DNA of 64,000 nucleotides from Mobula hypostoma (GCF_963921235.1 NC_086097.1:14880001-14944000), one strand, 5' to 3'; counted from the stretch's first letter, positions 1 to 64,000 are shown. Program-made: numbers and translations. Notes: a model not told the origin generated them from the letters alone.

Positions 1-249
1 AGCTTTCTTTCTGCCAATCCTGTTAAGAGAATTCTTACCAAATGTTTCATATTTTCTATACAGTATTTTCTCTTTTGGTAGTAATGTAAAGATCAGACTG
101 TATCCTGAGGAACTTTACATGGGGAAGTTAGAACATGAAATTAAAAAAAAACTCACAGAAGTTAGAAACCAGAGGTAGAAGTAGAAAATGCAGTAACATG
201 GTAATTCAGGTTGCATTAGAGGAAAGAGAAGCAAAGCTAATATTTCAGC

Positions 250-970
250 ATTAGCCAGAATACACTTCGAATATTGTGAGCAGTTTTGGGTCCCTTATCT
301 AAGAAAAGATATGTTGGCATTGTAGAGGGTATAGAGGATGTTCAAGGTAATGATTCAGGAAATGAAAGGGTTGACGTGTAAAGAGTGTTTGATGGCTTTG
401 GGCCTGTTCTTGCTGGAGTTTATTGAAAGGCCTCCATAGAGTAAACATGGACAGGATGATTCCTATAGTGGGGGAGTCCAGGACCAAAGAGCACATCCTT
501 AGAGTACAGAACTTTTCATTTAGAACAGAGATGAGGAAGAATTTCTTCGCAAACAACAGGAATTCTGTAGATGCTGGAAATTCAAGCAACACACATCAAA
601 GTTGCTGGTGAATGCAGCAGGCCAGGCAGCATTTCTAGGAAGAGGTACAGTCGACGTTTCAGGACTAGACCCTTCGTCTAGTCCTGACAAAGGGTCTCGG
701 CCTGAAACGTCGACTGTACCTCTTCCGAGAGACGCTGCCTGGCCTGCTGCGTTCACCAGCAACTTTGAAGAATTTCTTCAGTCAGGGTGGTGAATCGGTA
801 GAATTCATTGCCACAGACAGCTGTGGAAGTCAAGTCATTGGAGATTGATAGGTTTTTGATTAGTCAGAACGTCAAAGGTTATGAGGACGATGGATCAGGC
901 ATTATGGAATGGCAGAGCAGACTCAATGGGCTGAATAGCATAATTCTGCCCTATGTTTTATGGTCTTATA
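250..970 (+). mobile_element. CR1-type LINE 3' fragment (RT C-terminus and tail), interrupted at 549-766
   Basis: Decayed 'PxLEYCEQFWVPYLRKDMLALxRV...KGLHRVNMDRMIPIVGESRT' coding remnant, followed by a CR1-type tail. Confidence 0.85.
549..766. mobile_element. Fold-back Penelope-like 3'-end insertion with 13-bp TSD
   Basis: Inverted arms at about 596-680 and 681-768. TSD GAAGAATTTCTTC at 536-548 and 767-779. Hammerhead-like motif on both arms, both damaged. Confidence 0.85.
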
Positions 971-3232
971 AGAATAAATGGGGAAAGGGAAAAAATGTTT
1001 TTTTTTAACTATGGTTTGAGACTCTGATGACTTGGGACCAACATCAATATCAGAGAGATTGGTATTTACTTGTTTACCTTATATTTTCAGATTAACACAT
1101 TTTATAATTTGGAAGAACACTACCCTTCACTCACAGTCAGGAATTACCTATCAAGTGTACTGCTCCATGCTGCATAATAATGTAGCACAGAAAGACCATC
1201 TGACAGTGCCCTCCACGTCCCTTCAGTTAAACTGTCCTGTATCTGTACCTGACTTGACACACGCCTTTTAAAGCAATTTGCCTGTATTCTCTTCACTGCA
1301 TAATAAGACATTAAAAGTTTTAAAGCCTCATTGGCACGTGCAAGACTCTGAAGGGGCTTTGGAAGATGGATGTTTTGAGAACATTCCCTTGGGTGGGAAT
1401 TTTGAAATATGAACAAAGTTTTCAGGACCACTTAAATGTGAGGAGGAATTTGTTCTCTGAGAGCTGTAAGACTGTGGAATTTACTATGCAAACGAGCTGT
1501 GAATGTGAAGTCCTGAGATACTTTCAGGATAGAGTTGGATAATTGAAGACTGCAGAGGAATCAAGGGTTATGGGTGGGGAAAGGATTTGGTTAAAGATCA
1601 CATCAACCACGATGTTCCTGAGTGGCAAAGTAAGCTTATGTTCTTAAGCAGCAACTTAAGGTACTTGCAGCCGAATTCCACTAGGAGCAGCCATCCATTT
1701 ATGAGAAAGCTTCCCATTCAAGTTAATACTTGGTGCTACAATACACTACATTCTTAAAGTGACAAGGTTCGATAACTGACTCTCCCCCCCCCCCACCACC
1801 ACCTTTTGAAACAGAATACAACTACACAATGAAATTTAGGTTGTATGCAACAGTCTGCATTTATTTCTGCCCTAAAGATTTCCCCTTGGGCTGTGGTTTA
1901 CAAACTTAAACAAAAGATTCTGCAATGGAGAGGAGTCAAAAGACGGGAGTCATAAAATTGCAAATTAAATGAGTAGCAAATGGAAGATATATATTCTCAA
2001 AAACAAAGTGCACTCTAATCATCATCTTTGGAAGGTGAGTCTTCAGTTTAAAAAAAATCATTTGACAAAGCAATCACATTCATATATAAATGCAGCCATG
2101 ATTTCCTAAGGAGAAGCAAAGCCATTTAACTGAAAATACTGCCATCCTTTACCAATTCACTGTAATTGATATCCTTGGGTATTTTGAGAGTAGAAGTAGC
2201 TAACCCACACCTGTATACGACAAGTAGTTGACATTTTAATTAAAGCACACAGTATGCATGACACCTGTACTCGGTATTGGAAGATGGCGTGCAAACATTC
2301 AATTTGTGAAAATATTCCAAGACAGAAGCGTTGCTATGACCACACTCTATATCAGAAACTTAAAATTTGCCAAAATAAAAATACACACTCTCACCTGTCC
2401 TTAAAGGGTTAGGTGAACTATACTGACAAGTACATTATTAAAGAGTGTTTTGCAGAAATTACTAAAACTACAACATTCTCATTCAAAAAGAACAAATGGA
2501 GGAGAATAAATGAACAGTAGAATAAGAAGCCAGCAGCTAGCTCTTTACATTTCAATGTTCTACTATCTCCCAAAAATGGTTTGTCTGATTCTCAGAACAC
2601 AGTATAATTTTGCTCACAACAAAGATAAAACAACCGTCACCATCTCAAAACACGCAAATGTCTCAAAAAGATGCAAAGCTCAATGTTGCAAATCCACAAA
2701 TGCCTCCCAGGCAATGGTAATCAAAATGTTGGTTTGACCTACAAGTTTGTGTTTGATGTTCCAAGGGGCAATTATCCTATTTTCCAAAATTTTTGCCACA
2801 CTTGTTCAATTCAGACTGGTTCTGAACTTAAAAAGGTGAACCTGGCAAGAATCTGAATGAAATAAATTTTCAGTGGTTGGAAATTTAGTATGAAGAAAAG
2901 TTTTCAATCATTTGAACTAAAGTAGCTTAAAATGTTTGCAACAGTATTAGCTTTGATGACAATCATTGGTGCTTAAAGCAGTGTTTCAGAACTTCATTAC
3001 TTAATCTGCCCAAAGGCAATTTGCCCATAACATTACCCGATCCTGAACTTTATATCCAAAACTGCTCTACTCACAAATTGAGAGCCAGACTATGTTAAAC
3101 ACCAGATAATGACAATTCACATTATTGGAGGTGAAGGGAGTTGTGAAATTGAGAGAGGAAATTAAATGGGCAAATTATCAAAACCCCAAGGGTGAAAATC
3201 GAAACATTTACTTAAAGAATCAGTGTTATAAC

Positions 3233-4629
3233 TTTATTCAATGCAAACTTCGCTCTCTTTGTAACGTATTAGGAGTGAGAATTTATTCCCCCCTCCACAG
3301 TAGTCACTACAGTTTATTCACTTAATCTTAACCCATATAACCATGGCAGAAGCTATAGTATACAGGTGGAGTTAGCAAGGTTATCTAAAACAAAATGTAC
3401 AGCTTTGGTTACAATATGGGGTTACATTACCAACAACTTGGGGTACAAGTTGGCTGTAAGATGTAGGTGGGTGTCCTATGGCTAAGCTGGGCCTTCAGTT
3501 TTTGAAGGAAAATAAACGTCAGCTCCCACAGAATCCCCGTTTTTCATGTGGAATAAAACAATACCTGACGACCATCTGCCCTCAATCCTTTTTTTGGAGT
3601 GGAGATAGATCTGTGCGAGGGATTCACACACATGGCACCAACTTTCTCATGGGAACTAAATGCCAGACCAGTTTGAACTGTCATAGATTGGAACAGAAAA
3701 TATCAGCCAAAATTCTCTTAAGTGTTTGCAGATGACACTGGTGCCAAACCCATGAACCGATCAACATTATCAAAGGCTCTAGAGTTTTCATGGATTCCCG
3801 AGTTCTTTAGCTGTGGTTATAAATGGTCTTAGTTTGCCCAGTCAGAAAGATGAACTTCTCTGCAAGTCATACTTAAGAACTCGATGTCAGCCTCATCTTG
3901 TGGTAATGTTTAATGATTACAATATGCCTGAAGCAAACATGATATTCCTAGCAGGCATATGGAACCATGACATTCAGTCCGCAACACACAAGTTGGTTAA
4001 TCATTCACCATTGATATTCTTTTGGAAAAAAAAACTAGAAATAACAACCATCTGATTTAAAACATTCAACAAAGCCATGTGATCACAGTGGATGGGCTGC
4101 AGTGCATGTAATTCCACAATCTAACTGAAATCTTGTAAATGTAAAAACAGGATATAACTATTGTGTTTAAAAGCATTACATTAGACCACCAAGTGCACCA
4201 AACAGCAGGCACATGGTATTAAATGAACAAGCATTGTTTTTCCACCAGCTTTTCATGATTGCTTTTCAATTGACTGGCAATGTTTCTTTGCTCTAAAAAA
4301 GTCTCTTAAAAACAAATCTTAAATCCTTAACTTTTGATGCTGAAAATGCACTTGAAACGATTCAAACTCCTCCCTGCATTCTGCACCCAAGGTTGAGAAG
4401 AAACACAACAGTGGGCAGAATCTAATTTAAGACCACTTCTTTTAAATGAACTATAATTTGACCAGGAAGTATGTTCTCATGACAAGCCACTTCAGCTCCA
4501 CCTCTTCTCACCTTAAAAAGACATGATCAAATATGCTGCATTGTCAGCTAGTGTAACGTTAGGAGTTCCCATCTGCACTTCACACTGGCAATGAGGACCA
4601 GACTCTCCTATTTTGATTGTTCTTCCGTT
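3233..4629 (-). other. SETD3: Probable SETD3 3' UTR with clustered polyadenylation signals
   Basis: Repeat-free AT-rich sequence after the stop codon. AATAAA on the minus strand (tttatt on +) at 3313-3318, 3282-3287 and 3233-3238, with another at 1860-1865. The true transcript end cannot be determined. Confidence 0.5.
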
Positions 4630-5082
4630 TCAGCTTTCATTATATTCAATCTTTTCTGCAGTAGTCTCTTTGGCATTTCCATTCTCTTTGGCATTGTTCT
4701 CTTGTTTACCGTTCTCATGACATTCAGGATCAGTGTGGTTGGGAAAAGTGTTCTCTCCGTTCAACATTCCCTCCTCTCCTGCAATCCCGTCATCCAGTAC
4801 TTCTGTTAACTTCAACTCATGGTCGCCTTCATCGTCACTGTTTAGATTTCTCAGGATGAGTGGAATTTTCGAGTCTGTGACAGTGTTCCCTAGCATGGCT
4901 ATGTTACTTTCCTCGTATTTGGGAAGGGGTGCGCTCTTGTTCCGGAGTTCCGTAAAGTGCTCACGCTTCATAGCAGCGCTCTGCACTGCTTTTTCCAAGA
5001 TCTCCTTCTCTGCTGTACGGAGCTGGATTGCCATCTTACTGTGGTACGACAGCTCTGGCTTTTCAAGCAATGACTTATCATC
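4630..5082 (-). CDS. SETD3: SETD3 last coding exon (453 bp including TGA), DDKSLLEKPELSYHSKMAIQLRTAEKEILEKAV...APLPKYEES...EKIEYNES*
   Basis: ORF 4630..5070 extended to the TTTTAG acceptor at 5083-5088. KMAIxLRxxEKEILEKAV, APLPKYEES and NGEN motifs match the SETD3 C-terminus. Confidence 0.97.
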   Translation of the reverse strand, partial: DDKSLLEKPELSYHSKMAIQLRTAEKEILEKAVQSAAMKREHFTELRNKSAPLPKYEESNIAMLGNTVTDSKIPLILRNLNSDDEGDHELKLTEVLDDGIAGEEGMLNGENTFPNHTDPECHENGKQENNAKENGNAKETTAEKIEYNES

Positions 5083-5232
5083 CTAAAATCAGAGAAACAG
5101 AGATAAGAGGAAGAGTATAAAGAGGGTGATTCGAAAAGAATAATGTTCATTTCCATTTGAAAAGGTTTAGATTTACATTTACCTGGAGACACTTACAGAG
5201 AACAATATATAGCACAGTCAGGCCCTTTGGCC

Positions 5233-5669
5233 TGTTAGGGCATATTCTGGAGTAATGGTATAGAGCAAAGACTACTTTTAACAGCAGCCAGTCTTCAAAC
5301 CTGATTGTGGATTGCAGATTGAATTTAAAATGCAGCCCTGAACAATAGTATTCCTGGAGCTGCAGACTGGAGTTGACTGCAAACCAGACAATGCCGATTG
5401 ATATTCATTTTGACTGCCCGGCGTGTAGGTGTGAAGAAGGTGGTGTGAAAATTATATATAATTCAAAGGAAGCATTATAGATACATTGTAACTATAGAAA
5501 TGTCTTTGAGCTTTAGCATATAAAATGCCATGTAATATTGGGTCGAAAAGGCCTCTTCTTCCAAGAGTGTCTGGAGTTATGATGCCTGCTGCTTGTTTTC
5601 ATTGAATAAACACTTTTATATCTACTAGCTTCAGTGTCTCTTCGGTGACTTTGTTCACATCACAATACA
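5233..5669 (+). mobile_element. Probable solo LTR
   Basis: TG...CA ends, TATAAAA at 5519-5525, AATAAA at 5605-5610. It splits a CR1 tail motif (caggccctttggcc | cacaacgttg). No clean TSD. Confidence 0.55.
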
Positions 5670-5689
5670 ACCCACAACGTTGCACGCAT

Positions 5690-5970
5690 TTATTGAGCTA
5701 CGGTGTGGAACAGGGTCTTCCGGCCCTTCAGCCACACCACACCACACCACCCAGCAATCCTCCAATTTAATCGGAGCTTAATCAGGGGACAACTTACAAT
5801 GACCAATTAATTTACCAACCGATACGTCTGCGGACTGTGGGAATAAACTGGAGCACCCAGAGGAAACTCACGCAGTCACGGGGAGAACGTACAAACTCCT
5901 TACGTTATTGGGAATTGAACACAGATTGCCTGTACTGTAAAGCGCTGTGCTAACCACTACTATGCTGCCC
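5690..5970 (-). mobile_element. tRNA-derived V-SINE (HE1-like)
   Basis: The reverse complement shows A/B-box-like head, V-domain (ggagtttgtacgttctccccgtgactgcgtgagtttcctctgggtgctccag) and a CR1-like tail. Confidence 0.8.
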
Positions 5971-5984
5971 CCTACCCCAAGATC

Positions 5985-6665
5985 ATTCTAACCCTTCCCT
6001 CCCACATAAGCACATGGTTGAAAGAAAAATAGAGGGCTATCTCTGAGTCTCCTAAATGTCCCTGCCTCTAACATTTCACACACCCACCAACCTTTGACAT
6101 CCTGCTGACTCTTTCGCCCAGTCACCCTAAAACTGTGCCTTCCTGTATTAGCGACTGCTGTACTGGGAAAAAGGCACTGGCTGTCCACCCTTTCTATGCC
6201 TCTTATCATCTTATAAATCTTTTATCAAGTCACCTCGCATCCACCTCTGCTCCAAAAGAAAGTTGATAAATTTTAATTCCCTTTAGAACGTAGAACATAG
6301 AAATCTACCGCACATTACAGGCCCTTCAGCCCACAATGTTGTCCCGGCCATGTAACCTACTCTTGAAACTGCTTGGAATTACCTACCACATAGACTTCTA
6401 TTTTTAGACACTCTGTTTAAAACTCCATTTACCCATCTAAGAGTTTATTTAAAAACCCTATTGTATCCGCCTCTACCACTGTCACTGGTAGTGCGTTCTA
6501 TGCACTCACAACTCTCTGTGTGAAAAACTTACCTCTGACATCCCCCTTGTACCTACTGCCAAGCACCTTAAAACCATGCCCCCTCATGTTAGATATTTCA
6601 GCCCTGGGAAAAAGCTTCTGGCTATCCACACATTCAATACCTCTCATCATCTCATACACCTTATA
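5985..6665 (-). mobile_element. Two tandem CR1 3' fragments
   Basis: ORFs 5988..6209 and 6498..6734 (VYEMMRGIECVDSQKLFPRAEISNMRGHGFKV...KFFTQRVVSA) and a short-repeat tail near 6285. Confidence 0.85.
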
Positions 6666-7592
6666 GGACAAAGAAAATGGCTGCTTCAACAGTACTAACA
6701 GAAAATCAAGAACAGGTGTGACGATCATCTGCAATTAATGTAGCACATTGGTATGGCAGGCAGTAAACCTGTCTCCAGTGACCTGGGTTTAATTCTGACC
6801 TCCTTGTGGAGTTTTCTTGCTCTCTCTGTGACTGCGTGGGTTCCCAGGGGCGCACCAGCTTTTCACAACAATGGTCATTAGGTTAATTAACTATTTTATA
6901 TTCATCCTAATGTAGGAGAGCAATATTAATGGGCACGAGAGGGAATACATTGTCGGTGACATGCTAAGGGCCTGTTTCTGTGCTGTAGTGTTCTATGACT
7001 CTGAGCTGGCATTGACTTGAAAACCCTCCTACGTCATGAGAAAATACAAAATAAAATGTTTGAAAAGCACATCAAAGGGGAGATTTTCTAAGAAAGTCTG
7101 AAAGGATTGCCTTTGACAACTTGGACAAGGAATTAGGCTTGAAGGAGATCCCTATTCCGAAAGCAGAAATGATGTAGAGCAGTTAAGGATTTATTCCACA
7201 GCTTAAGGCCTTGGCAGAAGCAGGCACAGCTGCCAAAAGTCAGAGAAAGGAAATTAAAGTAGCACAAGAAACCTGAATTGACATCTGCAGAGATCTGAAG
7301 GGCCGGAGATGGCAGTGAAGAAGGTAAGGATGAAGGGATTTGAATACGAAAAGCATTTTAAAATCCAGATGCGGCTACAATAAGGATCCAATGGTGACCA
7401 GCCAGCAAGACTACAATGGATGAAAGAAAATTAGTAAGAATGAAAATATGGTACCAGTTTTGGGAGAGTGCAAGTTTTCAGTGGAAACAGAACGGGAGGC
7501 CAATTGGTCGGGCAGTGGATAGTGGGGACTAGCGGAAACACAGAGAAGGTTGAAGGTTTCAGCAGTAGAGTACAAAGAGAAACAACTTCGGT

Positions 7593-7618
7593 GAGAGAGA
7601 GAGAGAGAGAGAGAGAGA
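7593..7618. repeat. (GA)n microsatellite
   Basis: Read directly from the sequence. Confidence 0.95.
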
Positions 7619-8164
7619 ATAGTAACCAGCAGAAACACATTTCAAATAACTTTTAGTAAATGAAGAAGAGTAATTTAAACAGGGAGATGACAAGATCTGT
7701 TTAGGACAGCATAGTGATGCAGCAGTGACTTGGACTGTCTGCAGCAGAGCATGCATGTTTTTCTCCGCGGGTTTCCTTTAGCTGCTCCAGTTTGTTCTCA
7801 TTTCCCAAAGAGATGCTGACAAATTAAATGGCTAAACTACTTGCCTAGGCCTAGGGTTATGTAGGTGGAGAAGGATCTGCAGGAAAAAATTGGTGACATG
7901 GAAATAAGTTAAGATTGAAGATTCAAAGTACATTTATTATCAAAGAATCTATAAATTATACAACCTTGAGATTTGTTTGCTTACAGGCAGTTGCAAACCC
8001 AAAAGAACCCAATTTAAAAATATAAAAGACCAACATCCAGTGTGCAGAGAGAGAGAAAAAAAAACAAATCATGCAAAAAATGGAAGCGAGCAACAACAAT
8101 ATTCTGAACCAAACTGAGTCCTTTATTCAAATCCCCATATAGCAGGGCAGATTGCTGCAAAGTT

Positions 8165-8340
8165 CACAGGACAATTTACAATAACCAATTAACCTGCTAA
8201 CCAGTGACTGTGGGAGGAAACCGGAGCCCTGAGGGAAATGGGGAGAACGTACAAACTCCTTACAGGAAGGGGTGGGAATTGAACCCAGGTTGCCTGTACT
8301 GCCAAACATTGTGCTAACCACTATGCTACCGTGCCACCCC
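8165..8340 (-). mobile_element. V-SINE (HE1-like)
   Basis: Head gggtggcacggtagcatagtggttagc...gggttcaattccc and V-domain on the minus strand. Confidence 0.8.
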
Positions 8341-8464
8341 GATGACAAAAGACTTGGATAGAGTGGATAGTGGGCATCAGAGGAAGTACAAAGTTAAGAT
8401 TTCAGCATCAGAGAGCAAAGAGTGAGAGAGAGGATGGCAACCTGCAGAAACACATTTAAAATTT

Positions 8465-8822
8465 GTTTGTTCATTATGCGCCCTGTTGAATAACTTGGGT
8501 GATCATGGTCTTTCCATAACCATGACTGTTCTTGGAAATTTGTCTACAGAAGTGGCTTGTTGTTGCCTTCTCCTAGGCCGTGTCTTTACAAGATGGGTGA
8601 CTTCAGCCATTATTAATACCCTTCAGAGATTGCTTGCCTGGCATCAGTGGTCACACAACCGTGACTTGTGATATGAGAAGCTGGTGCATACGACCATCCA
8701 CCACTTGCTCCCATGGCTTCATGTGACCCTGATCGTGGGGCTAGCAAGTGCCCAAGGGTGACCTGCAGGCTAGCAGATGGAAGGAACGCCTTACACCTCC
8801 TTTTGTAGAGACCCATCTCGAC
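8465..8822 (-). mobile_element. RTE-related non-autonomous SINE-like element, copy 1
   Basis: Same ~350-bp family as 35311-35646, 45460-45810 and 60160-60490. Its 3' end resembles the tail of the RTE LINE at 15930-15974. Confidence 0.75.
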
Positions 8823-9274
8823 GTGAATACCCATACATTTAAAATAACTTTGAAGAAGTGAGGAAGAGCAATTTAAATGGCGAACTGACACAGTGTGCCT
8901 AGGGCAGCACAGTGATGCAGCAGTTAATGCTGCTGTTGTAAGTTAGCGACTTTTTCCTAGGTTTGGAGGAAAGTATGGGGGGGCCGTCAGGAGTAGGTTT
9001 TTTTTGCACACAGGTAACATCCTGCTGGGAATGGTGGCAGAGGCAGATAAATTAAGGACATTTAAGAGGTATATGGATGAAAGAAGAATGGAGGGCTATG
9101 TGGCATGGAAGCATTAGATCGATCTCGGAGTAATTTAAAAGGTTGACATAACATTGTGGGCTGTAGGGCCTGTACTGTTCTATCTTCCATGTTCTTTAGG
9201 CAAGGCAAAAACACTTTGATCATTACACTTATCTTATCACTTGCAAATTTCATTCTGCTTTTCACAGAACTTAC

Positions 9275-9435
9275 CTCAGTGGTAGTTTTATATGTTTTTA
9301 ACAGGAGTGCAGCCCTGGTTTCAAGAAAGGTCCACAGTTTAATTTCATTATCCCAGCTTACGGGGAAATCAGAGTTTCCCAAGGTGAAGATCTTATCGAT
9401 TACATGCTCTCGAACAAGATGTTCTTTCAATTCAT
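9275..9435 (-). CDS. SETD3: SETD3 coding exon (161 bp), DELKEHLVREHVIDKIFTLGNSDFPVSWDNEIKLWTFLETRAALLLKTYKTTTE (Rubisco-LSMT substrate-binding domain)
   Basis: Inside ORF 9062..9454. Acceptor TTGCAG, donor GTAAGT. Confidence 0.98.
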
Positions 9436-9899
9436 CTGCAATTAAACAAATCATGTTTAAAGTACATTCAAACTAAGATAGATCAAAATCCTAGAGGCAC
9501 TAATTCAGCATAAGGATTACTTGGGCCGATTATATTCTGAGCAAGAAAACAGTAACACAGTTGGATTTTCATTATTTCTTGCTCCTTCCAACATTCCGCA
9601 ACTAGTAGAGCACCATCTCATTTCTGAGGTTTGTAGTAGTTACAATTGGGGGCACAGAGCTTGACTTGTTCCTGGATTTTCTCTTTTACAACTGACTATT
9701 CAGCTGAGGAAGCAGAGTTACCTTCTGTCCATTTAAATCAATATTCCTTTTCAGTCTTATGGAAGGGTTCCACACCTTCTTCCCAGTGTGCTCTGCAGAC
9801 TCGATCACAAATACAGTCAAAACTCCCCAGCGGCTCACTGGCAGCATCAGGGTTATGGGTTGTGTAGGAGGGAAGAGTTAGATTGACCATGGAGGATGA

Positions 9900-10137
9900 C
9901 TACATAGCCAGAGGTAGTGAATCTGTGGAACTCGTTGGCACTGATAGTTCTGGAGGCCAAGTCATTGGGTATACTTAAAGCAGACATTGATAGGTTCTTG
10001 ATTAGTATGGACATCAAAGGTTACAGGGAGAAGGCAGGAGAAATGGGGTTGAGAGGGATAATAAATCAGCCATGATGGAATGGTGGAGCAGACACAATGG
10101 GTTAAATGGCCTAATTCTGCTCTATGTCTTATGGTTT
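9900..10137 (+). mobile_element. CR1 3' fragment
   Basis: 'QRVVNLWNSL...EAKSLGILKADIDRFL' remnant plus tail. Confidence 0.8.
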
Positions 10138-10694
10138 GAGGGGGCAATGATAGGGAGACAGCACTCTCCGCAACATTTATCCCCAAACATTAAATAAATC
10201 CCTGATATTCGGGACATCATTGCTATTGGCAAGTCCACACAATGGGAAATCTGGCTGCACACTATGGCAATACTACAGTAATTACAATTCAAAGGTGCTT
10301 CAACAAATACCAACTTTGGAATCTTTCATTCCGTTAGTTATCAACAACAAAGATGAAACTTAACCGAAGGACCACATGACAATAACGGAATAGGCAGCCT
10401 GTTGAAAGGTTCTACTCCTCCAAAGGTCAAGTGCAATCCACTTTACTTGAGATCAGATCCCTGTATGAAGTAATCATGAAATAAAAGATTCAAGGATCAC
10501 CAACTGCTCTTAATTTTTTTGAAAAAATACAATTAATCTTCTGAAATCACTGTGATTAATGATCTACCTTGCATTACAAAGGCAGGGTCAGAAAAAAAAG
10601 GCTGTATTTCACACAGCCTCATTTATTATGATGAGGGCTATAGCAGGCTTGAGGATCAGCACCTCATCTTCCATCTGGCTATTTACTTATACTT

Positions 10695-10920
10695 TTGAGA
10701 TAGAGCACAGCACCAAGCCCGTACCACCCAATTACACCCAGGTCACCAATTAACCTACTAACTCGTATGTATTTGGACCGTGGGAGAAAACCTGGAGGAA
10801 ACCCATGCAGTCATGGGAGAATGTACAAACCCCTTACAGAATATACAAACTCCTTATAATGTCACATTAACACCAGAACCCGGCAGGACCGAACCTGTGT
10901 TCCTGGCATTACACTACCGT
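10695..10920 (-). mobile_element. V-SINE (degenerate)
   Basis: Shares the accaattaacctactaa...ggaggaaaccca...gggagaatgtacaaac core with other copies. Confidence 0.7.
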
Positions 10921-10956
10921 GGTTGTTGCACCCGTCTGACTCAGTACTGAATTTTA

Positions 10957-11159
10957 AACAAAAGAAAATCTGCAGATGCTGGAAATCCAAAGCAACAGAG
11001 ACAAAATGATGGAGGAACTCAGCAGGTCAGGAGGTATTTATGGAAAAGAGTAAACAGTCGACATTTCTGGTCGAGACCCCTCATCAAAATTCATGACCGG
11101 TCCTGATGAAAGGTCTCGGCCCAAAATGTCTAATGTTTGCTTTTTCACATAGATGCTGC
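10957..11159. mobile_element. Fold-back Penelope-like 3'-end insertion with 15-bp TSD (1 mismatch)
   Basis: CAGTACTGAATTTTA at 10942-10956 versus CAGTTCTGAATTTTA at 11160-11174. Inverted arms around ~11090; degenerate CTGATGA...AAAATGTC motif. Confidence 0.75.
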
Positions 11160-11489
11160 CAGTTCTGAATTTTACAACTTCAGTTGCCCTGATTTCTTTG
11201 TCTGTATCAGAAGTCCATCAGAGGTTCCGCTTTTTTATCCTTTTTCACTTCCCCTTCCACCACACCCCTCCAGCACCCACCAACTCCCCCCCCTCCACCC
11301 CCTGGAAGTAGTGAATATGCCCAACCTGACCTGCCAAGATTTCCCACACTGCCTTCCACAATCCCTACAGCCTCTCTTGCCTACGTTCATAATCTCTAAT
11401 TCGGGAAAACAGCTGTCTCTCCTGCGGTTAGTTAAAAAACAATTTGAATGAGAATGTAGGGGTGGCATGTTTACTAAGTTTGCAGATGA

Positions 11490-11935
11490 TACCAGTAGCA
11501 TCATGAAGGATCCAACCCAACCTATTTATGGACAGTTTGCCCCGCCTCCCTCAGGGAGGAGGCGACATAGCATCCACACCAGGACCACCAGACTCAAAAA
11601 GAGATCCTTTCCCCAAGCAGTAGGGCTGATCAACACTTCCATCCACTAACCCATCCCTCCACACCTCCATTACCATATCATTTCCTGTCACGGTCACTTT
11701 ATGTACAGACACACCTGTGCCTAGCATCACTTTATGGACATACAATCAATCTACCTATACAAGGTATCTTATAAGTGTATTTACACAAGGTATTTATATT
11801 TATAGTGTTTTTTCATTGTTATTGTGCTCTTTATCTTGTTGTGTTTTTTTTTTGTACTGCTTCAGATCCAGAGTAACAATTATTTAGTTTTCCTTTCCAA
11901 CTGCGTACAGGAAATGACGGTAAACAATCTTGAAT
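11490..11935 (+). mobile_element. Rex1/Babar-like LINE 3' fragment
   Basis: 'SSIMKDPTQP...PSGRRRHSIHTRTTRLKKRSFPQAV' followed by a T-rich 3' UTR; same family as 14700-16090. Confidence 0.75.
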
Positions 11936-12244
11936 GGTGGTGTTGTGGACAGTGAAGAAGGTTGTTTAAGGTACAAGAGAATCTAGATCAACTGGTGGGG
12001 GGGATAAGGCGCAGTGATAAGATGGATTGTCACAGTCTTTTTCCAAGGGAAGGGAATTCTAAAATTCGAAGGCATAGGTTTAAGGTGAAAGGGTAAAGAT
12101 TTGGAGAGCTGAGTGGCAAGCTTCTCACACGAGCGTGGTGAGAAAAGAGAATCAGCTTCCAAAGGAAGTGGTAGAGGTGGGTACAATGACAAAATTTAAA
12201 ATACATGTTTCCATGCTGTACAACTCTATGCTCCCATTCACTCA

Positions 12245-12465
12245 TTCACAAGATAACCCTGTTTACAGGTTATCCCCATGGTAACCCCTGGTCTTACTCT
12301 ATCAGAGACATTCCCCTTCCCTCACCCTCCCTACATCTTAACAAACTTCCTTTCTCTCCTTCCCAGTTCTGACGAAGGTTCTTTGACTAGAAACAATACA
12401 TTTGCTTTGTCCTCCCACTGGTGCAGCCTGATCTGTGGAGGTTTTCAGGATTTTACTTTTGCTGT
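12245..12465 (+). mobile_element. Degenerate Penelope-like 3' end
   Basis: Pyrimidine-rich tract, then CTGACGA-AGGTTCTTTGACTA-GAAAC at 12369-12394 and a decayed downstream unit. Confidence 0.55.
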
Positions 12466-13183
12466 GTTTTGTACAATAAGCATCAATTCCTATCCTGTTT
12501 GATTGAATCACTCAGCTTTACATGCCCTTTTTAGTAAATCCAACAATAATTTAAGAAAAATAGAAAATCTTCTGATGAGTTATGTCTTTGTTTTAAAATT
12601 TGTTCTGTACATGAGATTTTCCATATCTTTGACTTAATGTGAGGGCATTGCTTAAAGGGTGAAATTACATGGACAGGCTCTCCAGGCTTGCCCTTGGGTT
12701 TACTATCTGCAGGATGATGAGAGGTACCTAAAAAGAGCAAAATTTCAACAGAGTGTCTGTGGATAAACTATTTACACTGGTCGTTGTCCTGTGATTAGGC
12801 TAGGATGAAATTCGGGGATGAAATGCTGGGAGGCACAACACTAAAGACCGGAAACGCCTGTCCCACGTTGTATCTCAATAAATAAATAAAACAATCTCAG
12901 AGCAAACATACAAAGAAGGGAAAATAGGAAGTAATACCAGAATCATTTTTACTATCACTGGTATACATCATGAAGTTTGTTGTTTTGCAGTATAACAGTG
13001 CAAATCATAACAAAAAACTATAGATTTTAATAAGATATATAATTATTAGTGCAAAAGGAGAGCAAAAATAAGTAATAAAAAGTGTAAACAACAGGAATTC
13101 TGCAGATGCTGGAAATTCAAGCAACACACATCAAAGTTGCTGGTGAATGCAGCAGGCCAAGCAGCATCTATAGGAAGAGGCGC

Positions 13184-13219
13184 AGTCGACGTTTCAGGCC
13201 GAGACCCTTCGTCAGGACT
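13184..13219 (-). ncRNA. Minimal type I hammerhead ribozyme motif, on the SETD3 sense strand
   Basis: Exact reverse complement of 13230-13265. Confidence 0.75.
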
Positions 13220-13229
13220 TCCTTCAGTT

Positions 13230-13265
13230 AGTCCTGACGAAGGGTCTCGGCCTGAAACGTCGACT
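13230..13265 (+). ncRNA. Minimal type I hammerhead ribozyme motif (Penelope-associated)
   Basis: AGUC-CUGACGA-AGGGUCUCGGCCU-GAAAC-GUC-GACU. Stem I is AGUC/GACU, stem II is short, and stem III is reduced to the palindrome ACGU. Predicted cleavage after 13261. Confidence 0.75.
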
Positions 13266-13461
13266 GCGCCTCTTCCTATAGATGCTGCTTGGCCTGCTGC
13301 GTTCACCAGCAACTTTGATGTGTGTTGCTTTAATAAAAAGTGTGGTATTTTACATGGATTCATTATCCATTCAAAAATCTGATGGCGGTGGGGAAGAAGC
13401 TATTCCTGAATCGTTCAGTGTACGTCTTCAGGCTCCTTTGCCTCCTCCTTAATGGTAGCAT

Positions 13462-13700
13462 GAAATCCGGAGTAACACACATAAAATGCTGGAGGAACTC
13501 AGCAGGTCAAGTAACATCTATAGAAACGAATGAAGTGTCAATCTTTCGGACCGACACCCTTCATCAGGAATCTTGAAGGGTCTCAGCTTGAAATGTCGAC
13601 TCTTTATTTCTTTCCTTTGATGCTACCTGACCTGCTGAGTTCCTCTGGCATTTTGTACGTGTTACTCCGGATTTCAAGCATCCGCAGCATCTCCTGTGGT
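13462..13700. mobile_element. Older fold-back Penelope-like insertion
   Basis: Arms GAAATCCGGAGTAACAC... and ...GTGTTACTCCGGATTTC (13462-13675), centre ~13570, hammerhead motifs decayed. No TSD recognised. Confidence 0.75.
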
Positions 13701-14699
13701 TGTGTTAGGAAAAATTGAAAATTGAAAGCACTACTTCCACACAAAGGAAATTTGAAACCACTTTCCCACAAAATTACAGGTGTTAAGTTAGTTGATTTTT
13801 TTTAAACATCAAAAATCATTTTTGCTGGTGTAAGGTCTCAAGAGTGGCAATGAAAATAAAGATCAATAAATGGGAGTCAAGATGATTATCTGCCAGATCT
13901 GGGTGAATGTTGCAAAAGGCTCAGGAGGCTGAGTAAATGAATCGTAACCAATGTGAACCCAGAGACAAAGATCCTGTTCTGGCTAACCTCCTCAGCTTCC
14001 TTGAGGCAGTAACCTCTCAAGGGAACCCTCAGATTTACAGAAGGTATTGGCAAAGTTCCTCATGATCAGTAATTAGTCAAACTCAGAGCAGTGCAGATTC
14101 AAGGTGAACGTGACGTTTGAAGGGGTGGATGAAGAGAGAAAAGAAAATATGCAAAAGCATGGTTATGGCAATGAAGGGATGGAGAAAATAGCAGTAAGTG
14201 GGGTTCCTGCTTTATTAGTGTCGAGAATATCAGAGCTCATAAATGTAAATATCTCAGACTGAGGAGCTTATGCAAAGTGGTCACATTTCCTCATGAGCTA
14301 CCTGTGATGTTGGCAGTGGGGAGAGATGAAAGCAGTACAACCAGGGTCTAAACGTAGAATGAATTTGGCAAAATAAGCAAGGAAACAGACATGCAAGATA
14401 TAATTTAACACAGAGAACTGTACAATATTACAATGAAAAAATAAGCAATACACGCACTTCATGAAGGAATGTTATTTCACAACTTTTAAATATTTAAATA
14501 CTCTAAACAGCTTCAGAGCAAGACAGTTTTCAAATGTGCCTTGCTGTCATGTGCAAATTTGTACAGAGTAGTCCGAGAAAGAGCAATCCGATAATGGAAT
14601 TTTAAAATTTGTAATGCATTTCTCTACTGAAAGGGGCATTGTCACAGGGCAGGAGTGAAGAACACACTTCATGAGGATACAAATTAAATAATTACATTC

Positions 14700-16090
14700 C
14701 TTCAATGGGCAGTCAACACTGCCCAAAACATCACTGGCTCCAGCCTACCTGCCATCAAGGACATATTTACAGAAAGGTGTCAGAGAAAGGCCAGCCAAAT
14801 CGTGAAGCATCCCATACCCACCCCCCCCCCCACCCCCACCTCCTCTCATAGACTGTTTGTCCCACTCCTATCAGGAAGGAGGCTATGTCGCATCCATGTC
14901 AGGACCACCAGACTCAAAAACAATTACTTAACCCAAGCAGTAAGGCTAATCATCACCTCCACCTGCTAACCCAACCCTCTAACACCCCAATCATCACTGC
15001 TTTATCATTTCCTACCAGTCGCCTTATGTTCAGACACTCCTGTGTCTAGCGTCACTTTATGGACATATAATCAATCTCTTAGACAGGGATGCGTTGCCTC
15101 ACCGGAATTATTTACTATCTATAGTGAAATGGTTCTCAGAGAAATAAAAGACCCAGATGGGATAAAAATTGGAGGTGTTAATATCAACAATATAAGATAT
15201 GCAGACGATACCATCCTAATAGCAAGTGCTGCAGAAGACCTACAAATCCTCCTAGACAAAGTAGTACAAACAAGTACAGATTTTGGTCTAACTGTCAACT
15301 GTAAAAAAAAACAAATGTATGGTAAATATCAAAAAAGCAGGATACTCCCAACTGCTAAGTGTACATCGATAACCAAGAGAGATTGAACAAATGACCAGCT
15401 TTAATTACCTTGGTAGCTTTAGATCACAAGGTGCTAGAAGTAAAGTGGAAATAAAAAGAGGAATTCCCATTGCCAAAACCAACTTCCAAAAAATGAAACC
15501 CATTTTTACCAACAGCCACACTTCTATGACAACAAGGCTTAGGCTACTGAAATGTTACGTCTGGTCAATCTTGCTGTATGCTTCCGAAACATGGACTATA
15601 ACACCAGAACTCCAAAGAAACTTAGAAGCAACAGAAATGTGCTTTCTTAGAAGAATGCTGAAAATATCATATAGAGATAGGGTAACTAATGAGACGGTAC
15701 TCCAACATGCCGATACAAAAAGATCTTTAATAAGAACATTAAATGAGAGGAAACTTAAATTTCTGGGCCATGTAAAGGGAGAAATAGAATGCCTTACTTT
15801 ATAAGGCCGTATGCCTGGGTAACGCGGAAGAGGAAGGCAAAGAAGAAAATATATGGGCACTGTGAAAGAACTAACAGATCTAAGTGTGCGAGGTATCATT
15901 GACGCTGCATGGGATCGTTCGATGTGGAGAGCCATGATCGCCCAAGCGTGTAACGCGCAAGGCACATGAAGAAGAATCAATCTCGATATATAAGCTATCT
16001 TATGTATTTATATTTATTGTGTTCTTTATCTAATGTTGTTTTTGTGTTGCATCAGATCCATAATTATTTTGTTCTTCCTTACACTTGTCT
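14700..16090 (+). mobile_element. Rex1/Babar-like 3' fragment, interrupted by an RTE LINE
   Basis: Colinear with 11490-11935 on both sides of the 15079-15974 insertion. Confidence 0.75.
15079..15974 (+). mobile_element. 5'-truncated RTE-clade LINE (RT C-half, frameshifted)
   Basis: LRQGCVASPELFTIYSE...INNIRYADD...FNYLGS...LLYASETWT...GxRGRGRQR; (GAA)n tail; TSD AATCAATCTC at 15069-15078 and 15975-15984. Confidence 0.92.
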
Positions 16091-16094
16091 ACCG

Positions 16095-16890
16095 GAAGAC
16101 CAAGGACCTGATTATTGACTTCAGGAGGAGGAAACGCGAGGTCCATGAGCCAGTCCTCATCAGGGGATCAAAGGTGGAGAGGGTCAGAAACTTTAAATTC
16201 ACTTCAGAAGATCTGTCCTGGGTCCAGCATGTAAATGCTATTATGAAGAGAGCACAGCAGTGCCTCTACTTCCTTAGAAGTTTGTGAAGATTTGGAATGA
16301 CATCTAAAAGTTCTATAGATGTGTGGTAGTAAGTATATTGGCCGGTTGCATCATGGCCCGGTATAGGAACACCAATGCCAAAGTAAAATCCTACAAAAAG
16401 TAATGGATTCGGCACAGTTCATCACTTGTAAAGCCCTCCTCACCATGGAGTACATCTACATGGACTGTACAGGAAAGCAGCATTCATCATCAAAGGGGTG
16501 GTACAGGACCTTCAGGACCCACAACATGAGGTTCAGGAACAGTTATGAACTGCGCCCCCCCCCCCACAAACATCAGATTCAGGAACCAGAGTTTCACTCA
16601 CTCCATCACTGAACTGTTCCCACAACCTACTGATTCACTTGTAATGATTCTTCTTCTCATGTTCTCAATATTAATTATCTATCTATTTATTTATTACTGT
16701 TTCTTTTGTATCTGCACTGTTTGTTACCTTTTGCGCATTAGTTGTTTGACTATCCTGTTGGGTGTGGTCTTTCAATGATTCTATTGTGATTCTTGGATTT
16801 ACAGTGAATGCCTGCAAGAAAATTAATCTCAGGATTGTATATGGTGACGTATATTTACTTTGATAGTAAATTTACATTGAATTTACTTTG
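16095..16890 (+). mobile_element. Rex1/Babar-like LINE 3' fragment
   Basis: KTKDLIIDFRR...VERVRNFKF...KRAQQCLYFLRSL; tail ends aataaatttacattgaatttactttg-like. Confidence 0.85.
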
Positions 16891-18139
16891 GACTTTGATA
16901 ATAAATGAGGACCTGCATTGGCCATGATGCTCAAGAAATGAACATGTCATCTCGACCCGAAGTCCACTGCCAGGTTTGTAATGAAAGGACAAGTTAAATG
17001 ACGTATAGAGCCCATGACTAAAAATTTTTGACTTTTCAATATAGGGGCTAACAACCAAGGTCCATGCTGTAAGGACTAATTTGAGTTGAAACAGCTATTG
17101 ATCATTTAAATCTGGAAAACCAGAGCTGCTCCAAGCAAGTTATCCTTTGGAAATGTGCTTACCTGAGCTCAAAGTGAACAGGACCAGTAGCACTCCTCCT
17201 GAACAAGCAAATAAAGAATGCCGGCCAGTATCACTCCCACTAACCCCCTGTAACAAGGATTAGCCCTCAAGTATTAATCCTCAACAATAACGATCAATTA
17301 CGCACAGAGAGGATCTGTATTTATTGATAAGTACCTTTATTATCTCAACTAACAAGCATGTGAATTTCCAGAACTGAATACTTGTGTGCACATCCACTGA
17401 GCAGTACCTCAGATTTACAAAGGAGGATCCATTAGAGGTGCATTGAAATATGAATTATTCAACAATAAATAAAATGAAGCAAGAGTGTGATTGGGTGATG
17501 TTACAAAGGTAGAAATAGGCAATGGAAATTGATGTGGTCTGGAGGTCATCTCAGAGTCAAACATAACCTGAAGATCATGAACAATATGGTTCGGTTTCAG
17601 ACAGATGACTGTCTGAGGGTCAAATGTATTGGCTTATTACCAATTTATGACAGTAACCAAAGATAATGACATCAGTCTCTAATGTTTTGTGGGAAATTTC
17701 CACTTACCCAGTCCAGTGTTGAAAGCATGGCAATTTGGAAGGAATTAGGGAGGTCAAGAAAATGCTAAAAGTTATTTCTGGAGCCATCATTGTACATTTG
17801 GAAAACCACCGTGACTTTGTGTGATGCCACCAGGGGAAAGAACGCAGATAAGAAAATATGTTGGGTGAAACAAGTCCTCAGGGAGAGTCCAAAGGGAACA
17901 GTAGAAAAGTGAGACTGGAAGATATTGGAGGTGAATCTCTGGCTACAAATGCAAAATATGAATGCAGCCATGGTGTAAACCTAACACAGCTGGTCAACTG
18001 CAGAGAGGCACTTGAAGAGAAAATGACAGAATTGAAGATGAAATCATTCGCATTTGTCCTGTATTTTTCCAGTTTTAGATTTGGAAAAATGAGGTTTATT
18101 ATCAGAGTTCATTTTATTTATCACATGTATATCAAACCT

Positions 18140-18560
18140 CCAAGAAGACCACAAACTTGTCATAGTTTGGAGGCTTGCGTGCCTCAGTGACCCAGACATC
18201 TGTGTCGGCTGGAGTCAGGACTTTATGCTTTGGCTCTTGGTAGGGTCACCAATGCCAAACAGGTCAAAGGGTAGAGGACAGACCAAGAATGGTCCACTGG
18301 TCCTCCAGGTTCGAGGGTTCAGCTCAGGGCTAAGAACGCTGTTGTTTCCGTAACAATTTTGTTTGACCAGTCAATGAAGAATCCCATATCTGAATGTGAT
18401 GGCTTTCCTGAGTCTCCCCACAGGACTTGTGTGACTGACAATAGTGAAAACTGAGAAGAAGCTACTGACATGATGAAGGAAGTCCTGAACACCGCCAGAG
18501 ATGGAGGACCTTCAGTGCTGCCCTAAATGCCAGCAGCATAATGGGCAGAAAGTAAGTACA
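18140..18560 (+). mobile_element. Bipartite RTE/Expander-like non-autonomous element
   Basis: The 5' part resembles RTE/Expander 5' UTRs as I recall them (ggtagggtcaccaatgccaaacaggtc). The 3' part gagatggaggaccttcagtgctgccctaaatgcc...aagtaagta resembles an RTE ORF end and tail. Confidence 0.55.
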
Positions 18561-20029
18561 TTGAAATATACAGCAAAGTGTGTCAGTTGCTCCCAGGGTG
18601 TGCTAGGGGCTGCCCCCACGTGCTGCTAAACATTCTGGCACCAACATAGTATGCCGACAATGCTTGGCAGATCACAACAAACAATAAAAGAACAGCAAAA
18701 CAAGCCCCATTCCTCCCTGCCACCCACCTACCCATACAAATACATGATTCTCCACGACAGGACAGGTCATTTCCAGCCTCCAAAGGACTCGCAGATTTGC
18801 AGATTCACAGAGTAGGCACCTTGAGATAAATACTCTCGAAGCACTTGGGGCAGAACTAATGTAAGAGGAATCATCTGCCTAGCTCATCCTTTGTTGAAAG
18901 TAAATACAAACATAGGCTTCACCATTAAGGTCTGATACAACTAACAGCTGGAATCCAAAATTAGAACAAAAGGAGGGGAAGAAACAGCCCATAAATAAAG
19001 AGCAGGTTACTCAAATCCTTTTAAAGCCTTTTACTTGAAAAAAATAGATAACACTAACAGGGAAAAGGACAATATTAATAGCAGTTCTCAATATATCTGA
19101 ATGACAAATCAAAGTAGCCTTTTAACAATTACTGTAAAGGCAATAAATAAAAGCATTTGCCATCCTTACTGCTGACCCAGTATTACTTAGGAAAATCTGA
19201 GAAATAGCAAAAGATAGTCATTGATGACTGAAGTAAATTATGTGGATGAAGAGACACAAATGAGCCAGGGCACCATTATACATCCACAGCTGGCCAATGT
19301 CCACAAAGACTTGTCAGCAGCAAGTTCAAAACCTCACTGATGCTGTAGATCATAAGAATTGCTTCACGGATGATCTCACTTCAAGAATTCATTATAACTT
19401 ATTCAGATTTTTCTTGTAATTCAAGAGAGTCAGTTTGAGTTTTCCCATTACTGGCGGCCTCTAAAGTCCAGCCCTGTGTCCCCATCGTGAGGGGTGGAAA
19501 TGAGTAAGGCTGGCCAGCTGTTGAAGCTGTATAGGCCAATGCCCTGTACAGAAACATTGATGAACTCCAATCACACCATTGAGGAGCGGGGAGGTCATCA
19601 ATGGCCTATGCTCTACTGTGAGCCAAGGGCTCAACAAGACGACGGCATTACTGGCTGCTGACTGGGTGGCATAGTGTTACACCTCACAGAGCTGCCTCGC
19701 AGGACCAGGGACCAGGGTCAACCTGGACCTCCAGGTGCTGCCTGTGTGGGTTTCCACTCACATCCCACAAAAAAAAGTGTACGTGGATAGGGTAATAGAT
19801 ATCTGTAAAATGTAGATGAGTGGGGGGGAGGGGGAGAGAGAATAAGGGAAGAGTAGGTTAGGATAGGATTGTTGTAAACACGCTTTCTAAGTGCTCAGCG
19901 TAGACTTGATAACACAAATAGTCTGCTTCCATGCTTTCTCTCTCTATGATTCCACTGGTCTGGTCATAGCGAGATCCACACCGACCACACCCACACCCAC
20001 CACCGTACAATGCAGGAGTTAGGTTTTAC

Positions 20030-20115
20030 CTTCAGTCATGGAAAACACCCGGAGGAAAGCCAACAGCTGGGCTGAGATTGGAGGCTCACTGCAATGCAGA
20101 GCAAATACACTGGAC
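20030..20115 (-). CDS. SETD3: SETD3 coding exon (86 bp), SSVFALHCSEPPISAQLLAFLRVFSMTE
   Basis: Translated by hand; matches SETD3 SSVFALHFTEPPISAQLLAFLRVFCMTE. Acceptor CCTCAG, donor GTAAAA; phases fit both neighbours. Confidence 0.97.
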
Positions 20116-20349
20116 CTGAGGGAAGCACAGAGATATCAGAGTTTATAATAATAACAACAACTTATTTACAGAGCACTTTTCACACAGATCTGCTTTACAA
20201 TGGGATAAAGTACAAACATGAAGAAAACTGATTAAAAAAAGATGTTAGCTAAAAGCAAAGTTAAGTAAATAGTTCATTCCTGGTGTTTAAAAGTGTCAAG
20301 TGAGTCTGCATCCCTTGTAGTTTTACTTATTGAATTTCACAGTTTAGGA

Positions 20350-20940
20350 CTGTGACATGCCAATTATCTTTTGCCTCCACTACATTGGTGAAACCTGCCG
20401 TAAATTGGGAACTGCTTCATTGAGAACCTCTGCTCCATCCACCAAAAGCAACTTCCCATTGGCCAAACATGTTAATTCCAGTTCCAACATGTCGGTCCAT
20501 GGTCTCCTATTGTGCATAGATGAAGCCACCCTCAGGGTGGAGGAGCAACATCTTATATTAAATCTGGGTAGCCTCCAACCAGATGGCATCAATATCAATT
20601 TCTTCTTCCAGTAAAAGAAATTTTTCCTCCCCCTCTCTGGTCTTTTACCTCTTCTCACTTACCTATCACTTCCCTTTGGGTCCCCTCCTCCTTCCCTTTC
20701 GTCTATGGTCCACTCTTCTCTCCTATAGGAATCCTTCTTCTCCAGCCATTGACCTTTCCCATCTACCTGACTTCACCTATCACCTTCCAGCTATCCTCTC
20801 ACCACCCCCCCCCCACCTTTTAATATTGTTGTCTTCCCCCCTTCTTTTCAGTCCTGAAGAAGGGACTCGGGCCAAAACATCGACTGTTCATCGATGCTGC
20901 CTGACCTGTTCAGTTCCTCCTGTATATTGCGTGTGCAGCT
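20350..20940 (+). mobile_element. Penelope-like element 3' portion: GIY-YIG endonuclease remnant, pyrimidine-rich UTR and decayed hammerhead motif
   Basis: ORF 20357..20614 'CLHYIGETCRKLG...AKHVNS...MSVHGL...LRVEEQHLILNLGSLQPDGINI'. CAGTC-CTGAAGA-AGGGACTCGGGCC-AAAACATC-GACTG at 20849-20886. Confidence 0.88.
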
Positions 20941-22119
20941 TTTGAGGGACTGTTTACATTTAAGAGACCGGCAGAAGAAAACCTGCGAGCTTGAGCAGGG
21001 TTTTAAAATGAAAACAATTTTGTGATGTACTCCGGTCCCATCATCAGCTTCTACAATGGCACCAAATCTGAGCACAGGCTGATTACGTTTCCCCTGTAAT
21101 GGCGTTAGATTTTCACTCTTGCAGCTCACAATAAAGTACCAGTAGACAGAACAGCACATCACTAAAGGACGATTCAACTCAGCTATTTAAGTTAATAGAT
21201 AGTAATCTAGTTGGGCTGCATTATTAATGTACAATCTAATGCAGCCGATATCTAGTAATTAAGCTTTCAGTGTGTGCGTTTGTTCTGCTCTGGAAATTGA
21301 AAAAGTGAGAACTGAACCCAAGGAATACTGATCATTATCCTTTTTGGTGATTTTTCGGTGCACTCCCTGGTACTTTTGTCCTGCAGTGCAATACAGCTTT
21401 CTTTTAGCTGGGAAACACGATGAGAGATCTTACGGCTTGAGTTTGCTGTAAGTGGTATTCCTGTACTCAGTTAACAAGAAGTAGAATATAACCAAGAAAT
21501 AAACAATCTGCTGGGGGAACTCAGCAGGTCAAGCAGCAACTAAAGGGGGAAAGAATTTGTTGAAGATTCAAGTAAAAACTTTGCATTAGGACCAATTAGG
21601 ATTCCGGCTTCTGTAGCCTCTTTTATGTCCTTGGATATACAGTACCAAGATTAATCAAATCAGTGAGTGAGGAGTGAAAAGAGAACAGTTGTTGTTAAGG
21701 CTTTATTGTAGAGCAATAGGACACACGTCATGCTAGGTATAATGATTTCTTATTGATCTGGGCAGAAGCCATATGGAAGATTGGGACATTCACAGGAAAA
21801 TCTTTCTCATAGAGAACAGCTATGAACACCTTGGCTAGTCAAGGATTTTACACAGTGAATTTGTGATCAGAGAAAATTGTACTAAACATTTTTTTTGTTT
21901 TGGGGCACTTCTTGCTTTTAACCAGTTCAGTTTTATCACTCAAATCCACTTCAGTTGGTACTGCTATGTAAAGAAAACTCCACATTTCTTTGGACCTAAT
22001 GAGATATTAAAATGAGGGAAAATGAAAAACTGCCCACGTTCAAATTAACCAGAATTGGTATCAGAACTTGATATTAGGGGAACCAGGATGTTTTATCCCA
22101 TTAATGCTATAAATAATAC

Positions 22120-22380
22120 GGCCATAAGCCATTCAGCCTATTGAGTCTGTTTTGTCATTCAACCATAGCTGCTTTATTATCCCTTTCACCCCATTCTTCT
22201 GCCTTCTCTTCGAAACCTTTGATGCCCTCACTAACGAAGAGGCTATCAACCTCTGCTTTAAATATATCCAATGACTTGGCCTCTACAGCCATATGTGGCC
22301 ATGAGTTCTGCAGATTCACCACTCTCTGGGTGAAGCAATTCCTCATCTGAGTTCTAAATGGATGCCCCTCTATTCTGAGG
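22120..22380 (-). mobile_element. CR1 3' fragment
   Basis: ORF 22155..22346 MRNCFTQRVVNLQNSWP...EAKSLDIFKAEVD. Confidence 0.85.
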
Positions 22381-23689
22381 AATAATATGACTCAGGCAAG
22401 GATGAGGTCAGTTCAGTGTTAAGTTTCATCTCTGTAAGGCTGTCTTTTGGAATCACAGAAAATGTTCTGAAGCACGTAGCATTTTGGAGAACACATTATA
22501 TCTGCTTCCTTTATTAACTATTACTTTAATTAGTTGTGATACATACTCAAAATGAAAAGGCAGAGCATGTAAAAAATGAACACTTCTGTCAGAGAAGCAC
22601 AGAATCTTTATGGTGAATGCAGCATTTAATTTGTTCTGATCAATTTAACTCACTAGAAGTTTCAGAAATAATACAATCCTCGTCCGGCAGAAGAACCTAG
22701 ACTGCACTTAAAGCTTGGGGAAACAGATACTTGGTGGGTAGAAAATGTACTTTGTCAGTCCATGGAAAGTCTGAATTAACCATGTCAAAGCTTCGTGCAT
22801 CAATTTAGAACATACATAAATAAAGAAAAAGTCTTCAGCTCCTCAATTTACTTCCAGTTTCTCTTTTATTAATTGAAGTACATTCAGCCTATTCACCTAA
22901 CGTTATAAATTAGCTCTGAATCAGAAATTTATGGCACAGAAACTACTAACTCTGCTCATGGTGTACACATGCTCAGTCGAGAAACAGCTACTCAGACTAA
23001 TTAGAGTTCCTCATTCTCCATCAGACCAAAGACACAAGAGCAGAATTAGGCCATTCGGCCCATCAAGTCTGCTCCACCATTCCACTGTGGCTGATCTATT
23101 ATCCCTCTCAACCCCATTTCTCCTGCTTTCACCATGTAACCTTTGATGCTCTGACTAATCAAGAACTTATTAGCCAGTATCCTGGCCAGCTACGGCATGT
23201 GAACTGTCCACAGACTTACTGAACATGATGAGTGTGTGCAAACACACCAGCAGCTGTTAGCGAAACTCAGTTAACACATTCCTGGTTGCGGAACCTCAGG
23301 AAATGTGAACTGAATTACCTTAAACCTATTGGCCTCCTTGCAAGGGGTCATTCCTATTCAGCACATTTAGGACATTCAGTTTTACATACTTCAGTTAAAT
23401 CTCTCACAGTCCTTTGTCTCCGACAAACAATTACATTTTAGGCAATCTTTCCTCAAAGCTAATCCTTATGGATCAGTCCTGCACCTTCTTTCATGCTATC
23501 AGATTCTTCCTGCAAAGTAACAACCAGAAATTACAGATGTGGTCAAAGGAGCTTTAAAGTTTAGTTTTATTTGTCACATGTACATGGAAACATAGTGAAA
23601 TGAATTGTTTGTGTCAATGACCAACACAATCTGAGATGTGCAGTGGACAGGCCACATGGATCACTACGCTCCAGGCACCAACATAGCAC

Positions 23690-23860
23690 GGTTATAATTT
23701 ATTGGTCCTAACCCACACCTCTTTGAAATGTGGGAGGAAACTGGAGCATCTGGAGGAAACTCACATAGTCAGGGGGAGGACGTACAAATTCTTTACTGAC
23801 AACAGAGGGAATTGAGCCACGTTCTTAACGCTGGATCTAACCACTGCACTACCATGCCGG
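23690..23860 (-). mobile_element. V-SINE fragment
   Basis: tgtgggaggaaactggagcatctggaggaaactcaca core. Confidence 0.7.
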
Positions 23861-24279
23861 TGAGACCTGATTTCCCTGCCTCGGCCGAAATCCTGAATGC
23901 CATCTTAACCACATTATTTTCCCATTCCCCCATGAGTGGGCCACATCTTATCCCATGTTTACAGAGATCATAATTCCCTATTTGTTGCCACCCATTTAGC
24001 ACAATTAAAGATGGTGACCTTTTGAATTTACTGCTGGCAGAAGCCTCATCATCAGCCGTTTGAGAAATTGTGGCTGTATTGCCCATGGGCCTCCACTGAT
24101 TAAAACTAATGGACAGGAAACCATGGGAGATGCAGACCTCACCAGCAAAATTGGGAAATGAATGCCATTGAAGTATATTAAACAATTCATAATTGGATAT
24201 TTCTTTAATGATGGAAAAAGTAAATATATTATTATATACACTTTTCAGAACAAACTGAATTTGTTTGCTGTAATAATTA

Positions 24280-24428
24280 AACTGCTGGAGGAACTCAGTA
24301 GGTCAAATATCATTTGGTCAAAACTCTTGCATCAGGCCTCTGCTTCCACAGTCGCTGCCTGCATGACTGAGTTCCTCCAGGACTTTATATTTTGGCCCAG
24401 ATTCCAGCACCTACAATCCCTGTGTCTC
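24280..24428. mobile_element. Highly decayed fold-back Penelope-like insertion
   Basis: CTGGAGGAACTCAGT ... ACTGAGTTCCTCCAG inverted pair, followed by the family 3' end. Confidence 0.6.
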
Positions 24429-25067
24429 TGAATTTATTTGATCCCAGTATAGCAAACGTCTCAGTTGTAAAGTATTTAACTTACTTTCAAACCCTCTGCA
24501 GTCTCTCTTCTCTGCAGACCAACAAGCCTCTAATTTAGTCCTATTGATTTTCACTAAAGTAAATTGCTCCACAAGTCGTGGTTGTACCTCCAGCTCAGGA
24601 ATCCACACCCACCCCCAAACATCTTCACCTCTCTTCCTCCATTTCTTTCTCAAAAAATGCTGGCAATGTCAAAAATATCCCAGAAAAATAAATGCATGAA
24701 TAAACATTCCTCGAAACCGTATATTTTCTAAATTTGCACTATTTGATTTAATTGTGAAATCCTTTATAAGTCACCATACAGATAGAAACTCATGTCCGAG
24801 GAGTTGATAGGCGAGTGCTCTCAGTGTCTGGAGACAATGAGTGGAATTGGAGGGAAGTTCACCCAGCCGAATGCAGGTGCTGGTGGCGGGACTGGTTGGG
24901 GCTCTGGTACTACCTCTGCCTCACACTGCCAGAGACACGGGTTCAATCCTCAGCTGCTGCCTCTGCTGAGTTTGCACGTTCTCCCTGGGTTTCCTACAGA
25001 TGCTCCAGTTTCCTCTTACATCCCAGAGACGTACAGGTCTGTTGGTTGGCTGACCAACGTGAAGTAC

Positions 25068-25738
25068 GTAAGAACATAAGATATAGGAGCAGGAGTCGAC
25101 CATTCAATATCATGGCTGATCTGTCCGTGGACTCATCTCCACTTACCTGCCTTTTCCTCATATCCCTTAATTCCCCTACTATGCAAAAATCTATCCAACC
25201 TTGTTTCAAATATAGTTACTAAGGTATCCTCCACTGCTTCAGTGGGCAGAGAATTCCACAGATTCACCACTCTTTGGGAAAAGCATTTCCTCCTCACCTC
25301 CATCCTAAATTTACTCCCCAACTCTTGAGGCTATATCCCTTATAGTTCTATTCCCACCTACCAGTGGAAGCTACCTGCCTCTATCTTTTCTATCCCTTTC
25401 GTAATTTTATATGTTTCTATAAGATCTCCTCTCATCTTTCGGAATTCCAGCGAGTACAGTCCCAGGTGACTCAACATCTCCTCATAGTCTAACTCCCTCA
25501 TCTCTGGAATCAACCTGGTGAAAATCCTCTGCACACCCTCCAAAGCCAGTATATCCTTCCTTAAGTAAGGAGACCAGAACTGCACGCAGTACTCCAAATG
25601 CGGCCCCACTAATACCCTACACAGTTGCAGCATAACCTCCCTGTGCTTAAATTCGATCCCTCTAGCAATGAAGGCCAACATTCCATTCGCCTTCTTTTAC
25701 CATTTAAACAATAATCTGATCTTCCATCTTTCCTTCCA
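25068..25738 (-). mobile_element. CR1 3' fragment
   Basis: ORFs 25358..25681 (MLAFIARGIEFK...PHLEYCVQFWSPYLRKD) and 25133..25321; short-repeat tail at ~25068. Confidence 0.9.
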
Positions 25739-25744
25739 AAGTGG

Positions 25745-28700
25745 AAAACCAAAAGACCATAAGACATAGGAGCAGAATTAGATCATTTGGCACATCAAGT
25801 CTGGCCACTGCAGCTGCCTGTGCATAAATTCCACAAATTTACCACTCTCTGGCTATAAAAATTCCTTCACACCTCTGTTTTAAGTGGACACCCCTCTATC
25901 CTGAGGCTGTGCCCTCTTGTCCTAGACACTGCACCATGGGAAACATCCTTTCCACCTCTGCTCTGCCTGGGCCTTTCAGCATTCAAAAGGTTTCAGTGAG
26001 ATTCCCCTCATCCTTCAAAATTCCAGCGAGTACAGACCCCGAGCTATCAAATGTCCCTTGTATGATAACCCTTTCATTACTGGAATCATCCATGTGAACC
26101 TCCTCTGAACCCTCTCCAATGCCAGCACATCTTTTCTTAGATGAGGAGCCCAAAACTGTTCAAAATACTCAAGGTGAGGCCTCACCAGCGGCTTATAAGC
26201 CTCAGCATCACATCCCTGCTCTTGTATTCTAGACTCTTGAAATGAATGCAAACATGGCATTTGCCGTCCTCACCACCGACTCTACTGCAAGTTAACTTTT
26301 AGGGTGTTCTGCAGAAGGACTCCCAAGTCCCTTTGCATCTCAGATTGTTTGGATTTTCTCCCTGTTTAGAAAATAGTTGGCACATTTATTTCTAATACCA
26401 AAGTGCATGGCCATGCATTTTCCTACAGTGTATTTCATTTGCCACTCTCTTGCTATTCTCTATATCCTTCTGTAGCCTACCTGTTTCCTCAACACTACTT
26501 GCCCCTCTACCAATCTTCATATCATCTGCAAACTTGGCAACAAAGCCATCTATTCCATCATCTAAATCATTGACATACAGCATAGAAAGAAGTGGTCCCA
26601 ACACTGACCCCTGCAGAACACCACTAAACACCTGCAACCAACCAGAAAACGATCCTTTTTATTCCCACTCGCTGCCTCCGATCAATGCTCTAACTACGCT
26701 AGAAACTTCCCTGTAATTCCATAGGCTCTTAACTTGGTAAGCAGCCTCATGTGTGGCACCTTGTCAAAGGCCTTCAGAAAGTCCAAATTATCAACATCAC
26801 TGCATCCCCTTTATCTATCCTACACGTAATCTCCTCAAAGAATTCCAGCAGGTTCCTCAGGTAAGATTTTCCCTTTAAGAAAACTATTCTGACTTTGTCC
26901 TATCTTGTCATGTATCACCAAGTACTCCATCACCTCATCCTTAACAATCGACTCCAACATCTTCCCACCACTGAGCTCAGGCTAACTGGTCTATAATTTC
27001 CTTTCTGCTGCCTTCCTCCTTTCTTTAACATAGAACATAGAATAGTACAGCACAGTACAGGCCCTTCGGCCCACAATGTTGTGCCGACCCTCAAACCCTG
27101 CCTCCCTTATAAGCCCCCACCTTAAGTTCCTCCATATACCTGTCTAGTAGTCTCTTAAACTTCACTGGTGTATCTGCCTCCACCACTGACTCAGGCAGTG
27201 CATTCCACGCACCATCCACTCTCTGAGTAAAAAACCTTCCTCTAATATCCCCCTTGAACTTCCCACCCCTTACCTTAAAGCCATGTCCTCTTGTATTGAG
27301 CAGTGGTGCCCTGGGGAAGAGGTGCTGGCTATCCACTCTATCTATTCATCTTAATATCTTGTACACCTCTATCATGTCTCCTCTCATCCTCCTTCTCTCC
27401 AAAGAGTAAAGCCCTAGCTCCCTTAATCTCTGATCATAATGCATACTCTCTAAACCAGGCAGCATCCTAAGTGGAATGACATTTGCAATTTTCCAGTCCT
27501 CTGGCACTGTGCCAGAGTCCAATGATTTTTCAAAGATCATTACTAATGCCTCCACAATCTCTACCGCTACCTCTTTCAGAACCCTAGGGTGCAGTTCATC
27601 TGGTCCGGGTGATTTATGTACCCTTAGGTCTTTCAGCTTTTTGAGCACCTTCTCCCTTGAACAGTAAATGCACTCACTTCTTTTTCCTCACACCCTTTAA
27701 CATCTGGCACACTGCTAGTGTCTTCCACAGTGAAGACTGATGAAAATACCCATTTAGCTCATCTGCCATTTCCTTGGTCCCCATTATTATTTCTCCAGCT
27801 TCATTTTCTAGCAGTCCTATATCCACTCTATCTCGCTTTTTTTTTTACATACCTAAGAAAGCTTTTACTATCCACTTTGATATTGTTTGCTAGCTTGCTT
27901 TCATATCATCTTTTTCCTCCTAATGATTCTTTTAATTGCTCTCTGTAGGGTTTTAAAAGCTTCCTAATCCTCTGTCTTCCCAATAATTTTTGCTTTGTTG
28001 TATGGTCTCTCTTTTGCTTTTACATTAGCTTTGATTTCCCTTGCCAGCCACGGTTGACTATTTCACCATTTGAGTATTTCTTTGTTTTTGGAATACATCT
28101 ATCCTGCACGTTCTCATTTTCCCCGAAACTCATGCCATTGCTGCTCTGCTGTCATCCCTACCAGCATCTCCTTCCAATTTACTTTGGCCAATTCCACTCT
28201 CATACTACTGTAATTTCCTATGCTCCACTGGAATACTGCTACATCAGACTTTACTTTCTCCCTATCAAATTTCAAGTTGAACACAATCATATTGTGATCA
28301 CTGGTTCCTAAGGGTTCTTTTACCTTAAGCTTCCAGTTCATTACATACTACCCAATCCAGTTAGCTGATCCTCTAGTAGGCCCAACAACAAGCTGCTCTC
28401 ATTCAACAAACTCACTCTCTTGGGGTCTATTTTCAACTTGATTTTCCCAGTCGACCTGCAAGTTGAAATTCTCCATGACGATCATAGCATTGCCCTTTTG
28501 ACAGGCCTTTTCTATTTCCTGATGTAATCTATGGTCCACGTCGCAGCTAATGTTGGGAGGCCCGTATGTAACTGCCATCAAGGTCCTTTACCCTTGTAGT
28601 TTCTTAACTCAACCTACAAGAATTCAACATCTTCTAATCCTATATCACATCTTTCTACTAATATGATGCCATTCTTTATTAGCAGAGCCACGCCACCCTC

Positions 28701-29690
28701 TCTGTCAACCTTTTTATCCCTCTGATGCATCGTGTAACCTTGGACATTCAGCTCCCAAATACAACCATCCTTCAGCCACAATGCAGTGGGCCACAACATT
28801 ATACCTGACAATCTGTAATAGTGCAACAAGATCATCCACCTTATTTCTTATACTCCGTGCATTGAGATATAACACTGAACGCTGCATTTGCTACCCTGTT
28901 TGATTCGGCATCCCTAATGCACTGATACTCACCCTGCTGGCTGCAATTATGTCCTATTATCTGCCTGCCCTTCCCGACAGTCTGACTGCATGCTCTCTTT
29001 GCTTTTTTGCCATCTGTCCTATCCTGTGTCCCTTCACTCCGGTTCCTACCCCTGCTATATTATTTTAAACCCTCCCCAACAGCTCTAACAAATCTGCCCG
29101 CAAGAATACTCGTTCCCCTTGGTTTCAGGTACAACCCATCACATTTGAACAGGTCATACCTCCTCCACAAGAGATCCCAATGACCTAAGAACCTGAAGCC
29201 CTGCCCCCTGCACCAGCTTCTCAGCCACACATTAATTTGCCAAATCATCCTATTTCTACCCTCACTGGCACGTGGCACAGGTAGCAATCCAGAAATTACT
29301 ATCCGGGAGGTCCTGCTACTCAGCTTTCTGCCTAGCACTCTAATTTCCCTTTTCAGAACCTTTTTGCTCTTCCTTCCTATGTCATAGCTACCAATATGTA
29401 CCAAGACATCTGGCTGTTCTCCCTCTCTCTCCAAGATGTTGTGGATGCGATCTGAAGCGTCCTGACCTGAGAGGCAGGCAACATATCATTCGGGGCGTCC
29501 CATTCACATCCACAGCATCTCCTGTCTGCTCCCCTGATTATTGAATCCCCTATCACTACTGCTCCCCTCTTCTCCGTTTTCTTTTCTGCAGCACAGACCC
29601 ATGCTCAGTGCCAGTAAGCCGGTCTCCGTGGCATCCCCCGGGAGGTTATCTCCCACAACAGTAAACAAAGCAGTATACTTATTATTGAGT
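25745..29690 (-). mobile_element. Long decayed CR1 LINE: ORF1 SGNH-esterase domain, APE endonuclease and RT
   Basis: ORF1 29060..29434 (PDVLVHIGSYD...ISGLLPVP...DGLYL); endonuclease 28114-28835 (PLGTSDHNMI); RT 26392..26637 (GVLQGSVLGPLL...KFADD); C-terminus 26015..26260. Confidence 0.92.
27027..27468 (-). mobile_element. Younger 5'-truncated CR1 nested inside the long CR1
   Basis: Near-intact C-terminal peptide (RMLPGLESMHYDQRLRELGLYSLERRRMRGD...RFFTQRV) with a (catagaa)n tail at 27029-27042, interrupting the host RT after 'WKIANVIPL'. Confidence 0.88.
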
Positions 29691-29794
29691 AATAAGTATA
29701 TTACTTATAAAGCAATATACTCTCAGGGAAGAGAACTGGTGCCTAGGTAGTGAGTAGAATCTGAGAGCAGTTGATGGGAACGTGGGATTACTTA

Positions 29795-30080
29795 ATTTAT
29801 TTTATTTAGGGATACAGTACAGAACAGGCCCTTCTGGCCCAACGAGCTGCACCATCCAGAAACCCACCTATGTAACCCTAGCCTAATCACAGGACAATTT
29901 GCAATGACTAATTAACCTATTGACTGGTATGCCTTCAGACTGTGGGAGGAAACCGGAATACCCGGAGCAAATCCATGCAGTCACGGTGGGAGGACGTGCA
30001 AACTCCTTATGGACAGTGGCAGAACTGAGCTCCCACACCCTGAGCTGTAATAGTGTTGTGCCAACCACTAGGCTACCATA
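29795..30080 (-). mobile_element. V-SINE (HE1-like), near full length
   Basis: Head, V-domain and (TAAA)n tail are all recognisable. Confidence 0.8.
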
Positions 30081-30369
30081 GTGTTTATTCAGCTAAGTTA
30101 ATTTGGAGAAGTGTCAATTGATTTTTGTTTGGAACAGGCTCATTGGGCCAAAAGGCCTGTTTGTGTGAGCAGGCCAGGACGGTGACAGCAAATCAGGACA
30201 GTTTATTGTCACTTCCATCAAGGTGCTCTGAAATTCCTTGCTTTAGTGCCAGTCAGAGAATAAACAACATACTTGATAATAAATGGTAAATACAACAATG
30301 AATATAGCAACAAACACAAAAATAACAGAATGATGAGAAAGGGAAAGAACCCCGTTATAGTGTACTTAC

Positions 30370-30536
30370 GTTGGAATACCAGCACGTGCCAGAACTTCTG
30401 CTTTCATTGCATAGAGTCGGTCACTTTTACTTACTCCCAGTTTTATCTTCACTCTATCGTGAGAGTTATTATTGAAGAAAAATCCATTGTGTATCACAAA
30501 TTCAGCATTGGATCGAGTCCCATAGAAAATGTAGAT
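30370..30536 (-). CDS. SETD3: SETD3 coding exon (167 bp), IYIFYGTRSNAEFVIHNGFFFNNNSHDRVKIKLGVSKSDRLYAMKAEVLARAGIP-T
   Basis: Translated by hand; contains the conserved IFYG tyrosine. Acceptor TTTCAG, donor GTAAGT. Confidence 0.98.
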
Positions 30537-30899
30537 CTGAAAAATTGAGTATTTTCTGTGTGAGTTGAGTGCAGACTATTTGGCAAATTACTGTAGCCAT
30601 GCAACTCCAAGTCTCAGATCCTAGTGCTCAGACAGCAAGTCTCCTCTTTGAATAAGAGTTTTTAGCAGCCTTGGCTTAACTTGCAAATACATTTTCCAAA
30701 AAGGATTCAGGGCTTACACTATTTTCAACTCCTTTTTACAGGGAGCCCTAAAAAGAAAACTTATCGTAAATAACTAACAAAGTGCAGAGGTACAAGAGTA
30801 AAATGTTCTTATTGTTTGAACTGTACAATGAAAAATCACTTGAAATAGAATGAGCAAACAAGGCAATTGTAGGAATGAACTAAAATACTACACTGCACT

Positions 30900-31130
30900 G
30901 CCCAGCAACCCACCAAATTAATCCTAGCCAAATCACAGGACAAAGTTACAATGACCAATTAACTTATTAACTGGTACATCTTTGGAGAAAACCAGAGAAC
31001 CCGTGGGAAACCCACACAGTCATGGGGAGGAACATGCAAACTCCTTACAGATGGTGCTAGAACCAAAAACCAAACTTTGGTGCCCCGATTTCTAATAGAG
31101 TTGTGCTAACTATAACTCTACAATGGTGCC
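30900..31130 (-). mobile_element. V-SINE
   Basis: Same family core as the other copies. Confidence 0.7.
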
Positions 31131-31254
31131 TTATACTTCAATAGTCTAACTCCTTAGTCTAGCTCCTTAGCACCTTTAATCCTAAAAAATTTTACATTGT
31201 CATCCAGGTTTGATATTTCAGGAATATACTAATAAAGTTTTGTTCCATCATTTA

Positions 31255-32995
31255 GAATTTATTTAAATCTTACATTCATACCACAACGTGAGGGAGCAAA
31301 AATCTTTGTGTTATGACTCTGTCACAGTGTACAGACATATGAATTCAAAAGTCTAATGACTTGTAGAAAGAAGCTGTTCCATAGCCTGTTGGTCCTGGTT
31401 TTAATGCTGTGATACCGTTTGCCAGACGGAAGCAGCTGAAACAGTTTATGGTTGGGGTGACTGGTGTCCCTGATGATCTTTCATGCCTTCTTTCTGCACC
31501 TGCATAAATATCCTCAATGGAGGGAAGTTCACATCCACAAATGTCCATACCAGTTTCTGCAGTGCCCTGATATCAAGGCTGGTGCAGTTCCTGTACCAGG
31601 TGGTGATAGAGCCCGTCAGCATGCTCTCAATGGTGTCCCTGCAGAAGGTCTTGAGGATCTGGGGGCCCAGGCAGAACTTCTTCAGTCGCCTGAGGTGGAA
31701 GAGACGCTGCTGTGCTTTTTTTTTTGCCACAAAGCCAGTGCGTACAGTCCAGGTGAGATCATCAGTGATGTGTATACCGAGGAACTTGAAACTACTCACC
31801 CTGCAAAACGGCAGACTCATTGATGTTGATCGGGGTGAGCCTGTCTCCATTCCTTCTGTAATCCACAATCAGCTCTCTTGATTTTTGGACATTGAGGGAG
31901 AGGTTGTTATCCTGGCACCACTGTGTCAGGGTGTCAACCTCTCCTCTGTAGGCTGTCTTATTACTGCTAGAAATAAGGCCGATCAAAGTAGAGTCATCTG
32001 CGAATTTGATCAGCAGATTGGAGCTGTGTGTGGCAGCAGAGTTGTGGGTGTAAAGGGAGTAGAGAAGGGGAATCAGAACACAATCCTGGAGGGCACCTCT
32101 GTTGAGGGACAGACAGGTAGAGGTGAGGGAGCCCATCCTTACCACCTTCGACGATCCGATGGGAAGTCTAGGATCCAGCAGCACAAGGTGGGGTGCAGGC
32201 CAAGGTCTCTGAGCTTCCTGTCAAGACTGGAGGGAATTATGGGAACTGTAGTCCAGGAACAGCATTCTAACGTATGCATCACTCTTCTCCAGGTGAGTGA
32301 AGATGGAGTGTAGTGCTGCGGCTGTGGCATCATTGGCAGACCAGTTCCATTGATAGGCAAATTGTAGGGGGTCCAGTGTGGGTGGCAGCATACTGCAGAT
32401 GTAGTCTTTAACCAGCCTCTCAAAGCATTTGCTTATAATTGAGGTGAGTGTGACAGGGTGTGCTATCTTAATGCTCTTAGGTACAGGGACAATAATGGAT
32501 GATTTGAAACAGGTGGGCACTACACACTGGGAGAGGGAGAGATTAAAAATGTCCAACACACCAGCCAGCTGTTCAGCAAACACTTTAAGGACGTGCCGTG
32601 GGATGCCGGCTAGCCCCCACTGCCTTGTGGTTGTTGACACATTGGAATGTTCTACATATCTCAGCCTCGGAGATGACCAAGATGCAGGTCTTGTCGGCAG
32701 CTCTCCTCGGGAGTTCAGTCCTATCAATGTCAAATCAAGCGTAAAAAACATTCAGCTTCTCCGTGAGCGAGGTGGCAACGTTGGCCGTGCTGCTGCGTTT
32801 CCTCCTGAAGCCCGTGATGGTGCGCAGTCCTTGCCATACGCTGCGAGTGTCATTGTCGCAGAGTCGTGACTGGATTTTGTCCTTGTGTTGCCGTTTTGCC
32901 AGCTTGATGGCTCTAAGTAAATTATCTCATGACTTCCTGTTGGTCTCTGGAGGCGAAGACTTTATCCCTTGTGCTGAGAGCAACACAGACTGAAC
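31255..32995 (-). mobile_element. Rex1/Babar-clade LINE, RT region to 3' end, frameshifted
   Basis: VPTCFKSSIIVPVPK...KCFERLV...LDPLQFAY...YVRMLFLDYSS...PLLYSLYTHN...LIKFADD...KAQQRLFHLRRLKK. Confidence 0.92.
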
Positions 32996-34801
32996 TATTT
33001 ATCCAAGGTGACTCATGCTGATTGCGACTTTTAAACTGAGGCCCATCTGACCGTAGAGAGGAGAATGGGAACTTTTTTGTTTCCGTTCTGACCAATAATC
33101 ATCTCTTATCAAAAATCAGATGATTTGGTTAATTTATTTCACAGCTGCATAAAAATTAACTGTCACATCTCCTATATCACTGCAGCAACAACATTTTTAA
33201 AGTACTTTACTGGGTGTAAGTGGTTTGGAAGATCTCAAAACCACAAAAGGTTTGTAACTACCTTTACAAAGTATTACTGGTAATCATGGTTTCATCTGTT
33301 GAGTCTTTAAGGTCCAGAATTGGCTCCTTAGATCTCACACCTTTTCTACCTTTTCCTTAAGACACGGGAGCAGAATAAAGCCACTTGAGTCCGCTCTGCC
33401 TTTCCATCATGGCTGATTCATTATCCCTCTCAACCTCATTCTCCAGCCTTCTCTCGGTAACATTTGACACCCTGACTAACCAAGAACCTATCAGCCTCTG
33501 CTCAATGACTTTTCATTCCTAAAAAGGTGCTTTTTAACAACCAAATTTTGATCATTGGTACTAATATTTGTCAAGTTTTGTTTTATAATATTGCTGTTCA
33601 GTGCCTTGAGATCTTTTAAAATGATAGAGTCATACAGTAGTACAGAACAAAAACAGGTGCTTCGGCCCAACTTGAGTATGGCAACTCAGATTCCTGTTTA
33701 AGCTAGAACCACATGCCCATGATTGGCCCACATTCCTGTAAACCTTTCTGATCCAGGTACACATCAAGATTACTTTGTTCAAGACTTTACACAAACCTGC
33801 ATTATTAAATTTTGCATATGATCTTTTAAAATTTGAAACAAGTTCCCATCTTTTTAAAATTATTATACACAAATACACTGCAGTACAGAAACATGCCATT
33901 CGGTCCATCTAGTCTGTGCCGAACTGTTATTCTGCCTAGTTTCATCATCTTGCACCTGGACCACAGGTCTCTACACCCCTCTTATCCACGTACTTAATAG
34001 AGTATTTTAGTTGGAGTATAAGTGTACATAGAAGGATATTAAAAATAAAAAATTGCTCAGCGTCTTTACACTGGAAGTGTGGTCAACAAGATCCAAACCA
34101 GTTCATATACATTTTTCATTGATTAGCTAAACAGGGTGGTACTTGGCCATATAGAGCAGGCACTGTTCACACTTTATGCCAATGCACTCCGCTTAAATGT
34201 TCAGCAAACAACCCCAAAGACAATTTTCACTAGTATTTTCCTGTATTCTTTAAGCTAGTAAGGTACATAGGTCTGAACCCAAGCTGCAGCAAGTTTGATT
34301 TGGGAACTTTTCCATGCTATCCTCCTGAATTTTCACTTTGTGACTTCAGTAACTTATATGAAGAGTCTGGGCTCATCATGCGCTGACAGCACTTTCACAA
34401 GACTTTCATCTTAACCCAAGCTTGATACGTTTTTAGACAATGTGTAAAAACTGTGGAAAATCCTACTGAAACAGTAACACCTTCAAGCAACAAACAGTGT
34501 GCGAAATGAAGCACAAGCATTGACAAAGGTGAGGGTTAGCATTTAAACCCTCAAAACTGGTCGTTATTTTTTTCCCCCACATCCCCACTCTCGTTGTCCT
34601 ATTTGTTTCGAATTTAGATTTAAATAAATTCATTCCAGAAAAAGCAGATTCTCAACTTCTCTGCAGTGAGTGCCACTTCTGTAGAAAACACAAGTTTTTT
34701 TATCCTTGCCTACAAGTACCATTACTATAATGGAATGATGTTAATGCGGCTTTCTTTACAAATCCCTTGAGAAATATGAAACCTATAATTTTCTTTCTTA
34801 C

Positions 34802-34876
34802 CTGGTCTTCAGCTTTGTAATCCTGTAGAGCCACACATTCACATCTGTCATCCTCTAAGTTGTATCCAGTTGTGAT
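34802..34876 (-). CDS. SETD3: SETD3 coding exon (75 bp), ITTGYNLEDDRCECVALQDYKAEDQ
   Basis: Translated by hand (not in the ORF track). Acceptor TTGTAG, donor GTAAGA, phase 0 at both ends. Confidence 0.98.
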
Positions 34877-35009
34877 CTACAAAGGGAAGAGCTGAACGTA
34901 AAGAGGGTGTATATAGAAGTAGCACAGAAAACAGGGATCTCCGAAGTTTTTTTTAAATAATTTAGGATACGGATAAAGTGACCTGTGTGTGTAAAACAGC
35001 AGAAGGCCA

Positions 35010-35860
35010 GAAGACACAGGAGCAGAATTAGGCCATTCAGTCCATCAAGTCTGTTCCACTATTTCATCATGTCCGATTAATTTTCCCTTTCAACCCCATT
35101 CTTCTGCCTTCTCAAAGTTCAAAGTAAGTTTATCATCAGAATACATACATATCACCATATACTACCCTGAGATTTATTTTCTTGCAGGCATTCACAGTAG
35201 AACAAAGAAATACAATGGAATCAATGAAAAACTACACCCAAAGATTGATGAGCAAGAAGTTTGCCAAAAAACAATGTTTCCCCCTAACCTTTGATGACCT
35301 TACTAACCTAGAAGGGTGGAGAGGTGTAAGGCCTCTAACCTGCAGGCCCCCTTGGACAAGGTGTAGTACCTGCTTAGCCGCACCCCCTCACCTACAATCA
35401 GGGTCATGTGAGGCCATGGGAGAAGGTGGTGGATGGTCGTGGGAGCAGCTGGTGCACTTCACAGGTCCTGGTTATGGGACCACTGACACCAGGGAGACAA
35501 TCTCTGAAGAGTACTGATAATGGCTGGGGTTGCCAGTCCTGTAAGGACACTATCCAGAAGAACGACAAACTGCTTTTGTAGAAAGATTTGCCAAGAATAA
35601 TCATAGTCACCTACATCATACGACACAGCACATTAATGAATGAACAAACTGATCTCGAACCTGTAAACCTTGGGTATTAAGTATAATGACTTGGCCTCCA
35701 CAACCATCTTTGGCAATGAATTCTACAGATTTAACTCCCTGAGGCTAAAGTAATTCCCCCTCTTCTCTGTTCTGAAGGAATGTCTTTGTATTCTGAGGCT
35801 ATGCCCTCTGATCGTGGACTCTGCCACTAATGGAAACATCCTCTGCACATCCACTCTATC
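35010..35860 (-). mobile_element. CR1 3' fragment split by a Rex1-type tail (about 35114-35277) and an RTE-related SINE (35311-35646)
   Basis: The CR1 tail at 35010-35113 resumes at ~35278-35310 and again at ~35650-35860 (ORF 35723..35905). Confidence 0.7.
35311..35646 (+). mobile_element. RTE-related SINE-like element, copy 2
   Basis: Reverse complement of the 8465-8822 family; ends catacgacacagcacattaatgaatgaac. Confidence 0.75.
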
Positions 35861-36127
35861 AGAGGGGAAATATGTCTTATTCCGTATATCATGATGCAAA
35901 AACAAATGACAGTTTATCGATCTTCAAGGAGCGGTGCCTCAGAAAGGCAGTGTCAATCATTAATGACCCCTATCACTCAGGTCATTTCTTGTTCTCATAG
36001 CTACCATCAGGAAGGAGGTACAGAAGTCTGAAGACATACACTCAATGACTGAGGAACAGCTTCTTCCACTCTGCCATCAGACTTCTGAATGGACACTGAA
36101 CCCATGTCATTCTGGCAATTCCCTTCT

Positions 36128-38102
36128 CCCCCTTGGAAGTTTGCATGTTTTACTGTTTTACAACATTGATTCACAGTAGATTTAATTTAGCTTTTTTTGA
36201 CACTAATCAACAGAAAAAGACTCTTTGGTGTCAAGGTGAAAACAGATCTCTACAAAGTGATCTAAATAAATTACAAATGTAAAACACAAAATAATTGATT
36301 GCATAAGTATTCACTTCCTTTAATATGACACAGCAGATCGTCACTGGTGCAGGTAATTGGTTTTAGAAGTCACATAATTAGTTTAATGGAGATTACCTGT
36401 GTGCAGTCAAGGTGTATCAGTTGACTGTAGTAAAAATACACCTGTATCTGGAAGGTCCAGCTGTTCGTAGGTCAGTATCCTGACAAAAATTACACCATGA
36501 AGAGAAAAGAACACGCCAAGGAACTCCGCAAAAAGGATATTGAAAAGCAAAGTCAGGAGATGAATACAAGAAAATTTCCAAGTCACCAAACATCCGTCGG
36601 AGTACCAGTCACTTTGGGCAGATTGGGCTTGTCAGCCATGGTTGGCAGCTCCCCTAGGAGAAGGAAAACTCTGATCTCAAACCTCAGCTGCCTTGTGGCT
36701 GTACCCACGTACGAGGAAGGCTTTGGAGTAAGCCCCGAGGAAACAATCTGGAGCTGGAGTCTCTAAGGCAACCCTAGATTGAGTTCAGTACTGACCAGCC
36801 ACTCCTGCAAAGCTGCTCGTACTAAACTATATTGGTCTCTGCTGTTCCTTTGGGTTCATCAGATGTGTGGAGAGGGGAAGCTTGCTACATGGGCAACAGC
36901 TTGCCCTCCATATCGTACCGCCCAGGCTTGTGTATCTAGACAGCTAGGATGCAATATCCGTGGCTAACTCTGACCAACAGCGGCCCTCAATTCACCTCAT
37001 GGTTAAGTCAATCATCAAAAAAATGGAAATATGGCACAGTTGTAAATCTGCCTAGAGCAGGTTGTCTTCAAAAACGGAGTGACCGTGCAAGAAGGGGACT
37101 AGTGAGGGAGGCCACCAAGAGACCTATGACAACTCTGGAGTTACAAGCTTCAGTTGCTGAGATGGGAGAGACTGCACACACAATCACTGTTGCCAGGTGC
37201 TTCACCAGTCACAGCTTTATGGGAGAGTGGCAAAGAGAAAGCCACTGTCGAAAATAATTCTCATGAAATCTCAGCTAGAGTTTGCCAGAAGGCAAATGGG
37301 AGACTCTGAAGTCAGTTGGAAGAAGGTTCCATGGTCTGATAAAACCAAAATTGAGCTTTTTGGCCATCAGATTGAGCGCTATGTTTGGCATAAGCTAAAT
37401 ACCACACATCATCAAAACACACCATCTCTACTGTGAAGCACAGTGGTGGCTGCATCACGTTGTGGGGATGGTTCACTGCAGCAGACCCTGGAAGGCTTGT
37501 GAAGGTAGAGAGTAAAATTAATGCAGCAAAATAGAGGAAATCCTGGAGGAAAACCTGATGCAGTCTGGAAGAGAACCAGGACTTGGGAGAAGGTTTGTTT
37601 ACCACCAAGACAATGACCCCCAAGCATAAAGCCAAAGCTGTACAGGAATGGCTTAAAAACAACAAAGTTAATGTCTTGCAGTAGCCAAGTTAGAGTCCAG
37701 ACCTCAACCCAATTAAGACTTTGTGGCTGGACTTGAAATCACAATCCCTATGCAATCTGACAGAGCTTGAGCAGTTTTGGAAAGAAGAATGGAGAAAAAT
37801 TATAATGTCCAGATGTGCAAAGCTGATAGAGACCTATCCACACCAGACTCACGGCTGTAATTGTTGGCGAAGGTACATCTACTGACTTGAAGGGATTGAA
37901 TACTTAGGTAAACAATTATTTGTTTTATATTTGTAATTAATTTAGACCTTGTAGAGATCTGTTTTCACTTTGATACAAAAGGGTCTTTTTCTGTTGATCA
38001 GTGTCAAATTTTTTAAAAAGCCAAATTAAATCCACCATGATTCAATGTTGTAAAAGAAAACATGGAAACTTCCAAGGGGGTGAATACTTTTTATAAGCAC
38101 TG
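36128..38102 (+). mobile_element. Tc1-family DNA transposon (Passport-like, long TIRs), defective
   Basis: About 200-bp inverted repeats at 36128-36322 and ~37887-38102, ending CACTG. Transposase from ATG 36497: MKRKEHAKELR...KKWKYGTVVNLPRAG...LYGRVAKRKPL...WSDKTKIELFG...VKHSGG...HQDNDPKH...PSxSPDLNPI, with stops and frameshifts. Confidence 0.93.
36590..36990 (+). mobile_element. ~400-bp insertion inside the Tc1 transposase, probably a Vingi/ingi-related non-autonomous element
   Basis: Interrupts the transposase between the 'KISKS'-equivalent and 'SIIKKW' segments. Contains ggagaaggaaaactctgatctcaaacctc, which I recall from Vingi 5' regions. Its 3' end resembles 55168-55273. Confidence 0.6.
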
Positions 38103-38969
38103 CATATTTATTGTAATTCAGTTTTTTTCTATTATTATGTATTGCATTGTACTGGTGTTGCAATGATAACAAATTTCACAACATATCCTGGTGCTTTTAA
38201 ACCCAGTTCTGATTCTTTGGAGTCAGTTTAAATAAACACTCCCTTAGTACAATAAAATGGACTCATAACCTCAAAATCTACCCCATTTTGGCCTGCACCT
38301 TATTGCCAACCTGCACTACCTTTTCTCTGTAACTGTAACACTTTATTCTCCATTCTGTTATTGCTTCCTCCTGCACTACCTCCATGCACTGATATGATGA
38401 AATGGACAGCATGCAAACCAGTTTTTCACTGGACCTCTGTACACATGACAATGATAAACCAATTTACCAATGCACGTGTTTGATTGCACATTGCACATTT
38501 AGACGGAGATGTAACATAAAGATTTTTACTCATGTATGTCAAGGATGTAAGTAATAAAGTCAATTCAATTCAATCACCCCCAAATGTTGTTCACTTATAA
38601 CAAACAGCATATTGATGACACAACAATGAAGTAACATGTAGAAAGTGCCTGTGGATGTTACATCCTTTATTTGGGGTTTGTGACTTCTCAAACACAGGCA
38701 CAATAGATTCCCAGCACCCCATCGAGCAATTTATGCACTATGGGTGAGTAGCCAGACAGTTAACCCTTCTACCTGGGCAGAAGTGCACCAGCTAAGCAAA
38801 TTCAATAGTTATCACTTGCTGTTGGAAAATGGGAACAGGGGTTGGCCATTTATCCCCTCAAGTCCGTGCTGCCATTCAGTTACATCATGGTTGATCTTGC
38901 ACTTCAACTCCATTTCTGCATCCTGGCTTTATGGCTTAATGTTTCATGATACCGAATAAACGTTCATCA

Positions 38970-39430
38970 CAGAGACACAGAGCTGGAATCTGAAGTAACA
39001 CATAAAGTGCTGGAAGAACTCAGCAGGCCAGGCAGCATCTGAGGAGGGGAAGAGACACTCGACATTTTGGGTTGAGACCCTTCATCAGGACTGGGTCAGG
39101 CTGAGACTCTACAACCGGTCCAGATTTATTTTATTTTTATCTAGAGATACAGAATGGTAACAGACCTTTCTGGCCAACCAAGCTTATGTAACCCAATTAC
39201 ACTCATGTGACCAATTAACTTGCTAATCTATGCCTTTGGAACGTAGGAGGAAACTGGAGCATGGGGTTGCTGATGTTGCATAGTGTTACACAAACAATTA
39301 CGCTACCATGTTGACCTAGTAAGGGCCACAACTCGAAGTGTTGACTATCCATTTCCCTCCACACATACGGTCCGACCTGCTCAGTTCTTCCAGCACTTTG
39401 CATGTTGCTCTTAAAATTCATCATGCCTTT
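38970..39430. mobile_element. Fold-back Penelope-like insertion split by a V-SINE (~39125-39310)
   Basis: AAAGTGCTGGAAGAACT (~39004-39020) is inverted at ~39383-39399; a SINE sits in the centre. Confidence 0.7.
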
Positions 39431-39744
39431 TCCTGAAGCATCCTTTGTCCCAATATCCACAGTTGTTTTGGAGGGAGAACACCAGATTTACATTGCTCTT
39501 TGCAAAATGAAGTGCTTACTAACTACCCTTCTCAGCTCCTGGTCATAAATTTAAGATTATCAATCTCATTCTTAATTGAGGAAATGGCTTCCCTGTATTG
39601 GTCCTAGTGTTGATTAAAAGCAGATGGCAAGTGAGATTCCACTAGCACATGGGTTAAGCTTCCGGGCAGAAATCTGTTGGCTGGGTCACACTGATTTGTT
39701 GGAAGAAATTAGACAGTTCATTGTTGACTGCAATAATGAAGATA

Positions 39745-40010
39745 GAAACCTAAAACATTACAGAACAGTACAGGACCTTCAGCACACAAAGTGTGACAAC
39801 CTTTTAATCTACTCCAAAATCAACCGAACTCTTCCCTCCCAGATAGCTCTCCATTTTCCTATCATCCATATGCCAATCTAAGTCTCTGAAATGTCCCTAA
39901 TGTATCTGCCTCTACCACTGCCAATCCATGCACCCACCACTCTCTGTGTAAAGAACATCTCCCTATACTTTCCTCCAATTGCTTTAAATTATGCCCCCTC
40001 ATATTAGCAA
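39745..40010 (-). mobile_element. CR1 3' fragment
   Basis: Tail and 'FTQRVVGAW' remnant. Confidence 0.75.
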
Positions 40011-40169
40011 AGACAGGTAACCACATAATATTAGTGGCAAACTGAATGCTGAAACTGTGTCAAGGGGCTGTTTTCAAGTGGTAAAAGTACTGAATGCTCA
40101 ATTTAGAGAGAAGCTTATATCATGTGGAACTAAGCCTTTCATATTGTGTAGATGGAGGTTTTCACTTAC

Positions 40170-40284
40170 CAAACCATTGGTATGATTGCACATATCCCAC
40201 AAGGGTATCAAGGCCAAAGTGACCCGGGAACCATCTTCAGTTGGAATTTGATTCTGGCGTGTCATGACTGAAGATACAGCCCAT
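40170..40284 (-). CDS. SETD3: SETD3 coding exon (115 bp), WAVSSVMTRQNQIPTEDGSRVTLALIPLWDMCNHTNGL (SET-domain NH motif)
   Basis: Matches the human SETD3 peptide as I recall it. Acceptor TTACAG, donor GTAAGT. Confidence 0.99.
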
Positions 40285-40937
40285 CTGTAACAAACAGAGA
40301 ATACAGCGGTTATGAAATTGGAAAGCAAGTATTTAGAGATATTTGTAACTAATGCTTTCCAAATCCTTCAGCATTCTGTATTTTTTGGAAGGGACTGTCT
40401 AAACACATGTGAATATACACTCTGTGGGTGAATATCTGGCCAGTCGCTCTTCATACATAAAAATCACACAGAAGGTTCACACTATTTACATTGTGTGAAA
40501 CCATTGATGGAAAGTAGCTAATTGCAAATCGCATTCTACATTTCAGGAAATATATATACTTCAGCGACTGCTCTAGTATTGGAGGGAGATGCACAAAGAA
40601 ACCCCAGTTAAAGCTGAGCTAAGAAGATTCTCAACTCAGAAATCTCTGAATCTTCAGAATTTTCTGCTTCTGAGGACTGAGGACACACAGCTGCTGAAAA
40701 TATATAAAGCCAAAATCAATAATTATTTTTTGATATTGAAGGACTCAAAGATGATGGGATGTGGCACGAAATTTCAGCTGAGGCAGGGAATCAGTGATAA
40801 TCACGTAGAAAGATGGAATAAGATTGAAGGCCAGTAACATCAGTCCTGCTGCTTTTTACTGAATGCCAAGACCAAAGAGGACACCTTTGGAAGATAACTT
40901 TGCCACCTTTATTTCCTCCGGGTCTCTCACTACTTGT

Positions 40938-41075
40938 AAACACAAGAGATTCTGCAGATGCTGGAAATCCAGAGTAACACACACAAAATGCTGGAGGGAA
41001 ACTCAGCAGGTCAGGTCACATCTATGGAGAGGAATAAACAATCGACATTTTGGGGCAAAACCCTTCATCGGGACA
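40938..41075 (-). mobile_element. Single-arm Penelope-like 3' end
   Basis: aaacacaagagattctgcagatgctggaaatcc...cccttcatcgggac, the same unit as the fold-back arms. Confidence 0.8.
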
Positions 41076-41154
41076 CTATTCTCACGACTTGTCAGTGTAT
41101 TCAAAAGATCAGACTCCAGCTGTTCTGCTATGAGAGAACACCATGTTTTTCTTT

Positions 41155-41372
41155 AAGAAACACAGCACGATAATAGGTCCTTTCAGCCCAATGACCCTGC
41201 ACTGTCCAATTACACCCATTTGGCCAACTAACCCATGTGCCTTTGGAATGCAGGAGAAAACTGGAGCACCCGGAAAGGACGGACAAACTCCTTACAGACA
41301 ATGGTGGAGAGTGAACCCAGGCTGCTGGCACTGTAATAGTGTTATGCTCACTGCTAAGCTACCATGCCACCC
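41155..41372 (-). mobile_element. V-SINE
   Basis: Family core and tRNA-like head. Confidence 0.7.
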
Positions 41373-42204
41373 TACCAAATACTTCTCAGGTCAAGAATAA
41401 ACCTTAGATCTGTAAAGTAGATCAAATGGGATCAGTGGAAGACTTCACGCGGGGATGCTGAAGGGACGATTGTCGTCAGTTCTCACGCATGCAACCTCCA
41501 TGATGAGCCTGGCATGGCAACTGCTCTTGCTATGGACTAAGAGAACCTGCCCAATCCTTCCTTCCTTCCAGAATATCTACATGATGTGTTGCTTCACAAA
41601 GACTAATAGCATCGTCAGGGATGCCTGTCATTCTGGCCATTCCCTTCTCTCTCTTCTACCTTCTGGGAAAAGATACAGCATTTTATAAGGCAAGACATTA
41701 ACACTTCAAAACAGCTTCTTTCTCACTATCAGATTTCTGAAACAATCACCAGCTTCACAACCCCTTCCCAATGGTGCTGCTATATTTTCATACTCATAAT
41801 GCTACCTCTCCGAGACATTAAGTTATTAACACTTCAGCATTTCAACTTGCACTACATCAGACTGCACTACAATCTCTTCACCACTCTGCTGTTTTATACT
41901 TAACACTGTATATATTGTGTTCATTAGTACCATTACTGCTAACTCTGAACTTCACCACAGCAAGGAATTTCATTGCACACAGGTGTAAACGACAATATAC
42001 CCATCTGAATGTGAACCTGAATGAGGCCAGTCTTTGTCAGGTGTATAACCATTAGGTATTTGCATAACCTTTCAACCTCAATAAAAAAATTTTTAAAGTG
42101 CATGCCTCAATCCATGGGCCAAAAGTGGAATAACTGTGGCCCTCAGGATAGTTCGGGAGTTTCTCAAGGATTACTAATAACAATCAACTAGATAAATTAT
42201 ACTG

Positions 42205-42402
42205 ACAAAACGCTGGAGGAGCTCAGCAGGTTGGGCAGCATCCGTGGAAATGATCAGTCAACGTTTTGGGCAGGAGCCACGAAGGGTTCCGGCCCGAAAA
42301 GTCAACTGATCATTTCCACGGATGCTGCCCGACCTGCTGAGTTCCTCCAGCGTGTTGTGAGTGTTGCTTTGACCCCAGCATCTGCAGAGTATTTTGTGTT
42401 TA
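42205..42402. mobile_element. Fold-back Penelope-like insertion with 15-bp TSD
   Basis: TSD AGATAAATTATACTG at 42190-42204 and 42403-42417. Arms at ~42205-42275 and ~42285-42358; the CUGA core is lost at the fold point. Confidence 0.88.
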
Positions 42403-42559
42403 AGATAAATTATACTGCTACTAAAGGTTGAATGCACTGAGAGCTCCACAATACTTGGTCACTTTTTACTAGTGATAAAAATAAAGATTGCATTTGGTGC
42501 TCATGAAAGAGTGAGAAATGTGGAGTAACCTTCAGAACATGCACTCCAAATGTCATTTT

Positions 42560-42822
42560 TATTATTTAGAGATCACTGTGGAGCACGCTCTTCCAATCCA
42601 CAGCTGAGCAACCTATCAATTTAACCCCCAAGCCTCTTCACTGATCAACTAACCTACTAAGCGGTACATCTTTGGACTGTGGGAGGAAACTGGAGAACCT
42701 GGAGGAAACTTATGGGAAGAACGTACAACTTTCTTACAGAGGACGCCAGAATTGAACTCTGAACTTTGATGCCCCCAAGCTATAACAACGTTGCGCTAAT
42801 CACTATGCTACTGTGGTGCCCC
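42560..42822 (-). mobile_element. V-SINE
   Basis: ggggcaccacagtagcatagtgattagc head and V-domain on the minus strand. Confidence 0.75.
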
Positions 42823-43322
42823 AATGATGTTTCTGATGCATTGTTTTGATCCCAATAGCACGAGAAGGAGGAGTGGGCCATTCTATCCTTCAGGTCTGTC
42901 TCTCCACCTGGGTGCAGTGCAATGAAACCTCACTGGCAGGTAACATGTTCAGTGGAAAACCCAGCAGCTACACACAAAGGTCTGATAAACCAGAATGAAT
43001 CTTCTTGTGTATTTCTCATATTACAAAAAGTTGCATTTGGAGGAAAGAGGACTTGGAGGTCATTTTTGATGCATGCTACCCTTCGCTCATTCTCAGAACG
43101 TTCAGGACAACACATTTTACATCTTTGGAATTGAGTGATAGGACATCAGATGAATAAGATGGATTGCACGTGCCCTGAAGTCCACATTATTAAAATGAGA
43201 CAGTAGTTTCCCACACAATGCTGCAGACAAAATATTACACAGGACCATACAGACATTTAAAAAGGAATACTGTCGCCCTTCTCGTGAATTTTCTTCCGTA
43301 ACATTTTCTTTTAAATACCGAC

Positions 43323-43381
43323 CTGTAGTCGTCAAAGGTGAAGGATTCCTTCAAGGGCAGCTTACTCGCAGTCGGGTGGGT
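43323..43381 (-). CDS. SETD3: SETD3 coding exon (59 bp), THPTASKLPLKESFTFDDY-R
   Basis: Translation matches vertebrate SETD3 THPHANKLPLKDSFTYEDYR. AG acceptor at 43382-43383 follows a long pyrimidine tract; GT donor at 43321-43322. Phase joins the next exon (AG+A = Arg). Confidence 0.96.
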
Positions 43382-45459
43382 CTGGGAATCGAAGAATGAA
43401 GGAGTAGGGTCAGGGGGTAATGAAAGGGAACAAACAGGAGAAAGAGAGAGAGAGAGAGAAAGAGAGAAAGAAAAAGGGGGGGGCAAGAGAAAGAGAAGCA
43501 TAAGTCAGTCAACGGAATTTCATTACTTAGCAGTCTAACAGATACTAACAAGAGCCAAATGTAGCAAGAGGAGTCCAGCCGAGCTATGGCTGGATCATCG
43601 TGCCATAATGCTCCCATACATCACTGTCAACTTAATTTGTTGTACCCAGCAGCTGTCATAAATCTGCTCCATCAACTCCTGCAAGCAGAACCCACCAGCA
43701 ATACAAAAATAAAACTTAACGCCTGTGACAGTAACGCAATCTGGTGCCAACAAGTCCTTCAGCAGCCTACCGAATGTCACCTCTTCTCCTAAAACATTCA
43801 CTTGTTGACACTGGCAGGGGCCCCGGAGATAGATTCCACCCGCCCTTTTTTTTTACGACTGGGAGTCTTTCCTTTGCACTGAGCTCTGATGCAGTGCTAC
43901 TGTCAGTGGCACTCCATGTAGCGTGCAATTTCTTCCTTGACGCATTAGCATCAGAAGTTGGGGTAATTCATCATCTCTCTCAATAGTATGTTGGCTGGCA
44001 TCAGGAGTACAGTAGTGAAGGTGGGGGCTGGGGGGGTGGGTGGAAACTGAGGTTTAATAGCTGCGCTGCAAATCAATTATACAACACAAGCCGGCACAGA
44101 TAATGCAATTTTGGACAAACTACAGATCACAAAAGACCACTAATTGGACGCTAGCTCGACTGTATTTGAGTCTGGGAAAAAAAAAAGTCATATTTATTTA
44201 TGCTTTCTTCATAGGACAAGAGAATTAAAAGGAGGCTGGGGCAAGATGCTTCTGAAATATAAGCAACAATACTGCTTTTTAATGACTGTGTACTTTAGCA
44301 GGCTTGGAAGAGCATCAAATTAAAACCAGCTCTTTTGTCACTTTCTTCTCCGATGGAAAGCTGCACAAAATTTCAAGTGGGTTGGGGTGGGAACTAATGT
44401 TTCTACACATGAGAATCGATAGACAACAGCCAAATTAAGCAGATTTTTGAAAATAACCCATGTAGGGGTGAATAAAGAGTGCAATTTTGAATGCAAAGTT
44501 CCCATTTCTGCTCATAAATGAGATGACAGGGTCACATGATGCCCGTCCACACAAATGGGGTGTTAGTCTCTCTCGCTGTCTCTTGTTTGCAATTTTTAAC
44601 AGGATATACGGAACTAAGCTCAACCCTAGAGATCTCTGTTAAATTGGCTTTGGAAAGGTACACAGCACAAATGATTGTAAGGTTCAAGCAAATGATGCCT
44701 ACACAGCGCAGCCACAAAAAAGCACGCGGGTTTTCTGCAAACGTCCCACAGACTATGCCACCACCGACTCCAGAACATAAGGTACATGCTAAAAATAGAA
44801 AAGTACTCCAGTCCCTAGCATTGGCAATATCACACCACAATCAATAGAATAATCACAAATTATATGCAACAGTACATTATGTCATTGCACAGCAAGTTAG
44901 TTGACTGCTGCTGTGAAGTATAACTCCATAACCATAACCCGAATAGAGCTGACTGACTGACTTGCTCAAAGAAGCTGGAAGCCCAGAGTCCATTTCAGTC
45001 TGTTTTTAATTTACATGATACTATTCATTAACCAGCCTTCTGACAGGGTAGACTTTTTTTTTGATGTGATCAATCAAGGGAATCAAATTTGGCAGCTTTT
45101 AAGAGCTTAATTTAAAGAAAAATTGTGGTGTTATAAAATTATATCTTGATATATGTAAGTGTTCAGTTTTATTAATACAGTTGTTTCATTAATTCAAGTG
45201 AAAGCAAAGTTATCACAAAAATAAATATTTTTAATCAGGGTACCGTGTATGTGATTAACCAGAATTTATAAGTGCTGAAAATTACCACATAGAACAATTT
45301 ACCAGTCTTACTGGACTTACAATAGCTACAAGAGGGTTTGCGATACTCTGATGATATGAATGGCTTTACTAAAGTGGAATTCCTTTTCCATATGGGCATA
45401 CCACCAGTTCACCTCACTGTGGGAATATGAGTAATTATTCAAAGATTATAACGTTATTT

Positions 45460-45810
45460 CATCATCAACATCATGTACCATGTCATATGACGTAGCAATC
45501 GAGGTCTTTCCACGGCCACAATTGTTCTTGGCAAATTTTTCTACAGAAGTGGTTTGCCATTGCCTTCTTCTGGGTGGTGTCTTTACATGACAGGTGACCC
45601 CAGCCATTATCAATATTCTTCAGAGATTGTCTGTCTGTCATCAGTGGTCACATAACCAGGATTTGTGATCTGCACCAGCTGCTCATACGATCATCCACCA
45701 CCTGCCCCCATGGCTTCACATGACCCTGATCAGGGGGCTAAGCAGGTGCTACACCTTGCCCAAGGGTGACCTGCAGGCTAGTGGAGGGAAGGAGTGCCTT
45801 ACACCTCCGT
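45460..45810 (-). mobile_element. RTE-related SINE-like element, copy 3
   Basis: Contains agaagaaggcaatggcaaaccacttctgtag on the minus strand; (GAT)n-like tail. Confidence 0.78.
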
Positions 45811-45879
45811 AGGTAGGTGTAAACAATGTTATTTAGCCTTTTAAAAATGAAAAATTCTGCCATTTGTGTTCTATGGAGC

Positions 45880-46120
45880 AGCACAAAAAATGTTGGAGGA
45901 ACTCAGCAGGTCAGACACCATCCGTGGAGAGAAATGGATAGGCGATGTTCTAGATCTAGACCCTACACCTGGACTGAAAGATGGGGGCTGGGAGGAGAGC
46001 AAGAGCTGGTAAGTGAGAGATGGATGCATGTGAGTAGGGGCGATAGACAAAGGGGAGAGGAGAGTGGCAGAAGCTGGAGAGTGATAGGTAGGAGTGACAA
46101 AAGGCGGCTGATGATGGGAA
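45880..46120 (-). mobile_element. Penelope-like 3' region, decayed
   Basis: Family 3' unit followed on + by a purine-rich tract, the reverse complement of the type seen at 20620-20850. Confidence 0.65.
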
Positions 46121-46289
46121 GTAATTACTTCTACAAAGTAGCTATACTTGTAGATAATGTCACAGCATCATTCCGTGCACGGCAATGTCCCACTAAATAG
46201 AAAGGTTCTCCATCACTGCTCACCTTCCTTCCTGAGGTCTGGCCTCAATGGTTCAGTGAGATTGCTACAACTAATCTTGGAATTCCCTC

Positions 46290-46515
46290 TGGCCGGCACG
46301 GTGACCTAGCTATTAGCATAACGTTACTGCAGCGCTAGCAACCTAGGTTCAGTTCTGCCACGGTCTGTACGTTCTCACTATGACTGTGTGGGCTTCCTCC
46401 CGCATGCCAAAACGTGTGGTTAATTGGTCAGATGGATGTAACTGGGTGGTGTGAGCTCGTTGGGCCAGAAGGGCCTGTCACCATGCTGTGCCTCCAAGTA
46501 AAGAGCAATAAAACT
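46290..46515 (+). mobile_element. V-SINE
   Basis: ggcacggtgacctagctattagc...ggttcagttctg head; gggccagaagggcctgt tail. Confidence 0.7.
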
Positions 46516-46881
46516 AAATCATGCAGTGAGTGCCTGAGATGAAGGCTAGGTGTGACCAGTATAACCACATATCACATGATCCCGGCTGCTAGATTTTTCC
46601 AGTGTAAAATCACCAAGGGGCATAGATAGGATGAATTCACACAGTCTTCCCCCCCCCCAGAGAAAGAGAATCAAAAAAAAAGAGGGCATAGGTTTAAATG
46701 GGAAGGGAAAAATTTGAAAGGGAGCTGAAGAGCAACTTCTTCACACTGAAGCAGGTAGAATAAAAGCACTGAAAAGGCAGGTATATGGATAGGGAAGGTT
46801 TAGAATAATATGGGCCAAATGTACTTCACAGACATACGATTAGAGCAAGCAAGTTGTAGGCATGCTATGTTGGTGCTGGAA

Positions 46882-47119
46882 CTCCATGGACAGTCCCAAG
46901 CCCAGCTTCGAAAGGAGGAGGGTTTGACATGGAGCTACAGTAAAAACCCAGAGCTACAGAAACGCCAACGGAAGCTCCAAATACCTCGTCCCTGGGAGAG
47001 GAAGGATCAAGAAGATGGGCTACACCTGGGGACAATTTGAAAAACTGGCCCATGCTAGAAGACTCTGGCAAGCTGTTGTCTGCGGCCCATGCCCCAGTAG
47101 GGGTGATGGGCTTAAGAAG
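46882..47119 (+). mobile_element. Bipartite RTE-derived short element with 15-bp TSD
   Basis: TSD ATGTTGGTGCTGGAA at 46867-46881 and 47120-47134. The 3' half translates to an RTE C-terminus-like peptide (KMGYTWGQFEKLAHARRLWQAVVCGPCPSRGDGLKK). Confidence 0.75.
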
Positions 47120-48333
47120 ATGTTGGTGCTGGAAACATGGCAACACTTGCAGGCTGCCCAGCATAATCCTGGCTGATTTGATTTGATGCAAACAATGCAT
47201 TTTGATGTACATGTGACAAATAAAGCTGATTTTTATCTTTAAAATGTAGGCAAATGGCTCTAGCTCAGATGGATATTTTAGTTGGCATGTGTATGATAGA
47301 CCAAAAAGCCTGCTTCTGGGCCGTACTACTCTCCAATTATAAGACAGCTCAAAGTGCTTTAAGTGACTTCAGATCAGGCTGGGTTGGAGAAATCAGCCTA
47401 ACATGGACCAATGATTTTGAGCTCCCCATTGAACATAAGGTGAGGCAGGATCAGGTTTAGTGACACCCACTATCAAAGATCACACACCAATAATGGTCAC
47501 GGTACAGAATGGAATCCCAGCAAAGGACCAAGTCCTTCAAGAGTTCAGGGGGAGGGTGAAGGCAGAACACAGTGGGGGAAGAAAACTGTAATGGTGGGTA
47601 GGGAGGTAGAGACAAGAGAGGGAAGTGAATGGAATTAAAAACATAAGTTCCTGAACTATGTTTTGTAATCCATGAAAGATGCCTGCATTCAGCATCAAGG
47701 CAACAGCATGCATTAACAGGCAGCTGGCTTCCATAAAACCCCAGCTTGAATGTTAGACAAGTCTATCGGCTTTCAATGTCGGCTGCATTATAAGGCAGAG
47801 AAAATAATTACAGGCGACCAAATCCCTCAGATATATGCTGACAGATACCAAAGCAGTTTCATGTAGAAGCCCATTTTTATTGACTTCTGTGCTCACGAGA
47901 CACTGCAGAAAAATAGTCACAAGTCTGGTAATAAAAAGTAAATCTACTTTTGTTTTATCCTGACGTTTTTAAACAAAAATTGCGAGAGATATTGATTATA
48001 CTTCTTCAGATTAATATTGCAGCCTTTCCTTTTTAAATGAATCCCAAGCTTAAACATGTTACCATTTTTCAATTATCAGTAATATACAATAACACAGCTT
48101 TGGTGCAGAGAAAGATTAAAATTGCAAGAGTTCACTGGGTTCAAATGTTTGCAAAATCGTATTTCTTCAGAGAAAAGAAAAGGTTAAATTAATTTCTTAT
48201 TGATCTTATCTCTCTGTAAGAACATTATGTTTATTGCTGCAGGAAAAAAAATCAATTTTATATTAAAAGAAGTTCCAAAATTCACTTAAATCCACTGATG
48301 CTATTTTGTAATATTGCGCAACATGCAAGTAAG

Positions 48334-48367
48334 TGGCACCATCTACTGGCAAGTTGAAGTTCTGCAA
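48334..48367 (-). promoter_or_regulatory. Candidate CTCF site with upstream module
   Basis: Minus strand reads TTGCAGAACT-TCAAC-TTGCCAGTAGATGGTGCCA, in repeat-free DNA. Confidence 0.65.
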
Positions 48368-48861
48368 GCATATGAACTACAGTCGACATTAAAAGCAGGA
48401 AATAGCTTGTCACGCAGCAGCAATTGAGAATGAGAGAAAAATTCACATGCTCCATCTTACTTTATTGTCTAAGAAACTAGCCTCAGTAAACAATGAATCA
48501 TGTCAGTATTTTTATTCAAAGTCTGGCTGAGCAAAGAAAGTTTCATCTTAAACACTGGGGTACTTGGCAGAAGATGTGATAGCTGTTTTTACCAATAATA
48601 TTGCTTTGGACAACTCTGTGGAATCAGCAGGGTGCAGGTTCAAGCCTACACAAGCTCTTTATGATGTTAGTGACAGGCAATGCCACTGTAATACTGAGCT
48701 CTATAGTGGTAGGAGTATTTTGGAAGATAACTGAAACCACCAGATTTTGCAAGCATCAGGTTCCTGAACTAGTGTGGATAACTTTGCTCCCCACTTACTC
48801 TGAATTGGTTCTACGACCTACAAACTCACTTTCAAGAACTCTTTACAACTCGTGTTCTCAG

Positions 48862-49049
48862 TAACACACACAAAATGCTGGAGGAACTCAGCAGGTCAGG
48901 CATCACCTATATGGAGAGGACTGATAAACGACCTTGGCCTGAAACGCTGGCTCTTTTTTCCTCTCTATCGATGCTGCCTGACCTGCTAAGAACCGCCAGG
49001 ATTTTGTGTGTCAGACTCTGGATTTAAAGTATCTGCAGAATCCTTTGTG
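48862..49049. mobile_element. Fold-back Penelope-like insertion with 13-bp TSD (1 CpG transition)
   Basis: CTCGTGTTCTCAG at 48849-48861 versus CTTGTGTTCTCAG at 49050-49062; inserted into a Rex1-type tail. Confidence 0.75.
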
Positions 49050-49740
49050 CTTGTGTTCTCAGCATTATTTTTATTTACACATCTTCTTTTGCCATTGGTG
49101 CTTGTCAGGTTTCTGTCTGTAATTTTCCTGTAACTGCCTACAAGAAAATGAATCTCAAGGCAGTAGATGGTAACATCAATGCTCTCTGTGTGGGTGTACG
49201 GCCACACAGTAACTGAAATCCTCCCGTGCCCTCCTGAAATTGGACAGAGCTAGGAAACTTTATGAAACTTGACAAATTTTCTTTGTTGTACTGTATTTTA
49301 TTATACCCTTCAATTTATAAATAAAATCAACTCCATGTGATTTTTCAATTTTCATTCTAAATATTCATAGTATACATATTCCAAAAAAATAATTTTAGGT
49401 GCCACGCAGTTTTCAGGCAGTGTAAAAATTTCCTGCTCAGAGCAATGGTTGGTCCACACAGCTGTAAAAAAATATTCGAGGGAATGTTGGGTAACATACG
49501 TGTACTTTGATAATAAATTTACTTTGAGTTGGAAACTGTTCAGTTTCAAAGTTCAGAGACACAATTGACCGAAGAAGGTGATGGAACTGGAATCGATGAA
49601 TAGAAGCCTGTTGTGTGTGAATGAGTGAGCACAAAGTGCCATGAGATATATGCAAAAAAGGAACTGTGCAACAGTGATGATTTTATTGCTCTGGCGAGAG
49701 GATTGACTGATTCCAGGAAGCTTCCGTTACCAGTGAAAGT

Positions 49741-49762
49741 GAGAGAGAGAGAGAGAGAGAGA
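49741..49762. repeat. (GA)n microsatellite
   Basis: Read directly from the sequence. Confidence 0.95.
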
Positions 49763-50649
49763 GCTTGCTGCAATGACTGGGTCACTGGGTGCCAACAGCA
49801 CAGCTATAGCCAGGACCACAGTTACAGTTGTCCATGTTATTTTCTAACTAATAACCATCTCACCTGAAAAGGACTTTTAGCTGCTATATTGCTTGCACTC
49901 CAAAGATATAGCTTCAATAAGTAATTTAATGCAATATAACTGCATCAGCTTAAGTGTGACATTATCGTGCAATGTTACTGTAAACAGCTCAAGTTTTCTT
50001 TATTCCAAATGTTCCATTACTCTGATAGTGCAAGACTTCAGGTGACAAAGATTTTAAAAAGTACATACACACACACACACACAACTATCTATATTTATTA
50101 CATAGTTCAGAAACAACTGACTGTGCATTTAACTCTGCTGCACACCCTGGTATTTCAGCTCCTGACGTAAGGCTGGCTGACATTCCTCAGGATGAATGAG
50201 TCTTATACCTCTTATTACACGTTTATTACAAAACAGTATTCCTATTCCTTCCCAGCGATTATTGGAATTACTGTCCAAGGAGTGATAATGTCCAACGAAA
50301 AGTTCAAGTTTAATTATCATTCAACCATACCTGAATACAGTCAAACAAAATGCGTTCCTCAGGGGCCAAAGTGCAAAGCACAGTACCAACAGTCATACAC
50401 AACACAAAGCACAAATAGCACTTGCGTATAAGTTAGCAGTAAACATACAGTCACACAAAAAAAATGTACTGAACTTATTGGTGCAGGCACGCACTGTAAA
50501 AATTAGAATTGGAATCAAAATATCCTGATGAACAGGCAAAGCAAAATTAACAATGGAAAGAAAATATGTCCTTGCATTCGAGAAGGAGACAGCATTATTT
50601 CCTTGCACAGATCTGAAAAGCAGGGCATAACTCATGCCTAGAAGGTTTC

Positions 50650-50787
50650 TGCCCTGATGAGGGGTCTTGGCACAACAAAATGTTGACTGTTGATTCATTT
50701 CCATAGATACTACCTGATCTGCTGAGTTCCTCCAGCATTTTGTGTGTATTGCTCTGGGTTTACAGCATCAGCAGAATCTCTTGTGTC
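50650..50787 (+). mobile_element. Single-arm Penelope-like 3' end
   Basis: CTGATGA-GGGGTCTTGGC... then gatactacctgatctgctgagttcctccagcattttgtgtg...cagaatctcttgtg. Confidence 0.8.
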
Positions 50788-53104
50788 CGGGAAGTTTCAG
50801 TGCTGGTTCTCAGCCAGTGTGAGGTACTAGTTAAGTACAGCAGACCATTTCACTCACACCAGCTCATTTACTCAAACAGATTTCAAAGCCTTTTCCTTCA
50901 CTACCAAACCCAGAAGTTTTTCCAGTTAAGTGGAGAAATTCCAAATATTTACTGTGAATTCCCTCCATACTCATTTGATCCTTTAACACTTCAGACCACT
51001 CATCTGCACTGATTTTATCATTTCTATATTATCTACTGTCTGATAAATCTATAGACCATGCTAACTTTCAAGACAGAGTAACACAGTTCACTAATCTTCA
51101 TAGTGCCTGTATTATAGATGCCCAATAACTAAAGATAAAGACTAGCTTTAATTGTCACATGTATATCAAAACATACAATGACATGCATCAAATCAAATCA
51201 GCGAGGACTGTGCTGGGCAGCCTGCAAGTGTCGCTGTACTTCCGGAACCAACGTAGCCTGCCCACAACTCACTAACCCTAACCGAATGTCAGGTCAGACT
51301 GAGGGAGGAAACCGGAGCACCCGGAGGAAAGCCAAGCAGTCACAGGGAGAACGTACAACCTCCTTACAGGCAGCGGCGGAATTGAACTCCGGTCTTACAG
51401 CTGGCTACTAATTTATACTTCTTGACCTCACAAACTACTGAGTTATGGCCTTGTATCTGTTTGCCTGCCTGCACTTTCTCTGTAACTGCAACACTGCACT
51501 GTTATTGTTTTCCCTTGAACTAGCTCAATGCACTGATATGATGAATGATCTGTACAGATGGCAAGCAAAAGTTTTTCAGAATGCTGCACATCGCTGCCTG
51601 TGACAATAATAACCCAATTTAGTTTTTCCAATTTAACTATTATCTGTTACACCTGTTTCCCTTGGACAAAGGAAAAACAAGTTCAAAGTAAATTTTATTA
51701 TCAAAGTACATACATGTCACCACATACAACCTTGAGATTCATTTTCTTATGGGCATTCTCAGCAAATCTATAGGATAATAACTATAATAGAACCAATGAA
51801 AAAGAGCCAATTAGAGTGTTCAACCAGTGTAGATGACAACAAACTGTGGAAATGCAAAAAGAAATAATAATATAAATAAATAAACAATTAATAAAGTAGC
51901 CTCAACACTAAAATTATCCTCTGACCACAGCAATTAATTACAGCATAGCTTCTCAACTGTATAATTTTTCTCTAATCTAAATCCAAGGTAAATTCTGTAA
52001 AGAATGCAAGTAAAGACTACACCCCGCCCCCCCACCCCAACGAGAACAAGCTGGAGACACAAGGAACGTGAAAAATAGAAAGAAAGAGATTGGGAGAAGA
52101 GAATGGAAAAAAACAGAAAAATGAAGAGTGCATAACGGGGGCAAAGATGAAAGCACAGCAGAAGAGATTGGAAAGAAAATACAGAGTGCTTGAAGTGAGT
52201 GATAGAAAAACAATAGAGAATGCGAGAGAAAAACAGAAAAGGAGAGAAGGGCAGGAGGGGAATGGAGAGATAGCTATAATGTGTTAGAGAAAAAGTGCAA
52301 ACAACTGAGTGAAAGCTGAGGTGAGGGATACTGAAAGAGAGAATAAAATAAAAGCAGGTATAAACAAAGATTTCACTATGTACAGTGTGTTTTGCCAAAT
52401 TAATATAACAAGGATTTGCATCATAATTTTACAGATGGCAAGTGTCACATTCTTAATACTGGCCACAGCAAGCACACAGTATGGGCATTTCCATGGAGAG
52501 TGAAAGAGAAAAGAAAGCGAACATAGCCAAGTCACCGATTGCTGTCCAGACTCATGATGTTAATAGAACAGCAACATCTGGCCCTCAGGGAGAACAAATC
52601 CAACCAGAGGTCAAACAGATTGCACCCCATTGACACAGGACTTTACCTGACAGTTGTTGTCTGTCTTGCACAAAATGCAACGGTGCCAAACTCCAAATTA
52701 ATTCTGGCTAATCACTGGTGATATAAAGATACAGAGGGGTTAGATCATAAGATATAGGAGCAGAATTAGACTATTCAGCCCATCGGGTCTGCTGTGCCAT
52801 TCTAACATGGCTGATTTATTATCCTTCTCAACCCATTCTTCTGCCTTCTCCATGCAGCCTTTGTTGCCCTGACTTATCAAGAGCCTTTCAACCTCTGCTT
52901 TGGAATCGCCTCTGAGAATTTTTCTGCTAAAAATTTGTTAACAGAATATCATAATTACACACCAAAAAATTGGACATAAATGACACAATTACAAACAATA
53001 ACTCAAAATCCATGGCTGTTTCATGCTTCATTGTGACACTAATGTAGTTATAATATTTACAAAACATTGAGCAAATAAAACAACTCCAACACAGTGGCAT
53101 ATTG

Positions 53105-53395
53105 TGGCATGAGTTCACGGCGCTAGCCAGGTGTCAGAGAACATTTTGGGAGTGTAGTGTTATGTGTTTCACTGGAACGGGGCTGCACGAGGACATACCC
53201 GATCAAAACTTCTCCATGGACGGCTTCCAGACCGTTCTGGCTGACCAGAAGTGCACTCAGAGTGGTAAGCGTAAAGGAGTTGGGTGCTTACTGTTCTGGT
53301 TAACAACAGATGGTGCAATCCAGGTCATATTACGATCGAGGAACGTGTTTGCAGACCGGATATTGAACTGTTTACTGCTGGACTTTGGCCACATT
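53105..53395 (+). mobile_element. LINE APE-endonuclease fragment (Rex1/L2-like)
   Basis: ECSVMCFTGTGLHEDIPD...DGFQTVLAD...SGKRKGVG...VNNRWC...CRPDIEL. Confidence 0.75.
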
Positions 53396-53655
53396 CCACC
53401 GTGATACAACACTGGGCGGCACGGGAGGTCGTTCCTGCCAGTGGCCATCGAACTTGCAGCTCCTCCCATGGAGGGTCAGACACCCTGAGCCAATAGACTG
53501 GTCTTGGACCTTTTTCCATCTGGCATAGTTTGCATTTTGTTGTTTGATTGTTTGTGGTTTTTGTATTGCTATATTTATGCTCTATTCTTGGTTGGTGCGG
53601 CTGTAACGAAACCCAATTTCCCTCGGGATCAATAAAGTATATCTATCTATCTATA
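53396..53655 (+). mobile_element. Rex1-type LINE 3' end with (TATC)n tail
   Basis: 'RHGRSFLPVAIEL' remnant; caatttccctcgggatcaataaagta followed by tatc repeats. Confidence 0.7.
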
Positions 53656-54734
53656 TGGGGCAATATTTTTAATAAAAGGTTTCACTTCAGAATTTTTCAA
53701 TTAATCAGTTTCAATATCAAAACTCAAAAGGAAAAATTGATGCTTTCTTTGAATTTTACTACTGGCCACATCAACTAAGTGTAGAACTTGTTTTAATTGT
53801 CAACATAATGCTCCGCCAGCGTGAAAAAATGAACTGTGGATCTTGCAGGTCCATGGCCGAATGAATGGCGTTCGTAAATATGTAATAAATAAGAATTCTA
53901 AAAGCCTTCCTGACAAAGGCAATTAAAATAAATCGCCACGCAAAGCAGTAGATCTTTACAAATAATCACAGGACCTTTATCCAATGCATTGGAAATTCAA
54001 TTTAATAGCTGTCTCCTCTTCAGTGAATTGATTTCAATGGTAATACATATATCTAAGAGGGAACACCACACATTCTATTGAAACGTGAAAACACTGAGAT
54101 GTTCCTTTCATCCAAGTCAAAAAATATAAAGTTGATAAAACATTAAAATTAAAGGAAATTTTTTTTCAGATATGCATGAAAACCCACTTACTTATATTTT
54201 TACAACAGCTTCTCATCTCCTGAAATTTTATGTACAATGACATCTAGGTCATTCAAAGTGAACGTGAATGACAGAGACATTATTGAAAATTTCAGGGAAT
54301 ACACAAGCAGGCCACCTGAATATTCTTTATCTGAGCTGCAGGCAGTTCTTGTAGGCAAAGATTCGAATTGGCTGGCTGCCCACACAGGTCGAACTGACTG
54401 CTAAATTAAATCTCTACGAATGTCTCTTTATCCAAATTTATCTGCCCAATCATCTAATCATTTGCTTTGGCCGTGACCTTATTCAGAATACTCTTTCAAC
54501 CTTTGTGTCCTAATGGAAATTTGCAACTCCTTCAATGTCAAAACAGACTTCTTGAATTTGGGCTAAACATGTTTAAGCTGAGAAGAAATAGTCAGAGGTG
54601 CAAAGTGTGAATGAAAATGTCAGAGAGTTGTGGAAAAGATACTTTCAACACAAGATATGGTCACTATTAAAATGAGTTAAAAATCAATATTAAATACAGA
54701 CAGGATGTATTGGTATTGGAGAAAATGTCCACAG

Positions 54735-55292
54735 CACATTTAAAAGAATAACAACAGGGATGAAAGGGTTAATGTGGAGTGTTTGATGCCTGTGTGTCTG
54801 TACCGGATGGAGTTTAGAAGAATGACGGGGGAATTTCACTGAAACCTATCCAATATTGAAAGGCCTAGACAGAGTAGATGCGGAGAGTAGTTTTATATAG
54901 TGGGGCAGCACAGCCTCAGAATAGAAGATTGTCCCTTTAGAACATAGAGGAGGATGAATTTCTTTGGCAAAGAGACGTGAACCTGTGGAATTCACTGCCA
55001 CAGACAGCTGTGGAGGCCAATTCATTGGGTATGTTAGTGAGGACATCAAAGTTACAGGGAAAAGTAGAAAAATGGGGTTGGGAGGAAATATAAATCAGCC
55101 ATGATTAAATGGTGGAGCATACTCGACTGGCCAAATGGCCTAATTCCACTTCTTTATCTGATGGTCTGCCAGTCTTCCATACAACCTTGCCCAGGCCTGC
55201 ACCCTGGAGAGTGAAGACTTTCCAGGCACAGATCCATAGTCTCGCAAGACTAACGGATGCCTTTATTTAACTATTTATCTGATGGTCTTATG
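54735..55292 (+). mobile_element. CR1 3' fragment
   Basis: Decayed RT C-terminus and tail, interrupted at 55168-55273. Confidence 0.8.
55168..55273 (+). mobile_element. 106-bp retroposed fragment with 15-bp TSD
   Basis: TSD TTTATCTGATGGTCT at 55153-55167 and 55274-55288. Confidence 0.75.
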
Positions 55293-55427
55293 TTCCACAG
55301 CAATAACATGGCTCTCCCTTCGAGAGGATCCAGCAACATCTATACATTGGACTAATAACTCACAAGCAGACCATTCAGTCTAATCAAACTTTGCTTGTGT
55401 TTATACTCCACTCAAAGCCGCCGACTT

Positions 55428-55852
55428 TGCAGGAAAGCAGCGTCCATCATTAGGGAGCCCCACCACCCAGGACATACGCTCTTCTTGCTGCTGCCATCAG
55501 CAAGGTGGTACAAAAGCCTCAGGACTTGCACCACCAGCTTCAGCAACAGTTACTATCCTCAACCATCAGGCTTCTGGACCCATCATTGAAATGCTCCCAC
55601 AACCAACGGACTCACTCTTCATCTCATGTTCTCAATATTAATTGCTTATTTATTTATTATCATCTCTTCTTCTGTATTTGCACAGTGTATTGTCATCTAC
55701 ACTCTGGTTGGTCGCCCTAGTTCGGCAGTCTTTCATTGATTCTGTTATAGTTATTATTCTATAGATTTGAGTTTGGCCATGAGAAAATGAATGCCAGAGT
55801 TGTGTATGGTGACATACATGTATTTGGCTAATAAATTTACTTTGAACTTGAC
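55428..55852 (+). mobile_element. Rex1/Babar-like 3' fragment
   Basis: CRKAASIIREPHHPGHTLFLLLPSARWYKSLRTCTTSFSNSYYP; tail aataaatttactttgaacttg. Confidence 0.8.
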
Positions 55853-57027
55853 TTTCTCTCCACATCTAAACTGATCGGTGTAGCCCCTATGCATTTTACC
55901 ATCATCCACTGGTCTTACTTCCCCTGTCAATATCTCCTCAAATACTATCTGTGCTACTGAAATCCATATTCTAACCACTCTTGAGTACAGATCCTCCCAA
56001 GGTTACAAGGTTCTGTTCCTGTGAACTGTTTGTAAAATTATGTAAAATCTTCCTTTGTAATTTACTGGGAATGGCAAGAGATCAGCAATGCTACAAATTA
56101 AAAGAGTGGAACATACAAACAGCCCAGTACTTAATCGAATTAACAAGAAACACATTTACAGTCTCCACATGTCAACAAGTTCGATCTCCTTGGGTGAAGG
56201 ATACAAATAGCCAGCATTTTAATGAACTCCTGCCACTATCTCAGCTATAGCGAGGCCAAAAGAGGAATTACAAAGCCAATCAAATATTTAAGAATATTTC
56301 AAATTGCCCACTGGAATATGACATTTAGCAGCAGTACACCCTTCAGCTGAGACTATCAGCAATCAACATGTCATGCACTCAGTTAATTGTGTCAAGTCAA
56401 GTGGGGAAGCAATTGAGACTTCAAATTGTCTTGTATCTCCAGACACAAGTTATGTACACAGCAGAAAGACAACTGCTGTGTTCTACAGATTAACAATTTC
56501 AATGAAGTAGAAAAATCATTAGGAAAAATTAATGAGTTTAATTATGTTAACCCTTTGAGGAGTACAAAATTTCAGAGAAAAAAAAACATGAATTTTCCAC
56601 TCTAGAAACAGCAGTCAAAATTCAAGGGGAGGATTTTCAGTCGGCTCATTTCAGCAACAGAGCAAACAAAAGTATCTTCGTATCCACATTTATCACCACA
56701 ATTAATATTTGCATTTACTAGACGTCAGTTCGAAATGTTTCAAAGCACTTCATATAATGAATTACTTAAAAGTGCGGCTGACAGTTGTTACATGGGCAAA
56801 TTAAGTCATTATTCCCCACTAGCAAGCATTATGAAATGCAGCGAGTTGAAGAACTTGCTAAGCTGTTTTGGTGTTAATTGGTGGAGGGAGAAACAGTGGT
56901 TAGGACAGAGAAGAGTGCCAGGATCTTCAAATAAATGGATGGACCACTGCACAGAATCAGAAAAAAACTGCAGAGAATTGCAAGCTCCATCATGCATACT
57001 AGTCCCCCCCACATCAAGGACATCTTG

Positions 57028-58092
57028 AAACCATAAGACCATAAAATACTGGAGCAGAATTAGGCCATTTGGCCCATCGAAAGTGCTCTGCCATTTCATC
57101 ATGGCTGAACCATTTCTCTCTCAGCTCCAATCTCTTGCCATCTCCCCATAACTCTTCATGCCCTGACAAATCAAGAATTACCTGCCTTAAATATACCAAA
57201 TGACTTGGCCTCCATCGTGACCAGTGATAATGAATTCCACAGATTCACCACTCTCTGGCTGAAGAATTTCCTCATCTCTATTCGAAAAGAACGTCCTTCT
57301 ATTCCTCGGATGCGTCTTCTGGTCTTAGACTCTCCCACCATAGGAAACATCTTCTCCACATCCACTCTATTGAGGCCTTTCCATGGTTGACAGGTTTCAA
57401 TGAGGGTGCCCCTCACTCTTCTGAATTCCAGTGAGTACAGGCCTAGGGCATTCCATTGCTCCTCATATGACGAGCCTTTCAATCCTGGAATCATTTTCCT
57501 GAACCTCCTTTGAACTCTCTCCAATGTCAGCACATCCTTTCTTAGACAGGGGGCATAAAACTCCTCATAATACTCCAAGTGTGGCATCACTAGTGCTTTA
57601 TAAAGCGTCAACATTATATCCTTGCTTTTATATTCTAGTCCTCTTGAAATGAATGCTAACATCACATATGCTTCCTCACTACCGACTCAACATGCAAATT
57701 AACCTTTAGGGAATCCTGTATCAGGTCCTTTTGCACCTGAGATTTTTTGAATTTTGTACATTTCTATTTCTTCTACCAACGTGCATGACCATACACTTCC
57801 TGACACTGTCTTCTATTCACCACTTCTTTGCCTATTCTCCTAATCTGTGTAGATCCGTCTGCAGCCTCTCTGCTTCCTCAAAACTACCTGCCCCTGCACC
57901 CATCTTCGTATTGTCGCAAACTTGGCCACGAAGCCACCATTTTCATCATCCAAATCACTGACATTTAACAAAAGAAGCAGTCCCAACGCAGACCCCTGTA
58001 AAATATCACTAGTCACCGCTGCCAATCAGAAAAGGCTCCCTTTATTCCCACCTGTTGCCTCCTACCAATCAACCAATGCTTTACCCATGCTC
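57028..58092 (-). mobile_element. CR1 LINE 3' ~1 kb
   Basis: ORFs 57840..58025 (LQGSALG...VAKFA) and 57171..57665; (accataag)n-like tail. Confidence 0.9.
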
Positions 58093-60159
58093 TATTTTCA
58101 AAAGTGTGATGTCTCAAAAAGGTGGTATCCAGCATTAAGGACCCCCATCTCACCTGACATGCCCATCAGAGAGGGAGCACAGACGCCCGAAGACACACAC
58201 CTAATCTTTTAGGAACAGCTTTCCCTCCTCCACCATCAGATATCTGAATGAACAATGAACTAACACATGAATACTACTGCAGTATTTTGCTCTCTTTTTG
58301 CACTACTCTTTTTTTTACAGTACTGTGCAAAGATCGTAGATCTACCTACATATATCTGTCTAGAGTGCCGAAGCCTTTCTAGTTACCAAATAATACTTAA
58401 TACTACTGAGCTAATACAAAGCTAATTCTCTTATTTCTGTTTCCCAACCACCTTCCTATTTTAACCAATATACAGTACTGTGCAAAAGTCTTAGGCATAT
58501 ATACAGCACCTAGATTAATATGTCAGTGATATTAAACCTGATTCTGATATGTCAAGGAACTTTCATGTCATCATTAAAGGCATCCATAGGTCAATATATC
58601 CAATGGTACAGCACTTCAGAAAAACTTAACACTGTGGATGCTGGAATCACTGGATTAACATCGAATTCTCCAACTTCAGGAAAACTGCCCATCACTGCTT
58701 CCCATTATCATCTGTGACAGACAGCACTCAGTAAACGTACTCCTTACACATACGCATTCATGCACAAACACACACTACCTTGTCATTCTGCTGTCATTGC
58801 ACTTCAAAGCCCTCCCCGGTTTAATCTCACAATGGGTTTTAGACCGAGTTAATGCACTCAGGGTGGCTTTGTGGCATCTTTCCCACTACACACTTCCGAT
58901 TATTCCATTTCTTTAGTAATGGGGATGTGTAAATGTGTACATGTTGTTTGTATACTGTATTTAAGGTAGACACTTCCATTTATTTTGTAACTACATTGTG
59001 GGGTGTATCAGATTCTGAGTCTAAAGTTAACTTTGTGGGGAGTTAAAGATGGTATGTCCTGGTGCCGAATAAACAGGGTTCATCGTTCTCAGTAGCAGGG
59101 AGATATCAGGGCTGCCAGAAGCTGCCTTGTAGATATCTTTTTGTAAATATTAGTAATTTTCTTTTCACTATTCTCATTAATTTTTTTAAGTTTGATTTTT
59201 GATGCACCTAATAAACACCCTTGCATGAAAATGCTAAGCCACTCCAGCCATTTTTTCCTTTGGTCATAACCCATATATCTATCATCATCCTTATGTACCT
59301 TACTTGCCCTGTTTCTTCATAATCCCTTTTGATCGACAATCATGCTTCTTATCACCAGATTTGCCTAAATCTGCCTCCATACAACCTTTCATCTCACTCC
59401 ATCTCCCAGCCCTGCTTCCACGAGTGTAAACATTTCACTCCTCCATGAGTTCCAAGGAAGGGCTGACTAATTTCTTTCTGCTGAGGTTGCTTGACCGGTT
59501 GAGTTTCTCCAACATTTTTGCTACTAACTTAACATTTCTATAGTACTTGTCTGAGTGCTACTGGTACCATGTAACCCAGTACTACCTGTCACATGGTCGG
59601 ATGGTTGGCGACTAAACCGGCTCCCCCACAGGCTTGCCTGGTGAGGAGGGTGGCTAGACACCCTGCAGGATGAAAAACAAGACCTGTCAAAGGGCGGATG
59701 AACCCTCTCGTAGGGTCAACGGCCATCTAGCAAACACGTGCCGTGAAGCACGGAAAGGGCATCCCTTGCTTGGTCTGGCCATTCACTGCAACAGAACTTC
59801 CCCCAGCCGTCTTGGACCCCACCATGCTGCTGGATCCGGGAGGGGATGTCGAGAGGGTGGGTCTGGACCTGTGCAACCCCCTACTCACCTAAAGTCCACC
59901 CACGCACACGCTGTTTCTTTCTGAGGAGTGGGGTATAAACCCCACTAACTGACTGAAAGGAACCATCATCATCCTATGGGTTGGATAGCCAGGGAGAGAG
60001 AGAATACTGCACTAGATCAATGGTTTTAATTAGAAGATTAAAACTGCTGCAATGAGCTTGAATCCACAACCTTTGGAAAGAGACGAATAAGAACGGTACA
60101 GACGAATTCAAGAAACTTAATTTTGCAGTCAGAAAGTGTGCAGCAATTAGCTAAAGAGT

Positions 60160-60490
60160 CATTATCATCTTTATGTGCCGTGTCATATGACATAGGCAAT
60201 CATGGTCTCATGACCATGATTGTTCTTGGCAAGTTTTTCCTCAAAAGTGGTTTGCCACTGCCTTCTTCTAAGCAGTGTCTTTACAAGCCTTTATCAATAC
60301 TCTTGAGAGATTGTCTACTTGGTGTCAGTGGTTGCATAACCAGGACTTGTGATAATCTCCAGCTGCTCATATGACCATCCACCACCTGCTCCCATGGCTT
60401 CACCTTGACAAAGGATGACCTGCAGGCTGGTGGAGGGAAGGAGTTTCTTGCACCTCCTTTGGTATAGACATATCTCCACCCCTCCACCCA
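60160..60490 (-). mobile_element. RTE-related SINE-like element, copy 4
   Basis: Same family with an internal deletion; the structured 5' head is preserved. Confidence 0.75.
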
Positions 60491-61337
60491 GAGCTAAAAG
60501 GCATCATGGCAAAAATACAGCAAAGACTAGCCACATCTACATAAAAAAATTGACCATCAGAGATCTATGAGCACCTGGAAGTGACAACCACGTGAGTCAG
60601 TTACATACATTAAACAACATACTATATGTACGAGGTTATAAAGCCTCTCTCTCTCAGACCTGCATTCTCACTACCACATTGTACTCAAACTGCACACAGA
60701 TGGGCAGTAGCAACAATCTAAATATTGACTTACAGAACTCGTTATAAAATGTAATTAAATATTTACATTGCTTTCCCTTCAGTGAAAATTCAATAAACTG
60801 AGAGGTTAAAGTACCACGACTATAATTGTTTTCCCTCTGCCTGACTTGGAGTGACAGTTATAAATACAGTTTAAGATCAATTAACTAGTTTAATGCTCCA
60901 GAGGAAAAGAAATCTCAAAAAAAAATCACTGTAAAGTTTGTTTAGTGGGCAAACGTCCATGATTCGATCGTGTTGCTATTATCACAATCTTCAAATCTCC
61001 AAATAAGTCATTTATACATCAGAAGACCAGGTGCCAATTCAATCCAATTCCAGCCTTTTGTATTTTACACTACAGGTGAAAACCATCTGTATTAATGTCA
61101 TGATATGAACTTTAGGGTCCCAGTGATAGTATCTGTTGGACATACACAGTATTTGGAACAATTCTTAGTTACTCAAATGTTTCAAAGACCATTGTAAGAA
61201 CCAAGGAACAGAGTAATGCAGTGGTTCCTATATGCTGACTGAAGCAAACTACATTCCACCAGTAAGAAGAGAAGAGCAAAATGGCAGATAGTTATTAGAG
61301 AAGTTCGGATCTGCTTTCTGTGTGATGTAACAGACGA

Positions 61338-61603
61338 AGTGCCACGGTAGCATAGAGATTAGCACGATGCTCAGGCATTAGAGTTCAGAGTTCAATTCTG
61401 GCATCCTCTCGAAGGAGTTTCTATATTCTCCCCGTGAACTCGTAGGTTTCCTCCCACGGTCCACAGACATAACAGTTAGTAGGCTAATTGATCATTGTAA
61501 ATTGTCCTGTGATTAGGCTACGGTTAAATAGATGGGTTGTTGGGCAGTGTGACTCGCTGGGCTGGAAGGGCCTGTGCTGCACTGCATCTCTGAATAAAAT
61601 AAA
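61338..61603 (+). mobile_element. V-SINE (HE1-like)
   Basis: gtgccacggtagcatagagattagc / gagttcaattc head, V-domain, and gaagggcctgt...aataaaataaa tail. Confidence 0.8.
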
Positions 61604-61634
61604 TGGACTAGCAGCAAGATCTTGGAAAGGTAGG

Positions 61635-62488
61635 AATGCCATTTCAAGTTTGCTGACAGTACCACTGTTGTAGGCCGAATCAAAGGTGGTGATGAATCAG
61701 TAAATAGGAGATTGAAAATCAGCCTGAGTGGTGCCACAACAACTTCTTTCAGAGGACCTGTCCTGGGCCCAGCATGCCAGTACAATTACAAAGAAAGCAC
61801 AGCAGTGCCTCTATTTACTTAGGAGTTTGCAAAGAATCAGCATGGCATCTTAAACTTTGACAAACTTCTATAGATTTGTGGTGGAGGGTATACTGACTGA
61901 CTGCAACACAACTTGGTATGGAACACCAATGCTCTTGAATAGAAAATCCTACAAAGAGTAGTGGATATGGCCCAGTCCATCACGATAAAGCCCACCCCAC
62001 CATTGAGCACATCTACACGAAGCACTGTCTCAAGAGAGCAGCATCTATCGTCGGGGGCCCCAGCACCCAGGTCATGCTCTCTTCTCTCTGCTGCATCAGA
62101 TAGAAGGCACTCATACCACCACCAGGTTCAGGAGCAGTTATTACCCCTCAGCCATCAGGCTCTTGAACCAAAGGGGATAACTTCATTTGCCCCATCACTG
62201 AAATGTTCCAACAACCTATGGACTCACTTTCAAGGACTCTTCATCTCATGGTCTTGATATTCATTGCTTATCTATTTTTTTTTGTTATTATTTCTTTCTT
62301 TTTGTGTTTGTACAGTTTTTTTGCCTTTTGCACACAAGTTGAGCACCCAGTTGGTGCAGTCTTTCAATGATTTTGTTCTGGTTACTATCCTATTAAGTAT
62401 TTATTGAGTATGCCCGCCAGAAAATGAATCTCAGGGTTGTCTATGATGCTATACATACGTACTTTGATAATAAATTTACTTTGAATGT
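61635..62488 (+). mobile_element. Rex1/Babar-like LINE 3' fragment
   Basis: 'ISSLLTVPLL' overlaps a KFADxTTVVG-like remnant, then KKAQQCLYLLRSL and the family tail. Confidence 0.8.
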
Positions 62489-64000
62489 TGAGGAACAAAA
62501 TGATGGACACAACAGGTTTTAATCTATGGCCAGTGGATTGGGTACTCTCCCAAAAAAAGCCTGTTGTGTGAACCGAGAACCTGTGTGCAAAATAAGACAC
62601 GCAGTCTTCCTTAATGTCAACAAGGGGAGGCCTAACCTCTGCCTTGGCAATGAATGCTAAAATTAGCCAAGTCAAGATTAGGAACACCGCTTGGAGAACA
62701 AATGCTGAAATCCTCCCACTCTGCCTACGCCGCAGTGGAAGGAAAGTTACAAGGTGCTGATCTTAACTGCCATTCTGTCAGTTAAGCTAAATGGTGGTTA
62801 CTATGGAGACCTACAAGTATTAATTTATCCAGCTGAGAAACAGGATGTTTTCAAGTTCGATATTTGTTTTGAATCAGGGATAAAGGCAAGGGTAAAAATG
62901 GAAAGCAAAACAAAACTGAAAGCATTACAATAGGGAAAATTAAACATAGAACAGGACATCACAGGAACAGGCCCCTTGACCCATAATGTTGTGCTGAACC
63001 AGATAAAAAGTAAATCAAAACCCCCCCATAAAACTAATCCCTTCTACCTGCACAATATCCCATCCCTCCGTCTTCCTCACAATCATGTTGCCAATCTAAC
63101 TACCTCCTAAAATCGTTCAATGTATTTGCCTCTACTACCATTCCAGAACTGTAGGCAATACTCCTGATGTGGACTAACTCGAGCTTCAATAAGCTTTCTT
63201 AAAGAGAAAAGAACTAAACAGAGTGGGAAAGAAGGGGCTACACTTTCCCATCCATAAAGAAATAAATATGACCCTGAACACATCATATGAAAGCAAGAGC
63301 TGAAAAAAAAACACAACACAGGAATAAGCCCATAATGCAAAATATGTACTATAACTCAACTCACATTTTGTCACCAACTTACTGATCTCAAGGGGTCTGA
63401 AACCCAAGTTCAGGCTCAGATAGATGGCTAAAGGAACAGGATTAAATTGGGAATAAAACAAATGTTCAAGTTGAAGTTTAACTGTCATTCAACCATACAT
63501 GAATATGCCCAAAGTGCAGAACAGAGTACCAACAGCACACAGCACAGAGTAAAGATAGCAGAAAAACATAGTAAAAAAAAAAGATAATATAGCCGAAGTC
63601 TCTGAGTGGCACGGGCTTTAGATTGATCGTGCATGGGATGTTGTCCTGGTCCAGCTAGTCTTCCAACAAGCTAACAGTGAATGGCAGTCCCCAACCCAAT
63701 ACAGATTCCAGTGCATCCACAGGAAGGAACAGGAACCCATTTCCAAGCTGTATTTGCTAGTATTGCTTCACTCCTTATCATTAGACAAGGAGGTATAATT
63801 GTGTTTTCCTTAAGAGTTATGGTAAATACTTCTGTATTAGCAGTATTGATTGCCCAGTCTCAGCTGCTCTACGGAAGGTGGTGATGAGCCATTTTCTGAA
63901 CAAGTGAAGACCTCTGGTACACTCAGTTGCCACAATTTTAGGTACATCAGCTTGTTAATACAAATATCTAGTCAGCCAGTCATGTGGCAATAACTCAATG

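Follow-up and report, generated by a model that had tools for sequence, protein, structure and literature searches.

A 245-bp insert in the SETD3 gene of Mobula hypostoma, with a hammerhead ribozyme motif on each strand of a long inverted repeat, raises the question whether it is a self-cleaving element that acts on its host gene or the by-product of the insertion of a mobile element. The insert occupies nucleotides 13086-13330 of the window, i.e. the whole 64,000-nucleotide stretch of DNA (GCF_963921235.1, NC_086097.1:14880001-14944000) that was analysed. An earlier sequence-only reading had taken it for a young palindromic insertion carrying two intact minimal hammerheads within a SETD3 intron.

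The boundaries proposed in that reading were recovered. The target-site duplication TAATAAAAAGTGT (13 bp, unstranded) stands at 13073-13085 and again at 13331-13343, and its two copies are identical in 13/13 positions (100% in the repeat search). Between them lie the predicted inverted arms (13119-13219 and 13230-13330), each 101 nt long, 10 nt apart and with a single mismatch (13148 T / 13301 G). The repeat search itself delimited them as 13115-13219 / 13230-13334 (105 nt, 98%), but the outer 4 nt of these are a chance pairing into the duplication, and the true arms measure 101 nt. The mismatched pair (30/183) is a CpG site and is kept as a pair in 26/30 family copies. The term palindromic suits the inverted arms but not the insert as a whole, which is asymmetric, the leftmost 33 nt (13086-13118) being unpaired. 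The duplications are perfect, the arms differ at one position and other copies are 99% identical, so the insert is recent, as had been supposed.

The source of the arms was found in Penelope-like elements (PLEs). The genome (3.48 Gb, 200 contigs) was searched with the GIY-YIG domain, which gave 27,350 first-look candidates; among the 150 scored, 39 pass at E 1e-3. The arm, from helix I of the hammerhead to the tail, is present in 13 of 30 fetched GIY-YIG loci (~3.2 kb each) at 88-97% identity, and in 2 more at 75-76%. In five loci (L049, L059, L052, L057 and L060) the arm follows the GIY-YIG match on the same strand at a distance of ~350-370 nt; in one of these (L052) the GIY-YIG frame stops ~300 nt before helix I. 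A 529-residue open frame in locus L044 possesses an RVT_1 match at residues 80-214 (28.7 bits, slightly below the Pfam cut-off of 29.6 bits) and then a GIY-YIG domain at 437-500, which is the domain order of a canonical endonuclease-bearing PLE. Directly before AGTCC, 14/17 PLE-linked arm hits read ...CTCTTCCTTCAGTT (tccttcagtt); among the other three, L054 has a slight variant (tctttcattt), and L055 and L060, of the older 75-76% family, have a different sequence. As judged by these sequence comparisons, the arms are shown to be the 3'-terminal ~100-134 nt of a very abundant canonical PLE, whose reverse transcriptase precedes a C-terminal GIY-YIG endonuclease. The assignment is made at the level of endonuclease-bearing PLEs, and the clade could be Penelope/Poseidon, Neptune or Nematis. 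From four 10-kb PLE loci no full-length unit structure could be read, since the copies are truncated, lie within one another and are interspersed with LINE fragments. In an array on contig C130 the arm recurs every 4.9 kb, with irregular GIY-YIG spacing. The abundance of the family is apparent from exact genome counts of 50,638 for a 22-mer over helix I and its upstream sequence, and of 37,203 for a 24-mer of the tail.

In terms of the putative parent element, the insert reads as two copies of the same terminus in opposite orientation. The left 33 nt (13086-13118, minus strand, ...GAATTCCTGTTGTTT) are a tail that represents the extreme 3' end of the PLE, outside the palindrome and on one arm only. 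The tail-bearing arm (13119-13219, minus strand in sense) is the 3'-terminal PLE sequence from helix I onwards. The tail-less arm (13230-13330, plus strand in sense) is the same sequence and stops 33 nt before the 3' end of the element. The 10-nt loop (13220-13229, plus strand, TCCTTCAGTT) is identical to the 10 nt directly before helix I of the PLE and is for this reason assigned to the plus-strand arm, which reaches 10 nt further upstream in the element than does the minus-strand arm.

The insert is one member of a family. As a query, the 245-bp sequence returned 1,155 first-look candidates, and all 40 that were scored span the full insert at 94-100% identity. Thirty copies were fetched, in which the left end (...CAACAGGAATTC) is constant and the right end varies by a few nt; in three of them (L009, L011 and L030) ~8 extra nt (...TTAAACGC) separate the constant end from the duplication. 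Every one of the 30 has different flanks. Exact flanking repeats of at least 8 bp accompany 29/30, with a length of 12-16 bp in 28/30, compared to 3-7 bp when flanks were mismatched as a control. Target-primed reverse transcription is indicated by the combination of one constant end, one ragged end and duplications of variable length. Contigs of four sequencing runs, whose RNA origin is a guess, show a very high depth over 13070-13328 at the level of the family, and run on upstream into PLE sequence at 13218-13223. The contigs of 13 possible RNA runs are silent on RNA ends, strand and expression.

The long inverted arms might equally suggest a miniature inverted-repeat DNA transposon (MITE) or a hairpin small-RNA gene, and Rfam does give weak matches to microRNA precursors, the best being mir-676 (33.8 bits vs a cut-off of 61). 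These matches are far under the threshold and reflect the hairpin shape only. As for a MITE, the inverted repeat stops short of the left end, leaving the 33-nt tail, the duplications vary between 12 and 16 bp, one end is constant and the other ragged, and the junctions differ among copies. With the arms assignable to PLE ends, which argues against both, either origin is highly improbable. PLE stubs of this kind will be annotated wrongly, as MITEs, microRNA hairpins or new arrangements of ribozymes, if they are not seen to be PLE ends.

Head-to-head pairs of this kind were also found in an unselected sample, consisting of all 35 tail matches in the interval C1:0-2.45 Mb. In fifteen of these the upstream 22-mer is found without mismatch at the offset expected, so that they extend further 5'; three of the fifteen (L065-L067) are fold-backs as well. 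The remaining 20 include 10 short head-to-head fold-backs, 6 solo stubs, 2 long copies and 2 complex ones. Short fold-backs account for at least 13/35 tail-bearing copies, with a junction and a duplication particular to each. The tail is one-sided in each of the 16 head-to-head pairs that were examined, and the tailed arm ends at reference position 1240. The partner arm ends at reference 1197-1216 in 15/16 pairs (24-43 nt short) and at 1163 in the other one; the tail-less arm in the window ends at 1209. The inner ends are clustered, with 14/26 at reference positions 1096-1116 (~4.6 expected if uniform), helix I starting at 1109; these BLAST-derived copy ends are precise to ~3 nt. Such clustering at the 5' edge of the hammerhead hints that a structured region or an RNA end sets the cDNA stop. 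Further PLE fold-backs are present within the window at 551-768 (duplication GAAGAAATTCTTC), 10956-11159 and 42279-42388 (duplication AGATAAATTATACTG), in addition to a solo copy at 40938-41074. The fold-back is the usual insertion form of this PLE, and the pair of hammerheads is an ordinary by-product of it.

Very probably, then, an endonuclease-bearing PLE has inserted here recently and with extreme 5' truncation, leaving two head-to-head copies of its last ~100-134 nt. In the mechanism envisaged, the PLE protein would cut both target strands ~13 bp apart, giving rise to the 13-bp duplication, and each 3' OH would prime reverse transcription of PLE RNA. One cDNA would begin at the distal start site and the other at an internal site ~33 nt upstream; both would stop near helix I and be joined via a 2-nt AG microhomology. 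Such dual priming is what we infer, by analogy, from the structures of the inserts and the in vitro work on a lizard element. As described by Frangieh et al. 2024 (PMC11167929), the purified lizard PLE protein cuts the two target strands and extends each of them, reverse transcription begins at two adjacent internal sites which bound a 30-40-bp tail, and the protein is predicted to dimerise. Inverted repeats in head-to-head orientation, with the tail on one side, are given as typical of PLEs (Arkhipova et al. 2013, PMC3846280; Craig et al. 2021, PMC8557442). Hundreds of young, precisely bounded fold-backs, with their one-sided tails, 12-16-bp duplications and variants mirrored between the arms, are the footprint that would be expected if PLE proteins cut and prime both strands in the way the lizard element does in vitro.

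Self-priming was the route favoured by Arkhipova et al. 2013 (PMC3846280). Simple snap-back was considered for the junction of 13086-13330 and rejected, for a 10-nt unpaired loop cannot self-prime in register. An older, decayed PLE fold-back is located next to the insert (13458-13700, plus strand), in opposite orientation with its tail at the right, at ~71-73% identity to the young arm and with another junction. That junction fits snap-back on a short CCTTC/GAAGG complementarity; this neighbour is better described by snap-back, an observation that speaks against dual priming.

One property of the family calls for separate treatment. The exact 24-nt junction of the insert occurs in 66 genome copies, whereas two other junctions occur in 4 and 1, respectively, and this excess is not predicted by pure once-only de novo joining. 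It could be explained if the 245-bp fold-back were itself a non-autonomous element: PLE proteins would retrotranspose the transcript of a hairpin master as one piece, which would give a 66-copy subfamily. Apart from the junction counts, copying as a unit is favoured by the span of the 40 scored hits, each of which covers the whole 245 bp, and by the different flanks of the 30 copies, 29 of which have their own duplication of at least 8 bp. The distribution of variants points the other way, since they are mirrored on both arms. Among 30 same-junction copies, pair 9/204 is C.G in 13, T.A in 16 and discordant in 1, and pair 42/171 is A.T in 24, G.C in 4 and discordant in 2; similarly, pair 63/150 is C.G in 23 and T.A in 4 of the same-junction copies. 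On average these copies have 4.6 positions off the majority but only 1.13 arm-to-arm mismatches per 94 pairs. Mirrored variants together with so few mismatches between arms indicate that the arms were identical at birth and that the copies came from different source variants. A hairpin copied as a unit would gather arm-specific differences, unless it were re-templated from one arm in each cycle. Recurrence offers another explanation: it is possible that the shared junction is a hot spot which has been hit repeatedly, as both of its ends fall in the cluster of inner ends, 14/26 of which are within ~10 nt of helix I. Taken together, copying of the fold-back as a unit is conceivable but somewhat unlikely.

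More speculatively, PLE fold-backs may be self-renewing, a proposal that we consider doubtful. A stub would be transcribed, and cDNAs primed from the two cut strands would meet, one of them reading through the loop and complementing the other. Both arms of the daughter would then be templated by the sense arm, and the junction would be inherited. This would account jointly for the 66 copies, the mirrored variants and the near-perfect arms in diverged copies. If true, it would support, in vivo, the priming of two strands by PLE proteins acting as dimers.

The host gene can be recognized on both sides of the insert. Upstream, in the sense of the gene, an open frame on the minus strand (20022-20135) matches human SETD3 residues 363-392 (E 1.2e-9) and has a weak Rubis-subs-bind match (16.7 bits vs a 21.6-bit cut-off). 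This weak match was the only one in 126 stop-to-stop frames of the minus strand (13366-32751), and comparison with solved SETD3 structures confirmed it. Downstream, the coding segment at 9275-9463 (minus strand) contains a PF09273 (Rubis-subs-bind) domain with 30.3 bits; the open frame around it (9062-9472, minus strand) has 58 residues that match human SETD3 residues 388-445 (E 6e-25). In the genome search with Rubis-subs-bind, the minus-strand matches in the window are at 9275-9463 and 4996-5091. As residues 363-392 and 388-445 are encoded on either side, the similarity searches place the insert between two consecutive coding segments of a minus-strand SETD3 orthologue, i.e. in an intron, which bears out the location originally proposed.

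The hammerhead motifs are found at 13184-13219 (minus strand, the sense of the SETD3 pre-mRNA) and 13230-13265 (plus strand). Each strand of the insert reads AGUC-CUGACGA-A-GGGUCUCGGCCU-GAAACGUC-GACU (DNA: AGTC-CTGACGA-A-GGGTCTCGGCCT-GAAACGTC-GACT). The pattern CTGANGA-N(5-30)-GAAACGTC has exactly two matches in the 64 kb, at 13234-13261 on the plus strand and 13215-13188 on the minus strand, and none in 100 shuffles of the window. The catalytic core of a minimal hammerhead ribozyme (min-HHR), CUGACGA...GAAA...GUC, is thus present on both strands with a 4-bp stem I, just as the sequence-only reading had it. Its predicted cuts, after C13261 (+) and C13188 (-), are also where C17 falls, and the ACGU that it called self-complementary consists of A15.1, C15.2, G16.2 and U16.1 within GAAACGUC.

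The min-HHR features listed by Cervera and de la Pena 2014 (PMC4209133) are a conserved core, no helix III loop, a palindromic 15.2-16.2, G10.1-C11.1 and a short helix I. The feature list also includes one additional A, which is seen here in CUGACGA-A-GGGU. At 10.1-11.1 the insert has G-U (GGGU...GCCU) in place of the conserved G-C, and the wobble still pairs. C at 11.1 occurs in three loci (L033, L055 and L057) and in at least 7/126 sampled arms (7 among the 40 variants listed); C at 13253 makes up 14-71% of the contig depth in four runs. The classification as a minimal, loop-less type I hammerhead of PLEs is upheld by the agreement with this list, with the arms being shown as PLE 3' ends. 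According to the same source, min-HHRs sit in the flanking repeats of PLEs, where they are mostly solitary, pairs on opposite strands 100-700 bp apart occur in Schistosoma, and activity in vitro is low and confined to dimeric or trimeric constructs.

Two checks had been put forward along with the motif. Of the 18 Rfam matches that cmscan returned for 12800-13900 (E up to 10), none is to a hammerhead family; such a miss would be expected for a motif without a helix III hairpin, and it offers no support either. Covariation was uninformative because the motif is nearly invariant in this young family: 46 of 126 sampled arms are identical to the copy in the insert, the rest have scattered single changes and the pairs hardly vary, the sole recurrent change in helix II being one-sided (U-G to U-A). 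Among 30 family copies the core is intact in 28 tailed arms and 25 of the other arms, and in both arms of 24.

Whether the motif would act on SETD3 was approached by folding. The minus-strand RNA of the insert is predicted to form one hairpin of -217.5 kcal/mol (z -28.3; 0/200 shuffles as good). When helices I and II are enforced and the core is left unpaired, the energy becomes -151.4 kcal/mol, a cost of 66 kcal/mol. Two further points of the sequence-only reading agree with this: the gene being on the minus strand, its pre-mRNA carries the motif at 13219-13184 masked in a ~100-bp hairpin, and a transcript in either direction contains one sense motif and its complement. Since that single motif is paired with its complement, and helix III needs a second sense copy, cleavage is not expected. 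Dimeric PLE hammerheads are reported by Lunse et al. 2017.

An active intronic ribozyme that affects the processing of SETD3 pre-mRNA would be in keeping with the intact letters of the catalytic core on both strands, and with the minimum-energy fold of the isolated 40-nt motif, which has helices I and II. In that same fold, however, the core GACG pairs with CGUC. Moreover, helix III is missing, and for such motifs low activity is described only in dimers and trimers (PMC4209133). RNA from this locus has a single sense copy together with its perfect complement (-217.5 kcal/mol), and the insertion, young and with tens of thousands of sister copies, cannot be counted among the conserved features of SETD3. 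An active ribozyme here is therefore extremely improbable, and self-cleavage from the intronic insert is, as far as the predicted folding goes, unlikely. Both motifs have come along as passengers with the terminal sequence of the PLE. The main consequence of the insert would probably be ~100 bp of perfect intronic dsRNA. For SETD3 the insert is of little consequence, being one among tens of thousands of PLE stubs; at most this dsRNA is added to the intron as a possible substrate of RNA editing or of a small-RNA pathway.

Hammerhead-cleaved RNA as the template of insertion was considered and rejected. Only 1/26 inner ends is at the predicted cut and 0/6 solo copies start there; the single end at the cut (L095) is explained by a 5-nt microhomology, so that cleaved templates have left no fossil trace. 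In the study of the lizard PLE, likewise, no reads were found to end at the cut site (PMC11167929).

Compared with known systems, the motifs resemble the min-HHRs described in PMC4209133 in being type I, with the CUGANGA...GAAA...UH core, no helix III loop, a palindromic 15.2-16.2 (C-G inside ACGU), a 4-bp helix I, a location in PLE terminal repeats and many thousands of mostly solitary copies. They differ from those described there in the G-U at 10.1-11.1 as against the conserved G-C, in a helix II of 4 bp (GGGU/GCCU) vs 7-8 bp in the Schistosoma families, and in that the two motifs are exactly complementary and 10 nt apart, rather than 100-700 bp as in the Schistosoma pairs.

The architecture reported for PLE insertions, in which 5'-truncated copies or pLTRs are inverted relative to each other and a 30-40-bp tail is present on one side (PMC3846280, PMC8557442, PMC11167929), is matched by the head-to-head arrangement, the one-sided 33-nt tail and the duplication around the unit, and further by a junction with little or no microhomology and a partner arm that ends at the expected internal start of reverse transcription. 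Unlike the published insertions, both copies are cut to ~100-134 nt, so that the terminal stub alone remains, and one junction is common to 66 copies. The duplications are 12-16 bp vs 8-10 bp in the rotifer examples of Arkhipova et al. 2013 (PMC3846280).

The non-LTR retrozymes of animals (Cervera and de la Pena 2020, PMC7229834; Li, Clavereau and Pollet 2026 preprint, 10.64898/2026.07.22.740005) are likewise short, non-coding, PLE-related sequences with type I hammerheads, and have been suggested to derive from the terminal repeats of PLEs as non-autonomous elements. They are tandem direct repeats, however, which can give circular RNA via two sense ribozymes. The insert, by contrast, is inverted, and each of its transcripts contains a single sense ribozyme, which precludes the retrozyme cycle.

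In twin priming of L1 elements, a different segment of one RNA is inverted, without duplication of that segment. The likeness to the insert lies in the second target 3' OH, which primes a second cDNA, and in the inverted part being within one duplication; the difference is that both arms of the insert copy the same segment, which would need two templates or self-copying. Two other loci, L085 and L094, resemble the L1 twin-priming type more. As to the novelty of the arrangement, which the sequence-only reading had left undecided, it is already described, being the standard footprint of PLE insertion with a known passenger ribozyme. The unusual point is the 66-copy subfamily with its exact junction and variants mirrored on both arms.

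At least nine further 3'-end copies of the Penelope-like element (PLE) lie in the same 64 kb, at window positions 551-768, 10956-11159, 20850-20908, 21509-21546, 38978-39092, 40938-41074, 42279-42388, 48860-48919 and 50699-50777, a density of roughly one per 6-7 kb. They are of varied age (71-94% identity), and all four of those that were checked possess their own duplications. Other coding sequences were found on the minus strand of the SETD3 region, namely reverse-transcriptase fragments (RVT_1; window 26395-26810 and 31795-32220), an OSK/GDSL-lipase-like frame (29063-29485) and an ALKBH8_N-like frame (31449-31868; E-value=7.5e-10). They are probably what is left of other retroelements, or fragments that were captured.

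Elsewhere in the M. hypostoma genome the GIY-YIG-bearing copies form local arrays. In the array on contig C130 (G000 C130:557000-577000; L061) the spacing from one PLE arm to the next is 4.9 kb, and each such period contains two GIY-YIG matches; further loci are at C18:109.59-109.61 Mb and C46:0.62-0.63 Mb. Among the matches scored, several of the top-scoring GIY-YIG copies are near contig ends, with matches no more than 110 kb from the start of C1, C5, C11, C21, C67 and C75.

The insert has U at hammerhead position 11.1 (window 13253, mirror position 13196). In runs from four organisms C at this position, which gives the canonical G10.1-C11.1 pair, accounted for 14%, 26%, 38% and 71% of contig depth. 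Several related organisms carry the same PLE family, the major variants differing between them.

Two variant insertion structures were observed. In the tail-bearing copies L085 (C1:63660-64460) and L094 (C1:743160-743960) an inverted upstream segment abuts the sense part of the element without duplicating it; these two copies are therefore twin-priming-type inversions and not fold-backs. Three of the 30 fetched copies of the 245-bp insert (L009, L011 and L030) share an extension of about 8 nt (TTAAACGC on the strand given here), located at the left end, where it separates the duplication from the usual PLE 3' end. It suggests that reverse transcription occasionally starts at a template position even further downstream.

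Across the family, truncated PLE copies and fold-back arms tend to have their inner ends close to the hammerhead's 5' edge. Of the 26 inner ends, 14 lie no more than about 10 nt from helix I, a 4-bp stem, where about 4.6 would be expected from a uniform distribution (reference positions 1096-1116 of L049:1701-2945, a GIY-YIG-bearing PLE locus; equivalent to window 13217-13237). An RNA end could be one cause of this clustering, a block by the small CCUUCAG/CUGAnGAAGG stem-loop could be another, or the cause could lie elsewhere. In PLE-linked arms the 30 nt preceding helix I read …cttactcactcttccttcag followed directly by tt (for example, L049:2780-2808) and, judged by sequence, look like a branch point, a polypyrimidine tract and a CAG acceptor. 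PMC4209133 reports, for Penelope of Drosophila virilis, a spliceosomal intron whose end maps to the 5' boundary of helix I.
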